From: Candidatus Omnitrophota bacterium | GTDB taxonomy: Bacteria; Omnitrophota; Gorgyraeia; Zapsychrales; Zapsychraceae | Length of the DNA stretch: 64,000 bases | Assembly (NCBI GenBank): GCA_029261055.1 | Contig: JAJDCA010000038.1 | Coordinates: forward strand, 9,619-73,618 | Reading direction: 5' to 3' | Part shown: one piece after another, positions 1-64,000 of the stretch | How positions within the stretch are numbered: the first letter of the stretch is position 1 | Layout of the letters: the number at the start of each line of letters is the position of its first letter | Notes under the pieces: generated by a model | Database searches by the model: none | Told to the model about the DNA's origin: nothing | The model's input: only the letters and a program-made list of their open reading frames with translations | Position numbers and translations under genes: made by a program

Positions 1-188
1 CTTCCCAAATAACTTTTTCCTCGCCTCTGATAACATTTAAAACAAGCATCTGACAAGGCTGATCCTCACGCACAGCGCGATACTTCCTGACTTTACCTTC
101 CAAATACCCGTCATACGTAATTTCATCAAATAACGGCATATGCAAAAAAAGATTTGAATGCTGAATGCCTCCATCAATAAGATTCATT
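1..188 (-). CDS. N-terminal part of a hypothetical protein running off the window start (MNLIDGGIQHSNLFLHMPLFDEITYDGYLEGKVRKYRAV...)
   Basis: Hand-translated open frame on the minus strand starting at ATG (complement of 186-188). It is preceded by an AAGGGG RBS-like motif. It is not in the ORF track because it is truncated by the window edge. Confidence 0.3.
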
Positions 189-240
189 TTCTGTCCCCTT
201 CATAAAGTCATGGTATTTTCAAAAGTTAACGAAATAACCA

Positions 241-380
241 AGAAACAAGTTACAAGATACAAACAAAAATCAATTTCCAATATTCAATAATCAAACAAAA
301 TTTTATCGGAAAGTTGTTTGGAATTTGAATATTGATTATTGCATCTTGTTTGTATCTTGTTTCTTGTATCTTGTTTCTTT
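241..380. repeat. Iteron-like direct and inverted repeats of the ACAAGATACAA / TTGTATCTTGT family around a central palindrome
   Basis: Three tandem units CTTGTTTGTAT / CTTGTTTCTTGTAT / CTTGTTTCT at 345-378. Inverted copies AGAAACAAGTTACAAGATACAAACAA at 241-266. Inner palindrome CAATAATCAA..TTGATTATTG. Confidence 0.5.
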
Positions 381-749
381 CAAATTATTTTTAACATTAC
401 CTAAAGCTATGCCCTGCTGATTCAAAATGGGACGGATAATATTGGCCTTATCGCCCTGAACTTCAATAACACCACCCGATTCAGCCACATAAAAAGTCCC
501 GCCACTGCCTGTTTTTGACTTTAGCACCTTGGCTAAATTTTTTAAATACGCCTCGTCCGGCGGCAAGCCATCAATCACCGTCACAGCCTTCCCCTTACGC
601 CCAGATTTCTCAAGACGCAAACGCGGTTTAAATTGATCCAGCTTAGGTTGAGTCGGATCATACGCCGGACACGTACACCCATCAAGCGGTTTATGACATC
701 GAGGACATTGCGCATCCGAAGGAAAAATATTATCAGGAATATCAATCAT
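336..749 (-). CDS. yciH: Translation initiation factor SUI1/YciH family protein
   Basis: The core GRKGKAVTVIDGL...GSGGTF...IEVQGD matches the eIF1/SUI1 fold signature. The C-terminal tail is encoded by short tandem repeats. Confidence 0.7.
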   Translation of the reverse strand: MIDIPDNIFPSDAQCPRCHKPLDGCTCPAYDPTQPKLDQFKPRLRLEKSGRKGKAVTVIDGLPPDEAYLKNLAKVLKSKTGSGGTFYVAESGGVIEVQGDKANIIRPILNQQGIALGNVKNNLKETRYKKQDTNKMQ

Positions 750-756
750 AGATTAG

Positions 757-845
757 GCCGCCTTCGGCGGTGACTTATGTGACTCGTCGCTAGTGACGCG
801 TCGCTCGTAAAAAAACGAGTCACGCGCCACGAGCGACGAGCCATT
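757..845. other. GC-rich double hairpin (UUCG-type tetraloop stem plus a roughly 25-bp imperfect stem) followed by a T-run on the plus strand
   Basis: CCGCC-TTCG-GGCGG at 759-771. GACTCGTCGCTAGTGACGCGTCGCTCG-TAAAAAAA-CGAGTCACGCGCCACGAGCGACGAG at 781-838. Then CATTTTAAAATTT. Confidence 0.45.
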
Positions 846-861
846 TTAAAATTTCTTAACC

Positions 862-1071
862 TTAATAATGTGGCGGCCGCTCTTCCTCTTCTCTTGCACG
901 AACCAAATCCCCACTCGTAACTTGTTCTTTAAAACCTTTCAGGGCCCTCTCCAAAACATCCATTTTCTTCTGCTGATCAACAATCACTTCATTCAATTCT
1001 TCCAGCGCATGCTCCTGAAAAGCCATCTTTTTTTCTAATTCAATAATACGTTTTTCCATGCTTGCCCCCAT
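862..1071 (-). CDS. slyX: SlyX family protein
   Basis: 69-aa coiled-coil protein. The motif IELEKKMAFQEHALEELNEVIVDQQKKMDVLERAL is typical of SlyX. Confidence 0.7.
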   Translation of the reverse strand: MGASMEKRIIELEKKMAFQEHALEELNEVIVDQQKKMDVLERALKGFKEQVTSGDLVRAREEEERPPHY

Positions 1072-1073
1072 AT

Positions 1074-3116
1074 TTATTCTGAAACTCTCATGACAAATGG
1101 AAGATTGTTAATAGGCATCACTTCAAAAATAAAAGGAACAAGCCCACGCACCTCAATATTTTTCCAATTTTCCGTATTCTCCAAACTCAATGATGCTGCA
1201 TCTACACTCTCACCTTGATGCTCCCATTGAAGTTTCTGTGGATTTAAATCAATCCCGCCTTTTTTATGCTTTTCCAATTTATTATCTAAAGAATGACCAT
1301 ATTTTTCGTCGCTAATCATGGCATGATCGTTAACCTTGTATTTCTTTCTTAATGCCTGAATTATTTTTCTTTGTTCTATAAAAAAATTATCCACAACTTC
1401 CTCAGTAATAATTTTTCCTTTAAATTCATCCCGTTTACTTTTATCCTTATGCCCTAAAGTAATTATTTTACTTTTTAAATTTTCTTGTTTGTACAACTCA
1501 TCTTTAAATTTATCAATAAGTTTTTGAATGGCAAATACTCGTAATTGTGTTCCCACCTCAGAGTACTTTCTTTCTTTGCTTACACTTCTGTTCCAAGGGG
1601 CAATTTCCATGATACTCGTAGGTTCACTTCCATTTAAATCAGCCCATCCCTCGACCGCACCCTTATCTTCTGAAAAAACAAAATAAACATCAGACATTTC
1701 CTCTTTTTCTTGATATTCAACATGTGAAATAAATTTTACAACATCAGGCCAATGCCTTACCTGACTATCATTCTTATACTTCAACCACTCTACCAAACTT
1801 TCAATAGTTTTCTTTCTTTGATCATCGTTTAATTCTGCTCCATTAACAACATGAAGTTTAACCAAATACTTTTCATCTACATTGTTCCGCAATGCGACTA
1901 GTGTATTATTGTAATTTTGAACATTGTTCAGCTTACTCGCCAACATACTCAAATCACCAATAATTTTAAAATCTTCTTTTGCTTTTGTTTTCACCGGTAT
2001 ATTGTACTTGCCGCTAATTTTGATTCCTCCGGAAAAATATTTTCTTGGGATGATTTGGCCGGTGACTGTGTCGTAATCTTCTTTGATTAAATCATGCGTA
2101 CCTCGACGAAAAGAAATGAGGTATCGCTCGTAAATTTTATTCTTCACACCCTTATTTTCAATCGTAATACCTTCAATATTTTTTTGATCAGAATATTTCT
2201 GATTAATCAGGCTTGCCTTGAATTTCTTTTTGTACCAAGCAGCAAGAATCAAAGAGTTATAAATTTGGCGGAGTTTGGCAAAATTCTTTCCTTCATTCAC
2301 TTCCTGTTCAATGATGGGAATGATAATTTCTCTGATAATATCCGTTGTCATTTTATATTTCGTATTTCGCATATCGTATATTGCGCTTTTCTTTTCACTA
2401 CCTGTTCTTCCGTACTCACCTTCCGCTAAATAATCCTCTTGAAGCATGACCTTTAAATGTCCATCAATGACAAATACTCTATTACCATTTTCATACACTC
2501 GCGCCTTATCTGACACAATCCAAACCTTGTTAAAAGTATCCACTGGAATATCCGTTGTTCCGAAACGTTTGTATGCCTGTGCATACACCTTATCCCAAAA
2601 TTTTTCTCCTAACTCATATTCGGGATGCATCAAGGATGAGGTCAACTGCTTGAGCAAATAGTCCTGCGCGAGCAAGTCCCTCCCCATAGCGGTTTGGCCA
2701 AAAGCCTCTGGAATAATGCGGTCTTTTTCGTAGGGTGACAAATTTACCCACAAATCTTCTTCGGGAATAGACAAAGAAGCTAAAAAATATTTAATCAACC
2801 CTTGAGCTTCTCCACGTACTTGCTGTTCATTCAAGGTTGAATGCCCACTATCCAGAATAAAATCAAACCGAAACGGTTGATCCGGATTAATCACCAGCCC
2901 TCTTAACATCGGTGGGACAAAATTTTGACTTTGAATCACTCTCACCCCTAGCATAGGCAACCCCAGATCACCCCCCGAGGTTGATTTAGGTTGTTCCTGT
3001 GAAAAAACATACGCACCATTTACAACAAACCAAACTAAAACTAATAAAATAGATAATTTTAAAAAGGACCTGGGAGGTTTTCTGTAAAAATTTTTAATTT
3101 TATTCGTGTCCTGCAT
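1074..3116 (-). CDS. Secreted hypothetical protein. It is a paralogue of the N-terminal domain, and shares a short C-terminal motif, of the giant protein at 23122..30036.
   Basis: N-terminal signal/TM segment. About 330 aa are clearly alignable with the giant protein, for example GRDLLAQDYLLKQLTSSLMHPE vs GRDMLAQDYMLKQLTSSLMHPE and IIPRKYFSGGIKIS vs IIPRKYFSGGIEIS. The C-terminal GGIDLN...VRGLVPF motif is also shared. Confidence 0.7.
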   Translation of the reverse strand: MQDTNKIKNFYRKPPRSFLKLSILLVLVWFVVNGAYVFSQEQPKSTSGGDLGLPMLGVRVIQSQNFVPPMLRGLVINPDQPFRFDFILDSGHSTLNEQQVRGEAQGLIKYFLASLSIPEEDLWVNLSPYEKDRIIPEAFGQTAMGRDLLAQDYLLKQLTSSLMHPEYELGEKFWDKVYAQAYKRFGTTDIPVDTFNKVWIVSDKARVYENGNRVFVIDGHLKVMLQEDYLAEGEYGRTGSEKKSAIYDMRNTKYKMTTDIIREIIIPIIEQEVNEGKNFAKLRQIYNSLILAAWYKKKFKASLINQKYSDQKNIEGITIENKGVKNKIYERYLISFRRGTHDLIKEDYDTVTGQIIPRKYFSGGIKISGKYNIPVKTKAKEDFKIIGDLSMLASKLNNVQNYNNTLVALRNNVDEKYLVKLHVVNGAELNDDQRKKTIESLVEWLKYKNDSQVRHWPDVVKFISHVEYQEKEEMSDVYFVFSEDKGAVEGWADLNGSEPTSIMEIAPWNRSVSKERKYSEVGTQLRVFAIQKLIDKFKDELYKQENLKSKIITLGHKDKSKRDEFKGKIITEEVVDNFFIEQRKIIQALRKKYKVNDHAMISDEKYGHSLDNKLEKHKKGGIDLNPQKLQWEHQGESVDAASLSLENTENWKNIEVRGLVPFIFEVMPINNLPFVMRVSE

Positions 3117-3183
3117 AATTTTTTAATCCATAAAATAATTTTTTCTTACATAATTTAACATAAAATACATCCAATACTAATAA

Positions 3184-4248
3184 TTAATCATTCCCTCTAT
3201 TAAACCGCTCTAACGTGACGCCTTCGTTGAGTAACGATACGCCGCTTAGATAATCGGCAAAATGGGAGGCATAGAATGGGGTCATTAGAAATCCTTTTGA
3301 ACCTAATCCATTAAAAATAGCTAAATTTTTAATTTTCGGGTGTCGCCCTAGAATAGCTTTTTGATCTTTGATAACCGGTCGCACGCCAGCTTTATGATCT
3401 GTAACTTCAATAGTATTTGTAAAACACTGATTAAGACCAGCTACGATTTGATCACGCGCTGCCTCTGTCGGCTCACAATCTAATTGATCCCACTGATAAT
3501 TAGCTCCTGCTATCCACTGCGGCTGCTCCAAAGGGATGCACCACTTTCCTCTATTAATAATCATATGCGGTAATTTGGGCCCTTCTATTTTAATCTTTAA
3601 AATTTCGCCTTTAGCACTATTAAAAGGAATCCAATCAAACCAAGGATTCCATTGCGCCTTATACCCTTCACAAAAAATAACTGTACGAAACGATTCGCCA
3701 CCAAAGCAAACATTGTTATCCTTAATAGTTAAATCATCGTAAGAAAATTTTTGCAGCGCAAGAACATTCCGATTGTGAAAATACGCCTTCAACGTTGTTA
3801 AAAGTCGTTCTGTATGACAAAACCCTGATGACTTGATCACCACACTCCCTAACGGATCATTAATAGCCGCATGCACTGTCCTCGACGGATTAATAGGCTG
3901 ACTGTATTGCTGTCCTTCATTGAGCTTAACTCTTCTCTGCCACTGATCATGTTCACGTGCATCTTGAAATACGCGTAATATGGGCAAGGATTCAAAGAAA
4001 TGTTGATCAAATTGTGTTTCTAATTCTTGATATGTTTTTAAAGCATGCGCAAAAAAATGATCAAATCCATCCGCTATCGTAAATCGTTTTCCTATTACCG
4101 GATTAATGATACCGGCGCTGACCATCGAAGAGGAGTGTTTGTGTCCGTCGTCAACAATGCTTATTTGCTTATCCCGTTTTAACAGCTCCCAAGCAAGAAA
4201 GCTACCAACGACGCCTTGACCAATAATAAGAAAATCTTTCACAAGCAA
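3184..4248 (-). CDS. FAD-dependent oxidoreductase, MnmC C-terminal (cmnm5s2U demodification) domain-like
   Basis: N-terminal dinucleotide-binding motif IIGQGVVGSFLAWEL. It is glycine/D-amino-acid-oxidase-like. It overlaps the upstream MnmD-like gene by 10 nt, which mirrors the domain order of E. coli MnmC. Confidence 0.55.
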   Translation of the reverse strand: MLVKDFLIIGQGVVGSFLAWELLKRDKQISIVDDGHKHSSSMVSAGIINPVIGKRFTIADGFDHFFAHALKTYQELETQFDQHFFESLPILRVFQDAREHDQWQRRVKLNEGQQYSQPINPSRTVHAAINDPLGSVVIKSSGFCHTERLLTTLKAYFHNRNVLALQKFSYDDLTIKDNNVCFGGESFRTVIFCEGYKAQWNPWFDWIPFNSAKGEILKIKIEGPKLPHMIINRGKWCIPLEQPQWIAGANYQWDQLDCEPTEAARDQIVAGLNQCFTNTIEVTDHKAGVRPVIKDQKAILGRHPKIKNLAIFNGLGSKGFLMTPFYASHFADYLSGVSLLNEGVTLERFNRGND

Positions 4249-5030
4249 TACTTCCCTTTTAACATATGCCTTTTTCTGCCGAAACCCGGCGCACGCACCG
4301 TTTCAAATCTATTCTTTATTAATCCTCGACGGACAAAACCTGTTGATGTGTAGGTACTTACCGTCGTACCCGCTTTAGATAATGGTGCCATTTTAGCAAA
4401 AACATCATCTGACCACATCTCCGGATTCTTAGCCGGCGCAAACCCATCTAAATACCAGGCATCCACCCCATAATTCTCCTTACGCATATCATCCAAGGCC
4501 AACACAACATGTTTTGTAATTAGACTCAATTTTATTTTTCCCTGATCAAAAGAGATATGTTCATTTTGATTAATCAATTTGGAATATTGGCCAACTAATA
4601 AGTCGGCATACTTATTTAACTCCGGCCATAATCTAAGTATCTTATCCAAATCTTCTTTGTTTAATGGAAATTGATCAATAGAAACGTATTGCAACGTCCA
4701 ACTTTTGGGCGCCCATTCCTGCCAAAGTAACCACGTGCACAAAAAATTTAACCCCGAACCGAAACCAGTTTCGCCAATCGTAAACGTCCCTGCCTGCGAT
4801 TCCGATAAACCTTGCCACCTTCGTTTTAATTCATTCCCCCCACAAAAAACATATTGAGATTCCAGCATGCCATTTTCTGCACAAAAATAGGGATCATCAA
4901 ATTGCGTAGATCGTGGCGCCCCATTATCGTCCCATTCAATCGGGGCATAATTTAACTTATGATTAATTAATTTTGGCATGGTTAATAATAATATAGCAAC
5001 GAAGAAAGTCAATGCAACATAAATACCCAC
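4239..5030 (-). CDS. mnmD: tRNA 5-methylaminomethyl-2-thiouridine methyltransferase domain protein (MnmD/DUF752)
   Basis: Motifs IEWDDNG...FDDPYF, GETGFGSGLNF and WYLDGFAPAKNPEMW are diagnostic of the MnmC methyltransferase domain. Confidence 0.65.
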   Translation of the reverse strand: MGIYVALTFFVAILLLTMPKLINHKLNYAPIEWDDNGAPRSTQFDDPYFCAENGMLESQYVFCGGNELKRRWQGLSESQAGTFTIGETGFGSGLNFLCTWLLWQEWAPKSWTLQYVSIDQFPLNKEDLDKILRLWPELNKYADLLVGQYSKLINQNEHISFDQGKIKLSLITKHVVLALDDMRKENYGVDAWYLDGFAPAKNPEMWSDDVFAKMAPLSKAGTTVSTYTSTGFVRRGLIKNRFETVRAPGFGRKRHMLKGKYCL

Positions 5031-5072
5031 ACAAAATATTGTTATAAAACCCTCATCTGCTACAATAATCTA

Positions 5073-6362
5073 ATGATTAAATCATCAAAAATTCTTTATG
5101 GAATATGTATTATTCTATTTTTTCTTTTCATCCGTATTTCTGACTCCCTTGCTGATAATTTAACAGATGAAGCGGCTCAATTATTTGACCAATGGCGAAG
5201 CGCTGTTTTTCAAGTCCGTGTCATTGATTTATCCACTCAAGAAAAATCTTCAACTGGATCTGGATTTTTTATTGACCCCAAGGGTTATGCCGTGACTAAC
5301 TATCATGTGGTCTCGTCCTATGTAAATAAACCAAGTAATCATAAAATTGAAATCATTAATCATGCAGGGGACATACAGGATCTTTCCTTGGTCTATTTTG
5401 ATATTGTCCATGACCTTGCTATTTTAACCACAAAAAAAGCCTCCCCCTTAACCTTATTGCTGAATCAGTCTGATCTTTCTCATGGAGAGAAAATTTTTTC
5501 CATGGGAAACCCGCATGACTTAGGTATGACCATTATCGAAGGAACATTTAATGGTTTAATGAAACAATCCTTAGACCGTAGGATCCTTTTCTCCGGATCC
5601 CTTAATCCTGGAATGAGTGGCGGCCCTACCCTTAATCATGAAGGAAAAATTATCGGAATTAATGTCTCAACAATGAACAATGATGTTAGCTTTCTTGTTC
5701 CTGTGGAATATTTAAATGCTTTAGTAGCTAAAATCGAACAAGAACCTGTTTTGCCTAACACAAATTGGGATCAACTAATCGAAAATCAATTAATTGAAAA
5801 TCAAGATCACTTTATCAATACTTACCTTAAACAAGAATGGCAAACTTCTAAACTTGGGGATGCCATCATTCCAGGAGAAATTTCCCCTTATGTAAAATGC
5901 TGGGGAGGCTCTAAAAACAGAGATGAAGATCTAATGATTAAAGCCATGACCAATTGTAGTACAGAAGATTATATTTATGTTAACGATTATTTTTATACAT
6001 CTTACTTGGATTATCGTTTCTCTTGGCATGAAAGTAAAAACCTTCATTTCCTTAGACTTTATGCCCATCTTCAGGATGATTTCCCAAAAATTAATTATTT
6101 AAATAATGCATCAAAAACTGATGTTGAACGATTTAAATGCCAAACTGATTTTGTTACCATGGATAACCGCGTTTTTAAAACAGCTTTGTGTTCCCGAAGA
6201 TATAAACGTTTTAAAAAATTGTATGATGTCAGTTTAGATTTTATGTCTGTAGACGAATATGATCGTTCATTAATGGGGGGATTAATATTAGAAGGTGTCA
6301 CAAAAACTAAAAGCCAAGAATTTATTAAATATTTTATGGAAAAAATACAATGGAAAAATTAG
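5073..6362 (+). CDS. Secreted trypsin-like (S1) serine protease with a C-terminal domain of unknown function
   Basis: Signal peptide. Catalytic triad context NYHVV (His), DLAIL (Asp) and GMSGGP (Ser). There is no PDZ domain. The roughly 200-aa C-terminal extension is unrecognised. Confidence 0.65.
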   Translation: MIKSSKILYGICIILFFLFIRISDSLADNLTDEAAQLFDQWRSAVFQVRVIDLSTQEKSSTGSGFFIDPKGYAVTNYHVVSSYVNKPSNHKIEIINHAGDIQDLSLVYFDIVHDLAILTTKKASPLTLLLNQSDLSHGEKIFSMGNPHDLGMTIIEGTFNGLMKQSLDRRILFSGSLNPGMSGGPTLNHEGKIIGINVSTMNNDVSFLVPVEYLNALVAKIEQEPVLPNTNWDQLIENQLIENQDHFINTYLKQEWQTSKLGDAIIPGEISPYVKCWGGSKNRDEDLMIKAMTNCSTEDYIYVNDYFYTSYLDYRFSWHESKNLHFLRLYAHLQDDFPKINYLNNASKTDVERFKCQTDFVTMDNRVFKTALCSRRYKRFKKLYDVSLDFMSVDEYDRSLMGGLILEGVTKTKSQEFIKYFMEKIQWKN

Positions 6363-7285
6363 TCATTGAAGTTATTAAACCAGGAAAAATGCACAATGAA
6401 TTTTGTGTATTCACTGGATCAACCATTCGTATTGGTCGTGGATTTAATAATGATGTCATTCTTGATGATGCCTTTGTTTCTTCTGAACATTGTGAAATTA
6501 TACGTGATGATGAAGGCATAAAAATAAAAGACTTAAACAGTAAAAATGGCATTTACAACATTAAAGCTAAACAAATCCAGACGGACCTGGCCATCCATTC
6601 AGGTGATAAATTTATTGTGGGCCGTACTGAATTGAGAGTTTATCTCTCTTCCCACACAGTTAAACCAGCTCGCCCACTTATCCCCCGACATAAAATCATC
6701 ACTGCACTTAGAAAACCAATAACAGCGTGGATTTTGTTTTCTTTATTAAGCGCTCTGGCCTATTTGACGGGAGTCATCACAACGATAGAAAACGGTAAAC
6801 AAGGACAGATAATATTAACAGCCGTTGTTATTACCGGTATTATGATCTTCTGGGCGGGATTTTGGGCTATTATTGGATGGATTAGCCGCCATAGATTGCG
6901 TTTTGGCATTCAATTGTCCATTGCCTGCCTCTGGTACATCCTTTATATGCTATGCTCATTTATTATTGATTATGCTGCTTTTTATTTTAACCGTAACCTT
7001 TTGTATGTCATTTTGATGGGGCTGTGTTTTACAATGATCACAATTTTAGGATATTTAGGACATCTGCACTTTGCCACACGGATGAAAACAAAAACAAAAA
7101 TAATTTCGGCGACTGTGATTACATTAATTATGTTGGGCCTATCCGGCGTGATTATGAACTTTTATCATGAATCTCAATATCTTCAAAAAGAATACTCTAG
7201 CTCTGTTAATCCTCCCTACCTTGGAAATCCCCCTGCTCATTCCATCGAAGAATTTATTCAAAAAACAAATAAAATTTTTGAATAA
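6350..7285 (+). CDS. FHA-domain membrane protein
   Basis: N-terminal FHA signature (IRIGRGFNNDVILDD..VSSEHCEI...DLNSKNG) followed by about 6 predicted TM helices. It overlaps the protease gene by 13 nt. Confidence 0.6.
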   Translation: MEKLVIEVIKPGKMHNEFCVFTGSTIRIGRGFNNDVILDDAFVSSEHCEIIRDDEGIKIKDLNSKNGIYNIKAKQIQTDLAIHSGDKFIVGRTELRVYLSSHTVKPARPLIPRHKIITALRKPITAWILFSLLSALAYLTGVITTIENGKQGQIILTAVVITGIMIFWAGFWAIIGWISRHRLRFGIQLSIACLWYILYMLCSFIIDYAAFYFNRNLLYVILMGLCFTMITILGYLGHLHFATRMKTKTKIISATVITLIMLGLSGVIMNFYHESQYLQKEYSSSVNPPYLGNPPAHSIEEFIQKTNKIFE

Positions 7286-7308
7286 AAGAACTAGAGCCAC
7301 CCCGTTTT

Positions 7309-7590
7309 TTATTCATATTCACACAGGTAAGCTGTATCTTGTTCAACCTTTGTTTTGAATTTTGATGCCGCAGGAATTTCAAAAGATGCGCCCACACCAA
7401 AATCTTCCCATTCATCATATTCAGCGAAATACACCGTTAAGGCTCCGGAAACCACCGTGATAACTTCTTTTGTTGTTGTATCAAATTCATACTCGCCCGG
7501 TTCCATAACCCCGATGGTCTTTCGATTGTCACCTGAATTAATACCGAAAGATTTCACCTTCCCTTCAAAATACTCCTTTACTTCAACCAT
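7309..7590 (-). CDS. ppnP: Pyrimidine/purine nucleoside phosphorylase PpnP (YaiE, DUF1255)
   Basis: 93 aa. EYFEGKVKS...GVMEPGEYEF...VVSGAL...YLCEY closely parallels E. coli YaiE. Confidence 0.75.
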   Translation of the reverse strand: MVEVKEYFEGKVKSFGINSGDNRKTIGVMEPGEYEFDTTTKEVITVVSGALTVYFAEYDEWEDFGVGASFEIPAASKFKTKVEQDTAYLCEYE

Positions 7591-7595
7591 TTCTC

Positions 7596-9266
7596 TTACT
7601 CCTTTTCTTTTTTTACAGGGCCAATGCCCCTTATTTTTTTAATAATACTTTCTGCAACCTTCATTCCATCAACCGCCGAAGAGACAATGCCTCCGGCATA
7701 TCCGGCACCTTCACCTGTAGGATAAACACCTGCAATAGTCGACTGAAAAAACTCATCCCGCGTAAATCTAACAGGAGAAGAACTCCGCGTTTCAACACCT
7801 ACAAGCACAGCATCCGGATAAGCAAAACCCTTAATCTTTCTATCCAGAGCAGGAAGCGCCTCTTTTATACTTTCAATAACATAATAAGGCAAGCACTCAT
7901 CTAACAAAGTCATCTTTACACCCGGTTCATACGTCGAAGACACTTCCCCGGAAGCTTTGGAAGGCTCTCCTTTTAAAAAATCACCAACGCGTTGAGCAGG
8001 AGCGCTGTAATTCTTTCCTCCCGCCACAAAAGCCTTTCGCTCCCACTTACGCTGAAATTCAATCCCCGCAAGAGGATGCTCAGACTCAAAATCATCCGGC
8101 GAAATATTCACGAGCAAGGCACTATTAGAATTTTGACCATCCTGAGCACATTCACTCATGCCATTTGTCACAACCCCACCTTCCTCTGAAGAAGAGGCCA
8201 CGACAAAACCTCCGGGACACATACAAAAAGTATACACCGAACGCTTGCCTTTAAGGTGGGCCACCAGTTTATATCTTGCCGTCGATAGCTTTGGATTATT
8301 ACAACAATGGCCATACTGAGATTTATTGATCAATTCCGTAGGATGTTCAATTCTAAGACCGACAGCAAATGACTTGGGTTTCATCCCGATTTCCTTATCA
8401 TAAAGCATTTGATAGGTATCCCGGGCAGAATGACCGATCGCAAGAATAAGATTATCTACCAGGATTTTCTCCTGACCATCAAAAATCGCCGCCGCAACTT
8501 TTTGATTTTCAATTTCTATATTCGTAAGGCACGTATGAAACCGCACCTCCCCCTTCAAACTTATTATCTTCTCACGTATTTTCTTTACAACCCCACGTAA
8601 TTTATCGGTCCCGATATGCGGATGGGCATCCGTCGCAATTCTTTGAGGAGCTCCCGCTTTGATAAATTCATCAAAGACATACTTCATCCTTGAATTCTTT
8701 ATATTGGTATACAATTTACCATCAGAAAAAGTACCTGCCCCACCCTCACCAAATTGCACATTTGAATTGATGTTCAGCTTACCGGATGAAAAAAATCGCC
8801 CCACATCTTTAACACGCGCATCAACATCGCCACCACGGTCAATAACCAAAGGCCTTAACCCCGCCTCAGCCAAAACTAAAGCACAGAACAATCCACTCGG
8901 ACCTGTACCAACGACAATAGGACGAGACACATTGTTAGAAGGAATTTCTTGAATTTCATAAAAGTAGGGTTCCTGTAAGCGTATTTTATGACGAAGAGCT
9001 TTCTTTTTTCTTACTGCAGAAGATTGTGCTTGTGGAGAAAAATAACTTTTAAGATTTTTTATTTGGACATTAACAGAATAGACTAAAAGGATATTATCTT
9101 TTTTACGTGAATCAATGGCTCTTTTTACAATAGCATAACCGACAAGCTCGCCTCGATTGATCCCTAAAATCTTTACAATTTTTCCTTCTAAAACGTCCTC
9201 TCCCTGATCAAGATTAAGGGTGATTTCTTCAATTCTAATAGAACTATTTTTGGAAATATCGGCCAT
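7596..9266 (-). CDS. FAD-dependent dehydrogenase (COG2509-type)
   Basis: Rossmann motif VVGTGPSGLFCALVLAEAG. Length and architecture are typical of the uncharacterised FAD-dependent protein family. Confidence 0.55.
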   Translation of the reverse strand: MADISKNSSIRIEEITLNLDQGEDVLEGKIVKILGINRGELVGYAIVKRAIDSRKKDNILLVYSVNVQIKNLKSYFSPQAQSSAVRKKKALRHKIRLQEPYFYEIQEIPSNNVSRPIVVGTGPSGLFCALVLAEAGLRPLVIDRGGDVDARVKDVGRFFSSGKLNINSNVQFGEGGAGTFSDGKLYTNIKNSRMKYVFDEFIKAGAPQRIATDAHPHIGTDKLRGVVKKIREKIISLKGEVRFHTCLTNIEIENQKVAAAIFDGQEKILVDNLILAIGHSARDTYQMLYDKEIGMKPKSFAVGLRIEHPTELINKSQYGHCCNNPKLSTARYKLVAHLKGKRSVYTFCMCPGGFVVASSSEEGGVVTNGMSECAQDGQNSNSALLVNISPDDFESEHPLAGIEFQRKWERKAFVAGGKNYSAPAQRVGDFLKGEPSKASGEVSSTYEPGVKMTLLDECLPYYVIESIKEALPALDRKIKGFAYPDAVLVGVETRSSSPVRFTRDEFFQSTIAGVYPTGEGAGYAGGIVSSAVDGMKVAESIIKKIRGIGPVKKEKE

Positions 9267-9272
9267 TAATTT

Positions 9273-10103
9273 TTACGCAACTCTTAGCTGCCCCTGATCA
9301 ATCGTAATTTTACGTTCTTTGTACAAAAGCCCCACGGCCATTTTATATTTCTTTTTACTCACTCCAAATGTATCGGCAATCAAATCCGAATCACTCTTAT
9401 CCGTAATTTTTGATACCCCGCCATTAGCCTTCATGTACGCCAAAATTTTTTCTGACAAATCATCAGGTTTTTGATACCCCTGCTTGTCGAGACAAAGATC
9501 AATTTTCTGATCTTCTCTCATTTTCTTGATGTAACCCTTAACTTTTTGACCAACACTCAATTCTTGAAAAACTTCACCCGCATACAAAAGCCCCATATGT
9601 TGATTATTGATAATCGCATTGTATCCCAAGGCCGTTTGCTCACAAATCAAAAGATCCACAGGATCATTTTCGGAATAAGCCATATTTTCCGTATCGATAA
9701 ATTTTTCAAGATCCGACGATGCCGCAATACGCTCCCTTTCTTCATCATAAAATATCTTAACAACATACGATTCGCCCAATACCATCTTTTCAATTTGCTC
9801 GCTAAAGGGCACAAACAAATCCTTAGGCATGCCCCAATCTAAAAAAGTCCCCACAGAAGCCACATCGACCACCTTTAAATACGCAAACTCACCGACATAC
9901 CCCATAGGCCAACGCAGCGTTACAGTCATTTGATCATTATTATCACTGTAAAGAAAGACTTCTATCCAATCGCCTTTTTTGTAATTCCCTTGAACTTCTT
10001 CGGCAGGAAGTAGCATCATACCAAATTCTTTGGCGTCCAGATATAAACCCAAATCTACAACATCCTTCACTTCTAATTTATTAATTTTTCCGATTTCAAT
10101 CAT
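9273..10103 (-). CDS. cvfB: S1-domain RNA-binding protein CvfB/YitL family
   Basis: Tandem S1-like segments (GDWIEVFLYSD..., KVVDVASVGTFLDWGMPKDLFVPFSE) resemble B. subtilis YitL. Confidence 0.65.
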   Translation of the reverse strand: MIEIGKINKLEVKDVVDLGLYLDAKEFGMMLLPAEEVQGNYKKGDWIEVFLYSDNNDQMTVTLRWPMGYVGEFAYLKVVDVASVGTFLDWGMPKDLFVPFSEQIEKMVLGESYVVKIFYDEERERIAASSDLEKFIDTENMAYSENDPVDLLICEQTALGYNAIINNQHMGLLYAGEVFQELSVGQKVKGYIKKMREDQKIDLCLDKQGYQKPDDLSEKILAYMKANGGVSKITDKSDSDLIADTFGVSKKKYKMAVGLLYKERKITIDQGQLRVA

Positions 10104-10246
10104 TATTTATTCCTTTTTTGCATAACGATCCGTACTTTTCCAGGTATAAAAAAACCCCTCTCTTATTTAAAGGGGACATCTACAACCTCTTTCTGGGGAA
10201 ACCCTTAACTTTCTAAGTGGAAAGTATAATCTTTTTCTTCATCTTG

Positions 10247-10474
10247 TCAATCTTGAATAAAACGAAACCTTGGAAATTCTTTTCCCTCAACAATAACGTT
10301 CTCTGAAAACATAACCCGCGGCCGAACCCAAAGCGAATCTTCCCCAAATTCTGTTTTATACAAAGCCTTATAAACAACCAATTCCTCAACAGTTTCACTA
10401 TGATGCGCCACACCAATCACCTCATACCGTTTTCCTTTGTAATGCTCATATATTCCTTTTTGCATCTCTTCCAT
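10247..10474 (-). CDS. DUF1653 domain protein
   Basis: YEHYKGKRYEVIGVAHHSET...LVVY..LY...LWVRP is the DUF1653 signature. Confidence 0.6.
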   Translation of the reverse strand: MEEMQKGIYEHYKGKRYEVIGVAHHSETVEELVVYKALYKTEFGEDSLWVRPRVMFSENVIVEGKEFPRFRFIQD

Positions 10475-10496
10475 AAAGAAATCCTTTGTTCATGCG

Positions 10497-11216
10497 TTAT
10501 AAAAATTTAACAAAACTCATACCCAAGCCGATCAATCCACCAAATACGCCACCCCAGACAACAAGCCAGCCAAGATGTTTGCGGATCATTTCTTGAATAA
10601 TTTCTTTCACCATTTTAGGTGTAAGTTCATTCAGCCGTACATCGACAATTTCTTCAACCTTCTTAACAACTTCGGAACTGAGATGCGATGGAAGAATATT
10701 TTCCTCAAGAGCTTTAAGAAACGCTTCTGTTTTCGTTAAATCATGAACTTTAATTTTGATCTTCTCAATAAACGGTGCCCGCATCGGCTCAAGCGCTTTA
10801 ATCCCACCAAACATACCCAACATGCTGCCAAAATTTGACTTAGCCACCACTTCCAGCAGCCCGTTAAATACTTCATCAAAATTAATGGCACTAATCAAAG
10901 GATCAAAATTCATATGCGCAACGGTTGAATTCTTTTGCCCTTGAAAAAAACGATCCACATTCTCATCTGTAAAAAATTCCGACATGATCAAATGTTTAAT
11001 CCCCGCTTTAAATTCAATAAACCGACTTGGAATCACCCCTGACCCATACAAAAACGGAACCTTCTCAAACAACATATAAATCGCCAACCAATTAGTAACC
11101 GCCCCTGAAAACGCAAAAAACCCAACAGAAAGAATCTGCTCCCTATAAACCGGCGAAAAATACCCCACGATAATCGTGAGAATAGCTATTACGTTCGTAA
11201 TAAGACTTTTATTCAT
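10497..11216 (-). CDS. DUF445 family membrane protein
   Basis: N-terminal TM helix and a GAVTNWLAI.MLF...P.G.G.IP block. Confidence 0.5.
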   Translation of the reverse strand: MNKSLITNVIAILTIIVGYFSPVYREQILSVGFFAFSGAVTNWLAIYMLFEKVPFLYGSGVIPSRFIEFKAGIKHLIMSEFFTDENVDRFFQGQKNSTVAHMNFDPLISAINFDEVFNGLLEVVAKSNFGSMLGMFGGIKALEPMRAPFIEKIKIKVHDLTKTEAFLKALEENILPSHLSSEVVKKVEEIVDVRLNELTPKMVKEIIQEMIRKHLGWLVVWGGVFGGLIGLGMSFVKFL

Positions 11217-11234
11217 GTGTGTACATCCTTATGT

Positions 11235-11369
11235 TAGTAGATTTTTATTTTTTCACGGACTCTTGAATTTGAAAAACGATAACCCTTTTAGCCGCTGAGG
11301 CTTGAGATTCTTCTAAAACTCCTTCTTGTTGAAGAAAATCATCAAAACTACTTCCGATATGTTTATTTT
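11235..11369 (-). pseudogene. Truncated HigA-family antitoxin-like N-terminal fragment (copy 1)
   Basis: 44-aa ORF MIKKNKHIGSSFDDFLQQEGVLEESQASAAKRVIVFQIQESVKK. This matches only the N-terminal portion of about 95-aa HigA-type HTH antitoxins. A second copy with about 85% nt identity lies at 12449..12595. Confidence 0.4.
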
Positions 11370-11470
11370 TTTTAATCATCATTTTCCCCCTTTAACTTCC
11401 TTCATTCTACTTCTAGCAATATCTAAATTTTCTACCAACGGCATTGCTAATGGCCAGTCAAATTGTAAAA

Positions 11471-11785
11471 TCAAGTGGTATGCAATTCGTAATGGACTCC
11501 TTCTTTTTTTTGCAAAAAAGCTAAAATTTCAAACAGATTATTGGCAGTAGGATTACCGCTGTCACTAAACATTCTCATGACACTTTTAGATTCTTTATGT
11601 ATAAATTTTCCTAATTTCTCAAAGCCGATCGTTGCATTAATGTAGTCTCGAAGTAACGCTTTTCCCGTTTTTGTATCCCCTGAAATCATACGTTCAATAC
11701 TCTCTCGAAGCAATCCTTTTCGAAATTCAGGATCTCGAAGCGCGCGAGATTGAATTGTTTCTTTAAACCGACGTGTAATAGCCAT
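11471..11785 (-). CDS. Putative addiction-module antidote/XRE-like DNA-binding protein (TIGR02684-like)
   Basis: ALLRDYINATIGFEKLGKFIHKESKSVMRMFSDSGNPTANNLFEILAFL resembles antidote proteins that pair with RelE/ParE-type killers. No cognate toxin ORF was found. Confidence 0.5.
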   Translation of the reverse strand: MAITRRFKETIQSRALRDPEFRKGLLRESIERMISGDTKTGKALLRDYINATIGFEKLGKFIHKESKSVMRMFSDSGNPTANNLFEILAFLQKKEGVHYELHTT

Positions 11786-11876
11786 GCTACCCTCCTAATT
11801 TTTTTTGAATTTTATATTCTACAAGCTTAATCATAAAGTAACATATATGTTACTAATTGACAAGTTTTTATATTTG

Positions 11877-12093
11877 TAAAGGTTTAGCATTCTGTGTTAT
11901 CTGCGAGCTAAAGCATTGGTTTATTTCACGCAGGAACGCTTGTTCGCCCCTGCGGGCTCACATCACTCGACGAAAGCCCTGCGCATTCCATGCTGAACGC
12001 ATGGAAACCGGCTGCTTGGGCTTTCAACGTCCTGCTTAGAAATAAACCAATACTTTTTAACGCTCTTCGACAACTCAGAATGCTAAACCTTTA
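11877..12093. repeat. GC-rich 217-nt multi-stem palindromic element (MITE-like or structured ncRNA)
   Basis: Perfect 18-bp terminal inverted repeats TAAAGGTTTAGCATTCTG / CAGAATGCTAAACCTTTA. Nested internal stems (GGTTTATTTC/GAAATAAACC, GAAAGCCC/GGGCTTTC, CCATGC/GCATGG, GCCC..GGGC). Far higher GC than the flanks. Confidence 0.6.
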
Positions 12094-12302
12094 CGCTATT
12101 GAGCCATAGAATGTCTAAAACAATCCTCAGGGGTTTGCCCTTGTTTAACTCCAGCAATCCCCCGAGGTTTGTTGACGGTTAAAGCCACCATAAATACACC
12201 TCGCTAAACATTTACTTATATTCTTTAACAAATCCGACTATTCTAAATACAAAAAATCCCTCTCGAATTTCAATTTACGGGGAAATCAAACATTCTTGAG
12301 GG

Positions 12303-12320
12303 ATTGATACTAGTATCAAT
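12303..12320. promoter_or_regulatory. Perfect 18-bp palindrome ATTGATACTAGTATCAAT (candidate operator)
   Basis: Read directly. It lies in the 1.25-kb non-coding region between the XRE-like gene and the SDR gene. Confidence 0.35.
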
Positions 12321-12448
12321 TATTTTTCTATTTATGTCAAATTCTTAGAAATTAAATTATTGCATGTGTCTCGGGATTGAGTACTTGAAAAAATTTGTTT
12401 TATTATTTATTGAAAAATAATCGATTGCATACAGTGCCTACTTTTTTC

Positions 12449-12595
12449 TTATTTTTTTTCTTTTTTCATGCCATTTTTAATTTGAAAAACGATAACCTTC
12501 TTGGCCGCTGATGCTTGAGACTCTTCTAAAACACCTTCTTTTTGAAGAAAATCATCAAAATTACTTCCCATATGTTTATTTTTTCTTCTTTTCAA
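12449..12595 (-). pseudogene. Truncated HigA-family antitoxin-like N-terminal fragment (copy 2)
   Basis: ORF (L)KRRKNKHMGSNFDDFLQKEGVLEESQASAAKKVIVFQIKNGMKKEKK. The nucleotide sequence 12475-12595 is about 85% identical to 11265-11390. Confidence 0.4.
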
Positions 12596-13030
12596 CGATT
12601 TCTACACTTTATTAATGCCATAATGTAACAAAAATTACTATGTTCTTGTTACAAACCATGACCTAAAAATAGGAACAATCTCCGAGGTATGCCCAGCTAT
12701 CACCGAATTTACCACATTATACGAAACAAAAGAAGAAACAAACAAAGCAATTACTACGGTAATAATAGAATCTACAAAACGCTTAGGCCAGTCCTTACAA
12801 ATTTCATTACAAATTTTATTAATGCCCCTAGAAACCTTTTTTTTAATTCTTTCAATTTAATACCTCCACAAAAATTGGAAACACAATCTCAAGTAATAAT
12901 ATGTTGACAGCGTAAGAACTAAAGAAAGCAAATGACAAAAAACTATCCTCCTATTCTTTATTTGCTTATCTTCATCCCACTCTTTCTATCAATGCCCCAA
13001 CACACCAATCAAATGACTTTTCTCCTCCAC

Positions 13031-14584
13031 TCACCAATCCACTGGAAAATAGTCTTTGAGGAATTTTCCAGACCAATGTTTGCCGGTTAAAATTCCATCA
13101 AAAAATGGATCGCAGACGCGAGCGGCACCGTCTACTATGTCTAAGGGGGGTTGGAAGTCGTGCATGGTTTGTTTGCGTTCGGCGAGTGTGGCTGGGTCTT
13201 CGTCTGTTACCCATCCTGTATCGACGGCATTCATAAAAATTCCTGACTTTGCCAAATCACTCGCTGAAGTATGCGTTAGCATATTAAGAGCGGCTTTGGC
13301 CATGTTGGTATGGGGATGACGGTCTGTTTTCGTAAAGCGGTGGAACTTGCCTTCCATCGCTGAAACATTAACAATATGCTTTTGACCTGTATTCTCGCGT
13401 TTCATCATATTCGCGAATCGATTACACAAAACAAACGGGGCGATGGCATTGACCAATTGAAGCTCGATCATCTCGGCGGTGGCTATCTCTCCCAAACGTA
13501 ATCGCCAGCTGTTGGTAGCGCGTAAATCGACCTGCTGAAGATCAGAGTCCAACTTACCTTCAGGAAAAACCTGATCAGACTGAATCGCAGCATCATGTAC
13601 GTAAGAAACCTGGCTGAGTTGGGCTGAGGCATTGATACCCACGCCTTTTATTTTTCCACTCCAAGCCGTTGCCAACGCCTGACCAGCCAATTTCGGGGTA
13701 GGCCCCAACACGAGCTGTTCTTTACATTTTTGGAATGATTGCAAAAGCAACTGAGTATTACTGTCGAGCTGATCAAAAGACAATAATTCATTCGTCATCA
13801 AATGCGCATAAAAACCCGGAGGCCGTCGTACAGTCTGCGCCGCATTATTAATAAGGATGTCCAAACGATCATACGTGCTTTCAATATAATTACAAAAAAG
13901 CTCCACACTGGGCGTATGACGAAGGTCCAACCCGTAGACATGCAGACGCTCCTTCCATTGGGTAAAATCCTCTTCTTTAGAATAACGCTGAGCTGCGTCC
14001 ACGGGAAAACGTGTACTAACAATAACACGCGCCCCTGCGCGCAGCATCATCAGCGCCGACTGATAGCCAATTTTAAGACGCGCCCCGGTGATAAAAGCTG
14101 TCTGCCCTTTTAAGGAAGCACTCTGAAACCGTTTGGCATAATTAAACTCGGCACACGTCGGGCACATCGAATCATAAAAAAAATGTAGTTTTGTAAAAAG
14201 TGCCTTACAGACATAACAATTGACGGGTTTGATAAGGTGGGTTTCCTTAGCTTCATTTTCGGAACCGGCATCACCCACCTTTTGAGGTGCAATAAAAACC
14301 GTGGCCTCACGCGCACTGCGAATACCCGTAACCTTACGCGCATTTCTTTGATGTTGATCAATCCGCTTTTTCTTCAGACGTCGACTGTCCCTTTTCCTCT
14401 TGAGCATCTCCTCACGTACAGGCATCGCAAACTTCCCACAAGCCTTCATCAACGCAATCTTTTGCTCCTGAGAAAGATGCCCCATCGTAGCGCTATTGTC
14501 GACAAGGTCATTGAGCGTATCAATAACCGCCTGAATCTCAGTCTCTGTGTATTTTGACTCTGGAATGGGGTGTGAATTAGTCAC
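13031..14584 (-). CDS. Atypical SDR-family oxidoreductase with an N-terminal Cys-rich (CxxC...CxxC) extension
   Basis: Rossmann block [31 protein letters not shown] and NNAAQT. The 517-aa length is unusual for an SDR. Confidence 0.5.
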
Positions 14585-14620
14585 AAATATCTTTCTTCAA
14601 TCATAGATTGCATTAGTGGG

Positions 14621-14914
14621 TTAAGGATGCGGTGTAATCGCAATAATTGTAATTTCTTTTTTATCCGGGCCGTAATACCAAAAAATACGATAAGCCGCTG
14701 GTGTATTTTGTTCAGCATATGCTTCAAAAACCTTTTTCCCAATAAGCTTCGTTAGGCTGGTAAATTCATGTGTTTGTAAACTTGGATGGCGAGGATTTGT
14801 CTTTAAATAGGACAAAGCCCTTTTTACAGCGCTGTATCTTTTCTTAAGGCCTTTATCTTTTTTTAGCGCATCATACTGCTCTTCAGCTTCATTTGTGTAA
14901 TTAAGCGTAAACAT
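14621..14914 (-). CDS. RelE/ParE-family type II toxin
   Basis: 97 aa. The C-terminal RIFWYYGPDKKEITIIAITPHP is typical of RelE/ParE/YafQ-like toxins. It sits immediately downstream of a small antitoxin-like gene. Confidence 0.55.
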   Translation of the reverse strand: MFTLNYTNEAEEQYDALKKDKGLKKRYSAVKRALSYLKTNPRHPSLQTHEFTSLTKLIGKKVFEAYAEQNTPAAYRIFWYYGPDKKEITIIAITPHP

Positions 14915-14919
14915 TAAGT

Positions 14920-15168
14920 CTAATCTTTATCAGGATCAAATGGTTTAATTTTGCCGTTTTCAGCATCTTTCAAGCCCCTAAAAACACTGGCTAAAGCATC
15001 AGGATTTTTATAGAGCCACATTTCCCTCTCAGGAATAGCCTCCATCGGCTCCAACACAATTCTCCCATCTTCTAATTTGGCATCAAACAGTTTGGTTGAA
15101 ATGCCAGTAAGAAGCTTTCCTAATGTTACGCGATTTTGTTTGTCCAATGTAACTAACATATTATTCAC
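14920..15168 (-). CDS. AbrB/MazE/SpoVT-type antitoxin
   Basis: 82 aa. The N-terminal swapped-hairpin-like NRVTLGK...DGRIVLEP pattern. It is 5 nt upstream of the toxin gene. Confidence 0.5.
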   Translation of the reverse strand: MNNMLVTLDKQNRVTLGKLLTGISTKLFDAKLEDGRIVLEPMEAIPEREMWLYKNPDALASVFRGLKDAENGKIKPFDPDKD

Positions 15169-15274
15169 CTCACTTTTTTATTTTAACCACAATATAAGTA
15201 TACCCTATTTAGCACCATATTGTCAAATAGGTGAATCACCTATTTGACTATCTGAATAATAGTAAGCTTGAAAA

Positions 15275-17362
15275 TTATTCAAAACAAAACTTTGTCTTAT
15301 ACTCTTTATCTAGGGTAATACGTGCATCAAAAGGTTTGCCAGCTTTTGAGGTGAAGCCTTTGATTAAATCGGATTTCCCATCTTTAAAAATTTTTCTTGC
15401 CTGGGCGTGGGAGATTTTCTTGCCGGCAATGGTCCACCATAAAACAAATGGGCAGCCTTCTCTGTATTGTGCACAATAATACGCTTTACGGCCTTCTAGA
15501 ATTTGGCCTTTTTTGCATTGTGGGCATACGCCAAGACTATCTTTTTTAGAATAACCTGACTGAGACATCCGACTCGTTTGTATGATCGGCACAATCTTTT
15601 TCGTAAACGCTTCAATCTCCTGCATAAAATCTAAACCTTTTAACTTACCGTCTTGAATGGCTGCTAATTTTTGTTCCCATTGCGCGGTCAACTCAGGGCT
15701 TTTTAAATCGCTTACCACGGTATGAACTAACCGAATGCCTTTTTCCGTTGGAATGAGGCTCTTTCCTTTACGAAAGATATACTCCGATTTAAGCAAACGT
15801 TCAATCACGGATGCGCGCGTTGCCTGTGTACCAAGCCCTTGATCTTTCAGTCGGGCCGCCAAAGAACTATCATCCACTTGCCGTCCAATGTAACGCATAG
15901 CGTTTAATAACGTTCCATCTGTGTATAATTTTGGTGGAGCGGTTTCTTTTTCCTGAACATCCAGCGCGTCGATAGGACAGGTCTCTCCTTTTTTAAACTT
16001 GGCTTCCAATAGGGCCTGCACCTCAGGACGAACTGGATAAGGAGCCTGCGGATCCTTTTGATACACACGCCGCCACCCAACCTCAACGGCACGGGCGCCT
16101 TTGCATTTGAAACATTCTCCGTCAATATCCAAAATAACTTCTGTCACCTCTTCCACAAAATCCGGATGAAAAATGGAAATAAATCTTTTTTGAATCAATA
16201 AATACACCTGGCTTAATTTGTCCGAAAGAATACCTTGCTGCTTTTTCCCTGTTGGAATAATGGCATGATGGTCAGTCAATTTTTTATCGTCGATGTAATT
16301 CTTGCCAAGAACGTGCCCAGAAGACAGATACTGCAAAGATTCCTGCGCCAACGGCTGCAGAGCCTCTGGTGCATTTTTAAGAATAGCCGGTAACTGCGGT
16401 CGCATTTTCTCAGACAGATGCCGGGATTCGGTTCGAGGATACGAAATCAACTTATGTTGTTCGTACAAATTTTGCGCCAAATCCAACGTTTCCTTGGCGG
16501 TGTAACCAAATTTGTCATTACATTCCTTCTGCAAGAGCGTTAAATCATACAATGGCAATGGACCGGTTTTCCGTTTTGATTTTTTAATACCGGTAATGAC
16601 TCCGGGCTTGCCGTCCAATTTTTTCTTTAAGGCTTCTGATCTTTCTTTTGCATCAATTTTGTATCCATCTTTGTCTTCCCACCGAAAATCCACCTGACGT
16701 GTTTGGGCATGCAATTCATAATAATAAAATTTCTGAAACCCCTGAATAAGTTCATAACGATTCACAATAAGCGCCAGCGTCGGCGTTTGAACACGCCCTA
16801 CAGTATACAATTGACCATGCCGCACCGAATAGGCCCGCGTGGCATTCAGCCCCACCAACCAATCCGCAAAAGCCCGACACTGCGCCGACGTCCCTAACGG
16901 ATTAAATGATGCCCCCGGATGCAATGAACCCAAACCGTCACGAATACTTTCATCGGTTAAATCAGAAATCCACAGACGTTTAAACGGTTTTTGACACCCG
17001 CAACGTCGATAAATCCAACGAAAAATTAATTCTCCCTCACGCCCGGCATCCGTCGCATTAATAATTTCATCACAGCCATTAAATAATCGACTGATCGTAT
17101 TAAATTGATCAAGACTTTTAGGATAGGTAGCGAGTTGAAAGGCCTCCGGAATCATGGGCAGCTGGGCAAAACTCCATTTTCCACCCCACCGTTCATTCAT
17201 CACCGACGGTTCAGCAATGCCCACCAAATGACCAAAAGCCCAGGTCACCTGATACCCAGCCCCTTCCAGCCATCCATTACGCTTTTGTGATGCGCCCACC
17301 ACCCGCGCAATATCACGCGCCACACTCGGTTTTTCTGCTAATATTACTTTCATAACATGCAA
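15275..17362 (-). CDS. topB: DNA topoisomerase III
   Basis: Toprim (ILAEKPSVARDIA), the catalytic region, and C-terminal Zn-ribbon Cys pairs. Strong match to the TopB architecture. Confidence 0.85.
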   Translation of the reverse strand: MHVMKVILAEKPSVARDIARVVGASQKRNGWLEGAGYQVTWAFGHLVGIAEPSVMNERWGGKWSFAQLPMIPEAFQLATYPKSLDQFNTISRLFNGCDEIINATDAGREGELIFRWIYRRCGCQKPFKRLWISDLTDESIRDGLGSLHPGASFNPLGTSAQCRAFADWLVGLNATRAYSVRHGQLYTVGRVQTPTLALIVNRYELIQGFQKFYYYELHAQTRQVDFRWEDKDGYKIDAKERSEALKKKLDGKPGVITGIKKSKRKTGPLPLYDLTLLQKECNDKFGYTAKETLDLAQNLYEQHKLISYPRTESRHLSEKMRPQLPAILKNAPEALQPLAQESLQYLSSGHVLGKNYIDDKKLTDHHAIIPTGKKQQGILSDKLSQVYLLIQKRFISIFHPDFVEEVTEVILDIDGECFKCKGARAVEVGWRRVYQKDPQAPYPVRPEVQALLEAKFKKGETCPIDALDVQEKETAPPKLYTDGTLLNAMRYIGRQVDDSSLAARLKDQGLGTQATRASVIERLLKSEYIFRKGKSLIPTEKGIRLVHTVVSDLKSPELTAQWEQKLAAIQDGKLKGLDFMQEIEAFTKKIVPIIQTSRMSQSGYSKKDSLGVCPQCKKGQILEGRKAYYCAQYREGCPFVLWWTIAGKKISHAQARKIFKDGKSDLIKGFTSKAGKPFDARITLDKEYKTKFCFE

Positions 17363-17398
17363 GATACGAAATCGCTTTGAGCAAATATTAACACATTC

Positions 17399-17611
17399 GG
17401 CTCAGAAGAGGACTCCTTCTGGTCGCCCTCTAATTCGCCGCATGCATTAATATTTGCTTTACGCGATTATGACTCTTAATATATAAACCGTCGGTCAATT
17501 CGTCTTAACAAGAGGTTATGTTGAAGCCTGAAGGCGAATTGGACGCAGCCCCGAAGGGGACCGTCCTCTGAGCCGTAAGGCTTCAACATAACCTCCAATA
17601 GACGAATTGAC
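17399..17611. repeat. 213-nt GC-rich structured element with nested and long-range inverted repeats
   Basis: Pairs GTCAATTCGTCT/AGACGAATTGAC, GGTTATGTTGAAGCCT/AGGCTTCAACATAACC, GGCTCAGA.GAGGAC/GTCCTCTGAGCC, AATTCGCC/GGCGAATT and CCCCGAAGGGG. It lies in the leader region of topB. Confidence 0.55.
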
Positions 17612-17626
17612 TGAAAGCCTCCTAAA

Positions 17627-18304
17627 TTACCGCCAAAGTTGCTTTATTTGTTTCTGATACTTGAGCCGAAAAAATTCAAATTCAGGGGTTAACTGATAGA
17701 CCCCTCGAGAAACGCGCTCAAACCAAAATTCAAAATTCCTATTCAAAATGTCTACAGTTTTTTCGATATCCAAATTCTTTTTAATATCTTGCGTCGATGA
17801 TGGCCCATGTTCAAATAAATACATAGCGACACGAATTGCCTTTTCTTTATACGCCGTGAATAATAACTCCCGAGTGCTTCCGCCTCGATTTAAATCAATG
17901 CTCCGTCCTTCAAACTCTTTTAAAGCCATTTTTTTCTTTGCATAATTCTTACGTGCCGTAAACGGTCCAGGTTCAAATTCTACAACAACATTTTTCTTTG
18001 TATGCTGATCTAATGTCATAAGACCACAATGCAAACGCTTCAAGAGGGCACACATTTTTTTGTAAGACTTGGGCCAACGCCCGCCCTTTCCCAAGGGAAC
18101 ATAAGCATACACTTGATCTGTAATTTTGAGACGTTCTATGAGTTGATACACCAATTGAAGATTAAAACTTATTTTCATTTCAACAATCAAGATTTCATCC
18201 CCCTTCTGCGCCATAACATCAATACTTTCCACTTCAGAATGCACAGTATATCCCTTGGCTTTTAAAAATTTCTTAAGCGGTTTGTACATCTCGACTTCTT
18301 TCAT
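17627..18304 (-). CDS. PD-(D/E)XK nuclease-fold protein (DUF2161-like)
   Basis: The N-terminal motif E..D(V)...E(M)K, GYTVHSEVESIDVMAQKGDEILIVEMK, resembles restriction-endonuclease-like folds. Confidence 0.4.
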   Translation of the reverse strand: MKEVEMYKPLKKFLKAKGYTVHSEVESIDVMAQKGDEILIVEMKISFNLQLVYQLIERLKITDQVYAYVPLGKGGRWPKSYKKMCALLKRLHCGLMTLDQHTKKNVVVEFEPGPFTARKNYAKKKMALKEFEGRSIDLNRGGSTRELLFTAYKEKAIRVAMYLFEHGPSSTQDIKKNLDIEKTVDILNRNFEFWFERVSRGVYQLTPEFEFFRLKYQKQIKQLWR

Positions 18305-18465
18305 AGCGGCTCAAATATATCACAAATGCTGATAGTTTGTAAAAATATTACCGCCTAACCCATTCACAATCCATCCATAAGAAAATGTTATCGGAAATAA
18401 AATATCAATAACATTGACTATTTCCCTTATTGTTCATAGAATGCGATCTTTAAAATAACTCAAAC

Positions 18466-19152
18466 TTGGAGAACGCAATGAAAATTAAACATTTTATCCT
18501 AAGTCTCATCATCTTATTGGCCCTTACCCCCGCTATTCAGGCCGAGGATGATTTCCAATATTGGTCACAATATTCCTTAAAAATGATTGATACAGAAAAA
18601 ATTGACTGGAGCATTTATACGGAAGGGCGATTTTATAATGATGCCAAGGATGTGGGATTATATTTAGTGAGTCAAAAAATCAAATATGATTTCTTTAAAC
18701 ACCTCAGCCTTGGAACGAATTACACCTACCTGCAGTTTAAAACCAATAATACCGTAGCCAGCCGCTCCGAATTTAAATATCAACACCGGGCGGAGCTTGA
18801 AATTAATCCGCATTGGTCTTTCGGCGACGTTCTTAAATTTGATAGTCGTAATCGCGTAGAATTTCGTTGGATCGAAGATAAAGGCTCTTACAATACCCGC
18901 TCACGGCACCGTCTCAACTTCACCTTCCCTATTAAGAATAAACGGTTCTTAAAAGGCATTTATGCCAATTCAGAATTCTTTTACAATATTGCAGAAAATC
19001 AATATGATGAAAATCGATCTGTCCCCATTGGCCTCAATTTTAAACTCAATGACAAATCATCGCTTAAAACATTTTATATGATCCAGGCTAAAAAAGGGAC
19101 CAACTGGAGTTCTAACCAAATTCTCGGAACACTCCTTTCCCTTAAATTTTAA
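18466..19152 (+). CDS. DUF2490 outer-membrane/periplasmic protein
   Basis: Signal peptide and an FQYWSQY...Y..G.FY block. Confidence 0.5.
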   Translation: MENAMKIKHFILSLIILLALTPAIQAEDDFQYWSQYSLKMIDTEKIDWSIYTEGRFYNDAKDVGLYLVSQKIKYDFFKHLSLGTNYTYLQFKTNNTVASRSEFKYQHRAELEINPHWSFGDVLKFDSRNRVEFRWIEDKGSYNTRSRHRLNFTFPIKNKRFLKGIYANSEFFYNIAENQYDENRSVPIGLNFKLNDKSSLKTFYMIQAKKGTNWSSNQILGTLLSLKF

Positions 19153-19202
19153 GTAGCCAAAACTTCCTAACCGTATTAAAATGCGCCCTCGAAAGGACAT
19201 TC

Positions 19203-20621
19203 ATGAAAAAAAATCTAAGCCTTTTTTTAGGGCTACTCATCCCAACTTTAATACTGTTCACCCCACTGGAAAGCATTCCGATCCATGCCATCACCATCGT
19301 TGAACAAAGATTGCTCGCTATATTTGCTTTTGCGATCATTTTCTGGGTCTTTGAACCCATCCCTATTTTTGCAACATCTGTTGCTATTATCTTCCTTGAA
19401 TTAATCCTACTTTCCGACAAAGGGTTAATCTGGTTCCGCAGCGCTGTTGGCACCGAAAATTTTGGAACACTCATTCCGTATAAAGATATTTTTCATACGT
19501 TTTCCTCGCCGATCATATTACTATTTTTAGGAGGATTCTTTCTAGCCGCTGCAGCGACCAAATATCGACTGGATATCAACCTCGCCCGTGTCATGCTAAA
19601 ACCTTTCGGTAAAAAGCCGTCGATGGTAATGCTGGGGGTTATGTTGATCACCGCCGTATTTTCCATGTTTATGAGCAATACAGCGACTACGGCTATGATG
19701 CTCGCCATCCTCGCCCCTGTCTTAGCTGTATTTGATAAAAACGATCCAGCGCGAACAGGTATTGCGCTTTCTGTTCCGTTTGCTGCTAACATCGGAGGAC
19801 TCGGCACCCCTATCGGCACACCGCCGAATGCCGTGGCCATGAAATATTTAACAGACGATATGGCCGTTTCTTTTGGTGGATGGATGGCCTTTGCCGTTCC
19901 TTATGTTATTGTTCTCCTCTTCGCCACCTGGATCATCTTAAATGTATTCTTCCGTGCGGACACCAAAGAAGTTACATTGCAAATCAAAGGGCGCTTTATG
20001 AAAACACCTCAAGCGATTACCGTTTACATAACATTTACCGCCACCATTCTTCTCTGGTTATTCGGCAGCAAAATTGGTTTAAATTCCTACATCGTCGCTA
20101 TGTTTCCCGTAGCCATATTCACAGCCGGCCAAATTATAACCGCCTCCGATATGAAAAAAATGTCCTGGGATGTGCTTTGGTTGGTTTCCGGTGGTATCGC
20201 TCTTGGCGTAGGACTTTCGAAAACAGGCTTGAGCCATCATTTTATTGAAAGCATTCCATTCGGTCAATTTCCGCCGCAAATGATTGTATTTCTAGGCGTA
20301 CTCATTTCTATCCTTATGGCCACGTTTATGTCCAACACAGCCACGGCTAACCTTATTTTACCTATTATTGCCGCGCTTGGAACAACGCTCATAACCCTGG
20401 GAGAACTAGGCGGCGCTAAGATGCTTATTATTGCCTGCACCTTTGGCTGCTCGCTGGCTATGGCCCTTCCGGTCAGTACACCGCCTAACGCGATGGCGTA
20501 TGCCACCGGACTTTTCCGTACAGGCCATATGCTCAAAGCCGGTGTTGTTGTAAATATTCTAGGATTTGTGATGATCTTCATTATGCTATTTGTCATGAAC
20601 CAATTACACCTTTTTGGATAA
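19203..20621 (+). CDS. DASS/SLC13-family anion:sodium symporter
   Basis: Duplicated SNTAT motifs (FMSNTATTAMM and FMSNTATANLI). Confidence 0.75.
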   Translation: MKKNLSLFLGLLIPTLILFTPLESIPIHAITIVEQRLLAIFAFAIIFWVFEPIPIFATSVAIIFLELILLSDKGLIWFRSAVGTENFGTLIPYKDIFHTFSSPIILLFLGGFFLAAAATKYRLDINLARVMLKPFGKKPSMVMLGVMLITAVFSMFMSNTATTAMMLAILAPVLAVFDKNDPARTGIALSVPFAANIGGLGTPIGTPPNAVAMKYLTDDMAVSFGGWMAFAVPYVIVLLFATWIILNVFFRADTKEVTLQIKGRFMKTPQAITVYITFTATILLWLFGSKIGLNSYIVAMFPVAIFTAGQIITASDMKKMSWDVLWLVSGGIALGVGLSKTGLSHHFIESIPFGQFPPQMIVFLGVLISILMATFMSNTATANLILPIIAALGTTLITLGELGGAKMLIIACTFGCSLAMALPVSTPPNAMAYATGLFRTGHMLKAGVVVNILGFVMIFIMLFVMNQLHLFG

Positions 20622-21936
20622 TATTCTTATGGACGATTTAAGACAAAAATATTTTGACGACCCCGAAAAAGTTCTTCATCTCAATAAAGGAGATTTTCTT
20701 TTAAAAAAAGGTGACACCAATCACCGTATCTTCCTCCTCGAAACAGGAACGGTAACCGGGTTTGACCCTGATGATCAAACAGCCATCTTTCGTGCCGTCA
20801 GTGGTGATTTTGTCGGACTAAACAGTTTCTTTTCAACTTCATCCATAGTTCAAATGAATCTTATGGCCGTGGAGAATAGCACTCTATACTATTTTGAAAA
20901 AGAAATTTATGTAGCAAGCGATAATGAAGGCCTTTACATCACGTACGACTTCATGCCCTATGTCATGAAATTATTAATACGGCGTCAAAAACAGATGCAA
21001 GAAGCTAACCGTGAACGGCAAAATGCTTTAAAGCAAATGAAAGACGTTGAACGTCTCGCCTCCCTCGGTCAGCTTTCAGCAGGCGTCGCGCATGAATTGA
21101 ATAATGCGATCACGGTTATTGTCCGCGGTAGTGAACAGATTGCCCATGAAGTTTTACAACAACTCAGCCAAAACCCACTTGAAAGAAATATGGTCACCTC
21201 AAGCCTTTCCAAAGGACGTGTAATTTCTAGTGCACAGGCGCGTAAGATAGCCAAAGAATTGGCCCGAACATCTGATTGTCCTTATGACATCTTACGCGAC
21301 TATGCCCGAACAGGCCTGGCTAAAGAACTACTTCAGCAAGATACCGCCACGGCCCAACGCGCGCTTGAATTATGGAATTTGGGGGCCACCCTGCATGACG
21401 TGCAGGTGGCTGTCAAACAGTCTGAACATGTGGTGAACTCGATGCGAAGCCTCGCTTCCACAAATGTCGTCCGTCAAAACAATTGCGACATCAATGAAAG
21501 CATACAAAAAGCCATTTTCCTTTTATCCTCCCCGCTCAACAGCGTCAAATTATCATTAGAACTCAATGATATCATTCCTGTGTTTGGCAATTCCGGGGAA
21601 CTTGTCCAGGTATGGACGAATTTAATTAAAAATGCGATTGATGTAATGAACACCATGCCTCAAGAGGAAAGCCATCTTAGTGTCCGAAGTGAAATGACTG
21701 ATGAAAAAGTAAAAATCACCGTCACCGATAGTGGACCCGGCATACCAGATGAAATGATCAACGAAGTATTTAAACCGCATGTGACCACTAAAAAAATAGG
21801 TCAGACATTTGGCTTAGGATTAGGTCTGACCATTGTTCAAAAAATTATTAACCGTTATTCAGGTGAACTTTTGGTAAACAGCTCCCCTCAAGGAACAACG
21901 TTTACCGTCCTGATCCCTATTGGAGAACCTTTATGA
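20614..21936 (+). CDS. Cytoplasmic sensor histidine kinase with an N-terminal cNMP-binding-like domain
   Basis: H-box LSAGVAHELNNAI, N-box NLIKNAIDV, G2 box GLGLGLTIV. The N-terminal roughly 110 aa resemble a Crp-type cNMP-binding fold. There are no TM segments. Confidence 0.75.
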   Translation: MDNILMDDLRQKYFDDPEKVLHLNKGDFLLKKGDTNHRIFLLETGTVTGFDPDDQTAIFRAVSGDFVGLNSFFSTSSIVQMNLMAVENSTLYYFEKEIYVASDNEGLYITYDFMPYVMKLLIRRQKQMQEANRERQNALKQMKDVERLASLGQLSAGVAHELNNAITVIVRGSEQIAHEVLQQLSQNPLERNMVTSSLSKGRVISSAQARKIAKELARTSDCPYDILRDYARTGLAKELLQQDTATAQRALELWNLGATLHDVQVAVKQSEHVVNSMRSLASTNVVRQNNCDINESIQKAIFLLSSPLNSVKLSLELNDIIPVFGNSGELVQVWTNLIKNAIDVMNTMPQEESHLSVRSEMTDEKVKITVTDSGPGIPDEMINEVFKPHVTTKKIGQTFGLGLGLTIVQKIINRYSGELLVNSSPQGTTFTVLIPIGEPL

Positions 21937-22412
21937 AAAAATCCCATATTATCTTTATTGATGACCAAATAGATGTTTTATCTTCTTTACGCAATGACCT
22001 GAAAATCTTTGGAGAGAAATTTATCCTGGATGATTGTGAGTCTGCCGATGAAGCGATGGAATTATTGGAAGAATTTGAATCTTCGGGAGAGCCTGTGGCT
22101 TTAATTTTATCCGATCACATCATGCCAAACCGTAATGGTATTGATTTCCTGACAGAAATCTCCAAAGACGACCGCTTTGAAAAAATCCGACGTGTCCTTA
22201 TCACCGGCCAGGCCAGCCACGCCGACACCATCAATGCCATCAACAATGCCTCTATTGATTATTACATCAACAAACCCTGGACCGTCGAACTACTCCATAA
22301 AATTGCCAAAACGCTCCTAACCCACTGGATCCTGGACAATGACCTAAACCACCAAGACTTCGCAGGCCTCGTTGATACCGACGTCCTCTTCAAGCGCGCT
22401 CATAGCGCATAA
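21933..22412 (+). CDS. Single-domain response regulator (REC)
   Basis: IFIDDQ, the phospho-acceptor context ILSDHIMP, and YINKPW (Lys). It overlaps the kinase gene by 4 nt. Confidence 0.75.
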   Translation: MKKSHIIFIDDQIDVLSSLRNDLKIFGEKFILDDCESADEAMELLEEFESSGEPVALILSDHIMPNRNGIDFLTEISKDDRFEKIRRVLITGQASHADTINAINNASIDYYINKPWTVELLHKIAKTLLTHWILDNDLNHQDFAGLVDTDVLFKRAHSA

Positions 22413-22522
22413 ATTTTAAAACAAAATTTTCTATTTATTAGAAGCATAAGAACACCTTGCATCATTCAATTAAATAATGTATAGTTTAAGTAGACATATT
22501 AAAAAATTCAAAGGAGGACCTT

Positions 22523-22765
22523 ATGCAAGCATCAATTGTGGACCTGCGCTATAAAATGAATGACATCCTTAAAGCCCTTAATCGTAATGAATCGATAACA
22601 ATCCTTTATCATGGCAAAAAAAAAGGCCTTATCGTGCCCACTACGAAAAAACCTGCTCAACATGTGACAGATCATCCTTTTTTTGGTATGCATAAAACGT
22701 CTGTCAAAGAAAGCGTGCCCCAAACCATAAAAAATCTTCGTAAAGGGCGTTATCATGATCTTTGA
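22523..22765 (+). CDS. vapB: VapB-like antitoxin
   Basis: 80-aa ORF overlapping the downstream PIN-domain gene by 11 nt. Confidence 0.5.
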   Translation: MQASIVDLRYKMNDILKALNRNESITILYHGKKKGLIVPTTKKPAQHVTDHPFFGMHKTSVKESVPQTIKNLRKGRYHDL

Positions 22766-23132
22766 TACAGATATCCTTATTTGGGTTCAACGCGGAAACC
22801 TGAAAGCTGCCAAACTTATTGAAAAATCTTCTAAACGTATTATTTCTATCTTCACCTACATGGAACTTCTACAACATGCCACTTCCAAAAAACAGCATCA
22901 ATACACTAAATCTTTTTTAACGGATTACAATTTTGAAGTTCTGCCTCTTACAGAAAATATTGGTCACCGCGCACTTATCTACCTCGAAGAATATGGATTA
23001 AGCACAGGACTGTCTGCAGCTGATGCCATTATTGCGGCGACGGCCGTTGAAAGTAACCTTGCTTTAGTAAGCGGCAATCAAAAACATTTTAAGGTAATTC
23101 GCGACCTGTCCTTACAAATCTTTAAACCTTAA
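22755..23132 (+). CDS. vapC: PIN-domain toxin VapC
   Basis: MIFDTDILIW, DAIIAATAV and NQKHF carry the PIN acidic residues. Confidence 0.75.
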   Translation: MIFDTDILIWVQRGNLKAAKLIEKSSKRIISIFTYMELLQHATSKKQHQYTKSFLTDYNFEVLPLTENIGHRALIYLEEYGLSTGLSAADAIIAATAVESNLALVSGNQKHFKVIRDLSLQIFKP

Positions 23133-26100
23133 ACGATTTCAGATTTTCATTTGGATCACGAGCGAGGATGTCATGTTGTGCATTAAGCCAAGCCTCTTCG
23201 TTTGGCAAATCTGATTCGCCTAACCCAAGCAACTGCACAACCGGCACAAACGTCACCCCGCGCAAAATCGGCACAAACCCTTTCACCCGCATACTCAAAT
23301 CCGCCGGCTGCATATCAAATGGCAACGGCACGCCGCGCCCATCCCGCCTAACCTGTAAATCCAACATCGCCGCATCCAAATTAATCCCACCGAGAGCATC
23401 TATCTGCGCGTCCCCTCCCTGAAAAACATCCACACCTTCAGATAACATGGCAATATCACCTTTTTTAAAACGAAAAAAGCCTTTCTTGAAATAAGAAGAG
23501 TCTTTATATTCTTCAATTTCCATCCCCTCGCTAGAATTAATAAACAATTTAACCCCGTCTACAATATTCCACAAAAAATCCTCCCCTAAATATTCCAGCT
23601 CCTCCCCTAAAACGACATAGTTGGGATAATTAAAAACCCCTTCATATTTTTCACGAACACCTTCGATAAACATAAAAAATTTCAATCCAAGAGCCTTTTG
23701 TCTATTCTCATCAGATCTTTTTTCGGCCTTACTTTTTAACTTCAAAGAAGAAAAGAAGTCCTTTAAAGAAGGTAAAATCCCTATCATTTTCCCTGGATAT
23801 CTATTTTGAAATTTTTTAATAGCCCCCAAAATATCTCCATCCTCTAAATTACGGACAATTCCCTTAAGCATGATTCTATCCCTATCTTTTTCGTCACCTG
23901 TATCCTGTTTTATATTCTCATCCTTAGCAAACCGTACAGCAAATTGTTTTTTCCTCGAAATAATAATCGTCCTTTCTTTACGCCCGTTATATTCTTCAAA
24001 TTTAAGCTTATATTCGTTCCGATTCTTCTGATCTTGAATGATACGAACCTTTATATTTTTTTTGCTCTTGATATCATAAAATACTGTTCCATAGTACAGC
24101 CCTGTTATCCAGTCATCCTTGTGAGTTAAATTTCTAAGAAGAAAATTCTCAGCCTCATTAGTATGCTTCCCATTCATGTCTTTATTACTAACACTCTGAT
24201 ACGCATCAACAATAAATTTTCTATCTTCATTTCCCACCTGTTCATCTGTCACTTCCCCCATCATCGCAAAATCCGCCTCGCCTACTATGACGTCCAGCAT
24301 ACGGATGATGCGGTCGTAGATACTTTCCTCATAAAAATTTAAATCAGAATCTTGATCAGAATCGTAGAAATCATACTTTTTAATAATCGTCGTTAATTCT
24401 CCACCTCTAATATCCTCAATCAATTTCGACATTTGACCAACCTTACGCTGACCATTCGTCCTCATATCACTTACAAAACCTTGCCAGGATTGCCTTTCCT
24501 TTTTCCAGTATTCCTCGTCTTTTTCCAGATCACTATTCCATCCTGACCCTGATGACACCTGATATAAAGGAAAGAACCTCTCAAAATACTCGCTATCCCA
24601 CTGAGCCAGCTGATTGCCGTAATTAGCTAAATTTCTTTCCATTTCATCAACAACCATCTTTTGACCTTTAAATGTCATCTCAATAATAGTCGTCAATTCC
24701 AAGAAAATACGCCTTTCCGACAAATGTGCCGTCTTAAGTGATTCAATTAACCGTGACTTTTTCTTCTTATCAAGTACATTTATAATAATGTTCCTTAAAA
24801 AGTCTTTACCCGAATTATCTAAGCCATAGTGGTAAATATTTTTTTGTTGCAAATGATCTTCTGAAATACTTTTACCAAAAGTACCATCATCCTGAATCCT
24901 ACGGATAAAATTCGCCGTATCCTGAAACAAATCAGGATCGCTTGTTTTTATTTTCTTTAAATACGCATTAACTCTATTTTCCAACTTCTTTTTCAAGTGC
25001 GTAACGGCATTAAATATACTTGCGGTCTTCTCCTGATCACGCCCGTGATCCACATACCCAAAACTTAAATAATACCCAACACCTTCATCAAACAACACAT
25101 CCTTCCCCATCAAACGCTGCACTTCATGAACAATTTCTTCAGGAGTTGTTATTCCTGATAAAATAAAATTAGAATCGATTATCTTCCCAACAGCTTCATC
25201 GATTTCCATAAACATCGCCACATCACCCTCATTTTCTTCACTCTTCCCTAAAACCCCCTGTACTTTTTGCGTTAATTCATCGATGCTAGTAATACTAACA
25301 ACATCTTTAACATTATTATGCAGCTCCATAATCGCCTCTTTTAGATAAGGATGCGCTAAAACAAAAACTGGAATATTGCGACCTATATCATCTGCATTTA
25401 ACCACTCTAAAAAAACATCTGAAGTATAATATGCAGGCACATTTTCATCAAACACACCCTCATCAAACACTTCTCCTGCGATCACTAAATCTATTTTTGT
25501 ATCCTCATCTTTAATCACGTCACGCGCCTGTTGTTGCGTTGTGATAAAAATAAGTTCATATCCTTTATCGGACAAAGCATTTTTAATCATTTCTTGATTT
25601 TTTTCCGATTTCTCCATCACAGCAATCACCGGAAGCCCCGTCTTTTTTTTCTCCTTAACAGTTTTCATATTGCCTGTAGTCTGTGAGTTCCCATTGTTCA
25701 AAGAATTTTTAATCTTGCCAAACTTCACTTCAAAAGGCCATTCTGAATTGATAATAATCTTTGTTATTTCACGAGGCTTCTGCCCTTCACTTTTTTTTAT
25801 TTCTTCAAACGTAATATGATACGTTATATCATTCTTTGAACGAATGACTTTAATATCCGCGTCTTTATGAGTTTTGGTATCCATAAATTTATCGACATCA
25901 TCCCTCTCAATTTTAACCTCACTTAAATTATTAACTAAAAACACATCCGCCTCATTGTGATTTCTTGAATTAATCCTGGCATCAACTACATTCAATATTT
26001 TCTGAATACCCGCCTTTTCCTCCAAAGATAACTCAGCATCACGTGCTTCCCCCATCATCGCATAATCCTGAAGAACCTTAAGAACGATCTTGGCCTCTGG

Positions 26101-29100
26101 CATGTCTAAATTTTTAAGAATGCGCCTTTTTGTATTTTCATCGATAATCATAAACTCATCATGACTTTGACCCGTAATCGCTTCATTAAACTTATTGCGA
26201 ATAAGCACTTCATTTTCTACACGATTACGTCCTAAATCAGCAATATTACCAAGCAAATGTATCCTTTGTTCTTGCTGTTCAAGAACATGCTCGATCATTT
26301 TTCGTGCTCGCTGTTGATATTTCTGAATAATTTTTTCCGGTAATTTAAGGTCATAACTATCTGATCCATCTGGTTGACTAAACAACCATGTTATTTTCTT
26401 ATTTTTCATATCTTTTAAAAAATAAATGGTCTTATTTAATGGAGGCACAATCAAACTACTTAACCACTTGCCTTTATATGGAATAAGACTACTATTTTTA
26501 TCAATATCCACATTAACATATTCTTTCGGCATAGAAATTTCTAAAATTCCGTAATACAAAATAGTTTCATGAATTTCCGACAAAGATACTTTTGAAGTAA
26601 CCATATTATGAATTTTCATAAAACTCAAATTAATCTCCTGTTGCTTGCTTTGATCAAACAGATCAGTTAATTTTTCATAAACTGTATTTGAATCTATATG
26701 CTCATTGATAATACCTAACGCTTGTCGATACACATCACTCATGAGACTTTCTAAAACATCGGGAAAAAATAATTGATTCACTGCATCCATCTCCTGTTCC
26801 ATTTTTTCCATAAATTCAATTAATTCCGGCGTAGACTCTTCATCATATCGTAGTTCCTCAATATCTTCTATTTTTCTGGAAATACTCGCCCCTCTTGTAT
26901 ACCCCGCAATTTTCCATTTTCTAAATACTTCCATCCCAGCTAATTTATTCGAAAGTTTTTCATTTTTCTGTTCTATTCTTTTAAGCTCTTCCGAAACATC
27001 ATCCAAAGTTAAATTTCTCTGCATGTCATTAATCATCGCATCATCCACAATCTGTTCTATAATTTCACTACCCTCAACAATAAGATAATATTTATCAGAA
27101 TTATCTGGTTTGTAGAACTTCTTTCGTGGTGATTCATTATTAACGAGCGTCTTAATTTCGCTCCTCTGTCCCTCAAGCTCTAACGGTAAAAAATGAATAA
27201 ATCCTCCTTTAAGAATAATGACATCATTTTCTTCCTCAGTTAAAAAATCCAAGTCTTCGTAAGCTATCTCCGTCACCCTTGCATCAAGGTTAGGTTCAAT
27301 TTCTTCTTTTATGTCCTGTAATATGTTTGTTCGTGTTAATCGTGAAGGAGGATTTCTCTTTTCTTTGCTTGATAATCCTCGCCTCTCTAGCAGCCTTTGA
27401 TAAGCCAGTGCATTACTACTGAAAAGACCTTTGTTCTTCTCTAGCGCATTTTCAATAATTTTAATCCATTCCTCCACTTCATTATGATCTTTAGCCCAAG
27501 ATTTACCTGGGGGTATTTTTTTTATTGCCTTAAACGCTGCCAAAATCCCCATCTCCGTTAACTCTTCCGAGATCATCTGAACACTTTCCGCTTGAAAATC
27601 CTGATTCTTCTTATCCAAACGATTACGAACATCGCTATCTAAATCAATAATTACAAAAGGGGCTTGGAACTCATCGTACGTATCCCAGACATAACCCACG
27701 CGATTCACATAAGGCTTTAGCCACTCAAACAACTTCTCCTTGTCCCACACCCCCCACTCAACCGATCCACCCTGATCAACGATTAGCACACGCCTATTAT
27801 TAACCAATATTTTATCTAATTCTCCCTTTTCTATAGGCAATATGCCGCGTACGTTGACGGATGCCTCCACTCCTTCACGCTCAATTTCTTCTTTGACATA
27901 AAGAGGGTTTGAAGGAAACAATTCCACAATTGTGTTTAAATCAACATAATTAGCTCCTGTAAACCACGAAAAATTATCTGCCACTCTAATATTATTAAAC
28001 AAATCCTCACGGGATAAGGGCAATGAAGGATCTAAAGAAAATTCAAAAACTTCTTCATTTAATAAATTAACCTTATTTAAACGCACTTCACGCTTAACAT
28101 ACTCATAACTCAAATCATCATCACCGCCTAATCCAAGCTCGTTCACTGACCCACTATCACCCAAAGGTAACTCTCTGATTTCACCCTGCCGTTTTTGTAC
28201 AAAAGAAGATACAGCTTTATTTCCAAAAACCCCGTCAAAAAACTCATCTACACGATGCCATAGAATGTCATCTTCCCTTAACCTTTCACTAAGACTCGTC
28301 TTGGCCAACATCCCTAAAATTCTTATCCCTGCAATTAAATTTGGAACCTTATCGCTATGATGCAAAAGATAATTAATCAACACGGGATTAAGAACCTCAT
28401 GCCCAAGATCATATTTTGCCACCATACGCGCCAATGCCCCTAACGCCGAAAGCAACCTTCTCTCATCTTCCGGCTGTGCTTCGGGCAAAGTAGACACATA
28501 ATATGCACGCAAAAATATATCCCCCAAAAACTCTTTGATCTCTATCGTTAAATCATGATTTTCAATACTTTCCCAAAACCCGGGCACATTCAAAAAGCCT
28601 TCCAGCACTTTCCTGCGTAAAGGATGTGCAGATTGCTCATATTTTTGCCATGACATTCTTCCTACCTTATTAGCCTCAAATTCTATTGAGTCAGTATTTC
28701 CTCGGTTTATTTTTTCTTTCAAATGAGTGTTAATATCCCTAAAAATAGCCTCCACATTCAACATCGCAGAATCCTGTTCCCTCCCTGCTAAATTAAAAAT
28801 ATCCAGGTGTCGTGACGTAGCCGCCTCTTCCCCCAAACTCGCCAAATCAACTGTGGCGCTCATGGCGCTTTCAGAAATAAATATGGTTGCGACGTCGTTG
28901 ATCTGTATATCGGTTGGGTCGAGTGTGGTGAGCATGGCAAGACTGATTTCTATCCCGCCGGAGAAGTATTTGCGGGGGATGATTTGGTCGGTCGCGGCGT
29001 CGTAGTCCTCTTTGATGTAATCGTAAACACCTTTGCGGAATGAATCGAGATATTGGTCGTAGATTTTTTGTGTCATTTGTTTATCTTCGGTGTCGATGCC

Positions 29101-30036
29101 TTTGATTTTGTTTTGATCGACATAGACTTGTCCTAACAGCGATTGTTTGAGGTTTTGTTTGTACCACGCGGCGAGGATCATGGCATGATAAATCTGACGG
29201 AGATTGGCAAAAGTTTTGCCTTCGTTGACTTCGTGTTCGATGGCGGGTAACAAAATATCGCGAATGATAGACGTTGTAATATTTGAATGCGTAGGGGTAT
29301 GATTTATCATGCCCTTGTCTTGGGTTTGATGAATCAAACCCCTACGATCCGCATGTTCCATCGCTAAATAATCTTCCTCCAACATCACCTTCAAATGACT
29401 CTCCAACACATAGGTCGTGGCGGTGGCTTCGTGTTCATAGACGACAGCCTTCTCCGGTACGATCCATACTTTGTGAAAGGTATCCATTGGGATATCTGTC
29501 GTACCGAATTCAGCCTGTGCGCGTTCGTAAACACGCGTCCAAAATTCTTCCCCTAAATCTTCTTCCGGATGCATCAACGATGAGGTCAGCTGTTTCAACA
29601 TATAATCTTGCGCAAGCATGTCGCGCCCCATATCTGTTTCGCCTAACCCTCCGGCGATAATGCGATCCGGTTCATTCGGGCTTAAATTCACCCACATTTC
29701 TTTCTCCGGAACCGTCAAAGCAGCCAAAAAATATTTGACGAGTTTGGTGATTTCCGTATTCAAGGCTTCACCTTGCGGCATCGCCGTATCTCCGGAATCA
29801 ATAATAAAATTGAATTTAAGCGGATTATCGGGATGGATGGTAATACCACGCACCATTGTAGGCATAAATGCATCAGTCGGCCCCACAAAACTTCCGGGTA
29901 TCGGCAGGTTTACTACAGATTGTGCTGGCATCTGCGCATAACCTGGAGGAACTAAAGTGATCATTATAAAGACAATCACCATAAAAAAAGATAGAATTCG
30001 ATAAAAAACCTTCATTTTTTTGTGTTCTTTAAACAT
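23122..30036 (-). CDS. Giant secreted multidomain protein (2304 aa) of unknown function
   Basis: Uninterrupted 6.9-kb ORF with an N-terminal signal peptide. Residues 40-380 are paralogous to ORF 1074..3116. There is an internal duplication (..DYAMMGEARDAE.. / ..DFAMMGEVTDEQ.. units). There is a degenerate receiver-like region (VIAVMEKSEK...IDLVIAGE...). The C-terminal GGINLD...VKGFVPI motif is shared with the paralogue. Confidence 0.8.
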   Translation of the reverse strand: MFKEHKKMKVFYRILSFFMVIVFIMITLVPPGYAQMPAQSVVNLPIPGSFVGPTDAFMPTMVRGITIHPDNPLKFNFIIDSGDTAMPQGEALNTEITKLVKYFLAALTVPEKEMWVNLSPNEPDRIIAGGLGETDMGRDMLAQDYMLKQLTSSLMHPEEDLGEEFWTRVYERAQAEFGTTDIPMDTFHKVWIVPEKAVVYEHEATATTYVLESHLKVMLEEDYLAMEHADRRGLIHQTQDKGMINHTPTHSNITTSIIRDILLPAIEHEVNEGKTFANLRQIYHAMILAAWYKQNLKQSLLGQVYVDQNKIKGIDTEDKQMTQKIYDQYLDSFRKGVYDYIKEDYDAATDQIIPRKYFSGGIEISLAMLTTLDPTDIQINDVATIFISESAMSATVDLASLGEEAATSRHLDIFNLAGREQDSAMLNVEAIFRDINTHLKEKINRGNTDSIEFEANKVGRMSWQKYEQSAHPLRRKVLEGFLNVPGFWESIENHDLTIEIKEFLGDIFLRAYYVSTLPEAQPEDERRLLSALGALARMVAKYDLGHEVLNPVLINYLLHHSDKVPNLIAGIRILGMLAKTSLSERLREDDILWHRVDEFFDGVFGNKAVSSFVQKRQGEIRELPLGDSGSVNELGLGGDDDLSYEYVKREVRLNKVNLLNEEVFEFSLDPSLPLSREDLFNNIRVADNFSWFTGANYVDLNTIVELFPSNPLYVKEEIEREGVEASVNVRGILPIEKGELDKILVNNRRVLIVDQGGSVEWGVWDKEKLFEWLKPYVNRVGYVWDTYDEFQAPFVIIDLDSDVRNRLDKKNQDFQAESVQMISEELTEMGILAAFKAIKKIPPGKSWAKDHNEVEEWIKIIENALEKNKGLFSSNALAYQRLLERRGLSSKEKRNPPSRLTRTNILQDIKEEIEPNLDARVTEIAYEDLDFLTEEENDVIILKGGFIHFLPLELEGQRSEIKTLVNNESPRKKFYKPDNSDKYYLIVEGSEIIEQIVDDAMINDMQRNLTLDDVSEELKRIEQKNEKLSNKLAGMEVFRKWKIAGYTRGASISRKIEDIEELRYDEESTPELIEFMEKMEQEMDAVNQLFFPDVLESLMSDVYRQALGIINEHIDSNTVYEKLTDLFDQSKQQEINLSFMKIHNMVTSKVSLSEIHETILYYGILEISMPKEYVNVDIDKNSSLIPYKGKWLSSLIVPPLNKTIYFLKDMKNKKITWLFSQPDGSDSYDLKLPEKIIQKYQQRARKMIEHVLEQQEQRIHLLGNIADLGRNRVENEVLIRNKFNEAITGQSHDEFMIIDENTKRRILKNLDMPEAKIVLKVLQDYAMMGEARDAELSLEEKAGIQKILNVVDARINSRNHNEADVFLVNNLSEVKIERDDVDKFMDTKTHKDADIKVIRSKNDITYHITFEEIKKSEGQKPREITKIIINSEWPFEVKFGKIKNSLNNGNSQTTGNMKTVKEKKKTGLPVIAVMEKSEKNQEMIKNALSDKGYELIFITTQQQARDVIKDEDTKIDLVIAGEVFDEGVFDENVPAYYTSDVFLEWLNADDIGRNIPVFVLAHPYLKEAIMELHNNVKDVVSITSIDELTQKVQGVLGKSEENEGDVAMFMEIDEAVGKIIDSNFILSGITTPEEIVHEVQRLMGKDVLFDEGVGYYLSFGYVDHGRDQEKTASIFNAVTHLKKKLENRVNAYLKKIKTSDPDLFQDTANFIRRIQDDGTFGKSISEDHLQQKNIYHYGLDNSGKDFLRNIIINVLDKKKKSRLIESLKTAHLSERRIFLELTTIIEMTFKGQKMVVDEMERNLANYGNQLAQWDSEYFERFFPLYQVSSGSGWNSDLEKDEEYWKKERQSWQGFVSDMRTNGQRKVGQMSKLIEDIRGGELTTIIKKYDFYDSDQDSDLNFYEESIYDRIIRMLDVIVGEADFAMMGEVTDEQVGNEDRKFIVDAYQSVSNKDMNGKHTNEAENFLLRNLTHKDDWITGLYYGTVFYDIKSKKNIKVRIIQDQKNRNEYKLKFEEYNGRKERTIIISRKKQFAVRFAKDENIKQDTGDEKDRDRIMLKGIVRNLEDGDILGAIKKFQNRYPGKMIGILPSLKDFFSSLKLKSKAEKRSDENRQKALGLKFFMFIEGVREKYEGVFNYPNYVVLGEELEYLGEDFLWNIVDGVKLFINSSEGMEIEEYKDSSYFKKGFFRFKKGDIAMLSEGVDVFQGGDAQIDALGGINLDAAMLDLQVRRDGRGVPLPFDMQPADLSMRVKGFVPILRGVTFVPVVQLLGLGESDLPNEEAWLNAQHDILARDPNENLKSFKV

Positions 30037-30265
30037 TTTATATAAATCTCCTATTTGAAACCGTTTTCTTGGGTTAGATACAGTAAAGATACCATATTTT
30101 CAACAAATGACAAACGTACCCAAACAGCCTTTATTTATGTTGTAACTGAAAGCAATCAAATAAGATATAAACATCTATATAATTATGTAAAAAGCACAAA
30201 AACCATAACCTATTTGTTTTCATATGGTTATATCCTTTAAAATAACGGATTTTTTCATCAAAAAA

Positions 30266-30287
30266 GCCCAGTCTCATAGACTGGGCT
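30266..30287. terminator. Bidirectional rho-independent terminator hairpin
   Basis: AAAAA-GCCCAGTCT-CATA-AGACTGGGC-TTT. It lies downstream of the minus-strand gene 30438..30890. Confidence 0.6.
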
Positions 30288-30437
30288 TTAAAAGTTGTCG
30301 CTGGTATTGGCTGTATCTAAATAGGCATTGCCTGGCCGAAATAATAGAGATCCCTATTATTTTATATAAATTTTTTGGGGATAGTAATGATTATAACGCC
30401 AGTAGGGATAAAACTTTTTAATATGCGCCATACGCCG

Positions 30438-30890
30438 CTATATCAACGTATTTGAATTATCCATCAAGGCTTTAATTTCTTTAATTTGCCCCATTTTAAA
30501 CTGTATTAACATATCAAACAAATCTTTTGACTGTGTATACACCAGAACATCCCTCAAATGCTTATAGTATTTTTCAATTTCTTCCTCATACATTAAAACC
30601 TTATACATAATTTCTTCTCCAGAAGCCTCATTCGAGATTTCACATTGGCAATAGTTTTCTTTAATTGTATACTCAGGCAAATTCTTTATAAATTCAGAAT
30701 CTTTGTACTCATCCATATTAATACTATCAAATACTTTCAAATGCTTAATCTGCCTCTCCTTTAATGTCACTACAATCCCTTTTGATCGTACATCGTGCAT
30801 TGTTTGTTCCATATTCTCATAACAAACCAATAATCGTTTTTCCCAACCAATAATCGTACGTAATATTTGATCTAATCTTTGAATAGCCAT
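30438..30890 (-). CDS. Hypothetical protein
   Basis: 150-aa ORF with no recognisable motifs. Confidence 0.4.
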   Translation of the reverse strand: MAIQRLDQILRTIIGWEKRLLVCYENMEQTMHDVRSKGIVVTLKERQIKHLKVFDSINMDEYKDSEFIKNLPEYTIKENYCQCEISNEASGEEIMYKVLMYEEEIEKYYKHLRDVLVYTQSKDLFDMLIQFKMGQIKEIKALMDNSNTLI

Positions 30891-31054
30891 GTCACCCTCC
30901 TTTCTTTTATCCTTCTATCTATATTATACGCATATTAATAAATAGTTGAAGTCGACAAAACACGTAAGAATGTACGTAATATTACTCAGAATTTAAACTA
31001 TTATTTATAAATGTTCTGATCTATAATTTAAATATAAAAAAATAAAGGGTACAC

Positions 31055-31660
31055 ATGAATAGACGAATATTTTTAAATACATTCGGCAAAATTTTGATGG
31101 GCCTTGTTACCACCTTTGCCTTTTTGAAAATATTCTCTCTAAAAATTCTACGTAATCCCGCCCCTCTTCGTTCATCCAAAGAACCTCAAATTCTTCGTCC
31201 ACCTGGCGCCTTAACAGAAAATAAATTTTTATCCAAATGCATCCGCTGCAATAGATGCCAAGAGGCTTGTCAAACTGGAGCAATTCGTCTTGGAACCCCT
31301 GGTGATGGCGCACAAATCGGAACCCCATTTATTCTGGCCCACGATACGGCTTGCGATCTTTGTCTAAAATGCACGACGGCATGCCCAACGGAAGCTCTTA
31401 TCCCTATTGATAAACCAGAAGAAGTCAAAATGGGTATTGCGATAGTTGATGAACGTACTTGTGTTTCTCATAATGGCACAGGTGTGTGTGGCGCCTGTTA
31501 CACAGCCTGTCCGTTTAAAAAACGTGCCATAACACAAGGCGCTCACAATGCCCCAACCATTCATCCCAGCCTTTGTGTTGGATGCGGACTATGTGAAGAA
31601 GCGTGTATTGTTAAAGGAATCAAAGCCATTCGTATTTTCTCCGGGAGGCAAACCACATGA
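31055..31660 (+). CDS. napG: NapG-like Tat-exported 4x[4Fe-4S] ferredoxin
   Basis: Twin-arginine motif MNRRIFL. LRPPGA...CIRCNRCQEAC plus three further CxxCxxCxxxCP clusters align with E. coli NapG. Confidence 0.7.
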   Translation: MNRRIFLNTFGKILMGLVTTFAFLKIFSLKILRNPAPLRSSKEPQILRPPGALTENKFLSKCIRCNRCQEACQTGAIRLGTPGDGAQIGTPFILAHDTACDLCLKCTTACPTEALIPIDKPEEVKMGIAIVDERTCVSHNGTGVCGACYTACPFKKRAITQGAHNAPTIHPSLCVGCGLCEEACIVKGIKAIRIFSGRQTT

Positions 31661-32685
31661 AACCTTCTATCCAATGGCTCCGGCATAGCATCCAACTGCT
31701 TGTTGTTCTATTTATTATCACGATGCCTTTGATTGCTCAGTATGGGGAATACCTTTATCAACGCAAACTAGATCATTTCCTTGACGAATGGCCTTCCTCT
31801 ATTACGAAAAATAGCCTCACCACCATTGAAAACTTTTTTCATGGAACAGACCCGTCGGTTAATCGCCAAGAAGTTCTTACTTCTCTTCAAAATATTCGAG
31901 GCAATACTTGGTCGGCACAAATATTTGGCCTATCCATGACGGATCCTCTGGCTGTTTTAGGCAGTATTTTCTCAAGTAAATCCGTTTCAAAGACTTTACT
32001 CTTTGGTTTGATGATTCCGGTTATTGCAACGATTCTTTTGGGAAGGGTTTTTTGTTCATGGATTTGTCCCATTGGATTTATCCTTGAAATGTCTGAGAAA
32101 TTAAGAAAAATTCTTTCCTTGTTTAAAATCCGACCTAGAAATGTCACTTTTGGACGAGGCAATAAATATATTCTTTTGACAGCAGGACTCATGACCTCTT
32201 TTCTTATCAGCGCCCCCTTATTAAATGAACTGTATCCCCCAGCCCTTATCGGACAAGAGATACAAAACGAAACTCAATTCCTGTTTGAACAAGCCGAAAA
32301 TAATCATTTCGATTTCAATTTAGGAGGATTAACAGGCATATCCTTATTCATCTTTTCTATCATTCTCTTAGAATTAATTATCTCAAAACGACTTTGGTGC
32401 CGATATCTCTGTCCTGGGGGAGCATTGTACAGTTTATTAGGTCGCAAGCGGCTGATACGTGTCCAACGTCATGCCGTGAAATGTACGGATTGTGCCGACT
32501 GCACAAAAGTATGTCCGATGGGGCTTAATCCTATGAAAGATAGCACGGGGATAGAATGCGATAACTGTCTTGCCTGCGTTTCCATTTGCTCAGAAGATGC
32601 GCTTAAAACACATGTATCGCTTAAAAGTACGCCTATAACTCAAAATTTTTCATCTTTGCAGATTGAGCAGCCTCCCAACCAATGA
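31657..32685 (+). CDS. napH: NapH/MauN-family membrane-bound ferredoxin
   Basis: GRVFCSWICP and RLWCRYLCP motifs, four TM helices and two C-terminal 4Fe-4S motifs. Confidence 0.7.
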   Translation: MKPSIQWLRHSIQLLVVLFIITMPLIAQYGEYLYQRKLDHFLDEWPSSITKNSLTTIENFFHGTDPSVNRQEVLTSLQNIRGNTWSAQIFGLSMTDPLAVLGSIFSSKSVSKTLLFGLMIPVIATILLGRVFCSWICPIGFILEMSEKLRKILSLFKIRPRNVTFGRGNKYILLTAGLMTSFLISAPLLNELYPPALIGQEIQNETQFLFEQAENNHFDFNLGGLTGISLFIFSIILLELIISKRLWCRYLCPGGALYSLLGRKRLIRVQRHAVKCTDCADCTKVCPMGLNPMKDSTGIECDNCLACVSICSEDALKTHVSLKSTPITQNFSSLQIEQPPNQ

Positions 32686-32737
32686 TTTTGGAGATTGGCT
32701 AAATAATTTGTTCAGCTAATCTCTTAATTAAGCAATC

Positions 32738-35700
32738 TTAAATATGCTTTTTATCTACAAACCACCCGTAAAAAGCTGGCAATGCCAATAAAGTAAGAAA
32801 TGTAGATGTAAAAAGACCTCCTATGACAACAACAGCCAATGGTCTCTGAATTTCTGATCCCGTTCCACTTGAAAACACCAAAGGTAACAAACCAAGACCC
32901 GTAGTCAATGCTGTCATCAACACCGGTCTTAATCGTAACATCGCTCCTTTGATAACAGTTTCATGAATGGAAAAACCTTCTTTCATCATTTCATTGAAAT
33001 AGGTCACCATAACAAGACCATTCTCAATAGCAATCCCGAAAAGCGCTATAAATCCAATAGAGGCCGGAACACTTAGGTTTAAATTAAATAACTTTAAGGA
33101 AATAATTCCACCCACCAAAGACAACGGAATATTAAGTAAAATAAGTAATGCCATCTTGAGTGAGTTGAAGGACATAAATAACAAAAGGAAAATCAAGAGC
33201 AACGTTACTGGAACGACAACTGACAATCGTTTATTTGCCTGTTGTTGCAATTCAAACTGACCTCCCCAGTGAAGAATATAACCGACAGGAAGATCAACTT
33301 GATCCTCTACCTTCTTCTGCGCTTCTTCAACAAATGTACCTATGTCCCGCCCCCTAACATTGCATTGAATTGTTATAAATCGTTGATTGTTTTCTCGACT
33401 AATTTGACGCGGCCCAACAACGGTTTTAATCTCTGCTAATTGATCTAATGGTATTTTTTGCCCACCAGGCGCATCAACGAGGAGATTTTTGATGGCCTTA
33501 ATGTCCCGACGAAACTCTTCCTGAAAACGTGCAAAGATAGCAAATTGCTTTTGTCCTTCATAGACCAAACCAACCTCTTCACCACCGATAGCCACTTTTA
33601 CTAACTCTTGAACTTCCGATACATTAATTCCATAGCGTGCTATTTTTTCTCGATCGATAATTATCTGCACTTGTGGCTGTCCAGTTACTTGATCAACTTG
33701 TAAGTCAGCTACCCCACGCACGCCTTCAATGGCTTCTTTGATTTCATCGGCACTCTTCTTTAAAATTTCTAAATCAGAACCAAAAAGCTTAATAGCCAAC
33801 TGCGCTTTTACGCCAGATACAAGTTCATCAACAGCAACAGCGATTGGTTGACTAAAATTAAGTTGCACCCCAGGCACTTTACCTACCTTCTCACTCATTT
33901 CTTCAACTAATTTCTCTGAGCTTATTCGCCTTTTCCACTCTTTTTCCTCTTTCAGCTCAATAAATATCTCCGAATTGTTTACCGGATCTGCATGAGCACC
34001 GACTTCTCCTCGACCTATGCGTGATATAACATGCTTCACCTCATCAAACTTTAGGAATTCCTTTTCTAAAATATTTACAACATTAACCGATTCTTTTAAT
34101 GAAATGCTCGGCGCCATTGTAGCTCTTACCAGCATATCCCCTTCATTTAACTTAGGGATAAACTCCTTTCCCAAAAAAGGAAACGTTATTAAACCCAACC
34201 CCAAAAGAACGGCAGTAATTATGAGTGGAATTTTTTTATGATCGACACATTGCCTTAAAAGCGGCTCATATACTTTCTTGGCTGTGCTAATAATAAAATT
34301 TTCTTTCTGTATATTCCCATTTAATTTTATAAGAAGAGATGATAACGCCGGAGCTAACGCCAATGAGAAAACCAGAGATCCAACCATGGCAAAGCTGATT
34401 GTATATGCCAATGGCGTGAACATTTTCCCTTCAACGCCTTGCAGAGTAAACAACGGTAAAAAAACAATAATGATTATAGATATCGCAAAGAAAATTGGAC
34501 GACTTACTTCATGACAAGCCGCCTTTATCAAAGCATCTTTTTTCTCTAATTCCGTTTTCTCTTCAATAAAGCGATAGACATTTTCTACAATAACTATGGC
34601 CGCATCGACCATCATCCCAATACCTATAGCAAGTCCTCCAAGACTCATAAGATTTGCCGATATTCCCATATAGCGCATACATATAAATGCCCACAGAATT
34701 GAAAATGGTAATGAAAGAACAACAATTAATGCACTTCTTATGTTGCCCATAAAGAAGAATAATACCAATGTTACTAATACTATTCCTTGAAATAAAGAAC
34801 TCTTTACCGTCGACACACACTTCTCTACTAAATCGGCTTGATCATAATAGGGAATAAGCGTCACCCCTTCTGGCAATATTTTATTTATCTCCCCTATTCT
34901 TGTTTTTACCGAACTAATAACATCTTGTGTGTTTTCACCAAAAAGCTTCAAAATAAAGCCTACGACAATTTCTCCTATGCCATCTCTTGAAGCTGTGCCT
35001 CTGTTGATTTCTGCACCAAACTCAACTTTGGCCACATCTCTTAAAAATATAGGCGTACTTTCCTCTGTCTTAACAACAATGCCCTCTAAATCTTCTTTTG
35101 TTTCAACAAGCCCAACGCTTCTGACTAAAAACTCCTCCTCTCCTTTCTCAAGAAATGATGCGCCAACATTGAGATTGTTTTCCTCAACAGCCTCAACAAT
35201 GTCATGCAAACTTAATCCCCACTTAATCATTCTGTTAGGATCAACTAACACTTGATATTGTTTTACCTCACCACCAATACTTAAAATTTCTGTAACGCCA
35301 GGAAGTGTTTGCAAATTAAATTTAATGATCCAATCTTGTATCGTTCTTAATTCCTTCTGGCCATAATTAGGGCCATCTAAATAATAAAATAAAATCTGAC
35401 CCATTCCTGTTGTGATTGGTCCCATTGCAGGCTCACCCAACCCTTCAGGCAGAGCTTCTTTCGCTTGAGTTAATCTTTCTTGTACTAACTGCCTTGCAAA
35501 ATATATATCCACGCCATCTTCAAAATAAACATTAACTATAGATAATCCAAAATTTGAAACAGAACGTATTTGCTTTAAATCAGGTAACCCATTCATAGAT
35601 ACTTCGACAGGATAAGTAATAAGCTTCTCTACTTCTTCTGGAGCTAAACCTTCTGTTTCTGTAAATACTTGAACAAGTGTTGGAGTAACGTCTGGAAAAG

Positions 35701-35824
35701 CATCAATAGGAAGATTTTTAAAAGAAAATATTCCAAAAACACAAATTAATACCGCTCCAATTATAGCCAATAATTTCTGCTTTAAAGAGAAGTCGACAAT
35801 CTTAGTGGTTATGTCCATCGCCAA
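32738..35824 (-). CDS. czcA: Heavy-metal efflux RND permease (CzcA/CusA family)
   Basis: 1028 aa, 12 TM helices. The N-terminal FPDVTPTLVQVFTETEGLAPEEVEKLITYPVE is typical of HME-RND pumps. Confidence 0.8.
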   Translation of the reverse strand: MAMDITTKIVDFSLKQKLLAIIGAVLICVFGIFSFKNLPIDAFPDVTPTLVQVFTETEGLAPEEVEKLITYPVEVSMNGLPDLKQIRSVSNFGLSIVNVYFEDGVDIYFARQLVQERLTQAKEALPEGLGEPAMGPITTGMGQILFYYLDGPNYGQKELRTIQDWIIKFNLQTLPGVTEILSIGGEVKQYQVLVDPNRMIKWGLSLHDIVEAVEENNLNVGASFLEKGEEEFLVRSVGLVETKEDLEGIVVKTEESTPIFLRDVAKVEFGAEINRGTASRDGIGEIVVGFILKLFGENTQDVISSVKTRIGEINKILPEGVTLIPYYDQADLVEKCVSTVKSSLFQGIVLVTLVLFFFMGNIRSALIVVLSLPFSILWAFICMRYMGISANLMSLGGLAIGIGMMVDAAIVIVENVYRFIEEKTELEKKDALIKAACHEVSRPIFFAISIIIIVFLPLFTLQGVEGKMFTPLAYTISFAMVGSLVFSLALAPALSSLLIKLNGNIQKENFIISTAKKVYEPLLRQCVDHKKIPLIITAVLLGLGLITFPFLGKEFIPKLNEGDMLVRATMAPSISLKESVNVVNILEKEFLKFDEVKHVISRIGRGEVGAHADPVNNSEIFIELKEEKEWKRRISSEKLVEEMSEKVGKVPGVQLNFSQPIAVAVDELVSGVKAQLAIKLFGSDLEILKKSADEIKEAIEGVRGVADLQVDQVTGQPQVQIIIDREKIARYGINVSEVQELVKVAIGGEEVGLVYEGQKQFAIFARFQEEFRRDIKAIKNLLVDAPGGQKIPLDQLAEIKTVVGPRQISRENNQRFITIQCNVRGRDIGTFVEEAQKKVEDQVDLPVGYILHWGGQFELQQQANKRLSVVVPVTLLLIFLLLFMSFNSLKMALLILLNIPLSLVGGIISLKLFNLNLSVPASIGFIALFGIAIENGLVMVTYFNEMMKEGFSIHETVIKGAMLRLRPVLMTALTTGLGLLPLVFSSGTGSEIQRPLAVVVIGGLFTSTFLTLLALPAFYGWFVDKKHI

Positions 35825-36761
35825 ACGCTCCTTTCTGCATTTCGGATTTTAGAGCAAAGCTTCCTTTGGAAACAATTTGATCCCCCTCATGCAAACCTTG
35901 CTTAATCTCGATAAACTCACCAAACTCACGCCCTACCTTAACTTCTTGAGCCTTGAATTCCTCTCCTTCAGATACAAATACAATATATTCATGATCAATT
36001 TGTTGAATTGCCTTTTGGCTGACAGACAGAACTTTTCCTCCTGTTGTAAAAATCACATTTCCGGTCACAAACATTCCCAAACGAAGTAAATGATCAAAAT
36101 TATCAACTTCCGCTCTAATTTTTATTGTTTGCGTATGTTTATCTATACGAGGAGAAACAAATACTATCTTCCCCTTAAAAACTTTATCAGGATAGGCCGT
36201 TGAATAGACATTGACATCTTGACCCACACTTACAAAGCGTAAATCTTTTTCATAAACATCAAATGATACGCGCAATTTATCTAAATCAGCTAAACTCGAT
36301 AAAGATCGAAGATTATCAATCTTTTCACCCGCCTTAACATGAATAGCAATCACGGTTCCATGATGAGGTGCAGAGATGGCTTCGATTGTTCCATCATCCT
36401 TTGTAATGGATAGGATTGCTTCATTTGAATCAATAATACTCCCTGTTTGAACATATATTTTTTTTACAACACCATCATATTCAGACGTAATATGCGTATA
36501 TTTATCTGTATCCTGAGCAATTTCTCCATAAACTTTAATCTTTTCTGTATACTCCCTTAATTGCGTCTTTTCAAACGTAAGTCCGATGGTTTTTTGCATT
36601 TCATCACCAACATGTAACCCTTTTCCTTCATTACCATGATCATCATGTCCTTCATGCTCCTGATGTTCTTGTGCAGCACTTAATCTTGGCACTACAAATA
36701 CAATGCTTAATGCTATATATAACCATATGAATTGTTTATTCATTTTTATAATCCTTTCCAA
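35802..36761 (-). CDS. RND efflux periplasmic adaptor (CzcB/CusB-like) with His-rich termini
   Basis: Membrane-fusion-protein architecture. The metal-binding-like HQEHEGHDDHGNEGKGLH and C-terminal GDGHNH stretches. Confidence 0.7.
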   Translation of the reverse strand: MERIIKMNKQFIWLYIALSIVFVVPRLSAAQEHQEHEGHDDHGNEGKGLHVGDEMQKTIGLTFEKTQLREYTEKIKVYGEIAQDTDKYTHITSEYDGVVKKIYVQTGSIIDSNEAILSITKDDGTIEAISAPHHGTVIAIHVKAGEKIDNLRSLSSLADLDKLRVSFDVYEKDLRFVSVGQDVNVYSTAYPDKVFKGKIVFVSPRIDKHTQTIKIRAEVDNFDHLLRLGMFVTGNVIFTTGGKVLSVSQKAIQQIDHEYIVFVSEGEEFKAQEVKVGREFGEFIEIKQGLHEGDQIVSKGSFALKSEMQKGAFGDGHNH

Positions 36762-37983
36762 TAACTTGCTCTAATTCAGCAATTTTTATTGTATATTCTG
36801 ACAATGATGCAAAATAACTTTGTTTTGTTTCCTGGTAAGCCTTTATATTTTCTAAATATGAAAGAAAAGAAACTTCTCCTTCTTCATATCCTAACGTTGT
36901 AAATCTTAAGATTTCATTGGCTTCTTTAATAGCTTCAATAGATATATCATGAATCTTCTTTGCTAAATCAGCCTCGTGGAACACCGTATAAACCTCCAGA
37001 GCTACTTCATTCTTAATTCGCTTAAGCAATTCCTCTGCTTTTTCTTTTTCCAGTTTTGCTTGGCTTATTTCATTACCTTGAAAGTTCCATATTGGAAGTT
37101 CAAAGGCGACACCAACGCCCCCTTTATATATCTCGTCTTCCCTCTCAACAAACAAACTCAATCCATAGCTTGGCAATCTCTCTCTTTTAGCTAGCTTTAA
37201 TTCTTTATTTTTCTTATCAAATTCGTTTGCTTGAATTATGACGTCTGTACTATCATTCAAAGCAATCTTCAACAACTCTTCGTAAGAACTATCTAACTTC
37301 TCAACATGAAAACTATCTATAAGATTATATTCTTTGGTCATTGGTTGACCTAAAAGAAGATTAATCCTACCCTTATTTATGACATGATCCTTCTGTGAGG
37401 ATAAAAGTTGATTCCTTGCATTGATGACTTCTAATTTTGCTCGAGACAATTCATGATTAACTGCATCGCCAGAATCAAACTTGATTTTAATTTTGTCTAA
37501 AAACTTCTGATTTAATTCCAAGTTTTCTTGAGATAATTCGACTGCTTTTTTAGAAAGTAACGTCTGTGTATATTGCTTTTTAATTTGCTTAACTGTTTCT
37601 AACCAAGCCCTTTTTAATTTAGCCTCTTGCTGTTTCAAATCTTCTTCAGCAATTTTCTTCTTCAATCCTTTTTTCCCCCAACCATCAATAGGTTGAGTTA
37701 CTTTTATTTCACTATCTATGTTTCTTGTACTAAAACTCGAATTGCCCTCTAAATCTTTTGCTAAGTTTCCAACTTCAACTTCAAGCTCTGGGTTATCCCA
37801 TTTTCTTGAAATCTTAAATTGAGTTTCAGCTATTTTTATATCCTTGCGCGCCTCAACCACACTCGGATTATTATCATAAGCAATCTTAAGAGCCTCCTTT
37901 AGAGACAGTTTCTCCTGTGCTTGGGCTTGCCCAGATATAATCAAAAACACTATAATTGTAAAAAAATAGATTTCCCTCGTCAT
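36736..37983 (-). CDS. TolC-family outer-membrane efflux protein (CzcC/CusC-like)
   Basis: Signal peptide and duplicated coiled-coil/beta-barrel repeats. It is first in the operon with the adaptor and the pump. Confidence 0.65.
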   Translation of the reverse strand: MTREIYFFTIIVFLIISGQAQAQEKLSLKEALKIAYDNNPSVVEARKDIKIAETQFKISRKWDNPELEVEVGNLAKDLEGNSSFSTRNIDSEIKVTQPIDGWGKKGLKKKIAEEDLKQQEAKLKRAWLETVKQIKKQYTQTLLSKKAVELSQENLELNQKFLDKIKIKFDSGDAVNHELSRAKLEVINARNQLLSSQKDHVINKGRINLLLGQPMTKEYNLIDSFHVEKLDSSYEELLKIALNDSTDVIIQANEFDKKNKELKLAKRERLPSYGLSLFVEREDEIYKGGVGVAFELPIWNFQGNEISQAKLEKEKAEELLKRIKNEVALEVYTVFHEADLAKKIHDISIEAIKEANEILRFTTLGYEEGEVSFLSYLENIKAYQETKQSYFASLSEYTIKIAELEQVIGKDYKNE

Positions 37984-38037
37984 AAAATGTCCTTTAGTAA
38001 AAACAGTTTTATTTTAGAATTTAAAGTTTTGGACTAA

Positions 38038-38301
38038 TTATAAAAGGGTGATTGGTGGTCTATACGCTGTTGGTAAGAATGGCTCATTGTAGGAAAATCC
38101 CTGAGCCGAAAAGAATTTCGTCGTTACTTCTGGCAAATCTACAGATTGAGTACTCGTTAAAACAGCGCCATGACATGAAGAATGGCACAGAATGACGCCG
38201 TGATGATGCTCCGTGGTTTCTTGATGATCTTCACAAAACGCATCAAGTGGCATAACTGAAATAACAAGTGCAATGAGAATTATGATTCTTATAATTTTCA
38301 T
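38038..38301 (-). CDS. Small His/Cys-rich periplasmic protein (possible metallochaperone)
   Basis: Signal peptide followed by EDHQETTEHHHGVILCHSSCHG. Confidence 0.4.
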   Translation of the reverse strand: MKIIRIIILIALVISVMPLDAFCEDHQETTEHHHGVILCHSSCHGAVLTSTQSVDLPEVTTKFFSAQGFSYNEPFLPTAYRPPITLL

Positions 38302-38362
38302 ATTACAAAGTCTAACATCGGAAAATTAAAAGTCAATTATTTGAATTTCATTGATTTCTTAA

Positions 38363-38767
38363 TTACGTAATCCATATAATCGGCTGACGATCTCCAGTCG
38401 CAAATTTTAGTACATCGATCACATCTAATATGAGTGACAAACTGTTTAGTATGAGAACGGCTCGAATCCAAATACCTAATGGTTCGCCGACTGAAACAAC
38501 ATCAAGTCTACTGAACAAAAAGGGAAGTAAAAGGATCCACGGCCAATGCATTAATCCCAAAAGACGCGTAAACCCCTGCTTCTTGTAAAGGTAAGCTCCT
38601 GTAAATGCACCGACATTTATTGCGACAAAAGCGGCCACCGCTTCAATATGGTTTAAGAAAAACAACGGTGCCGCCATATTCGCCGCCATTAAGGTTGCCA
38701 GCCAAATCCGCCAACCAACCGGAACTTGAAATATTTTGATCATGAATTCTTTCATTAACTTAAACAT
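38363..38767 (-). CDS. Hypothetical membrane protein
   Basis: Four predicted TM helices, no motifs. Confidence 0.4.
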   Translation of the reverse strand: MFKLMKEFMIKIFQVPVGWRIWLATLMAANMAAPLFFLNHIEAVAAFVAINVGAFTGAYLYKKQGFTRLLGLMHWPWILLLPFLFSRLDVVSVGEPLGIWIRAVLILNSLSLILDVIDVLKFATGDRQPIIWIT

Positions 38768-38784
38768 TGTCTACCTCCTCAATT

Positions 38785-39219
38785 TTATACAGTCGTAATG
38801 AATTCAATTCTTATTCCGCCCGGCTCAGTTATCATCATGTGCTTTGCAGGCATGCCAGTTAATGGTTCAGGCGCAAACTCAACAATAACACCGTCTGAAC
38901 TATTTAATTTGTCGTGTAATTGATTAAGCTTCTCCTCTCCATCAATAATAAAAGCAAGATGATGAAGCCCGACGTTTGCATGACGGTCGAATTCAACGAT
39001 CGTCTCGCTTTTAACCTGCCAAAGCGCGATCATCATCTTTCCATCAGTAACAAATGCCGCTGGATAATCAGGAACCTCTCCTATTTTGTCAAACTTAAGC
39101 ACTTTTTCAAAAAACCTAAGTGTTGTTGGGAGGTCCTTGACCGTTAATCCAATGTGATGCACCCCTTGTGTTAAATTTTCTGTTTGGTTTTCATTTTGAT
39201 TTTGTGTTTGAGTTGTCAT
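38785..39219 (-). CDS. VOC-family (glyoxalase/bleomycin-resistance) protein
   Basis: GVHHIGLTVKDL...FFEKVLKF and the paired beta-alpha-beta-beta-beta module. Confidence 0.6.
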   Translation of the reverse strand: MTTQTQNQNENQTENLTQGVHHIGLTVKDLPTTLRFFEKVLKFDKIGEVPDYPAAFVTDGKMMIALWQVKSETIVEFDRHANVGLHHLAFIIDGEEKLNQLHDKLNSSDGVIVEFAPEPLTGMPAKHMMITEPGGIRIEFITTV

Positions 39220-39291
39220 AATTTTTTCTCCTTAAGCGATAAACAAAGTTTATCGCAATAAGGTGTTGCGACGCTTCTACGCAACACCGCG

Positions 39292-39912
39292 CTACTTTCC
39301 CTTTAATTCCCTATTTTCCTCTTTTAATTGATCGATCTGTTCCTTTAAATCATCAATCACCGACCCCATTTCCTCCTCTGTATAACGCGGCTTGATATGT
39401 TGCGGACAATTGATATCAATCATCTTTACATGAAAAACAATGGCCCGCTCAAGCTTGGCTTTATAACTTGAATCATGCAAACTTTCTAAAAGTTCTAGAT
39501 CATCTTCAACAACCTGTGCTTCCCCCCATAATTTTACTCGCCTGCGATTTGGATAATCCATGAGGAAAATATAAGCTTTCTTGTTTTCTTGTAAAGTTCC
39601 AGCCGTGATGTATTGCTTATTTCCAGAATAGTCAGCAAAGGCTAATGTTTCGCGATCCAACATTTTAAGAAAACCTTTTGGACCACCTCTATGTTGGATA
39701 TAAGGTTGTCCATCGGCGCTTGCTGTACCCAAATAAAATGAATCACGCTGAGCAATAAACTCAACCAAGTCATCAGTAACAGCGTTTCTAAAAGCACCTC
39801 GTTCTTCCATCCCGGCGTAACTACCTCGCGAGCCAAACCTTTCCTGCATCTGCTTAACTACGGGTGAAAAAGCTATATCGCTTGTGGGCTTAATCATCAT
39901 TGCCTCCTTCAT
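39292..39912 (-). CDS. Pyridoxamine 5'-phosphate oxidase-family FMN-binding protein with a C-terminal coiled coil
   Basis: The split-barrel segment FYLGTASADGQPYIQHRGGPKGFLKMLD. Confidence 0.55.
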   Translation of the reverse strand: MKEAMMIKPTSDIAFSPVVKQMQERFGSRGSYAGMEERGAFRNAVTDDLVEFIAQRDSFYLGTASADGQPYIQHRGGPKGFLKMLDRETLAFADYSGNKQYITAGTLQENKKAYIFLMDYPNRRRVKLWGEAQVVEDDLELLESLHDSSYKAKLERAIVFHVKMIDINCPQHIKPRYTEEEMGSVIDDLKEQIDQLKEENRELKGK

Positions 39913-40238
39913 AAATAATTTGGATAGTTAGCTGATCGAACAAGATCGCTAATATCATAATGTCGCTTATCAACTTCCTCTTGCCAATCAATAACCTTGT
40001 CAAGGTTGTCATAATATGCCCCTATTCGATCTACGTATGTTCTTTGCATTGTCCTCACCTTCCTTTCTTTAATTAAGGCGTGTCGTCAATTTAACGATAC
40101 GCCCTACATTCCAATTTTAATAATTCTTTGTTTATATTCCTCTTTGATCTTTTTGCCTTTCTGACTCTTCTTTGCTTTCCCCATGATAACCCTCCTTATA
40201 TGAACAGACCACTCTGTTCGTTAGTTAGTCAAAAAAAA

Positions 40239-40838
40239 CTATGAATCCTTACACATTAATTTCTCAATTGACTTACGCGCCTCTTCAACAGGCCATGTTT
40301 CACCATAAATCTGGCTGGCCGTTATAGTCCCTTCGATCAACACGTAATAAGCATTCGAAATAAAATCAACATCGATGTGTTTATATTTAGCCTCAGAATT
40401 CCTCAAATCTTTGGTAAGCTCTCGAATGACTGATTTAAAACCATCCTTCGTATAAATGACCTCTTTGCGCACATTGGATTGAATATCCGTGATTTCAGAG
40501 GTTATATTAAGGAATGCACAGCCTCGGAAATTACAATCCGGTAACCAAATACCCAAAAAGTCCAGTGGTGCCATAAATCTACCTAGCGGTGTACCACATT
40601 TGCTGATCTGGTCCTTTAGCAAACCTGAAAAGATATTGTGGCGCTCATGAAGATAGGCAACACAAAGATCCTCCTTGGATTTAAAATGGTCATAAAAACT
40701 CGCCTTTGAAACGCCGGCTTCCTCTATGATCTGATTGATGCCGGTGGCCAAATAGCCTTGGGCATAAAACAATTCGACGGCCATCTCAATGATCCTTTGT
40801 TTTGGTCCTAAGTTTTTTGTTGCTGTTTTCATACTCAA
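40239..40838 (-). CDS. TetR/AcrR-family transcriptional regulator
   Basis: N-terminal HTH: GYLATGINQIIEEAGVSKASFYDHFKSKEDL. Confidence 0.75.
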   Translation of the reverse strand: MSMKTATKNLGPKQRIIEMAVELFYAQGYLATGINQIIEEAGVSKASFYDHFKSKEDLCVAYLHERHNIFSGLLKDQISKCGTPLGRFMAPLDFLGIWLPDCNFRGCAFLNITSEITDIQSNVRKEVIYTKDGFKSVIRELTKDLRNSEAKYKHIDVDFISNAYYVLIEGTITASQIYGETWPVEEARKSIEKLMCKDS

Positions 40839-40912
40839 AGTATATAACGTACAGACTGGTCTGTCAAGTGTTTTTTAATAATAGGGGACAGCTATTATTA
40901 TTGGAGAGCATT

Positions 40913-41575
40913 TCATTGCCCCTTCTTCGCAACCGCAAAAAGTCTTGGTGGCTTGGGGAAATAAACATGCGTCTCAATTATTTCAAAACCTTCACGGATC
41001 ATTGCCTCTTCTAATTCTGCTATGGTAAAACATTGAATACGGCCAACCCTCATCACCTTACCCATAACAAAAGCAAGAATAGGCCACAGCTTACTTTTTT
41101 CACTCAGGCAAGCTGTTTTAGAAATAAAAAATCCACCCGGCCTTAATAATTCATTGATTCTCTTCATCACCGCTTGCGTATCTTCCAATAAATGAATAAG
41201 GTTAAAAGCCAGAATCACATCAAAGGATTCCTTCTTTAGCTTTTCATCAAACAATGTGGTTTGCGCAAAATTGATGTTCTGAACTTTTTGTTCTTCAGCC
41301 CTTTCTTTGGCAATGGAAATCATATTTGACGAGATATCGGTTGCTGTCATCTCATCAACACATTCAGCCAGCTTGAATGCCGTTGTTCCTGTCCCGCATC
41401 CGATTTCTAAAACAGCCGATTCCCTCTTTAGAAATTTCTTCGTATCATCAAGGGTTTTTTCATAACCTTCTTCGTCTTTAATTTTCGACTTAGAATATTT
41501 ATTTGCCATCTTATCCCAAAATTTTTCTGATTTATTCATAAGCCTCCTTTGCAGATTGAGCAGCCTCCCACCCAA
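40913..41575 (-). CDS. Class I SAM-dependent methyltransferase
   Basis: Motif I VLEIGCGTGTTAFKLA. Post-I acidic residue. Confidence 0.7.
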   Translation of the reverse strand: MGGRLLNLQRRLMNKSEKFWDKMANKYSKSKIKDEEGYEKTLDDTKKFLKRESAVLEIGCGTGTTAFKLAECVDEMTATDISSNMISIAKERAEEQKVQNINFAQTTLFDEKLKKESFDVILAFNLIHLLEDTQAVMKRINELLRPGGFFISKTACLSEKSKLWPILAFVMGKVMRVGRIQCFTIAELEEAMIREGFEIIETHVYFPKPPRLFAVAKKGQ

Positions 41576-42377
41576 TGATTGTTGATTTCCTTATTCCTCC
41601 CCAACGATACTGTCCTATTTCTCCGGTTTCTCTTATAACACGATGGCAAGGAATAATATAAGCGATCGGATTCCTTGCTATAGCTGTTCCAACAGCACGC
41701 GCAGCTTTGGGCTTGCCGATCATTTGTGCAACATTTCCATAGGATAATAGTTGTCCTTTAGGAATCTTTAACAATGCTTCCCATACCTTTATTTGAAAAT
41801 CTGTTCCTTTTATGTCTAAAAGTATTTTCTTTTCAGGAACAATATGTTGATTGAGAAAATCCTGCACTAGCACGGCCTGCCTTCCCTTTTTTTTAACTAA
41901 ATCCGCATTTTTCCATTGTGATCCCAAATAGCTAATTGCCTTTTGTTTATCATCAACAAAACCCAAATGGCAAATACCTTTTTGAGTCTCAGCGATCAAA
42001 ACATTACCAAAATTCGTATTATAAAAACCATAACTAATGCAAACACCTATTCCTTTTGTTTTATATTGACCTGGACTGACAGATTCAATTTTGACAAACA
42101 AATCATGTAATCTGCCCGTACCACTTAATCCCGCATCATAAGAAGCATCAAGTGTTGACTGTCCTTTATCCAAAAGATGCTTTGCATATTTAACAGTTAG
42201 AAATTGAACAAAAGATTTTGGACTTACGCCAGCCCAGTTTTCAAATAATCTTTGAAAATGAAATTTGCTCAAATGAACATATTGCGCAATTTCATCCAAG
42301 GGAGGCTGACTTTGATAATTTTTCTTCAAATAATTAATAGCTTTTTCAATACGTAAATAATTAATTGATTGATTCAT
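41532..42377 (-). CDS. AraC-type HTH fused to methylated-DNA-protein-cysteine methyltransferase (Ada/Ogt-like)
   Basis: N-terminal AraC HTH (LSKFHFQRLFENWAGVSPKSF). C-terminal MGMT active site IPCHRVI. Confidence 0.65.
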   Translation of the reverse strand: MNQSINYLRIEKAINYLKKNYQSQPPLDEIAQYVHLSKFHFQRLFENWAGVSPKSFVQFLTVKYAKHLLDKGQSTLDASYDAGLSGTGRLHDLFVKIESVSPGQYKTKGIGVCISYGFYNTNFGNVLIAETQKGICHLGFVDDKQKAISYLGSQWKNADLVKKKGRQAVLVQDFLNQHIVPEKKILLDIKGTDFQIKVWEALLKIPKGQLLSYGNVAQMIGKPKAARAVGTAIARNPIAYIIPCHRVIRETGEIGQYRWGGIRKSTIIGWEAAQSAKEAYE

Positions 42378-42433
42378 GTGCTAAGTATAAACAAAACAAA
42401 TGGCATGTTCAATCCGATTCTTGCCCTTTCCAT

Positions 42434-42460
42434 AAAAAAGGATCCCGTTGGGGACCCTTA
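42434..42460. terminator. Hairpin AAAAAAGGATCCC-GTTG-GGGACCCTTATTT
   Basis: Near-identical copy of the hairpin at 50637..50658. It is directly adjacent to tRNA-fMet fragment F1. Confidence 0.45.
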
Positions 42461-42469
42461 TTTATTGAT

Positions 42470-42511
42470 TGCGGGAAGCGAATTTGAACCGATGACCTTT
42501 AGGTTATGAGG
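42470..42511 (-). pseudogene. Degenerate copy of the tRNA-fMet 3' half (fragment F1), a candidate island att-site remnant
   Basis: Reverse complement CTCATAACCTAAAGGTCATCGGTTCAAATTCGCTTCCCGCAATCA vs the authentic 3' exon CATAACCTGAAGGTCATCGGTTCAAATCCGGTCCCCGCAACCA. There is no 5' half. Confidence 0.65.
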
Positions 42512-42633
42512 ATGTTATATGACTTTTCTGATAGTTGCTTGTTTTTACTAATGTTTACTGCTGGTAGAGTTTACGAAGAATTAATTTGCTGGTGTTTGCC
42601 TGTTATTAGGCTTGTTTTATTACACATACGTTA

Positions 42634-43866
42634 TCACAAACTTATTTCAATACGCACACCAGCAACTAAAGCATCTTTCATTCCAATTACCGCCCCTGGA
42701 TTAATAACATATTGAAGGTCTGGTTGGATTCTTAATTGGTCATTAATTTGTACGTTATATGTCGCCTCAATGGTCGTTTCATAATCATCTCTTCCGCCCG
42801 CATCAACAATATCATCATTGATCATAGCATAAGCTACCGCAATACCTACCTCATCGTCATCTCGACCTGGAATTAAACCTTTATAGTTAAATCCCCCTCC
42901 AACATACAAATTCACTTCATTCACACGTTTATCATTCATGCCAAACTGAATAAATCCACCAAGCCCTTGATCTTCACGCTCTTCATAAATTTGTTTATCA
43001 ACAATTAAATATCCACCAATATTGTTATTACGTTGAATCGGATCACCGCTAAGATTCAAATCAACGACGTCATCAAAATCTCCAGTGTTATTCCATAAAC
43101 CTAATTTAATAAATCCTGGCAACGATTCTTCATGAAAATGATAGGCTGCTTCTGCTGCAATAAACACACCCGATGAACTATCTAAATCTGAACGAGAAAA
43201 ATGCTCACTCACATCAGGATCGCCTGGGTCTCCATCATACACAGCCAATAATAATTCCCATTGCTCGTCTAATAATGCTTTTATTCTAATTCCTGGTGCA
43301 GCCAACGGAAAAACCGAAGGTCTTGCTCCTGCTGAAATATCAGGTTGAACACCAAAGGAACTGTTAATATACAACCCTCCATATTCCGTAACATTAAACT
43401 CTGAGTTATAGTCATGGAGTCCTAACAAAACTGACAACTGTTCATCTAAAAAAGAATGCTGATACCATAACTCGTAAATACGAAATGTTCGTGGAGCCTC
43501 GATATTACTGACAGTCTGTAAGTCTCCTACAATTTCACCCGTTAATTTTTCCCCACCTGAATTATAAAGACTATAAAAAAAGAACTGTCCATTTTCCCAA
43601 AGACCTAACTTCTTTGTATCTATCTCTAAAGTAATATCCAAATTTGTTAAATAAGTATCCTCTCTTTTAATACCACCCTGTGTATTTGCAAAGTATTCCG
43701 CCGTATATACCGCTTCAAAAGAAATACCTTTATCCTCTAATTGTTTGCGTAATTCTTCGGCCCAAACTTGCTTAGCTTCAAAGATACCATGAAATGTAAG
43801 AATTAAAAACAGAATGGATAATAAGTAAAGTAATTTTTTAATGATATATGTCTTTTTAAATTTCAT
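42634..43866 (-). CDS. Outer-membrane porin-like protein (OprB/carbohydrate-porin-like)
   Basis: Signal peptide. Beta-rich, Gly/Tyr-patterned sequence ending in an aromatic-containing C-terminus. Confidence 0.4.
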   Translation of the reverse strand: MKFKKTYIIKKLLYLLSILFLILTFHGIFEAKQVWAEELRKQLEDKGISFEAVYTAEYFANTQGGIKREDTYLTNLDITLEIDTKKLGLWENGQFFFYSLYNSGGEKLTGEIVGDLQTVSNIEAPRTFRIYELWYQHSFLDEQLSVLLGLHDYNSEFNVTEYGGLYINSSFGVQPDISAGARPSVFPLAAPGIRIKALLDEQWELLLAVYDGDPGDPDVSEHFSRSDLDSSSGVFIAAEAAYHFHEESLPGFIKLGLWNNTGDFDDVVDLNLSGDPIQRNNNIGGYLIVDKQIYEEREDQGLGGFIQFGMNDKRVNEVNLYVGGGFNYKGLIPGRDDDEVGIAVAYAMINDDIVDAGGRDDYETTIEATYNVQINDQLRIQPDLQYVINPGAVIGMKDALVAGVRIEISL

Positions 43867-44147
43867 ATGATGAGACAGTGTATCATCATTGAGTTAACCA
43901 TGTCAATATATTTTATTTTAAGATTTACCGTAGATTTGTTACATATTTGTTATCATTGATAAAACAAACCACATACCACAGCAACATATTAGATTTTTAG
44001 CTATTTATTAACAACATGTTGTGTAGTTCCCTTTTGATCCCCTCTCTCTTCAACCTTCATATTATGAGGGCGAGTGCTTATATTTTAAGTGTTGATAATG
44101 AAGCGGTTAGGATACTTGCGAATTTCGATGTGCCAGATTTGTGCTAT

Positions 44148-44660
44148 TTATGCTACCTCATCAAATTCAGAACGAAAGTGAACCACTCCTGAAAAAGAAC
44201 TTAGGTCCAGATCACTTAAAATCATAATCATAAATGCTTCATCAGGGACTTCCCATTTACAACGAACGCCATACATACTTGCGACCTCAAACCCAAATTT
44301 TGGATAATACTCTGAGTGTCCCAATACTACAACAAAGGGACATTTTCTATTTTTGAGTTCTTCTATTCCTTTCTCAATCAATTTCGACCCTATTCCCTTT
44401 TTCTGATATTCAGGTAATACCGCCATAGGAGCAAGCCCCATCCCTTGATCAATACCTTTTTTCGTCTCGACCTTAACTGGTGTAAAAAGAATATGCCCTA
44501 CAATATGACCATCTTCTTCTGCTACGAGAGATATTATATCCTTACAACTATTTCTCAATTTATCTACAAGGTCAGCTTCAATGGGTTGCTCAAATGCGGC
44601 AAGATTGACTTGTCGAATTGAAATTATATCCTTTAAGTTTTCAGTGCGTACTTTTACCAT
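44148..44660 (-). CDS. GNAT-family N-acetyltransferase
   Basis: Acetyl-CoA-binding motif QKKGIGSKLIEKGIEEL. Confidence 0.7.
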   Translation of the reverse strand: MVKVRTENLKDIISIRQVNLAAFEQPIEADLVDKLRNSCKDIISLVAEEDGHIVGHILFTPVKVETKKGIDQGMGLAPMAVLPEYQKKGIGSKLIEKGIEELKNRKCPFVVVLGHSEYYPKFGFEVASMYGVRCKWEVPDEAFMIMILSDLDLSSFSGVVHFRSEFDEVA

Positions 44661-44710
44661 ATGATAGTAATACCAGGACCAGCTCCCGCGATCTTTTGTA
44701 TTGCTGTTCT

Positions 44711-45211
44711 TTATTCTGAATTAGAGCTTTGCGCCCTATCATTCATATCCTGATACAACCAAACCATGCGATCTAAAAACCAAGTCTTACCCATCATCGT
44801 AATCACTGTTCCAAATACCGTTAACCATACATGAAGAGCTATAAGACCATAAATTGCACAAATAAAACCAATAGAGGTAATCACCTTTATTACATTTAAT
44901 GCGCGTAAATGATGCTTAGGTATTTCAGTCTTAGATTGATTAAGAAATATTCTCTCGCCAAGCACGGCTTTTGAGGCCCAGTTATTAATAGAATCTGGTT
45001 TTTTAAATATACGCGGATTAAACCAAGTCCAAAAACATACCATGACGATAGGAATTAAACACATCCATCCTATCCAAACTCTTGACCAAACAGCAAGACA
45101 TAATAATGGCAAACAAGAATATCTCGTCCAGACACTCCATGGATTAACGTGTCTTTCCCAAACATCATCCGACATTTTAAATATTTTTTCTGCAGTTTTT
45201 TCTATATTCAT
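44711..45211 (-). CDS. Hypothetical membrane protein
   Basis: Three or four TM helices. Confidence 0.4.
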   Translation of the reverse strand: MNIEKTAEKIFKMSDDVWERHVNPWSVWTRYSCLPLLCLAVWSRVWIGWMCLIPIVMVCFWTWFNPRIFKKPDSINNWASKAVLGERIFLNQSKTEIPKHHLRALNVIKVITSIGFICAIYGLIALHVWLTVFGTVITMMGKTWFLDRMVWLYQDMNDRAQSSNSE

Positions 45212-45474
45212 TATTGCTCCTCAACTCGTGCTTTAAGTGCTTGATTCATCAACTCAAAACCATTCTTTGTTTTATCTTCCATACTTCCCCATAATAATAG
45301 GGGCCAGCTGTTAATGCTCAGTAATTAGGTAACTCTTTTGGTATAATAATAACAGCGTTATTAATTTAAACCACTTAAAAACTACCTCCTAAATAGGGGT
45401 ATAAGGGGCTAATTTTGAAATTGGTAAAAAAGAGCTGATGAAAGCAACTCACCAGCTCCTTTTACACGACACCT

Positions 45475-45930
45475 TTAAGAATTAAATCTTCCTCTAAAAT
45501 GATGCCTTTTATACCTTTGCCCATGCGAATGTTTTTTTATCTCCTCAACTAACTTCTTCCTCTGCTCTTGACTTAAACTACTATGAAAATCAGAAACTAC
45601 GCCAACAACTTGAGGAGCCAGTTCATCCACTTGGCTTTGCTTTCTCTCTATTATATTCAACACTTGCTGTTGATCCAAAGAGTCGGCTTCCAACAAAGAA
45701 ACAAATTCCTCTTTAAGCTGTGAATGGTCCCGATTTGTTTCATAGCGAAGGTTTTCAAGCTCCTTATGTAAAAGCACAAGCTTAGCTTTTTGCTGATCAT
45801 CAAGCTGAAGTCTTTTTGAAACAATCTTGATCAATCGATCATTCTTTGAGGAACGATGATCTCGTCCACAACCAGCAATAAAACCGCCAACGGCTATTAT
45901 TGCTATTAAAACTATCCATTTATTATTCAT
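45475..45930 (-). CDS. Spy/CpxP/ZraP-like periplasmic protein
   Basis: Signal peptide/lipobox. Helical repeats with LxxxQ-like motifs and a His-rich C-terminus. Confidence 0.45.
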   Translation of the reverse strand: MNNKWIVLIAIIAVGGFIAGCGRDHRSSKNDRLIKIVSKRLQLDDQQKAKLVLLHKELENLRYETNRDHSQLKEEFVSLLEADSLDQQQVLNIIERKQSQVDELAPQVVGVVSDFHSSLSQEQRKKLVEEIKKHSHGQRYKRHHFRGRFNS

Positions 45931-45944
45931 GTTATTACCTCCTA

Positions 45945-46556
45945 TTAATTATTAGCTAAAACACATACTGCACAAACTGGTTTCAGATTTTTAATTTCTA
46001 CCTTTATATCCTTAAAGCCCGCCTCTAGAAGTTGGGCTGAAATTTTATTCCCTGCATCAATGGCATCTTGATTGGTTGATCTCGGCTTTCTCGGTTGAAA
46101 TGTTATGGCAATCGTGCCATCGACCTTTAGGATACTTTTCAAGTGCATGAAATATTCCACAGGTTTATCCCAGAACATCCAAACATTAACAGAAAAAATC
46201 TTATGAAAAGTCTCTTTTAGTAATTTTAATTCCTCGATCGATCCATTGATCAGCCTTGCCTTTCCACTTCTTACAAATGATGCATTTCTCCTTGAAGCCT
46301 GTTTATGCATAATTTCAGAGTGATCAATGCCTACAACACGACCTTTATTAAGTTTTTGACACACTTGTTCGATGCTTAATCCAGGACCAAAGCCTATTTC
46401 TAAAACTTTGTCATCTGGTTGTATATCCAATAAATTAACTGTCCAGGCATTACGAATACGATTGGACTGCCGATTGGCCATAATTGTTCCAGCCACTTCA
46501 CCCAAAAAACCACTCGGTCTTTTAAATTGAGCCATGACTCCATTCATCGAGTACAT
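45945..46556 (-). CDS. Class I SAM-dependent methyltransferase
   Basis: Motif I VLEIGFGPGLS. Confidence 0.65.
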   Translation of the reverse strand: MYSMNGVMAQFKRPSGFLGEVAGTIMANRQSNRIRNAWTVNLLDIQPDDKVLEIGFGPGLSIEQVCQKLNKGRVVGIDHSEIMHKQASRRNASFVRSGKARLINGSIEELKLLKETFHKIFSVNVWMFWDKPVEYFMHLKSILKVDGTIAITFQPRKPRSTNQDAIDAGNKISAQLLEAGFKDIKVEIKNLKPVCAVCVLANN

Positions 46557-46557
46557 T

Positions 46558-47043
46558 TTATCCCTCCTTTTTGATTACTTGACTCCATTGCTCACTCTCA
46601 AAAGCTTCTCTTATACTTTTTAAAGCTTCAACCGTGATCACCAAATCCTTCTTTGTTACTGATATCCCAAATTTTTTAAGTATTTTTTCTTCCTTGGCAG
46701 ATAGAGAATAATAGAGTTTTTTTCCTTTTTCTGTCATGTTAACCAACTTTGATCTTTTATGAGCCGGATTAGGAATCAATTCAACAATATCCTTTTTTAG
46801 CAGTTCATTAATGATCACTTGAATATGCTGCCTTGATACCGGCCTCATTCTGGCCAACTCTGGGACAGTTAAGGATCCTTTTTTTTCTAAACTTCTTAAA
46901 ACTCCCCTTTGTCCTGCTTTTATCTTTTCCCTTCCATGAATATCCTCCACAACAGCCGCCAATCGATGAAACAGTTTTACGTTTTCAACGAAAAGCGATT
47001 GAAACAATTCGATAGATTGTTCTGTTATTTTTGTTTTTTTCAA
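46558..47043 (-). CDS. MarR-family transcriptional regulator
   Basis: Winged HTH: LTVPELARMRPVSRQHIQVIINELLKKDIV. Confidence 0.7.
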   Translation of the reverse strand: MKKTKITEQSIELFQSLFVENVKLFHRLAAVVEDIHGREKIKAGQRGVLRSLEKKGSLTVPELARMRPVSRQHIQVIINELLKKDIVELIPNPAHKRSKLVNMTEKGKKLYYSLSAKEEKILKKFGISVTKKDLVITVEALKSIREAFESEQWSQVIKKEG

Positions 47044-47395
47044 ATCCCACTCTCCTTTCTGTTGTTTTGTTCCTCCTTTAACTTACTCTCAATATACCAT
47101 ATGACAATATACTTGTCAAGTAGACAACCATATTGTCATTAGTAATGTGAAAACATGTTATTTTAGAAGAATTCTAAATACTTCTTTTCTAGGGAAAATC
47201 GAGGGTAACTCGAAGAAGCTTTTAAAGGTCAACCGTCCTTCAGGCGATAAAGGCAAAGTGCTGTGCTAAAATTTTCAAGCTGGGGATCTTCCGTTCAAGA
47301 GAGTATTGACAATACAATCATTAAATAGTATATTTAGTTAATATAAAGTAATCTAAGTTAGTTTAAATGCATATAAAGACAATAATGGAGGATAT

Positions 47396-48154
47396 ATGGC
47401 AGAAGAAATTTTTACGACTCAAGAATTAGCTGAATATATGAAGGTTAATGAGAAAACAGTTATCAAACTAGCTCAAGCGGGGGATCTTCCAGGGTTTAAG
47501 GTTGGGAATCAATGGAGGTTTAGCTGGACTATGATTGATCGATATATGAATGGACACGTGTTTGATTCCTCTGATGAAAATATGGATATCATTCTTAAAA
47601 CTAAAGATCATATTATTCCTTTTTCGCGTTTGACGGATGAAACCATTATTAATTTGGATTTACGTGCAGATAGTAAGAGAAAAGTCATTTCTGAATTAGC
47701 ACGCATGTCACATACTGCAAGGTTGACACCTTCTTACGAAGGTCTTTATATTGCACTAGAGGAGCGGGAAAAATTGTTAAGTACGGCTGTTGGCCAAGGA
47801 GTAGCATTGCCACATCCACGTTTTCCTGATCAGATGACATTCAAAGAACCACATATTGTTATTGCCCGTTCAAAAATAGGGGTAGAGTATGATGCTCCAG
47901 ACAATAAAAAAGTTCATCTATTTTTTATGCCCTGTTCACAATCTCAATTTGTTCATTTGCGTTTGTTAGCAAAGATTTCTAAGCTTCTTCACATTCCTAA
48001 TGTTATCGATCGTTTTATGCAAGTAACAAGTGCGAAAGAAATTATTCAAATATTAATGGCGCTTGAACAGGAACATTTATTACCTACAGATGATACGAAT
48101 CATGTTCAAAAAGTGATTGATGAACAAAACGAAGTGCAGGAGAGGCAAAAGTGA
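47396..48154 (+). CDS. Excisionase/MerR-type HTH fused to a PTS EIIA(Ntr/Fru)-type domain
   Basis: N-terminal TQELAEYMKVNEKTVIKLAQAGDLPGFKVGNQWRF (HTH_17). C-terminal GQGVALPHPRF..HIVIARSKIGVEYDAPDNKKVHLFFM carries the conserved EIIA-2 histidine. Confidence 0.6.
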   Translation: MAEEIFTTQELAEYMKVNEKTVIKLAQAGDLPGFKVGNQWRFSWTMIDRYMNGHVFDSSDENMDIILKTKDHIIPFSRLTDETIINLDLRADSKRKVISELARMSHTARLTPSYEGLYIALEEREKLLSTAVGQGVALPHPRFPDQMTFKEPHIVIARSKIGVEYDAPDNKKVHLFFMPCSQSQFVHLRLLAKISKLLHIPNVIDRFMQVTSAKEIIQILMALEQEHLLPTDDTNHVQKVIDEQNEVQERQK

Positions 48155-48185
48155 AAGTATTTAGAAATTTCTTTCTCTCTCTTCC

Positions 48186-49289
48186 TCATAAAACTGCAGC
48201 ATTGTGATTTTGATAATCAGCATATCCTTGTGCCTCATGCGAATACCAATAGGTCATATCGTCAAAAGGCGTTAGTGGAGTATTGTTCTGAAAACGTTCA
48301 GGTAAATCAGGATTTGTAATGAAAGGTCGCCCAAAAGCAATCATGTCGGCATCCTTTGATTCAATTCTTTCTTGGGCCAACTCACGCGTATAGCCACAAT
48401 TTCCAATTATAGCACCTTTAAAAAGTGGCCTAAAATCCGCCAGCGTCATGGGTTCTCCCTTTTCATGAAATCCAAATGCCAGACCATCCATGATATGCAT
48501 ATACCCAAGATTGAATTTATTAAACTCTTGTGCCGTATAAAGGAAGGTGTCCCTATAGTCTTCACTGCCCATATCATTAAAAGCCCCATTGGGTGAAATG
48601 CGTACTCCTACGGAATCAGGATCCCACACCTCTAACACAGCTTCAATGACCTCCTTAAAAAAACGAAAACGATTTTCAATGCTCCCCCCATATTCATCCT
48701 CGCGAATATTGGTTTTAGATTCAAGAAATTGATTAATCAAATACCCGTTTGCACCATGAATTTCAACGCCCGCAAAACCAGCTTCTTTAGCATTCTTAGC
48801 CGCTAGTCGATAATCATTTACCGTCTGCTTAATTTCATCAATCGTTAAAGGACGTGGCACTTCGTAATCTTTTTCCCCGAGCGGTGTATGAATCTGATCA
48901 CCGTTTTCAATTTTAATGGCCGATGCCGAAACAGGAAGCTCCCCGTTATGAAAATCACTATGTGAAGCTCTGCCGCAATGCCATAATTGCAAAAACATCG
49001 GTGTCTTTGCCTCAGCCATTTTTGAAGTCACGCTCTTCCAGCCCTCAACCATTTTCGATGTATAAATTCCCGGCGAGTGATTCCACCCATTACCCTGTGC
49101 CGAAACTACCGTCGCTTCAGTAATAATTAAACCCGCCCCTGCACGCTGATAATAATACTCTGCCATCAAGCTGTTCGGTATCCGTTCCTCACCAGCCCTT
49201 CCACGTGTCATAGGGGCTAAAACGATTCGATTTTTAATTTTAAATTTTCCTAATTGATATGAATCAAACATAACGCTCATTGTATGCAC
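48186..49289 (-). CDS. Old Yellow Enzyme-family NADH:flavin oxidoreductase (alkene/N-ethylmaleimide reductase-like)
   Basis: RIVLAPMTRGRA, HCGRASH, GFAGVEIHGANGYLINQFL. Confidence 0.8.
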   Translation of the reverse strand: MHTMSVMFDSYQLGKFKIKNRIVLAPMTRGRAGEERIPNSLMAEYYYQRAGAGLIITEATVVSAQGNGWNHSPGIYTSKMVEGWKSVTSKMAEAKTPMFLQLWHCGRASHSDFHNGELPVSASAIKIENGDQIHTPLGEKDYEVPRPLTIDEIKQTVNDYRLAAKNAKEAGFAGVEIHGANGYLINQFLESKTNIREDEYGGSIENRFRFFKEVIEAVLEVWDPDSVGVRISPNGAFNDMGSEDYRDTFLYTAQEFNKFNLGYMHIMDGLAFGFHEKGEPMTLADFRPLFKGAIIGNCGYTRELAQERIESKDADMIAFGRPFITNPDLPERFQNNTPLTPFDDMTYWYSHEAQGYADYQNHNAAVL

Positions 49290-49480
49290 TCTCCTTTTTA
49301 TACTGCTTGTCGTTTTGTGTGATAATAGGGGTTAGCTTACACTGACCCCGATTTTCGTTTTTTGGGCAACATCTGCCCGATTTGTTCTGCAAATTTTTTT
49401 GGGGAAATAAATGAGTTTATCTCCAATTCCTTCTTCCCCTTATAGTAGCCTCTTCTGATTTATTCCCAAGGCCTAGATTG

Positions 49481-50023
49481 CTAGACTATATTAATCTTAG
49501 ATGATTTTGCTACACCCTCTAAATTCTTATAAATATAATACTGACCAATTATCATACACACTTTATATTCCAAGCTTGATTTATTCCACTCATATACGGA
49601 TTTACTTGTTTCTGGATCAAAAGAAACTCTTTTCGGAATTGGGACAAATATTCTAGTTTCATCACAAAAAATAAAATGAAGCTGTTTAACTGTTACATTT
49701 CCTATCTTAAGGAATACCAGTTGAGAATAAGCCTTTTTATTTGGATAAACATTTGTCCAATCTTCTGAAAAATCTTTCCATCCTTCTGCTAAATGAATTT
49801 GAAAAGTATTATCATCTTCACAAATCCAGATTTCTCTATTTTCAATATGTTCTTTCTTCCACTTTGATTTTTCAACATAACGTTTAAAAGCTCTAAGATC
49901 ATTCTTTTTCTGGCTAATATTAAGGCCAGGAAGCCAACCTAAAAAAATTCCTTCCACTTCGTATCTCTCTTTAATCCAGTTAATTATTTTTTTCATAAAG
50001 CATACTTTTATTTTGTTAGACAT
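49481..50023 (-). CDS. Hypothetical protein
   Basis: 180-aa ORF with no motifs. Confidence 0.4.
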   Translation of the reverse strand: MSNKIKVCFMKKIINWIKERYEVEGIFLGWLPGLNISQKKNDLRAFKRYVEKSKWKKEHIENREIWICEDDNTFQIHLAEGWKDFSEDWTNVYPNKKAYSQLVFLKIGNVTVKQLHFIFCDETRIFVPIPKRVSFDPETSKSVYEWNKSSLEYKVCMIIGQYYIYKNLEGVAKSSKINIV

Positions 50024-50106
50024 ATATTATCACCAAAGATTTTACCACAAATAAGAAAAGCCAGCCATCGTTATAAAACGTTGATTGGGTTTAACTTATA
50101 TTGATT

Positions 50107-50143
50107 TCGGGGAGAAAATTTGAACCGATGACCTTCATGAGGC
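50107..50143 (-). pseudogene. Degenerate copy of the tRNA-fMet 3' end (fragment F2)
   Basis: Reverse complement GCCTCATGAAGGTCATCGGTTCAAATTTTCTCCCCGAAATCA. It shares the TTCAAATT/AATCA variants with F1. The stop codon of ORF 50135..50581 lies inside it. Confidence 0.6.
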
Positions 50144-50581
50144 TAAAACAAACTCCTCTAATAATCCCCACCGCTCTCGGTATGCGGAAGACTTTGGTTG
50201 TCTTTGCCTCTTGACACTCTCAACTATCGCAATGCTACTGGCATAACTATTGAAAATATCCACCGGCATAATATAAAAAACCTTTATTTCGTGAATATAC
50301 AAAATTGCAAAATCAAAATCTTTACTACTATATCGAGAACGTTGCATTACTCTTCTATTTGTCCTTGTCCTTCTATTGTCCACAAGATACATCGACTTTA
50401 ATTGGTTGTACCAGGCTGCTTTTACTTGTATGCGAATAAACGTGTTCCTGACTTCCACAACTAAATCATAAGGCAAACGATCTCCTAGTGGCTTCAGGAC
50501 ATTATACCCTCGGCTTAATAATTCTGTACTAACAGCTGATTCGGCAATATCGGCTTTAAGCTTTGTATCCATTTTTTTCAA
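50135..50581 (-). CDS. PD-(D/E)XK-fold nuclease-like protein
   Basis: ESAVSTELLSRGYNVLKP..PYDLVVEV...IRIQVK gives the D...E.K catalytic pattern. It is located between tRNA-fMet and fragment F2. Confidence 0.45.
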   Translation of the reverse strand: MKKMDTKLKADIAESAVSTELLSRGYNVLKPLGDRLPYDLVVEVRNTFIRIQVKAAWYNQLKSMYLVDNRRTRTNRRVMQRSRYSSKDFDFAILYIHEIKVFYIMPVDIFNSYASSIAIVESVKRQRQPKSSAYRERWGLLEEFVLAS

Positions 50582-50688
50582 GAATTAAATAATGTAAGTT
50601 GTTGATCTACAAGATGTTATTTTCTGAGAATAAAAAAGGATCCCGTTGTGGGGATCCTTAAATGAAAACTGATACTCTTAGGAGTTCC

Positions 50689-50733
50689 GAAAGTGCACGA
50701 GTTGCTTTAAAGCATAGCAACTCGTGCACTTTC
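50689..50733. other. Perfect 18-bp-stem hairpin GAAAGTGCACGAGTTGCT-(9 nt)-AGCAACTCGTGCACTTTC
   Basis: Read directly. It is flanked by two further terminator hairpins (50637..50658 and 50737..50775), all downstream of the tRNA-fMet gene. Confidence 0.6.
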
Positions 50734-50736
50734 CAT

Positions 50737-50775
50737 AAAAAAGACTCAAGCCATTACTGGCTTGAGTCTTTTTTA
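50737..50775. terminator. Bidirectional rho-independent terminator immediately 3' of tRNA-fMet
   Basis: AAAAAAGACTCAAGCC-ATTACT-GGCTTGAGTCTTTTTT, with an 11-bp stem, an A-run and a T-run. Confidence 0.7.
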
Positions 50776-50776
50776 T

Positions 50777-51080
50777 TGGTTGCGGGGACCGGATTTGAAC
50801 CGATGACCTTCAGGTTATGCATACCAACTATGGCTTTCGCCACTAGGCGACAAATTAAAAATTTGTCGCTTATTTGTGGTCTGGACTATCCCTTTACCCT
50901 TTCGGGTATCCGCCTACTAGTCTCTACACCTTCTCCGACAAACTTTTTCAAGTTTGTCTTCGTTTGGCTCGGGATTACCATGTTAAAGGCTTCCCCGAAT
51001 TTGACGGATGTTAACCAGATTGTTTCCAACCTGGGGGCCCACTTTGAGCCTGACGAGCTACCTGACTGCTCCACCCCGCG
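50777..51080 (-). tRNA. Initiator tRNA-fMet(CAU) gene interrupted by a group I intron. Exons lie at 51047..51080 and 50777..50819.
   Basis: The joined exons give CGCGGGGTGGAGCAGTCAGGTAGCTCGTCAGGCT|CATAACCTGAAGGTCATCGGTTCAAATCCGGTCCCCGCAACCA. This is 77 nt and near-identical to E. coli tRNA-fMet, including C1:A72 and three G-C pairs in the anticodon stem. The 227 nt between them separate the anticodon-loop halves. Confidence 0.85.
50820..51046 (-). ncRNA. Group I self-splicing intron (227 nt) in the tRNA-fMet anticodon loop, between U33 and C34
   Basis: The 5' exon ends in U. The intron ends in G (..GGTATG|CATAA). A GGCC guide-like sequence near the intron 5' end can pair with the exon GGCU to form P1. 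There are R-like (GTAGAGACTAGTAGG) and S-like (AAAGGGATAGTCCAGACC) core elements. No ORF lies inside. Confidence 0.75.
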
Positions 51081-51108
51081 ATATGTTGTTAAAACTAACT
51101 TATAACGG

Positions 51109-51399
51109 CTATTCTGTTTCTTCCGGCATTAACCGGTAAACGACTTCACCTTCACGAACAATACCCATTTTTTCACGGGCAACCTTCTCTAAATACTCTG
51201 GATCTTCTTTTAAAAGTCGACGTTCTTCTAATAATTCTTTCTTCTCTTGCTTTAAATCTTCAATCTCTTTGGCGTAATCGAAATTCTTTTTTTTGATGTC
51301 CTGCAATTGTGTAAATGCCGGTAAAAATCCAACTAATATTAAAATGGCAACAACAAAAATCCAAATACCATTTTTAAACATTACCAGATTTTTCCCCAT
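51109..51399 (-). CDS. ftsB: Septum formation initiator FtsB/DivIC family
   Basis: N-terminal TM helix plus a coiled coil ([28 protein letters not shown]). It is immediately downstream of eno, as in many bacteria. Confidence 0.6.
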
Positions 51400-52652
51400 A
51401 AAGGACCAGCATACACGGCTTTGTCGCCTAATTCTTCTTCAATGCGTAAAAGCTCATTGTATTTAGCCAAACGATCTGTTCGGGATAAAGAACCTGTCTT
51501 AATCTGACCAACGCCTGTGGCCACGGCTAAATGGGCGATCGTGGTGTCTTCTGTTTCACCGGATCGATGGGAAATAATCGATGTATATTTATTTTCTTTG
51601 GCTAGATTAATCGCATCTAAAGTTTCTGACAAACTGCCGATTTGGTTAACTTTGACCAAGATTGAATTCGCTATTTTTTTCTCAATACCTTCTTTTAAAC
51701 GCTTCACATTCGTAACAAATAAATCGTCGCCGACAAGCTGAATATTACCGCCTATCTTGGTGGTCATGGCTTGCCAACCATCCCAATCATTTTCATCCAA
51801 CCCATCTTCGATTGAAATCAACGGACTATTTTTAGTCATCTCAGCATAAACATCTACTAATTCAGCCGCACTGATTTGATTGCCATTATAATGATACTTT
51901 CCATCTTTATAAAATTCTGAAGAGGCGGCATCTAAGGCAATAAAAACATCCTTATCTGCTTTGTAACCAGCCTTTTCAATCGCTTCTAAAATAACAGCCA
52001 CTGCTTCTTCATTACTCGAAAGATTCGGGGCAAATCCACCTTCATCTCCGACGGATGTTGCTAAATTCTTGGATTTAAGAATACTTTTAAGACTATGAAA
52101 TACTTCGGTGGCCATACGTAGCGCTTCGGAAAATGTTGGCGCGCCTAAAGGAGCAATCATAAATTCCTGTACATCTAAATTATTATCGGCATGACACCCA
52201 CCATTAATGATATTCATCAAAGGCACCGGTAAAATTTTGGCCTCATCTCCACCTAAATACTTATATAAAGGAATATTTGCTTCAACAGCGGCCGCCTTGG
52301 CTGTCGCCATAGAAATACCTAAAATCGCATTGGCGCCAAGCTTGGCTTTATTTTCTGTGCCATCTAAATCAAGAAGAATTTTGTCAACAGCCTTAAATTC
52401 CGGATCTTGACCTACCACACTATTGGCCATGACTGTATTCACATTTTCTACAGCCTTCAAAACACCTTTACCCATATATTTGGATTTATCCCCGTCGCGC
52501 AATTCAATCGCTTCATGCTCACCTGTGGATGCACCGGAAGGAACCGCTGCACGACCAATAACACCTGACTCTAAAGTAACATCAACTTCTACCGTTGGAT
52601 TTCCGCGGGAATCTAAAATTTGTCGACCTTTTACATGTTTAATTTTTGACAT
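51381..52652 (-). CDS. eno: Enolase
   Basis: Full-length match: [24 protein letters not shown]..., catalytic [35 protein letters not shown]. Confidence 0.92.
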
Positions 52653-52760
52653 AGTTGCTTTCCTTAATTTTAAAAAGGGAATGTTAAAAAATACTTAGTT
52701 GTGTTTAATTCGTTAAATAAGAGAGCCCACGTTATCATAGTTCATTTAGAAAGTCAAGAT

Positions 52761-53675
52761 TTATAAAGGCTCCAAAACCCTGAGAGACTCTTCAAAAAAA
52801 GTTTTCTCTTCGAGAAATCCAAATCGTTGATTTATTTCAATCAACTTACGATACCGCTCCACCACATCCTGACCCGTGTTCCAATGAAGCTTACGTAAAC
52901 ACACCGGACACAATGCCATCGGCCTTGCGTCAGATTCCTTACGATGATTGCTCCCGTTCATATTGCACTCATAATAAATACAATGATGCATCGAAAACAT
53001 ATGCCCAATTTCATGCGTCCCCGTCTTGATTGTCCTCTTCAAAAACACCTGATAATCCTCAGGACTTTTTGCCGGATCGCCATTACGATAAACCGACCAC
53101 ACCCCCACCCTATCGTCTAGCGAAGCCTCACCGAAAACAAAGTTCCATCCTGAGCCAGGCCAAAGATCCATGGCGGTAAACGCAATCATACAAAAAGCAT
53201 CTTCCGGCTTACGCGGAATCAGCCTATCTTCTATTACATAACGCGTAAGAATTTGTTTATCTTTTGTTTTAGGATGCATACGATGGGCATGTTTGGGAAA
53301 ATTGTCTAATGTCATCGGTTCCGTAAATTTGACCGGCAACCCGTAATAAATCGCGATATATTCCGCCGTCTTCTTAATCACCTCTTTCTGCACATCCCCA
53401 AACGGCCCCAAAAGCGTGATATAAATAAACTTACGTTTATCATCCGGTTGTACAGGGCTACTCTTAATATAATCTGAAAATCCTTGCCCCGGCTCCGGAT
53501 TCTGAGCCATCCAGTCATATCGCCCCGGGAGCTTCTTAATCTGATGCAGATCCAACAGTTTTAAATAAGACTCCTCCGCGACCTCTGCACTCGATACTAT
53601 TGCAGGGGACAATGTGACTATCGTCAGCATAAGTGTAAATATCACAACAGGTAAGAACATTATTATTTTTTTCAT
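52761..53675 (-). CDS. Secreted archaemetzincin-like zinc metalloprotease
   Basis: Signal peptide. HEIGHMFSMHHC...C..C..NM...C..C is the archaemetzincin signature (HEXXHXXGXXXC plus the Cys4 site). Confidence 0.6.
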   Translation of the reverse strand: MKKIIMFLPVVIFTLMLTIVTLSPAIVSSAEVAEESYLKLLDLHQIKKLPGRYDWMAQNPEPGQGFSDYIKSSPVQPDDKRKFIYITLLGPFGDVQKEVIKKTAEYIAIYYGLPVKFTEPMTLDNFPKHAHRMHPKTKDKQILTRYVIEDRLIPRKPEDAFCMIAFTAMDLWPGSGWNFVFGEASLDDRVGVWSVYRNGDPAKSPEDYQVFLKRTIKTGTHEIGHMFSMHHCIYYECNMNGSNHRKESDARPMALCPVCLRKLHWNTGQDVVERYRKLIEINQRFGFLEEKTFFEESLRVLEPL

Positions 53676-53792
53676 TAAATACCTCGTAGACTGGTTTTTA
53701 TATGTAACTATATGGTATACTTAACAATGTGGTTATGTTAATCTAACTTTTTTATAAAATCAAGCCCCTTACGAAAGAAAGGTTTTTTAATT

Positions 53793-55469
53793 ATGAAAAA
53801 ATTTATTATTTTCTTCAAACTTCATTGGATTAAAACTTCCGTAATAATTCTTACTTTAGCTATTTTAATCGGTGGCGGATTCTTTATGCACTATTGCGTA
53901 TCCAGCTTTTCAGAAATGGAAAACTTTTCTAAACGACAAGTTGCCGGCCAGATGGCAATGCTTTTCCCTATGTTTGCTCTGATCCATGTTATTACCATCC
54001 CCTTATCCTATTTTATGTACTCGCATATGATGCGTGGTGGCGGTATGGGAAAATTAGGTATCGATAAATTAAAAGTTGCTGTCAAATGGGATGAGGTCAT
54101 CGGCATGGAAGCCGCAAAAAAAGAAGCTTGGGAAATTATTAAATTACTTAAAGATCGGCATCTTTTAAAAGTTATTGGAGGAAAAATTGTTAAAGGAACA
54201 TTGATGATTGGCCCACCCGGGTGTGGAAAAACCTATTTAGCTAAAGCCATTGCCACCGAATGCGGCCTTCCTATGATATCTACTGTCGGAAGCGAGTTTG
54301 TCGCTATGTTTGTTGGGCAAGGAGCGGCCAAGATGAAATCTCTATTTAAACAGGCCCGAGCCATGGCTTCCTTAGAAGGTGGCTGCATCATATTTATCGA
54401 CGAAATTGATTCTTTTGCCCGACCACGGCAAGCCGATAGAGGATTTGGGGGAACCTCAAGCCTCAATGCTACAATCAATCAATTTCTTACCGAACTCGAT
54501 GGGTTACGTCAAACTGAAAATAATATTATCGTTGTCGCCGCAACAAACGTAGCCGAAGATGAATTGGACAACGCGATTACACGAGCCGGACGATTTGATC
54601 GAAAAATTTATATCACAAAACCAAACCTTGCCGAACGCAAAGATTTATTCAAATTCTATCTCTCGCGTGTAAAAACAGAAAGTGCCGTAGACCCGGATCT
54701 TCTGGCACGTAAGGCCCTCTACTTTTCCCCTTCCGATATCGACAGCATGATTCGTGAGGCAGGGATCGTTGCTTTAAGAGATAAACGAGACACCATATCT
54801 GCCAAAGACCTGTCTGAATCTTATGACCGGGTTACCTTTGGCTTAAAATCTAATATCACATTAACCAAAGAAGAAAAAATATGGACAGCCTACCACGAGG
54901 CAGGCCACGCCGTTATTGCGTATTTAACACATCCAACCAATGATGTTATTAAAGCGACCATCATTCCACATAAAGGATCGTTAGGTTTTATTTCCCAACG
55001 GCCCACGGAAGAACTTCATTCCTCAAACAAAGAACACCTTTTAGCTAATATAAAAGTTAGTGTTGCCAGTTACGTTGCCGAAACAATTAAATTTGGGTCG
55101 ACAAGTAGTGGTGTTGGTGGCGGCCCCGGGAGCGACTTTGATACAGCCATGCGTTACGCCCATGCGATGGTCTGGCGTTATGGGATGGGCGAATCCGGCC
55201 TCTTAGGTGACTTTTATGCTTTAAGTAGCTACGGTCAACCCCCTAATATTTCTGAAGAAACAAAGAGGATTCTCGACAATGATGTCCAAAAAATCCTGCA
55301 AACATGTCTAAAAGAAGTTCAGGCCGTTCTTTCAAAACATACTGATTTATTGGAAGAATTTGCCCAAGAACTACTCAAAAAAGAAGAATTAGAATATGAT
55401 GAAATTGTTGCTATTTTTGATAAATTCGGAATGGAATCAGCAGCCAGACCGTCAGAAAACTTAAGCTAA
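53793..55469 (+). CDS. Compact FtsH-like AAA+ zinc metalloprotease paralogue
   Basis: Walker A GPPGCGKT, Walker B IIFIDEID, second region of homology. HEAGHAV zinc motif. The N-terminal region (2 TM helices, short) does not look like the canonical FtsH periplasmic domain. Confidence 0.7.
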   Translation: MKKFIIFFKLHWIKTSVIILTLAILIGGGFFMHYCVSSFSEMENFSKRQVAGQMAMLFPMFALIHVITIPLSYFMYSHMMRGGGMGKLGIDKLKVAVKWDEVIGMEAAKKEAWEIIKLLKDRHLLKVIGGKIVKGTLMIGPPGCGKTYLAKAIATECGLPMISTVGSEFVAMFVGQGAAKMKSLFKQARAMASLEGGCIIFIDEIDSFARPRQADRGFGGTSSLNATINQFLTELDGLRQTENNIIVVAATNVAEDELDNAITRAGRFDRKIYITKPNLAERKDLFKFYLSRVKTESAVDPDLLARKALYFSPSDIDSMIREAGIVALRDKRDTISAKDLSESYDRVTFGLKSNITLTKEEKIWTAYHEAGHAVIAYLTHPTNDVIKATIIPHKGSLGFISQRPTEELHSSNKEHLLANIKVSVASYVAETIKFGSTSSGVGGGPGSDFDTAMRYAHAMVWRYGMGESGLLGDFYALSSYGQPPNISEETKRILDNDVQKILQTCLKEVQAVLSKHTDLLEEFAQELLKKEELEYDEIVAIFDKFGMESAARPSENLS

Positions 55470-56386
55470 TGAAAAATTTAATTATATCTTCGCTCATTTA
55501 TTTATTAATTACCGGATGTGCAAAACCATCTCCTATTGAGCCAATAACGCTCAACAAAGCCCATCAAAAATTAATTGATATCTGCAAAAAAGATTTTGAC
55601 CTTACTGTTAAACTATTCCCCTTTGAAAATACTTTATGGGTGTATATTCCTATGGAAGAAAGTTTCCTAGATATCAAATCAACTGATGAAGGCCCAAGAA
55701 TCGTCGATCAATTTAAAGAGACCCGTACGATTAATTATCTTGATGGTTGGTATGCAGACAGTAGCTTTCACTTGAAATATGATATCACTTTATCGAAAGC
55801 CTACGGCAAAGAATATGGATTTACTTCAGCTTTTACCGATAAATACCGTAAAGAACAACAGTACATCCTCTTATCTATTACCAAGGCTTATGAAAATGTC
55901 GAAGAAGAAATTCCAGATTTTTTTGTGATTGTCGCTGCTGATATCGTCAAAGGGATTGAAACGCAAATGATCCTCAATTTTTCTGATCTTAAACGCGTCA
56001 TGACAGATCAATTTTTTCATGAAGAATACACTCGCCGTAATATCATGGATTATCCAACAGGTCACACAAAAATTATCGATGATAAAGAAGGGAAACATTT
56101 AGAACTGTATGATCTAACATGGCCGGATTTTCTGGCGAAACAGATGGTGCATCGCATCAAAAACAAATACCAACGCAGCGCCTTTCCACCGTCGGAAGAT
56201 ACACAACAGGAAATTCTCACTATCGTATCCGAGACGGTCCACGCCTATGAATTTACGGGATTTGAAACCGTGCAGTTGCAAGACCTCCACAACGAAACCA
56301 CCTACACCACGAATAAGTCCGATCTCAAAAAACCAGAAGAAAAAGAAGATTCCAAAAGTAGATTAATTAATATTAAATTTCTCTAA
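55469..56386 (+). CDS. Hypothetical lipoprotein
   Basis: Lipobox LLITGC. There is no start/stop overlap; it abuts the FtsH-like gene. Confidence 0.45.
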   Translation: MKNLIISSLIYLLITGCAKPSPIEPITLNKAHQKLIDICKKDFDLTVKLFPFENTLWVYIPMEESFLDIKSTDEGPRIVDQFKETRTINYLDGWYADSSFHLKYDITLSKAYGKEYGFTSAFTDKYRKEQQYILLSITKAYENVEEEIPDFFVIVAADIVKGIETQMILNFSDLKRVMTDQFFHEEYTRRNIMDYPTGHTKIIDDKEGKHLELYDLTWPDFLAKQMVHRIKNKYQRSAFPPSEDTQQEILTIVSETVHAYEFTGFETVQLQDLHNETTYTTNKSDLKKPEEKEDSKSRLINIKFL

Positions 56387-56477
56387 CAAAAGACAAGAAG
56401 CAAAGATGTAAAGAAACAAGAGGCAAAGATTAACAGCTATTTTTTCTCTGCTTCTTGCTTCTTACTCCTCTACCTCT

Positions 56478-57080
56478 CTAACTAACAACCTCCACCTTCC
56501 GTCCTTTGGCCTTCAAACGGCCATCGACGAAAAGGGAGATGGCTTTAGGATAGATACGGTGTTCAATTTTGTGAATTTTTTCTTCGAGGGTTTCCAAAGT
56601 ATCTTTTTCGGACACTTTAATGGATTCCTGCATAATGATCGGGCCGTGATCCATTTTCTCATCGACAAAATGGATGGTAATGCCCGCCACCTTAGCGCCG
56701 TACGTAAACGTATCTTTAATGCCTCTCGCGCCTTTAAATGAAGGAAGTAATGATGGATGGATATTCAAAATTTTCTTAGGATATTTCTTAACAAAAAATG
56801 CAGATAAAATTTTCATGTACCCCGCTAACACGATAAAATCAATACCCGCTTCTTTCAAATGAATCACAATATCACGATCATAACTCTGCGGCGTCGCATA
56901 ATGACGGCGGTCTAAAAATAACGTCTTAATGCCTGCCGATTCAGCCCGCTGTAAAGCAAAAGCCTTGCGCCTATTAGAGAAAACAAGGGCTAACTCAGCC
57001 TTAATCTCCTCTTTCTCGACCGCCTCAATAATGGCTTGTAAATTTGACCCCTGTCCAGATACAAATACGGCAAATTTCAT
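56478..57080 (-). CDS. purN: Phosphoribosylglycinamide formyltransferase
   Basis: MKFAVFVSGQGSNLQAII, HPSLLPSF..G, and catalytic His/Asp context. Confidence 0.8.
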   Translation of the reverse strand: MKFAVFVSGQGSNLQAIIEAVEKEEIKAELALVFSNRRKAFALQRAESAGIKTLFLDRRHYATPQSYDRDIVIHLKEAGIDFIVLAGYMKILSAFFVKKYPKKILNIHPSLLPSFKGARGIKDTFTYGAKVAGITIHFVDEKMDHGPIIMQESIKVSEKDTLETLEEKIHKIEHRIYPKAISLFVDGRLKAKGRKVEVVS

Positions 57081-57099
57081 AAATCCTCCTCTTAGAACT

Positions 57100-58332
57100 T
57101 CAAGATAAGTATGCCATGTTTTTCTTCATAATGCCAATAAAACCTATAAGTCCGGTCACACTGCCGACTACCGTTAAGATCCAAAACGGCCCTACGATTT
57201 CAGAAAGCCAGGAGCTTAAAAACATCGTTATGAGAAAAGCAAAATGAATGACAATTTCAAGGGCGCTAAAAACCTGACCGCGTTTTTTCTCATCACTGAC
57301 AAGATGTACGACCGTATTAGAGGCGACAAAAATTGGGCTGATCACAAGCCCCCAGGCAAACGCAAGCCCCATGGCCATCGGCAAATTGGCATATTGATGC
57401 ACCATCAAGGCAAAAATAACCAAAACCACCCCTCCAGCCATCAGGCATGAAAACACCACCTTATGCCATTTTATTTTCGTTCCCCATTTGCTATACACCA
57501 CAACGCCGGCAAAAAGCCCTGCTACAAGAGAAATCGCTAAAACACCCAAATCTTTGGTTACACTATTAAACGTCTGCTGAATAAACACAACAATCACCAC
57601 ATAAACAGCCCCCGCCGACGCAAATAAAACAAAAAAGGCATTAATGACAAAACGAATTTCTTTATGTTGCCAAATGTAATGAAAACCCTCTTTCATTTCT
57701 ACCCAAACGGAAGTTTTTTTAATCGAACAAGCAGCATCATTATTTGACGATCGATGCCCACTAATATGAAACACAAACATAGCCGAAAGAAAAAAAGTGG
57801 CTGAATCAATAATAAAACCATTACGCGCCCCGTAATACTCCACTAAAAAAGCACCCAAGGCAGCGCCCAAACCCGCCGCAATCATACCCGTCGTTGTAAT
57901 TAAAGAATTGGCTTTGAGAAAATTCTCACTGTGGACTAAATCAGGAATAATGGACATCTTAGCAGGAACATGAAAACGGCAAAAACTAAAAACCAAAAAA
58001 ACAATGACATAAATCGGAATCATCGACTTGGGCGCCATAAAATAAAAAGGAATAAGAAGGACCAAAGAACCACGTATGACATCACTTACAAATAATATCG
58101 TCCGCCGGTCCCATCGGTCCACAAGTACTCCAGCAAACGGCTGAATAATAAATGTCGGCAGGATAGTACACGCCATCACCTTGGCTAATGCCATCGTTGA
58201 CCCTGGCGCAATTTTCGCGACTAATCCTATTAAAGCCAACTGATGAATACGATCACCAAACTGTGAGATTAACTGCGCTAGCCATAAACGAAGAAAATTA
58301 CGATTTTTAGAATGGAATAAAAGTTGCAGCAC
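57100..58332 (-). CDS. MFS transporter
   Basis: 12 TM helices. GVLVDRWDRR is an MFS signature-like motif. Confidence 0.7.
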   Translation of the reverse strand: MLQLLFHSKNRNFLRLWLAQLISQFGDRIHQLALIGLVAKIAPGSTMALAKVMACTILPTFIIQPFAGVLVDRWDRRTILFVSDVIRGSLVLLIPFYFMAPKSMIPIYVIVFLVFSFCRFHVPAKMSIIPDLVHSENFLKANSLITTTGMIAAGLGAALGAFLVEYYGARNGFIIDSATFFLSAMFVFHISGHRSSNNDAACSIKKTSVWVEMKEGFHYIWQHKEIRFVINAFFVLFASAGAVYVVIVVFIQQTFNSVTKDLGVLAISLVAGLFAGVVVYSKWGTKIKWHKVVFSCLMAGGVVLVIFALMVHQYANLPMAMGLAFAWGLVISPIFVASNTVVHLVSDEKKRGQVFSALEIVIHFAFLITMFLSSWLSEIVGPFWILTVVGSVTGLIGFIGIMKKNMAYLS

Positions 58333-58378
58333 AAGAAAATCGCCTTTGTCGATAACCTGAAGCGTATTTTTGGGGCCG

Positions 58379-58546
58379 ATAGGAAATTTTTACCTGCCTA
58401 CCGGCAGGCAGGTAATTTCCTATATGGTAAAAAATTTTGCCCCGTTAATAATACATCTACTAACGGGGCTATTTAATTTTCATTCTTTCTGACCACGGAT
58501 CACTCCCACCACAAGCCACGGCGAGCCCGCCATGATTTTTGGCGGG
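58379..58546. terminator. Cluster of three strong hairpins between two minus-strand genes
   Basis: ATAGGAAATTTTTACCTGCC..GGCAGGTAATTTCCTAT (58379-58423). GCCCCGTTA(13 nt)TAACGGGGC (58439-58469). CCCGCC(9 nt)GGCGGG (58526-58546). Confidence 0.5.
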
Positions 58547-58566
58547 GACCACTGATCATTGTAAAA

Positions 58567-59103
58567 TTACTTCCCTTCCCTCACCAATTTTTCAGCCTCA
58601 ATCCAATCAAATGAATCATCCCCATGCGTATACCCACGGTTAGCATAAAGTTCATACGCTTTCTCTTGTACTTTTTGCTGAAATGTTTCGGGCGTTAAGG
58701 CCTTCTTATTACTCGCTTTAATCGCTGTGGTTTGTTTTACCATACCACTAACAAAACTTTCTGCTTCGACCCAATTTGAAGTCGCATCTCCCTGATATCC
58801 ATGCTCTACATAAAGATCATAGGCTTTTTCTTGTGTTTTTTGATACATTTCTTCCGGTGTGAGCGATTTTTTAGTCTTCGACTTCGTTACTTGAGATTTT
58901 GTTATTTTTCTTTTTGCCGTTGCTGCCTTTGTTTTTCTAGATTTTACAGTCGCGGCCTTCTTCGGCTTTTCTTCTTCAATTTCTTCTTTATTAATTAATT
59001 TACGAATGTATGTCTTGGCTGAAGCCATTTTCTTTTTGCGAATACTACTAGCTGCTTTTGTTTTCTTAGTTCCAGTATTTGCTGCCATCTTTTTATCCTC
59101 CAA
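58567..59103 (-). CDS. Lys-rich protein with two DUF2934 repeats
   Basis: Two copies of (Q)EKAY(D/E)LY..(H/R)GY..GD...W.EAE. The N-terminus is highly basic (histone-like). Confidence 0.5.
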   Translation of the reverse strand: MEDKKMAANTGTKKTKAASSIRKKKMASAKTYIRKLINKEEIEEEKPKKAATVKSRKTKAATAKRKITKSQVTKSKTKKSLTPEEMYQKTQEKAYDLYVEHGYQGDATSNWVEAESFVSGMVKQTTAIKASNKKALTPETFQQKVQEKAYELYANRGYTHGDDSFDWIEAEKLVREGK

Positions 59104-59193
59104 TATTTTTACAAAAATTAAATATGTATTTATTTTTACTTACAAAAAGCCTATCACCATTGAAAATAATAATCAAGAAAATATTCGAAAGAA

Positions 59194-60696
59194 TTACCGC
59201 CCATGGGCTTGTGTCATTTTTGATAATTTTTGACTTAACTTAAAATTCAGAACCTTTTCATCACATCGCCATCGCCAATTCCCTTTGGCCCGACCCGGAC
59301 GATTCATTCGTGCCTCCCCACCCAATCCTAAAATATCCTGTATCGGCATAATTACCCAATCAGCTACCGAGGCCATTGTTAAGTTTATAAACTCCCAATG
59401 AATTTGATCTTCTAATATTTCTTTATCTAAACATTGTTGCAAATATTTTTTCTCCGATTGATGCGCATCTTTATCCCACCACCCTTTGACCGTATTATTA
59501 TCATGTGTCCCTGTATAAATAATACAATTTTTGGAATGATTGGCTATCCAATGGGGATTATGCTGCGGATCATCTCCAAAGGCAAACATTAATACACGCA
59601 TACCTGGAAAATTAAAACGATGGATAATATCTCTTACATCATCCGTAATAATCCCCAAATCTTCTGCAATAATCGGAAACTTCTTAAAACGCCCTTGCAT
59701 CGTTGTAAGAAAATCTTCTGCCGGTGCTTTTACCCACTTCCCGTTTATAGCTGTTTTTTCTTTCGCTTCAATTTCCCAATAATCGACAAATCCACGAAAA
59801 TGATCTAATCGAATACAATCAAACTTCTGAAAATGATGTTCAAGGCGCTTCCCCCACCATTCATACCTTTCTTTTTTCAAAACATCCCATCGATAAATCG
59901 GATTTCCCCAACGTTGCCCTGTCTTGCTAAAATAATCCGGCGGCACACCGGCGACAACCGTTGGATTTTTATCGGCATCTAACTTAAATAGATGTGTATT
60001 CGCCCACACGTCGACACTATCATAATTGACATAAATTGGACAATCGCCAATAAATTTAATAGCTTTGTGATGACAATATTTCCTCAAGGCGTTCCATTGT
60101 TGCGAAAACAAATATTGAAAAAATTTCTCCCGCTGCATAGGTTCTTTTAAAGAAATTTTCCATTTTTCCAAATGCCCCTTTTTTCTATCCTTTAAATCTT
60201 CCGGCCATTGATTCCAGCTAACCTCATTAAAATGAGCCTTTAAAGAAACAAAAAAACTATGATCATCAAGCCAATCATTTTCTCGATGACAAAATGCCTG
60301 AAATTTTTTATCTGCACTTATTTTTTCTTTGTGTGTTTTATAAACATAATTAAGTATTCTGTATTTCCATCGTGAAATTACTGAATAATCAATTTTATTC
60401 ACAGATAATTCTGGAAAAAGATGCACATCGGATTTTTTCAGAAATCCTTCTTTAATAAGAATTTCCGGACTGATCAAAAGCGGATTACCTGCAAAAGCTG
60501 AATAACTACTGTAAGGAGAATTACCTAAATGTGTACTGGTGGGTGTCAACGGCAAAATCTGCCACAGATGTTGACCGGATGCTTCCAAAAAATCTGCAAA
60601 CCGATAGGCCCCCGGCCCAAGATCCCCAATACCGTACTTGGAAGGTAAAGATGTAATATGCAGGAGTATGCCACTCGTCCGTTTCATCATTCTCAA
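59194..60696 (-). CDS. malQ: 4-alpha-glucanotransferase (amylomaltase, GH77)
   Basis: SGILLHITSLPS..GIGDLG and the conserved catalytic region DHFRGF. Confidence 0.8.
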   Translation of the reverse strand: MRMMKRTSGILLHITSLPSKYGIGDLGPGAYRFADFLEASGQHLWQILPLTPTSTHLGNSPYSSYSAFAGNPLLISPEILIKEGFLKKSDVHLFPELSVNKIDYSVISRWKYRILNYVYKTHKEKISADKKFQAFCHRENDWLDDHSFFVSLKAHFNEVSWNQWPEDLKDRKKGHLEKWKISLKEPMQREKFFQYLFSQQWNALRKYCHHKAIKFIGDCPIYVNYDSVDVWANTHLFKLDADKNPTVVAGVPPDYFSKTGQRWGNPIYRWDVLKKERYEWWGKRLEHHFQKFDCIRLDHFRGFVDYWEIEAKEKTAINGKWVKAPAEDFLTTMQGRFKKFPIIAEDLGIITDDVRDIIHRFNFPGMRVLMFAFGDDPQHNPHWIANHSKNCIIYTGTHDNNTVKGWWDKDAHQSEKKYLQQCLDKEILEDQIHWEFINLTMASVADWVIMPIQDILGLGGEARMNRPGRAKGNWRWRCDEKVLNFKLSQKLSKMTQAHGR

Positions 60697-63119
60697 TACC
60701 CCTTCACGCCAAGAAATTCACCTAAACGCTCAAAAACTTCAACCCATTCTTTGGCTGATTTATTGCCCCCATCGGCTAGCTGCAATTTCTTTTTATAAAA
60801 ATGATGCCCAATACCAAAATAACCATTTTGCACCTTCCATAAATCAAGATCAAGGGCCAATGGTTTAATAATCCTCAAAAAAGTCTCCAAAGAAATTAAA
60901 AAAACCACATCATGGGGGTCTCTAAGAAAATCGCGCATAAATAAATTGCATTTCTGTGTAACAGAAAATCCAAGTTTTCTTTTATCCAAAGAAAAACCCC
61001 AAAGTTCGATTTCTTCCACCATATGCAAAAGATTATCGCAATTAATTTCCTTACCATCCATACACTGCAATAAATTCTTATGCATGGCATTTTGTAAAAT
61101 ATTTTCAACAGCTTTTGGCAAAGAAATATGCAAATCACGTCTGGCTAATAAATAAGGATAATACTCTTCATAAATTCGTCGATCATTTTGTTCGACACGC
61201 TGTAAAACAGGTTCTAACAATAAATCAAAAATTTTCTTCTGCTCATGGCGAAATAAATGCCATAAAGAATAATTATGTGTTCCAAAATGTTGATCAATAA
61301 AACGTAATACTTCAGAAATATCGTTCTTGAAAAAAGCATCCTTAATTTCGTTTTGCATCACCTTGAAGGTTTTATCATCCATATCCGTACACACGCCGCC
61401 ATTAAGATTATGATCCCCTAAATGCACGACGGCAAAACTGACAATTTCTTCTTCTAAAGTCACTTCTGAACGAATGCGTGTTTTTCCGATTAAAAGCCTT
61501 TGTTTGCCAGATTTTTGTCTGTCAAAAACTTCACTCTTGACGGAATAACAGTAAATTTGGGTTTCTTGAGGATATTCATCAAAAAGAGAGGCGGCCGCAT
61601 AATGAGCCCCGACGCGTGAAAAATCAAGCATGGTTGGCTTAACCTGTTGGTTGTAAATAATGGCCGCATTCTTCAACTTTGCATGACACCCATGCGCTTT
61701 TTTTATTTTACTTATAAATTTTTTTTCTAATTCAAGACCAAAGAGTTGTTGAGCTAATTGGATGACACGTGCTGCATATTGAATAATTTGTGTTGTTTCG
61801 ATTCTGGCTACATCTTCAAAAAACCAACCGCAACTTGTGTACATCAACATCGCATGACGCTGCATTTCAAGAAGCTTAATAACTTTAACTCTATCGTCCT
61901 TCGTCACTGTTGATCGAATATGTGTTGACAAAAATTTCTCAACATTCTTATCGCGCTTACTTAAAACTACATCAATGTATTGATTACGTATGTGCCATGG
62001 ATCTTCAGCAAACACTTTCATCTCATTTTCGTAAAGTGGACTGATCGTATCTCTCAGCCAATCCAAGGCTTCCCGTAAAGGAGCGCGCCATTTTTGATTT
62101 GATTTTGAATCGGCTTCCCCCCCACAACCGCAATCAGCTTTCCACCGCTCTACACCATGGGCACAGCTCCAGGAAGTATTTTCATTAATTTCCGCTTCAT
62201 AAGCCGGTGGAAATTTCTCAAGATACTCTCCATAAATCGTGATCTTAGCTAGATTTTTTGATTCAACATGATGCAGACAATAGGCTAAGGCCATATCTCC
62301 GAAGCGATAATGATGCCCGTACGTCTCCCCGTCGGTTGCAATATGAACTAACCTTTCTTCCTCATGCTCCTCAGGAAAATGCTTCATCAACTTACTGGCA
62401 AATTTCTCACCACTTTTTAAAAGATCCGAAAAAGAAATTTCTTGAGATAAAGGACCGTCATAAATAAACAAATTAATGTCTTTTCCCGAAGGCAACCGGC
62501 AAACATAAGCTCTTTGTCCATTGACATGCCCATGATGAACGTCTCTCCACTGCTCCTCACCCATTTTTCGAATACGCTGCACTTGATGAGGCGCCAAAAT
62601 AGTGTATTTTATTCCTTCTTCTGCGAGAATTTCTAATGTCGGGATATCCACACCCGTTTCGGGAAGCCACATCCCCTCAGGTTTCCGTTTAAACCGAAAT
62701 TCAAAATCTTTAATCCCCCATATCACCTGTGTCCGTTTATCTTTTTCATTGGCCAAAGGCATAATCATATGGTTGTAGGCCTGGGCAATTGCCGCGCCAT
62801 GCCCCGAAAACTGTTTTTGACTTTCCTTATCGGCGTCTAAAATACTATGATAAAAATTTGGTGCATGTTTTTGCATCCATGAAAGCAAGGTAGGCCCAAA
62901 ATTAAAATTAATCTTGGCGTAATTGTTAACAATTTGCACAATACGATTTTCGGCATTTAAAATACGGCTGGCTGTGTTGGGTCCATAACATTCGGCTGTT
63001 ATCCGTGCGTTCCAATCATGATGCGGATAAGCCGAATCTTGCTCCTCAACTTCCTCCAACCAGGGATTCTCCCGAGGAGGCTGATAAAAATGGCCATGGA
63101 TACAGATGTAACGATTCAT
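60693..63119 (-). CDS. Glycoside hydrolase family 57 protein with a C-terminal DUF3536-like extension
   Basis: N-terminal ICIHGHFYQPPRENPW and the catalytic region TDGETYGHH, which are GH57 hallmarks. The 808-aa length matches the GH57+DUF3536 architecture. It overlaps malQ by 4 nt. Confidence 0.75.
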   Translation of the reverse strand: MNRYICIHGHFYQPPRENPWLEEVEEQDSAYPHHDWNARITAECYGPNTASRILNAENRIVQIVNNYAKINFNFGPTLLSWMQKHAPNFYHSILDADKESQKQFSGHGAAIAQAYNHMIMPLANEKDKRTQVIWGIKDFEFRFKRKPEGMWLPETGVDIPTLEILAEEGIKYTILAPHQVQRIRKMGEEQWRDVHHGHVNGQRAYVCRLPSGKDINLFIYDGPLSQEISFSDLLKSGEKFASKLMKHFPEEHEEERLVHIATDGETYGHHYRFGDMALAYCLHHVESKNLAKITIYGEYLEKFPPAYEAEINENTSWSCAHGVERWKADCGCGGEADSKSNQKWRAPLREALDWLRDTISPLYENEMKVFAEDPWHIRNQYIDVVLSKRDKNVEKFLSTHIRSTVTKDDRVKVIKLLEMQRHAMLMYTSCGWFFEDVARIETTQIIQYAARVIQLAQQLFGLELEKKFISKIKKAHGCHAKLKNAAIIYNQQVKPTMLDFSRVGAHYAAASLFDEYPQETQIYCYSVKSEVFDRQKSGKQRLLIGKTRIRSEVTLEEEIVSFAVVHLGDHNLNGGVCTDMDDKTFKVMQNEIKDAFFKNDISEVLRFIDQHFGTHNYSLWHLFRHEQKKIFDLLLEPVLQRVEQNDRRIYEEYYPYLLARRDLHISLPKAVENILQNAMHKNLLQCMDGKEINCDNLLHMVEEIELWGFSLDKRKLGFSVTQKCNLFMRDFLRDPHDVVFLISLETFLRIIKPLALDLDLWKVQNGYFGIGHHFYKKKLQLADGGNKSAKEWVEVFERLGEFLGVKGY

Positions 63120-63122
63120 TAA

Positions 63123-63989
63123 TTATGCCCTTGGATGTGCTTTATCATAAACTTTCTTTAAGCGATCTGTTGTCACATGCGTGTAAATCTGTGTCGTCGA
63201 AAGATTCACATGCCCCAACAGTTCTTGAACACTACGTAAATCGGCGCCCCGATTTAATAAATGCGTCGCAAACGAATGACGAACGACATGCGGTGAAATT
63301 TTTTTATTAAGACTTGCTGCTAAAATATGTTTATTCACAATATTACGAATACTCCGATCAGACAAGCGTTGTCCACTTTTATTTAAAAATAAAACCTCTG
63401 ATCTTTCTTTACGACGTGTTAAATAATCTCTTACCGCCTTCACAGCTGGCTCCCCTATCGGAACTAGCCGCTCCTTTTTTCCTTTTCCGGCAACCTTAGC
63501 AAGATTACTAATTAAATCGACATGATTCACGTCCAAGCCAACGAGCTCACTGACACGAATACCAGCACTATAAAGTATTTCCAAAATTGCTTTATCCCGT
63601 TTATCCATAATTTTTTCTGAAGAAGGGGCATCAATAAACTGAATCATTTCTTTTTCTGTAAGAAATTTTGGCAAAGGCTTATCTAATTTAGGAGATAATA
63701 ATAAAATAGCTGGGTTATTTTGAATTAAACTCTCCCGATGTAAGAATCTAAAAAAACTTCGTAATGAAGAAAGTTTCCTGGCAAGAGTCCGTGGCTTGTG
63801 CTGTTTTGTTCTCAAATGTGCAAGATAGCGTCTTAAAACCAAATAATCGACTCGGTCAAGAGACATTTGTGTTTCCCCAATAAATTGGAGAAAATCTTCT
63901 AAATCAAGTTTGTAATTAATAATGGTATGTTTTGAGTAATTTTTCTCAACATCTAAATAAGCAATAAATTTATCAAGATACCGATTCAT
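63123..63989 (-). CDS. xerC: Tyrosine site-specific recombinase XerC/XerD family
   Basis: The C-terminal catalytic R..HxxR..Y context (HVVRHSFATHLLNRGADLRSVQELLGHVNLSTTQIYTHV). The N-terminal core-binding domain is present. Confidence 0.75.
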   Translation of the reverse strand: MNRYLDKFIAYLDVEKNYSKHTIINYKLDLEDFLQFIGETQMSLDRVDYLVLRRYLAHLRTKQHKPRTLARKLSSLRSFFRFLHRESLIQNNPAILLLSPKLDKPLPKFLTEKEMIQFIDAPSSEKIMDKRDKAILEILYSAGIRVSELVGLDVNHVDLISNLAKVAGKGKKERLVPIGEPAVKAVRDYLTRRKERSEVLFLNKSGQRLSDRSIRNIVNKHILAASLNKKISPHVVRHSFATHLLNRGADLRSVQELLGHVNLSTTQIYTHVTTDRLKKVYDKAHPRA

Positions 63990-64000
63990 TTTCCTCTTTG

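Follow-up and report, generated by a model that had tools for sequence, protein, structure and literature searches.

Two proteins with shared ends in the window

The window analysed here is a stretch of 64,000 nucleotides from an Omnitrophota genome, and it contains two genes on the minus strand whose products begin and end alike. The small one (1074..3116, minus; 680 aa plus stop, ATG start) encodes a signal peptide, a conserved head, one cargo module and a conserved tail. The predicted Sec-type signal peptide covers residues 1-39 (3000..3116), with a basic n-region, a hydrophobic h-region and the end ...VFS/QEQ; the hydrophobic segment spans residues 14-32, where AF2 places a helix (16-40). 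The head (residues 40-364; 2025..2999), covered by the family alignments A1 and A2, ends in RKYFSGG. It is followed by a junction motif at residues 388-398 (DLSMLASKLNN; 1923..1955), which is a D-x-S-M variant, then by the cargo module (residues 399-596; 1329..1922), which is AT-rich (GC3 0.25) and modelled with low AF2 confidence. A second junction motif, DHAMI (residues 597-601; 1314..1328), precedes the tail (residues 619-680; KKGGIDLNPQKL...VRGLVPFIFEVMPINNLPFVM; 1077..1262).

The large one, called the giant below, lies at 23122..30036 (minus; 2,304 aa plus stop), while its database copy starts at Met8 and has 2,297 aa. A predicted signal peptide at residues 1-34 (29935..30036; hydrophobic segment 7-36) ends with ...PPGYA/Q, and the conserved head occupies residues 35-361 (28954..29934). 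The cargo region (residues 426-2193; 23458..28761) is divided by D-x-A-M motifs at residues 998, 1324, 1605 and 1922 into about five modules of ~270-575 aa each, with flanking motifs at 422 and 2194; in window coordinates the six motifs lie at 28762-28773, 27034-27045, 26056-26067, 25213-25224, 24262-24273 and 23446-23457, all on the minus strand. The conserved tail (residues 2215-2304; LGGINLDAAMLDLQVRRDGRGVPLPF...VKGFVPILRGV...LLG; 23125..23394) carries a variable acidic C-terminal extension. GC3 is 0.33 in the cargo, 0.49 in the head and 0.54 in the tail, and the single hydrophobic segment behind the head (residues 2254-2272) is the tail strand.

To compare the two proteins, we ran BLASTP, and residues 6-368 of the small protein aligned with residues 7-365 of the giant (190 of 369 identities, 51%; E = 9e-115). 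The earlier note had described a shared N-terminal domain of about 330 aa, and both peptide pairs that it quoted fall within this alignment. The similarity extends beyond low-complexity and signal-peptide sequence, with 34 invariant columns across 121 family members. The C-terminal motif that the same note reported as shared is also real. The pairwise BLASTP match of GGIDLNPQ...VRGLVPFI with GGINLDAA...VKGFVPIL is not significant alone (E = 17); an HMM made from the tail sequences of 79 further members, neither window protein among them, was searched against the 977 six-frame ORFs of the window and matched only these two C-termini (E = 1.2e-16 in the small protein and 5.3e-11 in the giant; next best E ~1). 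No third copy of the head was found in the window by tblastn.

The middles are a different matter. The small protein had been said to have no middle, but it has one of its own, of ~200-250 residues (about 369-617), which is unrelated to that of the giant by BLASTP. Pfam, NCBIfam and PADLOC scans gave no match to this module, and PHROGs gave a lone weak match (E = 0.002), to a functionally uncharacterised family. Among the best 120 of more than 3,166 homologues, none convincingly shares the region, and coverage is 46-63% save in forced alignments. One of these, to member P0034, prompted a GNAT identity for the module, which was rejected: the middle alignment was forced and Pfam had no match. 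The 1,771-aa middle of the giant is likewise an orphan, having no homologue at E <= 1e-5 among 5.8e9 proteins, itself excepted. A Pfam scan of its cargo gave one sub-threshold KaiA_N/receiver-like match and nothing else, a PDB sequence search with the giant returned no relative, and self-BLASTP detected no internal repeats at E <= 1e-3.

A large family with constant ends and changing cargo

Omnitrophota are uncultured bacteria of ultra-small size that probably live as predators or epibionts and are known for multi-enzyme proteins of enormous length. Judged from sequence, the two window genes are paralogues in a very large, apparently undescribed and apparently Omnitrophota-specific modular family. 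An exhaustive phmmer search, counted in representatives of 50%-identity clusters, gave 7,898 matches at E <= 1e-3, of which 6,137 reached E <= 1e-30, and a word-index search gave more than 3,166 matches. The named sources are Omnitrophota without exception, and no published description of the family was found in Omnitrophota papers or by term and motif-string searches. Genomes carry several copies, frequently in tandem arrays; paralogues within a genome have near-identical handles and different cargo, and head identity across the phylum is 50-60%. In the exhaustive search the head is always present as a single copy and starts at residue ~2-82, and members reach 5,358 aa among the matches listed. 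Head, tail and junction motif, common to about 7,900 clusters, thus give a searchable definition of what is a major part of the predicted exported proteome of the phylum.

These results bear on the earlier note's reading of a small, genome-local family whose giant came about when a common central region expanded. The window pair are indeed head-tail paralogues, and the two copies with shared ends are what that reading expects. However, the family is not small, with thousands of members phylum-wide; the middles have no mutual similarity and the giant lacks internal repeats at the threshold above; the cargo of members commonly measures anything from 243 to more than 1,900 aa, and 2,304 aa is mid-range. 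We find that reading hardly credible and regard it as refuted by these results. The middles are, rather, interchangeable cargo, with one to many modules per member: the 680-aa protein is loaded with one orphan module and the 2,304-aa protein with about five. Among the best 120 of the more than 3,166 matches, 37 members (31%) contain unrelated Pfam domains and the others contain none. The domains include radical SAM, kinases, methyltransferases, PGK, PGM, FBPase, acyl-CoA dehydrogenase, aminotransferase and others; for instance, the radical SAM cargo of member P0046 keeps the CxxxCxxC motif intact.

Both window proteins start with a predicted Sec-type signal peptide, followed by a head with WVNLSP, QDYxLKQ, FNKVWI, EVNEG...LRQ and RKYFSGG. 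The claim that the small protein is secreted is plausible on this ground, since an h-region is found in 189 of the 198 members with complete N-termini. In 171 of the 198, x-A-Q/E follows the h-region, and 169 have no hydrophobic segment beyond the signal peptide. In about 10% of members the head is followed by a hydrophobic helix, which would place cargo and tail across the membrane from the head. The doubt cast earlier on a metalloprotease reading of HEVNEG was well founded, as that first position is K in 139, R in 40, Q in 13 and H in 6 of 208 members. A zincin identity was rejected accordingly, with K or R before EVNEG in 179 of 208, HExxH in one head and no peptidase Pfam match.

The head of ~320 aa is modelled by AF2 as an alpha/beta domain of long helices and two long beta hairpins; for the small protein's head alone, pLDDT is 86 and pTM 0.86. 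Searches of PDB, Pfam, NCBIfam, PHROGs and PADLOC gave no match to it, and the sole PDB match of the family profile, huntingtin, was discarded because it falls in misaligned cargo columns. The family thus offers a confidently modelled domain of ~320 aa without a structural relative in the libraries searched. NheA, MakA, MakB, MakE, AhlB, Cry6Aa and colicin Ia top two independent Foldseek searches, and these, together with the long helices and hairpins, would fit a head that inserts into membranes and forms a translocating pore, with a distant likeness to ClyA-family alpha-pore-forming toxins, so carrying cargo over the prey membrane. We consider this very improbable: the matches are at noise level (E >= 0.06, probability <= 0.18, TM-score <= 0.16), the hairpins are polar and not hydrophobic tongues, and ClyA-family membership was rejected.

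At the other end, the beta-rich tail of ~60 aa (GGIDLNP...G-x-x-P-V-I-I-N-I-x-P...LLG) stands at the extreme C-terminus of both window proteins. Of the 59 head ORFs in related loci whose C-terminus is complete, 51 carry it at their end, never more than 47 aa from the stop, and among those that lack it at least two are frame-split. The word-index search for tails without a head returned just fragments of 57-114 aa among 168 candidates, and this sample is not unbiased because only those candidates were covered. Of the two cases inspected on long contigs, the tail of P0252 is separated by a frame split from a long gene lying upstream, and that of P0238 sits on a contig that is fragmented and of low coverage. 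Head and tail are coupled.

Module boundaries are marked by a short family-specific motif, D-x-A-M(-hydrophobic) or, in other clades, S-S-P-V/I/L. We counted D.AM 129 times against 6.4 +/- 2.6 in shuffles and SSP[IVLAM] 63 times against 3.9 +/- 2.0, an enrichment of about 17-20 times. Per 1,000 aa, the post-head regions of the family contain 1.55 D.AM and 0.67 SSP motifs, compared with 0.09 and 0.04 in neighbouring non-family ORFs. The motifs closely follow the head, separate neighbouring modules and precede the tail by 0-25 aa, and in both window proteins the cargo is bounded by D-x-A/S-M (residues 388 and 597 in the small one). In the members checked, Pfam domains sit inside the inter-motif modules, such as PGM and PGK in P0151, REC in P0194 and a methyltransferase in P0168. 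An origin of the motif at the DNA level, as a recombination site, a ribosome-binding remnant or an internal start, was rejected because the Ala and Asp codons at 75 motifs follow background usage and the alternative SSP motif has no Met. The constraint therefore acts on the peptide, and the junctions become concrete candidate sites of cleavage or docking.

Possible roles of the constant ends

Constant ends around a changing payload suggest a Sec-exported carrier scaffold whose payload modules are docked or released at the junctions, a reading, drawn from sequence features, that we consider the likeliest and give an even chance. The signal peptide would export the protein; head and tail would serve as constant handles that carry it from the cytoplasm and then position, assemble or deliver it; the cargo would be the payload, and the junction motifs would be the sites of module docking or proteolytic release. 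In the full-length AF2 model of the small protein, the junction strand 389-398 has a pLDDT of ~87 between low-confidence flanks, the cargo 28-65 and the tail 73-95. By pLDDT alone, the confident tail and strand are as expected if both pack on the head. Head and tail probably fold together, and the cargo would then be held between them as a loop. Such a device might deliver or display payloads for predatory or epibiotic nanobacteria. If so, the cargo list would be a catalogue of what Omnitrophota cells send to their hosts, mostly orphans, with kinases, methyltransferases, acetyltransferases, radical SAM and sugar-phosphate enzymes besides.

Some observations sit uneasily with a carrier. The cargo is often a cytoplasmic-type, cofactor-dependent enzyme, whose function after Sec export is not obvious unless it acts in the cytoplasm of another cell, and about one member in ten has the hydrophobic helix behind the head that would move cargo and tail across the membrane. 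No protease, transporter or receptor partner was found.

The housekeeping type of some cargo (PGK, PGM, FBPase and a radical SAM enzyme whose cluster motif is intact), with modules that match whole Pfam enzymes, raises the question of a bacterial polyprotein, in which independent proteins are fused and cut at the junctions (just behind the Ala in D-x-A|M, or ahead of S-S-P). Most products would then stay in the cytoplasm of the producer and some would have their own signal peptide or lipobox, and the head would be a processing or assembly factor or a membrane tether. The residues at the junctions are compatible with cutting: small ones, A-x-A-like, stand ahead of SSP, and Ala is at -1 in D-x-A|M. 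Besides, a signal-peptide- or lipobox-like stretch comes right after the first junction in ~5-10% of members (P0058 ...LSVSLSSC, P0077 ...YLGAC). Cleavage of the Omnitrophota giants was proposed by West-Roberts et al. (10.1101/2023.11.21.568195), who state the cleavage points as unknown. Nevertheless, in 95% of members the N-terminus is a Sec-type signal peptide whose n-region is basic (N-in), and everything behind it would be exported; neither a protease motif nor a match to a protease-like fold was found in the head; and the cargo is mostly orphan rather than housekeeping. PGK and other lower-glycolysis genes are also reported in all 176 complete genomes in the available part of a preprint, which leaves their stand-alone status unstated. 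On balance a polyprotein seems unlikely to us.

Many paralogues of one genome share near-identical handles and differ in cargo, which would also suit self-assembly into an array or filament on the surface. By donor-strand-like beta augmentation, the tail or a junction strand of one subunit would insert into the head of the next, and paralogues with the same handles would co-polymerise into an envelope layer bearing different cargo. In the models, tail and junction strand become confident beta strands only when the head is present; a head conserved at the level given above is unusual for a mere linker, and the absence of a dedicated partner gene fits as well. Still, pilins, S-layer proteins and other folds known to polymerise show no similarity to the family, and enzymes of cytoplasmic type would be odd in a surface layer, which makes an array improbable.

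As for the neighbourhood, a conserved neighbour gene (transporter, protease or immunity gene) was found in none of 79 loci, in which generic response regulators are the commonest neighbour family (10 of 79), and in the window both genes have housekeeping neighbours. A phage origin or a role as a defence-system protein was rejected, with no PADLOC match, no match in GenBank phages and matches in 3 of 2.9 million IMG/VR contigs.

Comparison with known systems

Returning to the carrier scaffold, several known systems place constant parts around variable ones. MARTX toxins have constant N- and C-terminal regions and a variable effector array that differs between strains and is released at defined linker sites. 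By analogy, constant ends may bracket variable modules here, but MARTX toxins use type I secretion without a Sec signal peptide and have glycine-rich repeat ends and a cysteine protease domain; the window proteins have a Sec-type N-terminus, and Pfam and NCBIfam found neither RTX repeats nor a cysteine protease domain in them. Polymorphic toxins (CdiA, Rhs) combine a constant trafficking part and a hypervariable payload through a short junction peptide (VENN, DPxGL), comparable to D-x-A-M/SSPV, and they share with this family the many paralogues and orphan payloads. Their variable part, however, is C-terminal and followed by an immunity gene, while here it is internal and capped by the tail, no downstream gene is conserved in the 79 loci and the cargo is not of typical toxins.

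C-terminal-domain-sorted Sec substrates (T9SS CTD, autotransporters and trimeric autotransporters) likewise have a signal peptide, a variable passenger and a conserved beta-rich C-terminal element. Here, in contrast, the tail is only ~60 aa, with a variable acidic extension and no terminal aromatic residue, and a head of 320 aa is obligatory. Pfam and NCBIfam at E <= 1 gave no Por_Secre_tail/TIGR04183-type type IX domain and no type V feature (C-terminal beta-barrel, YadA anchor or the N-terminal Haemagg_act domain of TpsA proteins), and the head is alpha/beta and not a beta helix. LapA-type adhesins consist of an N-terminal retention module, a LapG cleavage site, a variable body and a C-terminal secretion signal, an order that the head, short motif, variable body and C-terminal element may parallel; unlike this family, they leave the cell by type I secretion, contain many RTX repeats and have no Sec signal peptide, and Pfam and NCBIfam showed no homology here.

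The closest comparison is within the phylum. The long Omnitrophota proteins described as 'Archaeovorins' and 'multi-enzyme metabolic' start with an N-terminal signal peptide too, as far as the available parts of two preprints go (10.1101/2023.11.21.568195; 10.64898/2026.06.07.730766), and there both ask whether the proteins are cleaved after translation or lie at the surface, a question that they leave open. Those proteins have at least 10 kaa, and conserved head, C-terminal tail and junction motif go unmentioned in these parts. Tentatively, and with more doubt than confidence, we suggest that head, tail and D-x-A-M/S-S-P punctuation may form the grammar of a phylum-specific polyprotein export or processing, which may also segment the giants of 10-147 kaa. 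Enzyme modules, hypervariable or captured, would be taken out of the cell by the handles and cut or docked at the punctuation; if true, this would represent a novel kind of bacterial device for delivering or assembling proteins, without a homologue of known structure. Against the Archaeovorin traits (at least 10 kaa, many TM helices, HEAT/HATPase/radical-SAM tiling), the window proteins fall far short in length and lack further TM helices, but the cargo of the family overlaps, and HATPase_c, radical SAM, GNAT, PGM, ROK, REC, HEAT/TPR and PPDK_N are in common with the repertoire given in the available text.

Two proteins with common ends and their family

The 680-aa ORF at 1074..3116 (minus strand, ATG start) and the 2,304-aa ORF at 23122..30036 (minus strand), both taken from the ORF listing and translated, encode a small and a giant protein, which the earlier note had proposed to share an N-terminal domain (head) and a short C-terminal motif (tail). 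BLASTP aligned the two proteins at 51% identity (190/369, E = 9e-115) over residues 6-368 in the small one and 7-365 in the giant, and both peptide pairs quoted for the head fall within this alignment. Beyond the head there was no significant pairwise BLASTP match, the C-terminal one having E = 17. We then searched the 977 six-frame ORFs of the window with a tail HMM trained on the C-terminal ~65 residues of 79 further family members, both window proteins being excluded. It turned out that only the two C-termini matched (E = 1.2e-16 and 5.3e-11; next-ranked match E ~1), so the shared tail is real. No third head copy was found in the window by tblastn. The small copy had been described as lacking a middle, which is wrong in detail: about 250 residues, unrelated to the giant's middle, separate its head and tail. 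Besides, the giant gene is publicly annotated as starting at Met8 (2,297 aa) instead of the first ATG (2,304 aa; 30016..30036, minus strand).

Neither protein has a match in Pfam, NCBIfam or PADLOC, or a meaningful one in PHROGs. A word-index search with the small protein gave more than 3,166 matches, the best 120 of which align over only its first ~46-63%. In an exhaustive phmmer search of 1.84 billion cluster representatives, the head had 7,898 matches at E <= 1e-3 (6,137 at E <= 1e-30) in proteins of ~400 to 5,358 aa, always as one N-terminal copy. All named sources are Omnitrophota, some MAGs carrying the label "uncultured Planctomycetales", and phage collections contain practically no members of the family. 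Genomes contain multiple copies (at least 7 loci in one MAG, three of them on one 92-kb contig); two heads occur at 12 of the 79 loci, and the tail of an upstream member opens 9 others. The earlier interpretation as a head-tail family that is not a metalloprotease holds, while its extent was understated: it is a very large modular family across Omnitrophota, built on a simple grammar, of which we found no published description.

Cargo modules and junction motifs

Between head and tail lies a variable region (cargo), whose length in the sampled flanks of related loci is between 243 and more than 1,900 aa. Unrelated downstream Pfam domains are present in 37 of the 120 best matches and absent from the other 83. 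They include radical SAM/B12, methyltransferases, protein kinases, HATPase_c, GNAT, GT2, acyl-CoA dehydrogenase, aminotransferase, peptidases, TPR, HEAT, WD40, DnaJ, PP2C and others; the radical SAM cargo of one member (P0046) has an intact CxxxCxxC. Apart from its own database copy, nothing among 5.8 billion proteins is homologous to the giant's middle (1,771 aa) at E <= 1e-5; this middle also has no PDB relative, and a receiver-like, sub-threshold domain is its sole Pfam match. For the small protein's middle, no convincing homologue was found among the 120 best matches. The GC3 of cargo, head and tail is 0.33, 0.49 and 0.54 in the giant gene (23125..30036, minus strand) and 0.25, 0.38 and 0.31 in the small one (1077..3116, minus strand), the window mean GC being 0.384. 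The cargo is thus more AT-rich than the ends in both genes, therefore ends and middle differ in evolutionary history or constraint; this could come from relaxed cargo constraint, from separate origins or from gene conversion acting on the ends.

The cargo modules are bounded by a short junction motif, D.AM or SSP[IVLAM]. D.AM was counted 129 times in the 62,161 residues that follow the heads, vs 6.4 +/- 2.6 after shuffling (maximum 15 in 200 shuffles) and SSP[IVLAM] 63 times vs 3.9 +/- 2.0, while each occurs 3 times within heads. Per 1,000 aa, the family has 1.55 D.AM and 0.67 SSP[IVLAM], vs 0.09 and 0.04 in adjoining non-family ORFs. Since the codons used at the motif follow background usage, the constraint acts on the peptide. 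The motifs are located directly after RKYFSGG, between modules, and 0-25 aa ahead of GGIDLNP; longer proteins have more of them (r = 0.60), with a median spacing of 272 aa. Junctions at residues 388 (DLSML) and 597 (DHAMI) delimit one module in the small protein, and D.AM junctions at residues 422, 998, 1324, 1605, 1922 and 2194 delimit about five in the giant. In the members checked, Pfam domains sit inside single modules: P0151 has PGM (1151-1636) in module 878-1817 and PGK (1957-2184) in module 1937-2447, and the REC of P0194 and the methyltransferase of P0168 each lie inside one module. The first tail strand (D/N-P/A-x-M/L-L) is similar to the D-x-A-M-L junction motif. In ~5-10% of members (e.g. 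P0058, P0077, P0079, P0029, P0087, P0099 and P0102), the first junction motif is immediately followed by a basic stretch and a hydrophobic helix, in some cases with a lipobox-like L-x-x-C or with an A-x-A; this segment resembles a complete pre-protein that was captured, or a stop-transfer anchor.

Predicted export, head structure and possible function

Of the 198 members whose N-terminus is complete, a hydrophobic h-region precedes the head in 189, x-A-Q/E follows this region in 171, and a further strongly hydrophobic segment is lacking in 169, which fits a predicted cleavable Sec signal peptide. Of the 59 head ORFs in related loci whose C-terminus is complete, 51 terminate in the tail, always <=47 residues from the stop, and in at least 2 of the exceptions a frame-shifted tail ORF comes next. 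In one related locus (L084; JACRHP010000079.1, 5930..6004), the reading frame of a long family gene breaks just before the tail, after an AVSSPM junction and at a 7-nt tandem repeat (cagtcac x3). The gene, whose cargo includes FBPase and PGM, encodes at least 2,176 aa, and its tail appears in the annotation as an ORF of its own (80 aa). A frameshift prone to slippage, a pseudogene or a faulty assembly may explain the break. There are at least two tail flavours, "...LQTQG..." and "...LQ[IV]KRDG.G.P.P...", noted in the giant (residues 2216-2240, second flavour) and in relatives P0026, P0030, P0053, P0028, P0151 and P0194.

The AF2 model of the head (small protein residues 41-372, 121-sequence alignment; pLDDT 86, pTM 0.86) is alpha/beta, having two long beta hairpins besides its long helices. 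Neither PDB nor BFVD yielded a Foldseek match at E <= 0.001 (top TM-score 0.16), and searching PDB sequences with the family profile gave nothing real. ClyA-type toxins recur among the top Foldseek matches, which might suggest that the head is a pore-forming translocator, but these matches are at noise level and we consider this very improbable. As for a zincin, among 208 members, K or R stands before EVNEG in 179 (H in 6), and HExxH occurs in one head only, so the metalloprotease reading is excluded. In the full-length model of the small protein the cargo is modelled poorly (pLDDT 28-65), while the tail (73-95) and the post-head junction strand 389-398 (~87) are confident, as expected if both pack against the head.

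The best-supported reading, to which we give about an even chance, is a Sec-exported carrier scaffold, its function being what we infer. Head and tail would be constant handles, probably folding together, through which a variable payload may be localised, assembled or delivered, and docking or cleavage would take place at the junction motifs. The main difficulty of this reading is that many of the cargo domains that can be recognised belong to cofactor-dependent enzymes of cytoplasmic type (radical SAM in P0046, PGK, PGM, FBPase), which fits delivery into another cell or a polyprotein whose modules are cut apart. The polyprotein is rather unlikely overall, although such enzymes suit modules acting alone, and the small residues preceding junction motifs and the signal-peptide-like or lipobox-like stretch that ~5-10% of members have directly behind the first junction lend it some support. 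That family proteins form a head-to-tail polymer seems more doubtful still.

Known systems and genomic context

The carrier layout is functionally similar to those of MARTX toxins, polymorphic toxins with junction motifs, T9SS or autotransporter passengers and LapA-type adhesins, but the family lacks every membership feature tested for these systems. In the accessible text of two preprints, the cargo repertoire of Omnitrophota long and giant proteins includes HATPase, GNAT, PGM, REC, radical SAM, ROK, HEAT/TPR and PPDK (10.1101/2023.11.21.568195; 10.64898/2026.06.07.730766). As far as that text goes, this repertoire is the same as the family's, a conserved head, tail or junction motif is not mentioned, and West-Roberts et al. 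state that the cleavage points of the giant proteins are unknown (10.1101/2023.11.21.568195). The family motif strings were absent from the literature searched by string.

Both window members are surrounded by unrelated genes of housekeeping type (SUI1, SlyX, MnmC-like, topoisomerase, two-component system, ferredoxins, RND pump), and clustering the neighbours of 79 loci gave no conserved partner gene. At 5073..7285 (plus strand), a trypsin-like serine protease gene (Trypsin_2), 2 kb from the small member, has a 13-nt overlap with an FHA-domain protein gene; no evidence links it to the head-tail family. ARAGORN reported no tRNA in the window, presumably because a group I intron (50867..51065, minus strand; Rfam RF00028, 52.5 bits, E = 1.8e-10) splits a putative initiator tRNA-fMet gene at 50800..51078 (minus strand), whose putative 5' exon is cgcggggtggagcagtcaggtagctcgtcaggctca and whose 3' exon ends ...ataacctgaaggtcatcggttcaaatccggtccccgcaa.

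Follow-up and report, generated by a model that had tools for sequence, protein, structure and literature searches.

A decayed toxin-antitoxin locus

The feature studied here lies in the window (the whole 64-kb stretch of DNA that was analyzed) next to an orphan HTH antidote gene of 104 aa (11471-11785, minus strand). Homologues of this gene carry a 107-aa toxin gene 5 nt upstream. At the present locus, we found instead a toxin-gene remnant of 15 codons (MIKLVEYKIQKKLGG followed by a stop; 11787-11834, minus strand) that remained after a deletion between two repeats coding for EEY. A tblastn search with intact toxins detected no further toxin remnant in the window. The killer/antidote promoter region (11837-11863, minus strand) is homologous to the promoter regions of two intact TA loci, L009 and L011, and contains a -35 box (TTGTCA at 11858-11863) and an operator palindrome (AGTAACATATATGTTACT at 11837-11854). 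The antidote homologues in these loci are found in the context of ArdA (L009) and of a relaxase with TraD (L011).

All neighboring genes are small and co-oriented on the minus strand, and the neighborhood is rich in toxin-antitoxin (TA) genes. Downstream of the feature on the minus strand follow the antidote gene, a 45-aa ORF (11245-11382) and a gene for a DUF445 protein; in the plus direction, non-coding DNA is followed by an SDR gene. The interval between the antidote and SDR genes had been described as a gene-free stretch of 1.25 kb. This description does not hold, as three short ORFs or remnants are present, all on the minus strand: the toxin remnant, a 31-codon ORF (12099-12191) and a 48-aa ORF (12449-12595), the last being a paralogue of the 45-aa ORF. 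Two 130-bp direct repeats with 88% identity bracket the region, and several unrelated palindromes lie nearby. The element is located in a variable islet, acquired horizontally, that consists of TA modules and paralogous mini-ORFs. The closest relative that we found (81% identity in the DUF445 neighbor) has different genes at this position, and a synteny search via the DUF445 neighbor revealed no orthologous site for comparison in the closest relatives.

Further away in the window, other long hairpins are present at 17355-17615; they are GC-tipped and include one at 17490-17615 (H2). The only tyrosine recombinase gene of the window, which is XerC/D-like, is 51 kb away.

A branched hairpin upstream of the antidote gene

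An earlier, sequence-only reading had described a 217-nt element with perfect 18-bp terminal inverted repeats and nested internal stems. Both parts of this description were confirmed. The sequence TAAAGGTTTAGCATTCTG at 11877-11894 has its exact reverse complement at 12076-12093, as can be read off directly, and a repeat search extended the match to 19 perfect base pairs (with G11876/C12094) and to 33 nt at 85% identity. The left terminal inverted repeat is therefore GTAAAGGTTTAGCATTCTG (11876-11894, plus strand; supported by the sequence itself, the repeat search and a motif scan), and its inverted internal copy (12076-12094, minus strand) is the partner that closes the hairpin. When the terminal 18-mer was allowed up to three mismatches, only its two sites were found in 64 kb, with 0.06 expected.

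In RNA and DNA folds, the hairpin (11877-12093, minus strand) consists of a stem about 57 bp long, containing few mismatches, that closes a three-way junction. All the inner stems listed in the sequence-only reading were recovered in the minimum free energy (MFE) folds: GGTTTATTTC/GAAATAAACC, belonging to an 18-nt arm with 94% identity (11910-11927 / 12039-12056), GCAGGA(A)CG/CGTCCTGC, GAAAGCCC/GGGCTTTC, CCATGC/GCATGG, and GCCC-CTGC-GGGC. MFE folds and composition both delimit a GC-rich core at 11928-12040. On the minus strand, this core comprises the stem GCAGGACG/CGUUCCUGC, the hairpin UUUCCAUGC-GUUCA-GCAUGGAA, the hairpin GCCC-GCAG-GGGC and the stem GAAAGCCC/GGGCUUUC.

The calculated RNA fold energy is -96.9 kcal/mol for the plus strand and -117 kcal/mol for the minus strand. 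Fold z-scores are -10.95 (plus-strand RNA), -13.82 (minus-strand RNA), and -11.1 and -12.0 (DNA), and none of 200 shuffled sequences was equally stable. In a sliding 200-nt fold scan, the hairpin ranked within the top three or four over-structured places of the window. The folds contain five G-U pairs on the minus strand and none on the plus strand, so that all five wobbles favor the minus strand (two-sided p ∼ 0.06). We conclude that the 217-nt hairpin is genuine and greatly exceeds what chance would produce.

Assembly support

The same sample has also been assembled independently (Logan SRR15505515); this assembly shows no differences from the source assembly on both sides of the hairpin and breaks within it. 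Since the Logan contigs end at 11960 and 12058, the central 97 nt (11961-12057) are given by the source assembly alone. The same Logan contig also breaks in an unrelated hairpin at 17529, and the breaks can therefore not be used as evidence that the element is repeated in the genome. They point to a hairpin-related failure of assembly or coverage.

The hairpin is part of a 340-bp unit

The GC content of the hairpin element is 46.5%, and that of its 113-nt core 58%, versus 31% in the surrounding non-coding DNA and 38% in the window. The element had accordingly been called GC-rich, which is correct as far as it goes, except that the GC-rich block does not end with the hairpin and runs on to about 12215. 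At this point we detected a third copy of the terminal 13-mer. The copy (outer right end GTAAATGTTTAGC; 12203-12215, minus strand) lies 121 nt to the right, matches the left end in 12 of 13 positions and is the sole additional match in 64 kb when one mismatch is allowed. The outer pair of ends (11876-11888 / 12203-12215) delimits a GC-rich, non-coding unit of 340 bp (11876-12215) with the inverted ends GTAAAGGTTTAGC and GCTAAACATTTAC. Its GC content is 45.9%, versus 22.2% in the left and 26.6% in the right flank, and the edges of this GC island coincide with the outer end pair rather than with the hairpin alone.

The outer ends are directly abutted by an 8-bp direct repeat, TTATATTT on the left (11868-11875) and TTATATTC on the right (12216-12223). 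The two copies match in seven of eight positions, for which the probability (at least 7/8) is about 0.0016 at local composition, and represent a candidate target-site duplication. The direct repeat is composed of A/T letters only, in AT-rich DNA. For the 217-nt hairpin taken alone, no target duplication was seen other than an ambiguous TA, which is itself within the inverted repeat.

The part of the unit to the right of the hairpin is also structured. Folding predicts a second hairpin at 12118-12176 (minus strand; AACAAUCCUCAGGGG...CCCCCGAGGUUUGUU). On the minus strand, the domain from 12094 to 12245 folds with a z-score of -4.3. The z-score of a 386-nt region is -13.3.

The unit has no credible coding capacity. 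The 31-codon ORF at 12099-12191, which has a Shine-Dalgarno-like sequence (GAGGTG) and a stop codon (12096-12098) located 2 nt before the hairpin, was picked up by gene prediction in the Logan assembly alone, and a predicted stem sequesters both its Shine-Dalgarno sequence and its AUG. Neither Pfam nor NCBIfam gave a match, and a comparison of the ORF with 1.84 billion representative proteins returned only repetitive multi-repeat proteins, which we regard as spurious. The ORF is thus probably not a real gene. A pseudouridine-synthase NKPxG motif had seemed to be present in it, an impression that neither Pfam nor NCBIfam supports. When stop-free pieces from all six frames were joined into a pseudo-protein and compared with 5.8 billion proteins, there were no matches at E ≤ 10. 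Disruption of a gene by the element was considered and rejected, as in silico excision of the hairpin restores no reading frame.

Searches for related elements

Only one copy of the element is present within the 64-kb window. Neither the element nor the 675-nt non-coding block as a whole matched plasmid or phage sequences in BLASTN searches. Scanning the GTDB representative genomes for the exact 18-mer yielded six single matches, none of them paired and all due to chance; several fall in a Pacearchaeota gene that, judging from the translated motif, presumably encodes a thioredoxin reductase. A 16-mer scan of metagenome contigs produced at least 120 chance matches among the matches listed, and BLASTN of the element against the loci retrieved in this way identified no real homologue. 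Three core motifs were also scanned in viral contigs, again with chance matches only. Exact-protein look-ups found the organism in a single sample, SRR15505515.

In Rfam searches at the gathering threshold, the whole window contained only a group I intron, which lies elsewhere. With Rfam 15 and a permissive threshold (E ≤ 10), 801 nt or 241 nt around the element gave only a 15-bit chance match to a miRNA. A scan for promoter-like or terminator-like sites at the element was negative.

A candidate miniature transposable element

In our view, there is about an even chance that the 340-bp unit is a non-autonomous transposable element (MITE) with IS66-like ends, of which the hairpin makes up the larger part. 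A MITE had already been one of two suggestions in the sequence-only reading. The third end copy, the 8-bp direct repeat and the GC island strengthen this suggestion and at the same time change the boundaries, which are 11876-12215 and not those of the hairpin. As in a MITE, terminal inverted repeats and a flanking candidate target-site duplication are combined with small size and the lack of a transposase gene of its own.

An IS66-type transposase is the most likely mobilizer and should be taken as a lead; we propose it because GTAA ends together with an 8-bp duplication are what the IS66 family produces. Members of this family carry inverted repeats of 20-30 bp with GTAAGCG or GTAACCG at the start and generate direct repeats of 8 bp (PMC11946415; PMC12888890), and examples of their ends are GTAAGCGTCCGG and GTAACCGTCCGG (PMC12888890). 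The present unit likewise has inverted repeats with an initial GTAA and is flanked by a direct repeat of 8 bp (7/8). In contrast to the family, its ends read GTAAAGG or GTAAATG instead of the consensus GTAAGCG, with just the first four nucleotides in common, the outer ends match over 13 nt only, and the window lacks tnpA, tnpB and tnpC.

We infer the following scenario. The inverted ends would be recognized by a transposase that is encoded elsewhere in the genome and acts in trans; the element would insert at the AT-rich sequence TTATATT(T/C), and this site would be duplicated when the staggered cut of 8 bp is repaired. The landing site would have been located between a terminator-like hairpin, which is that of the upstream small gene, and the killer/antidote promoter, 12 nt upstream of the -35 box. 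The promoter region remains outside the element, with a spacing of 12 nt between its -35/operator part and the unit's left end. If the unit is removed together with one copy of the direct repeat, the terminator-like hairpin and its T run are followed, after about 45 nt, by an AT-rich region and the -35 box, a compact arrangement that is plausible. The hairpin itself would arise from the perfect 19-bp inverted copy of the left end (12076-12094), from about 40 further near-complementary bases and from the GC-rich three-way core. Any present effect of the unit would most likely be exerted at the RNA level, since minus-strand read-through transcripts are predicted to fold at -117 kcal/mol; such a folded hairpin, lying between the upstream unit and the antidote mRNA, might serve in RNA processing or stability.

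Several hairpin MITEs offer themselves for comparison: the Correia elements of Neisseria, the ERIC/IRU elements of enterobacteria, RUP and the Rickettsia palindromic elements. Like the unit, they are short (100-400 bp) and non-coding, have inverted ends, fold over their whole length into a hairpin, lie in intergenic DNA near a promoter and would be co-transcribed. The defining feature of such families is a copy number of tens to hundreds per genome, whereas here one copy is visible (in the 64-kb window). A further difference is its center, where a GC-rich three-way junction takes the place of a continued palindrome. The duplications also differ. Presumably, the outermost TA at both ends of the hairpin would also fit a TA duplication of the Correia type, but the better-supported duplication is the 8-bp repeat around the 340-bp unit.

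Several observations run counter to the MITE interpretation. No copy besides the one in the 64-kb window was found in the collections searched, and the window contains no transposase gene. The flanking repeat is imperfect (7/8) and of A/T letters in AT-rich DNA, and the likeness to IS66 ends does not go beyond GTAA. The outer right end matches the left end over just 13 nt and the internal copy over 19 nt, and the better pairing of the internal copy is left unexplained by the model. The non-palindromic three-way core and the minus-strand wobbles look more like the result of selection on an RNA than of transposon decay.

Alternative explanations

A structured RNA, the second suggestion of the sequence-only reading, is a possibility that we consider distinctly less probable than transposition, yet the most serious of the alternatives. 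According to this explanation, a lineage-specific RNA would be produced from the minus strand, either as a free-standing ncRNA or as a leader of about 370 nt (12250-11877) that continues into the antidote operon. The long stem with the three-way core would then be a protein-binding or RNase III processing module, and the resemblance of the ends to those of transposons would be incidental. The strand bias agrees with such a role (the minus-strand fold is more stable by 20 kcal/mol), as does the orientation of the element, which is the same as that of every neighboring gene. Nested helices and a three-way junction in the core, and the adjoining 150 nt that fold better than their shuffles, are likewise expected of a structured RNA. 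There is also a promoter-like site overlapping a perfect palindrome upstream (12340-12312), and the H2 hairpin, which has a cUUCGg tip, is on the same strand. Against these points, the wobble bias reaches only the p value given above, perfect helices of 18 and 13 bp are atypical for functional bacterial RNAs, a promoter-like site immediately before the hairpin is lacking, as is a terminator after it on either strand. Rfam gave no match at any threshold, and no homologue that could show covariation was found in the collections searched. Moreover, an RNA would leave the third end copy, the 8-bp flanking repeat and the sharp composition boundaries unexplained.

The particular RNA types that had been brought forward fare worse. 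With 6S and other long-hairpin regulatory RNAs, the element shares a size of about 200 nt, paired 5' and 3' ends in a long closing stem, and an irregular center. Unlike in 6S-type RNAs, however, the closing stem is far longer and more nearly perfect, there is no large open central bubble, the element has neither a promoter nor a terminator of its own, and the genomic context is not the usual one; neither 6S nor any other Rfam family was matched, even at E ≤ 10 on 241 nt. The idea of an IS-associated guide RNA finds no support in the neighborhood, which contains no IS110, IS605 or IscB-type gene. For the same reason, an IS110 bridge RNA and an IS605-IscB omega RNA were rejected, there being no recombinase or TnpB/IscB gene of these systems in the window. 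A retron msr-msd RNA was dismissed as well, since there is no RT domain and neither strand has a reverse transcriptase gene downstream. Hammerhead-like, C/D-box-like and group II domain V-like motifs, which had been noticed by eye, are not supported by Rfam.

It is rather improbable, in our estimate, that insertion and RNA function are combined, with the 340-bp block serving as the vehicle of a new minus-strand structured RNA of 220-370 nt that has a GC-rich three-way core and is selected for a job at the RNA level. Such a job may be that of an RNase III/degradosome processing and insulation module, or of a protein decoy. Functionally, the RNA would possibly fall into one class with the other long GC-tipped hairpins of the window (17355-17615), and the block would have landed beside the orphan antitoxin operon, which it could now modulate.

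We consider it similarly improbable that the element is an inert relic, i.e., an inverted duplication or patchwork from rearrangements in the decaying TA islet that is neither mobile nor functional. The surroundings lend themselves to this explanation, being decaying and rearranged, with a toxin gene deleted between short repeats, the 130-bp direct repeats on both sides and unrelated palindromes close by; the single copy in the window and the failure to find relatives would fit as well. Rearrangement of local DNA is difficult to reconcile with the composition, because a GC content of 46% within flanks of 22-27% indicates that the block is foreign and not duplicated from its vicinity. In addition, the core is not a simple palindrome and yet has several perfect local helices, the left end and its internal copy are perfectly kept over 19 bp, and the 8-bp repeat on both flanks indicates that an insertion took place.

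A function as a single-stranded DNA hairpin appears very unlikely. The element would in this case be a plasmid single-strand origin or a Frpo/ssi promoter, derived from an integrated conjugative element that brought in the TA module. Frpo sequences are long hairpins upstream of leading-region genes, TA genes included, and candidates are defined by -35/-10 boxes (and an UP element) within the stem (PMC11541004). The present element resembles them as a long DNA hairpin directly upstream of a gene of the toxin-antitoxin type (PMC11541004). Its DNA fold is very stable (z-scores of -11 to -12), and the conjugative and anti-restriction contexts of the antidote homologues (ArdA in L009, relaxase and TraD in L011) are in line with such an origin. 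However, neither a scan nor inspection by eye revealed a -35/-10 pair in the stem (11877-12093) on either strand. The window is ordinary, non-conjugative chromosome without transfer, relaxase, ssb or anti-restriction genes, no plasmid has BLASTN similarity to the element, and the two intact homologous TA loci that were examined lack a comparable hairpin upstream.

An integron attC site or another site-specific recombination hairpin in an array of cassettes with small genes and TA modules is hardly credible: the local genes are indeed small, co-oriented and TA-rich, and the imperfect palindrome has ends with GTTTAGC / GCTAAAC (6/7 match to GTTRRRY / RYYYAAC), but attC sites are about 55-140 nt long, have R''/L''-L'/R' boxes, an unpaired central spacer and extrahelical bases, and occur in arrays with IntI nearby, so that the reading is largely refuted by the anatomy of the element, in which 217 nt is well above the usual size, 18 perfect terminal base pairs leave no unpaired spacer or extrahelical bases, the inverted repeat continues for 5-6 nt past the would-be R boxes, no similar site exists in the window, and no IntI gene is present, the only tyrosine recombinase gene of the window being the XerC/D-like one 51 kb away.

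Implications

The element is most likely fairly ordinary in kind, with no detectable relatives, and would matter more only if the hairpin were a conserved RNA. Very stable hairpins break short-read assemblies, as seen from the Logan contigs that end in this hairpin and in the one at 17529, and such hairpin elements will therefore be under-represented in metagenome assemblies and hard to count. If the unit is indeed a MITE, it would represent an unrecorded family of small mobile elements in an AT-rich bacterium that is uncultured and known from a single metagenome. While not conceptually new, it would be useful for annotation and would serve as a marker of recent insertion beside a decaying TA module.

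The hairpin is real and has no known relatives

The terminal inverted repeat described in the sequence-only reading is confirmed: TAAAGGTTTAGCATTCTG at 11877-11894 recurs as its exact reverse complement at 12076-12093, and a repeat search lengthens the perfect match to 19 bp once G11876 and C12094 are included. The arms of the resulting 217-nt hairpin (11877-12093) are 85% complementary across 33 nt, and 11910-11927 forms a further pair of arms with 12039-12056, at 94% complementarity. The inner stems proposed earlier are all present in the minimum-free-energy folds. When up to three mismatches were allowed, the terminal 18-mer had only two sites in 64 kb (0.06 expected). As RNA, the 217 nt fold at -96.9 kcal/mol on the plus strand (z -10.95) and at -117.0 kcal/mol on the minus strand (z -13.82); the corresponding values for DNA are -58.8 and -65.3 kcal/mol (z -11.1 and -12.0). 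This stability was matched by 0 of 200 shuffles, and chance is excluded as the origin of the inverted repeat and its fold. In a sliding 200-nt scan, the element ranked among the top three or four over-structured places of the window. The high local GC content was also borne out (46.5% for the element and 58% for its 113-nt core, versus 31% in neighbouring non-coding DNA).

Logan contigs from the same sample (SRR15505515), assembled independently from short reads, agree with the window at 100% identity on both sides of the hairpin; L001 and L132 correspond by sequence identity to 5471-11960 and 12058-17529. These contigs end within the hairpin, at 11960 and 12058, and the middle 97 nt are therefore supported by the source assembly alone. 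Because the same Logan contig also breaks in another, unrelated hairpin at 17529, the breaks look like hairpin-related assembly failure and not like evidence of a repeat. Strong hairpins evidently defeat this short-read assembly and can be expected to be under-represented in contig collections.

Rfam gave no match to the element at gathering thresholds, nor at E<=10 for inputs of 801 and 241 nt, and neither the element nor the whole 675-nt non-coding block had a blastn match in plasmids or phages. In exact scans, a genuine copy should appear as a pair of matches in inverted orientation. Only single unpaired chance matches were obtained for the end sequence in GTDB representative genomes (a set that excludes the source genome) and for three core motifs in viral contigs; the same was true for the end sequence (16-mer) in metagenome contigs among the matches listed, a weak negative. 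A pseudo-protein assembled from the stop-free six-frame pieces of the element matched no called ORF among 5.8 billion proteins. Exact-protein look-ups placed the organism in one sample only, and the nearest reachable relative (81% identity in the DUF445 neighbour) has other genes at this position. The element is real and strongly structured, and no relatives of it are known.

The hairpin lies within a 340-bp unit

The terminal 13-mer occurs a third time, as GTAAATGTTTAGC with one mismatch, at 12203-12215, where it is oriented like the right end of the hairpin; no other match with at most one mismatch exists in 64 kb. In the repeat search, 12203-12221 had been matched weakly, in inverted orientation, to the left junction. 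The outer ends defined in this way (11876-11888 and 12203-12215) are directly flanked by TTATATTT (11868-11875) and TTATATTC (12216-12223), a 7/8 match at a fixed position, with a probability of ~0.0016 at local base composition. The limits of the GC island coincide with these ends (45.9% for 11876-12215, including 43.8% to the right of the hairpin at 12095-12215, versus 22.2% and 26.6% in the adjoining non-coding flanks). In-silico excision of the unit together with one repeat copy leaves a compact, sensible sequence, in which a terminator-like hairpin is followed ~45 nt later by an AT-rich upstream region and the -35 of the killer/antidote (TA) promoter.

Inverted ends, direct repeat, composition boundary, non-coding character and clean 'empty site' together make up the classical signature of a transposase insertion. 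With moderate confidence, we regard the hairpin as making up most of a non-autonomous transposable element (MITE) of 340 bp. A MITE was one of the two original suggestions and is the best supported, but its boundaries would be those of the 340-bp unit: the 217-nt hairpin alone shows no such duplication, since its right flank GCTATTGA differs from the left flank, and its terminal TA, itself within the palindrome, is the sole part readable as a TA duplication. Ends, repeat, composition island, fold and absence of genes are directly observed for the unit; a transposase encoded elsewhere would have recognised the GTAAAGGTTTAGC ends, and the unit would have been inserted into TTATATTY via an 8-bp staggered cut.

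Ends starting with GTAA and an 8-bp duplication are reported hallmarks of the IS66 family (PMC11946415; examples in PMC12888890). The unit has a flanking 8-bp repeat, but its ends have only four bases (GTAA) in common with the IS66 consensus and no IS66 genes are in view. An IS66 origin is thus possible as a lead, not as membership.

The hairpin arises from an inverted copy of the unit's left end, perfect over 19 bp and located 121 nt inside the right end, together with some 40 more complementary bases that surround a GC-rich three-way core. This internal copy pairs with the left end better than the outer end does; it may act as a second binding site for the transposase or have been left by a rearrangement within the unit.

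The unit adjoins an orphan antidote gene

All neighbouring genes are on the minus strand. The nearest signals belong to a killer/antidote operon, of which a 104-aa HTH 'antidote' gene (11471-11785, minus), a member of a very widespread family, is present. In both homologous intact loci read (L009 and L011), a 107-aa toxin gene is located 5 nt upstream of the antidote gene; none is left in the window. The promoter -35 TTGTCA (11858-11863, minus) aligns with both intact loci, and the operator palindrome AGTAACATATATGTTACT (11837-11854, minus) is conserved with them. Between promoter/operator and antidote gene is a 15-codon toxin remnant, MIKLVEYKIQKKLGG* (11787-11834, minus), in which the initial and final codons of the toxin gene have been brought together across two EEY-coding repeats. 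The toxin is lost and promoter/operator are kept, so that the antidote is an orphan. The left end of the hairpin is 12 nt upstream of the -35. In L009, an intact TA locus with ArdA adjoining, the 280 nt that precede the TA promoter (L009 1040-1290) are GC-richer and show moderate structure as DNA (z -3.4), with neither a long hairpin nor similarity to the element.

Upstream of the unit, a promoter-like site (TTGACA, 17 nt, GATACT; minus, within 12245-12340) overlaps a perfect palindrome ATTGATACTAGTATCAAT (12303-12320), and a terminator-like hairpin with T run (12305-12245, minus) comes directly after it. These signals may form a promoter under operator control with a terminator in its leader; alternatively, 12245-12340 may be no more than the terminator of a 48-aa ORF (12449-12595, minus). 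A 130-bp direct repeat with 88% identity (11242-11371 and 12455-12584) carries paralogous mini-ORFs of 45 and 48 aa, and its two copies bracket the antidote gene and the proposed insertion. The mini-ORFs presumably resemble the N-terminal part of HTH antitoxins, and had no Pfam or NCBIfam match. Elsewhere the window carries ordinary chromosomal genes (topA, efflux pump, enolase, FtsH-like protease, glycogen enzymes, XerC/D-like recombinase), and no transposase, reverse transcriptase, integron integrase or conjugation genes are found within it.

Other features of the window

Two further long hairpins are arranged in tandem upstream of topA on the minus strand (17355-17485 and 17490-17615; z -8.3 and -11.9), in each, the outer stem is AT-rich and the tip GC-rich, and the second has a minus-strand cUUCGg tetraloop. 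Neither resembles the element in sequence, and neither has an Rfam match. The likely topA start codon lies ~20 nt downstream of the end of the first hairpin's 3' arm and is abutted by the folded stretch.

An initiator tRNA-Met gene (CGCGGGGTGGAGCAG...GGTTCAAATCCGGTCCCCGCAACCA, 50777-51080, minus), for which ARAGORN made no call, contains a group I intron (Rfam RF00028, 52.5 bits, 50867-51065) that splits its anticodon loop. Such an arrangement is known mainly from cyanobacteria. Directly downstream, two perfect back-to-back hairpins (50689-50733, 18-bp stem; 50735-50776, 19-bp stem, followed by a T run) form the most over-structured 200 nt of the window.

At 231-381, an AT-rich imperfect palindrome of ~150 nt (68-nt arms, 78% complementary) is partly built of short tandem repeats of the CTTGTTT/CTTGTAT type. 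A 2304-aa ORF (23122-30036, minus) has no Pfam domain at E<=0.001.

Alternative explanations

The main rival, which we consider unlikely but of appreciable weight, is a minus-strand RNA. The minus-strand fold is 20 kcal/mol more stable than the plus-strand fold, the core consists of nested helices instead of a plain palindrome, the adjoining 150 nt beat shuffles in folding (z -4.3), and all five wobble pairs fall on the minus strand (5 G-U versus 0), although this asymmetry reaches only p ~0.06. Against an RNA stand the very long perfect helices and the lack of a family match, of a homologue and of a dedicated promoter or terminator; an RNA would also leave the composition boundary, the flanking repeat and the third copy of the end unaccounted for. 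The earlier suggestion of a 6S-like RNA finds no support in Rfam. MITE and RNA are not exclusive, as a MITE under read-through transcription would still form the hairpin. Known hairpin-forming MITEs, Correia and ERIC elements among them, influence how RNAs are processed and how stable they are.

The foreign composition of the block and the preservation of its ends make an inert rearrangement relic improbable. A single-strand DNA origin or Frpo-type promoter was considered because homologues of the antidote occur in conjugative contexts; it is very improbable for a stem without -35/-10 boxes at a chromosomal locus, the more so as the intact TA loci have no such hairpin. An integron attC site is hardly credible, given the wrong size, the missing central spacer, the single site and the absence of IntI. 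Retron, bridge-RNA and omega-RNA readings were rejected because the partner gene is absent, and the IS-associated guide RNA (bridge-RNA, omega-RNA) proposed from sequence falls with them, as the window holds no partner gene.

A mobile unit that bears a new and functional hairpin RNA, beside an orphan antitoxin operon, is improbable. The best-supported reading is that the element represents a new, so far single-copy, hairpin-forming MITE, and hence a member of a familiar class, possibly derived from IS66.

Follow-up and report, generated by a model that had tools for sequence, protein, structure and literature searches.

Which kind of protein is encoded by the 6.9 kb gene at 23122..30036 (minus strand) of this 64,000-nucleotide stretch of Omnitrophota DNA (the window), and where would its 2,304-aa product (the giant) work? 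The first-pass annotation described a secreted, modular, partly duplicated protein containing a pseudo-receiver. Most of this description held: the gene is genuine, and the protein is probably secreted, as judged from its sequence, is modular and internally duplicated, and has both ends in common with a small paralogue. The pseudo-receiver was not established. It is considered, with moderate confidence, that the giant belongs to a family of Sec-exported modular carrier proteins spread across the phylum Omnitrophota, whose cargo would have to stay disulfide-free and is probably processed at junctions.

Gene, signal peptide and constant domains

The reading frame is uninterrupted, as had been claimed: 2304 codons and a stop form a single frame with its own Shine-Dalgarno site, an AGGAG box 11 nt 5' of the first ATG. 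A stem-loop and a T-run, read by eye in the sequence, lie behind the gene upstream of it, which suggests that the ORF is transcribed separately. NCBI holds an identical protein, annotated from Met8. The features of the giant, from the N-terminus to the C-terminus, and its paralogue are as follows.

29935..30036, minus strand: Sec-type signal peptide, aa 1–34 (basic n-region, core ILSFFMVIVFIMITLV, PPGYA↓Q; family-wide conservation)
28927..29934, minus strand: conserved family N-domain, aa 35–370, ending PRKYFSGG (homology; no Pfam, NCBIfam or PDB match)
28765..28926, minus strand: linker past the N-domain, aa 371–424, with three x-x-A-M motifs (SLAM, ESAM, DSAM)
28762..28773, minus strand: junction D-S-A-M, aa 422–425 (motif search, as for all junctions of the giant)
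27037..28764, minus strand: cargo module 2, aa 425–1000, orphan (homology searches and Pfam, as for modules 3 and 5)
27034..27045, minus strand: junction D-D-A-M, aa 998–1001
26059..27036, minus strand: cargo module 3, aa 1001–1326, orphan
26056..26067, minus strand: junction D-Y-A-M, aa 1324–1327
25663..26058, minus strand: duplicated unit A, aa 1327–1458, first half of module 4 (self-alignment)
25237..25644, minus strand: receiver-like, perhaps flavodoxin-like, segment, aa 1465–1600, without the acidic pocket (weak evidence)
25213..25224, minus strand: junction D-V-A-M, aa 1605–1608
24265..25215, minus strand: cargo module 5, aa 1608–1924, orphan
24262..24273, minus strand: junction D-F-A-M, aa 1922–1925
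23887..24264, minus strand: duplicated unit B, aa 1925–2050, first half of module 6 (self-alignment)
23479..23868, minus strand: module 6b, aa 2057–2186 (32% identity to residues 847–967 of family member P0005)
23446..23457, minus strand: junction D-I-A-M, aa 2194–2197, 22 aa ahead of GGINLD
23125..23448, minus strand: conserved family C-domain, aa 2197–2304 (GGINLDAAMLDLQVRRDGRGVPLP…VKGFVPILRGVTFVPVVQLLGLG and an acidic tail; motif and homology)
1074..3116, minus strand: small paralogue, 680 aa, with the same signal, N-domain and C-domain and one D-H-A-M junction at aa 597

The signal of the giant reads …TLVPPGYA↓QMP and contains the family pattern (G/S)YA↓Q. Among 234 homologues, the net charge has medians of +3 (N-side) and 0 (C-side), and a hydrophobic core of ~16 aa ends in Pro, followed by (G/S)YA↓Q. 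This family-wide conservation of charge, core and cleavage site bears out the Sec-type signal proposed earlier. In Kyte-Doolittle hydropathy, the only hydrophobic segments of the giant are the signal (KD 2.42) and a segment in the C-tail (KD 1.77).

An N-domain of ~340 aa had been said to be common to ORF 1074..3116 and to fit no known family, and both statements were confirmed. The domain of the giant (~335 aa) shows 51% identity to this ORF over 369 aa (E=4e-107), and its relatives reach E values down to 9e-183 at 47–70% identity; across the family the domain measures ~300 aa, with the pattern WVNLSP…FNKVWIVP…PRKYFSGG. Forty-seven columns of the N-domain and six of the C-domain are invariant among 46 sequences. 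The N-domain gave no match in Pfam, NCBIfam or PDB, and a profile search of PDB sequences was empty. The best E value of a Foldseek search against PDB was 0.096; its top rows were ClyA-type toxins with a TM of about 0.1, which is meaningless, and the viral structure library BFVD returned nothing. The domain is predicted to be α/β with long helices in an AlphaFold model of the 680-aa paralogue.

The C-terminal motif GGINLD…GFVPI, which had also been noticed in the small paralogue, is indeed present there, and the C-domain runs through the family. GGINLD is located at aa 2216 of the giant, 89 aa from the end, and the family pattern GGI(D/N)L…G(F/L)xP(V/I) lies within ~125 aa of the end. GGI[DN]x occurs 64–125 aa from the C-terminus in 116 of 120 homologues, as a single copy in 115 and with a second copy in one. 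The consensus of the domain is GGIDLNPALLDLQIKRDG.G.PLP…EGF.PVIINI.P..NLP.LLG, and BLASTP with the tail of the giant found 162 relatives. In the model of the 680-aa paralogue, the last 60 residues are mostly non-helical with pLDDT of 63–92, beside the N-domain at about 90. The N- and C-domains may dock on each other, pLDDT being the sole basis for this. The small paralogue itself was retrieved identically from an independent Logan assembly (run SRR15505515). With a signal, the N-domain, one junction and the C-domain, it is a minimal family member.

Cargo modules, junction motifs and cysteine

The cargo of the giant consists of five modules of 576, 326, 281, 317 and 272 aa, two of which open with a duplicated domain of ~130 aa. 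This duplication (aa ~1304–1458 and ~1908–2050), described before as two units of ~140 aa, is well founded: the Smith-Waterman score is 130 against 37.8±6.6 for shuffles (z=14). No further similarity was found within the protein. More than 900 aa had been reported to be without recognisable motifs, and this proved correct for Pfam and NCBIfam and also for homology. No module gave a significant match in Pfam or NCBIfam, including per-module Pfam scans. For the middle region, a word search of 5.8 billion proteins and a full HMMER scan of 1.84 billion representatives both returned only the giant itself. Outside the family, no homologues of the five modules were found; within it, aa 2057–2186 is the sole cargo stretch that matches another member.

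The pseudo-receiver had been placed between the duplicated units, where aa 1465–1600 stay below every significance threshold. This segment resembles the pseudo-receivers (KaiA N-terminal domain, PF21714) in that it is in register with β1–β3 and is without the acidic pocket, but its scores are under the family thresholds: KaiA_N was found with E=0.008 and 16.8 bits against a gathering score of 27. PF00072 gave no match in the giant at E≤10. In hhalign against the receivers of family members, the probability was 22% (P=1e-3) with β1-α1-β2-α2-β3 in register; in this alignment ME replaces DD, and G replaces the acceptor Asp at the end of β3. The secondary structure shows a β-α repeat pattern compatible with (βα)5, and a single-sequence AlphaFold model with pLDDT of 33 was unusable. 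It is possible that one module of the giant holds a degenerate receiver fold.

The motif D-x-A-M occurs at 8 sites in the giant, against 0.25 expected, and none of 5000 shuffles had more than 3. The sequences DYAMMGE and DFAMMGE, given earlier as hallmarks of the duplication, are real, but they are two D-x-A-M junctions. Across the family sample the motif was counted 210 times (22.4±4.8 expected), and permuted or conservative variants about 20 times each; the non-family ORFs of the window show no enrichment (2 against 1.3 expected). The fuller form in the source genome is D-x-A-M-[LTM]-[ASV]-[EK]. Other genomes carry [AS]-S-S-P-[VI] in its place, which indicates genome-specific dialects. SSPV occurs 140 times in the family against 2.5 expected, and 115 times against 1.3 in proteins without D-x-A-M; the choice of motif is consistent within a genome (12:0, 14:0 and 0:13). 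Among the 44 of 240 homologues having neither motif, no third junction motif was found; these proportions may be biased, because the 240 are the top scorers among several thousand.

In family members, the junction sites sit between Pfam domains, and they concentrate directly after the N-domain and 0–30 aa ahead of the C-domain. In P0084, PGK ends exactly at the junction and enolase begins behind it (…GKVLPGISVLT-DAAM-LSSLGG-TKLAKFEASETMDSRDNPT), each enzyme retaining its signature motifs. Since synonymous codons alternate for Asp, Ala, Ser, Pro and Val, it is the protein sequence that is constrained, and a signal at the DNA level (a recombination or modification site) is ruled out. Some D-x-A-M sites in the gene of the giant resemble Shine-Dalgarno sequences (GGTGAT, GAGG). 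Internal translation starts at the Met of the motif were rejected: 100 sites in other genomes are preceded by a variety of codons, and Ala-Met pairs outside the motif show the same Ala-codon bias (GCG/GCC). No column of the N- or C-domain tracks the dialect, the maximum mutual information being 0.36 bit. A role of either domain as dialect-specific junction reader is thus not supported, and the result fits a trans-acting factor.

None of the 2304 residues of the giant is cysteine; a protein of this length would lack cysteine with a probability of about 2e-12 if its content matched the local background (1.17%). In the same loci, 415 ORFs outside the family contain 1.17%, and family members have 0.086% over their full length and 0.05% past the N-domain, a 14- to 23-fold depletion. 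Signal-bearing non-family proteins, by a crude prediction, contain 0.84%, and cytoplasmic neighbours 1.3%. The remaining family cysteines that were checked belong to catalytic motifs (GAPDH SCTTN, radical-SAM CxxxCxxC, isocitrate lyase KKCGH); other remaining contexts are the PPDK-like GVCGE and CDYCV. Substrates threaded unfolded, as in autotransporter, two-partner and type I secretion, typically exclude cysteine. Exported proteins of Gram-positive bacteria are reportedly selectively depleted in cysteine, a result ascribed to Daniels et al. in 2010. The present family is likewise depleted, but the effect here is far stronger (0.05–0.09% against 0.84% in other putatively exported proteins of the same genomes) and is limited to one family. 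The near-complete purge, together with the framed cargo, points to a dedicated export-and-processing route. Being family-specific and sparing the checked catalytic cysteines, the purge is independent evidence, at the sequence level, that active enzymes follow a route outside the cytoplasm on which disulfides are not tolerated.

The proposed carrier family and competing explanations

More than 3,000 Omnitrophota proteins, from 390 to over 4,000 aa, have the signal, N-domain and C-domain in common. Family searches gave 2858 and 3166 matches, in the N-domain only, at 47–70% identity. By inspection, the N- and C-domains occur together in nearly all of 61 complete ORFs from fetched loci, and all 59 genome loci of the family belong to Omnitrophota-type metagenome-assembled genomes (MAGs). 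Many paralogues are present per genome, often in tandem. The cargo of relatives comprises PGK, enolase, PGI, PGM, PPDK, isocitrate lyase, radical SAM, receivers or orphan sequence, and further domains are TIM, FBPase, GT5 and HEAT. This N/C-framed family was defined in the present analysis, with no curated model, and is apparently undescribed so far. The giant has all five features of the frame: signal, N-domain, C-domain, junction motifs and cysteine exclusion. It is a mid-sized protein for Omnitrophota and one of thousands of family members, not a one-off.

The neighbours of the giant gene (the PIN toxin of VapBC, a cNMP-histidine kinase, a receiver and a DASS transporter) are as described before. 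No neighbour family occurs in more than 7 of 60 family loci, and a conserved partner was not found in them; the VapBC, kinase and transporter genes do not form a conserved context. Likewise, no protease, outer-membrane transporter, Omp85-type partner or delivery apparatus is conserved beside the family genes in these 60 loci.

In the proposed carrier mechanism, Sec would export the polypeptide and the signal would be cut after GYA. The cargo would be threaded unfolded through a further narrow step (the outer membrane or a target cell), or would work in an oxidising place, and would therefore have to stay disulfide-free. The N- and C-domains might be a constant handling unit (an anchor or secretion handle), possibly docking together. 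The junction motifs would be recognised by a factor acting in trans, most probably a processing protease that frees the modules or parts them from one another. Some observations stand against this mechanism. Many cargo enzymes of relatives depend on ATP, NAD or sugar phosphates, and these are not expected to be present beyond the cytoplasm; 44 of the best-scoring 240 homologues have neither junction motif; and no protease or transporter partner is conserved beside the genes in the 60 loci.

These cytoplasmic-type enzymes (ATP, NAD and Fe-S dependent), with their intact catalytic motifs, would be accommodated by a membrane-tethered cytoplasmic scaffold, in which the N-terminal anchor is uncleaved, the cargo lies on the cytoplasmic face and the junctions are flexible linkers or docking sites. 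A 2026 Omnitrophota preprint (10.64898/2026.06.07.730766) prefers such a reading for its own TM-only class. For the present family it seems unlikely. The charge pattern of the signal (median +3 on the N-side, 0 on the C-side) places the N-terminus inside and the bulk outside, and behind the short core (~16 aa) come Pro and GYA↓Q, a conserved site of the small-x-small type. There is also no reason for a cytoplasmic protein to be depleted 14- to 23-fold in cysteine, and the cytoplasmic neighbours, at 1.3%, are not. An RTX- or adhesin-type surface protein, or an artefact of annotation or assembly (a chimeric or decaying ORF), can hardly be the explanation. The giant is large, signal-bearing and without domain matches, and its cargo part is reduced in GC (35.5% at 24–28 kb against 42.9% at 28–30 kb). 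However, it contains no GGxGxD motif (0 GG.G.D), no tandem repeats and, by profile, no tandem Ig-like repeats. Placement in an adhesin or RTX family, the outcome named earlier as speaking against the first reading, was not obtained, and no adhesin, RTX or autotransporter profile matched. The family head opens the ORF and the family tail closes it in frame, as in nearly all relatives. The D-x-A-M dialect and the absence of cysteine run over the whole length and agree with the paralogue ~20 kb away, which speaks against a chimeric ORF or a defunct gene.

A polymorphic effector for prey or host cells is also improbable as a separate explanation, as it would be a special case of the carrier mechanism and no true alternative. 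The N-domain would serve in trafficking or translocation, and the modules would be effectors released, at junctions serving as processing sites, in a target that supplies ATP and metabolites. The conserved head with hypervariable cargo fits this, as do the many, often tandem paralogues per genome and the very fast cargo turnover, the middle of the giant having no homologue beyond the family. A lack of cysteine is usual in substrates that are threaded in the unfolded state, and the cargo enzymes are still catalytically competent. An episymbiotic or predatory way of life is presumed for Omnitrophota (PMC10066038). On the other hand, there are no toxin domains, no adjoining immunity-like genes and no delivery apparatus linked to the family genes, and a conserved C-terminal domain is unusual in polymorphic toxins. 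The C-terminus of the giant is the family tail, and the downstream PIN toxin gene is convergent and part of its own pair.

Known systems and significance

The carrier family resembles two-partner-secretion TpsA proteins (FHA, CdiA) and autotransporter passengers in the order of its parts: behind a signal lies a conserved N-proximal domain, and behind that a variable passenger of great length. Such passengers contain few cysteines, and in CdiA the short peptide motif VENN marks off the variable part. The giant differs in that it matches neither the TPS domain (PF05860) nor an autotransporter profile. The family N-domain is predicted to be α/β with long helices and no β-helix. Moreover, the family has a conserved C-domain, many junction motifs per protein and no nearby Omp85-type partner. 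Unlike in classical autotransporters, the C-domain spans ~60–90 aa and matches no β-barrel translocator profile. Viral and "polyvalent" polyproteins (picornavirus 3C sites; Iyer et al. 2017, PMC5512222) likewise hold complete enzymes in one chain with a short lineage-specific motif at exact domain ends, but the present family is chromosomal, with housekeeping-type cargo, a Sec signal and no protease domain in cis, and its cleavage is putative.

Within the phylum, Archaeovorin is encoded by a gene above 90 kb and exceeds 30,000 aa (West-Roberts et al. 2023; 10.1101/2023.11.21.568195). In that work the N-terminal regions are without identifiable domains, the cleavage points are unknown, and cleavage of such long proteins into several products is speculated. 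These and the multi-enzyme long proteins (10.64898/2026.06.07.730766) are, like the giant, signal- or TM-bearing, very long and modular, and the relatives of the giant carry the same repertoire (PGI, TIM, FBPase, PGM, PPDK, GT5, HEAT, receiver and radical SAM). They differ in being above 10,000–30,000 aa with many TM helices, whereas the giant (6.9 kb, 2304 aa) is below the Archaeovorin size, has an N-terminal signal only and shows none of the numerous TM helices. The Archaeovorin domain set (GT, methyltransferase, GH, peptidase, SAM, NUDIX) is not represented, no module of the giant having a significant Pfam match. Term searches of both preprints brought up neither a conserved frame of N- and C-domains nor a junction motif or an exclusion of cysteine, and literature searches found no paper mentioning the GGIDLN motif or tying Omnitrophota to polyproteins. 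The junction motifs and the cysteine exclusion are new signatures.

Omnitrophota are uncultured ultra-small episymbionts or predators, and their enormous modular proteins are a recognised puzzle. The present results address the published questions of whether the glycolytic-type domains are really extracellular and where, if at all, the polypeptides are cut. D-x-A-M and SSPV are explicit candidate processing points, searchable in existing metaproteomes and usable for splitting giant proteins before structure prediction. The N-domain, which is large, highly conserved and without a solved relative, is a target for structural and secretion biology. A wider proposal is put forward only tentatively: a hitherto undescribed, phylum-wide Omnitrophota export-and-processing pathway, in which the constant head and tail handle takes a sizeable share of cytoplasmic-type, still competent enzymes out of the cytoplasm as cysteine-free polyproteins, cut or recognised at genome-specific D-x-A-M or SSPV. 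If this is true, modules of central metabolism or signalling would run in the envelope, on a surface coat or inside prey cells, and the same grammar may segment the 10,000–150,000-aa giant proteins of Omnitrophota too.

The giant protein and its gene

Features of the window
1074..3116 (−): small paralogue of the giant, 680 aa
22523..23132 (+): VapBC-like pair (80-aa ORF and 125-aa PIN-domain ORF), convergent with the giant
23122..30036 (−): the giant, 2304 aa
30438..30890 (−): 150-aa ORF directly 5' of the giant, without a Pfam match

The giant is encoded by a single 2304-codon frame, uninterrupted as the first-pass annotation had described it and much longer than any other in the window. The first ATG has an AGGAG box 11 nt 5' of it, and an identical protein, annotated from Met8, has been deposited at NCBI from a contig of 145,582 bp. 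Inspection by eye revealed a stem-loop followed by a T-run at the 3' end of the upstream 150-aa ORF (~30290-30262). This seems to terminate the upstream gene, and the giant therefore looks like a transcription unit of its own. The neighbours are those named earlier: a PIN toxin gene, which overlaps the 3' end of the giant by 11 bp, a cNMP-histidine kinase, a receiver protein and a DASS transporter. The GC content is 35.5% in the orphan cargo (24001..28000) versus 42.9% in the N-domain part (28001..30000), most of the window being at ~36-40%; the GC skew is more negative in the cargo part.

The N-terminal ~369 aa share 51% identity with the small paralogue (E=4e-107), and the C-terminal GGINLD…VKGFVPI motif is likewise common to both proteins; both resemblances had been proposed previously. 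Pfam and NCBIfam recognised no family in the giant, part of whose middle had been said to be devoid of recognised motifs. The giant alone was recovered by a word-indexed search of 5.8 billion proteins with aa 425-2196 and by HMMER, run with aa 1001-2196 over all 1.84 billion representatives. The sole exception to this orphan character is aa 2057-2186, which is 32% identical to a stretch of P0005, another family member.

The two ~140-aa units thought to be duplicated are homologous, with a Smith-Waterman score of 130 versus 37.8±6.6 for shuffles (z=14); no further internal similarity was found in the giant. The DYAMMGE/DFAMMGE sequences had been taken as a hallmark of these units. Each unit does start at such a site, but the sites are part of a wider D-x-A-M pattern. 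The receiver-like segment matched KaiA_N below the threshold (E=0.008, Pfam). It was aligned in register with receivers by hhalign at a probability of 22%, with ME in place of DD and Gly in place of the acceptor Asp. Its secondary-structure pattern, taken from an unreliable model, is compatible with a receiver. On this evidence, the degenerate receiver claimed earlier is a possibility for one of the modules.

A constant frame around variable cargo

The giant matches at least 2858 proteins and the small paralogue at least 3166 in the search of 5.8 billion proteins. The matches listed cover the N-domain only, at 47-70% identity, and their named sources are Omnitrophota/Omnitrophica throughout. 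In species-representative genomes, a scan located 59 family loci, all in MAGs labelled Omnitrophota, some of the labels being "uncultured Planctomycetales" and one Ca. Elulimicrobium. The last locus (L050, DYOU01000028.1) encodes a family protein with an N-domain identity of 47%, and Candidatus Elulimicrobium is assigned to the Patescibacteria group, not Omnitrophota, in the NCBI taxonomy. Either the label or binning is wrong, or the family extends past Omnitrophota. Family statistics refer to the best-scoring 240 homologues and the 59 loci.

At many loci, two to three family genes lie within 20 kb, and they form same-strand runs in L001, L009, L039 and others. In the window, two members occupy ~9 of the 64 kb. 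The small paralogue is flanked (1074..7285) by genes for a DAO-type oxidoreductase, an MnmC-like methyltransferase, a trypsin-like peptidase and an FHA-domain protein. This arrangement is repeated in the independent assembly SRR15505515, whose Logan contig also carries SlyX.

Family proteins range from 390 to more than 4,000 aa. Their signal has a positive net charge on the N-side in 98% of 234 homologues (median +3; heuristic signal calls), followed by a hydrophobic core of ~16 aa with Pro at its end and a (G/S)-Y-A|Q site. The …TLVPPGYA|QMP sequence of the giant agrees with this pattern. The N-domain has 47 invariant columns in a 46-sequence alignment, and its AlphaFold model (pLDDT ~90) is an α/β fold with long helices and a long β-hairpin. 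At the other end, the GGI[DN]x motif is found exactly once, 64-125 aa from the C-terminus, in 115 of 120 homologues. The C-domain consensus is GGIDLNPALLDLQIKRDG.G.PLP…EGF.PVIINI.P..NLP.LLG, followed by an acidic tail. Almost every complete ORF at the loci retrieved has both this head (signal and N-domain) and this tail (C-domain). The model of the small paralogue shows a largely non-helical tail at pLDDT 63-92, a hint that the tail might dock on the head.

The cargo between head and tail is highly diverse; in relatives, it includes phosphoglycerate kinase (PGK), enolase, glucose-6-phosphate isomerase, phosphoglucomutase, UDP-glucose pyrophosphorylase, PEP synthase/PPDK, isocitrate lyase with malate synthase, GAPDH, glutamate dehydrogenase, radical-SAM enzymes, methyltransferases, kinases, receivers and HEAT/TPR/WD40 repeats.

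Junction motifs and their dialects

D-x-A-M occurs at eight sites in the giant versus 0.25 expected (maximum of three in 5000 shuffles). Six of the sites partition the protein into modules of 576, 326, 281, 317 and 272 aa, two of which start with the duplicated ~130-aa domain; one site lies 22 aa ahead of GGINLD. The middle regions of 119 homologues contain 210 sites versus 22.4±4.8 expected, and the variants M.AD, E.AM, N.AM and D.GM occur ~20 times each. The extended consensus is D-[AQS]-A-M-[LTM]-[ASV]-[EK], with flanks free of conservation. Non-family proteins of the window show no enrichment of D.AM.

Proteins without D.AM use a second motif, [AS]-S-S-P-[VI]. SSPV is found 140 times versus 2.5 expected, and 115 versus 1.3 in the D.AM-free set. 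Among the best 240 homologues, 111 have D.AM only, 64 SSP only, 21 both and 44 neither. The choice, or dialect, is uniform inside a genome (12:0, 14:0 and 0:13 for the two motifs).

The sites fall in gaps between Pfam domains; in family member P0084, …GKVLPGISVLT-DAAM-LSSLGG-TKLAKFEASETMDSRDNPT links PGK to enolase at the natural end of the former and the natural start of the latter. The sites cluster directly behind the head and 0-30 aa ahead of the tail, often as doublets. Motif codons vary synonymously without restraint, and no Shine-Dalgarno-like sequence precedes the motif Met in other genomes. A DNA-level signal or translation start is thereby ruled out, and the constraint is at the protein level. 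Separately, the Ala codon directly 5' of Met is GCG or GCC in 12 of 12 cases in the giant and in 96 of the 130 Ala-Met pairs of relatives that lie outside the motif, which looks like a general codon-pair bias unrelated to the motif.

At the ends of modules, a peptide this short, exact and specific to a lineage looks like a site for a co-evolving trans-acting factor, most simply a processing protease. Among the N- and C-domain positions, none follows the dialect, and no conserved partner gene was found next to the family genes in 60 loci; the reader of the motif therefore stays a putative factor.

Cysteine exclusion and the proposed export route

The giant contains no cysteine in 2304 residues, for which the chance at the local background is ~2e-12. 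The whole family is similarly depleted.

Cysteine content of family proteins and of other proteins in the same loci
Best 240 family homologues, whole protein: 0.086%
Family, downstream of the N-domain: 0.05%
415 non-family ORFs in the same loci: 1.17%
Putative cytoplasmic neighbours: 1.3%
Signal-bearing neighbours (crude prediction): 0.84%

Other long proteins of the loci have normal counts (16-19 in glutamate synthase, 11 in carbamoyl-phosphate synthase). The remaining cargo cysteines, among those checked, are mostly catalytic: SCTTN of GAPDH, CxxxCxxC of radical-SAM enzymes and KKCGH of isocitrate lyase are kept, and GVCGE- and CDYCV-type contexts are read as the active sites of PPDK and isochorismatase. 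The enolase and PGK signatures are intact as well. The cargo enzymes are thus selected both to work and to shed every dispensable cysteine. The cargo also contains less His (1.4% versus 2.1%) and more Asp plus Glu (14.7% versus 11.1%) than neighbouring proteins (240 homologues). In several close relatives (P0002, P0003 and P0005), the acidic tail, otherwise variable, carries a cysteine pair nine residues apart (GCPSDxES…C). Non-catalytic cysteines are otherwise very rare in the family, and this pair may form a disulfide loop.

Cysteine avoidance is typical of passengers that cross a membrane unfolded after having been exposed to the periplasm, such as autotransporters and two-partner and type I secretion substrates, and is also known in exported proteins of disulfide-avoiding bacteria. 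Taken with the conserved signal, the purge argues more strongly than anything else here for an extracytoplasmic family. The common frame, junction grammar, cysteine purge and kept catalytic residues are established at the sequence level. On the favoured model, the polypeptide would be exported by Sec and cleaved after GYA, and would then pass a further step or reach a location intolerant of disulfides. Head and tail would serve as a constant handling unit, and processing or recognition would take place at the junction motifs; the giant would be a carrier with five modules lacking a recognisable family.

The main difficulty of the extracytoplasmic model is the ATP- or NAD-dependent enzymes in many relatives. 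The same enzymes would suit a scaffold facing the cytoplasm, which is rated as unlikely because the topology signals and the cysteine purge oppose it. They also make attractive a specific version of the extracytoplasmic model, delivery into prey cells, to which we give a similarly low probability. That the giant is an RTX protein, an adhesin or an artefact is very improbable.

Among described proteins, the closest are the Archaeovorins and multi-enzyme metabolic clusters, Omnitrophota giant proteins that share the phylum and the cargo repertoire with this family; the giant falls outside their definitions by its size, its domain set and its count of TM helices. Searched by term, two preprints on such proteins (10.1101/2023.11.21.568195; 10.64898/2026.06.07.730766) gave no mention of cysteine and showed neither a conserved head/tail frame nor a junction motif. 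The cleavage points of Omnitrophota giant proteins are unknown according to West-Roberts et al. (10.1101/2023.11.21.568195). The frame functionally resembles two-partner-secretion (TPS) exoproteins and polyproteins, and the TPS or β-barrel domains defining those systems were absent when tested in it. We tentatively suggest that the family might reflect a distinct export-and-processing pathway.
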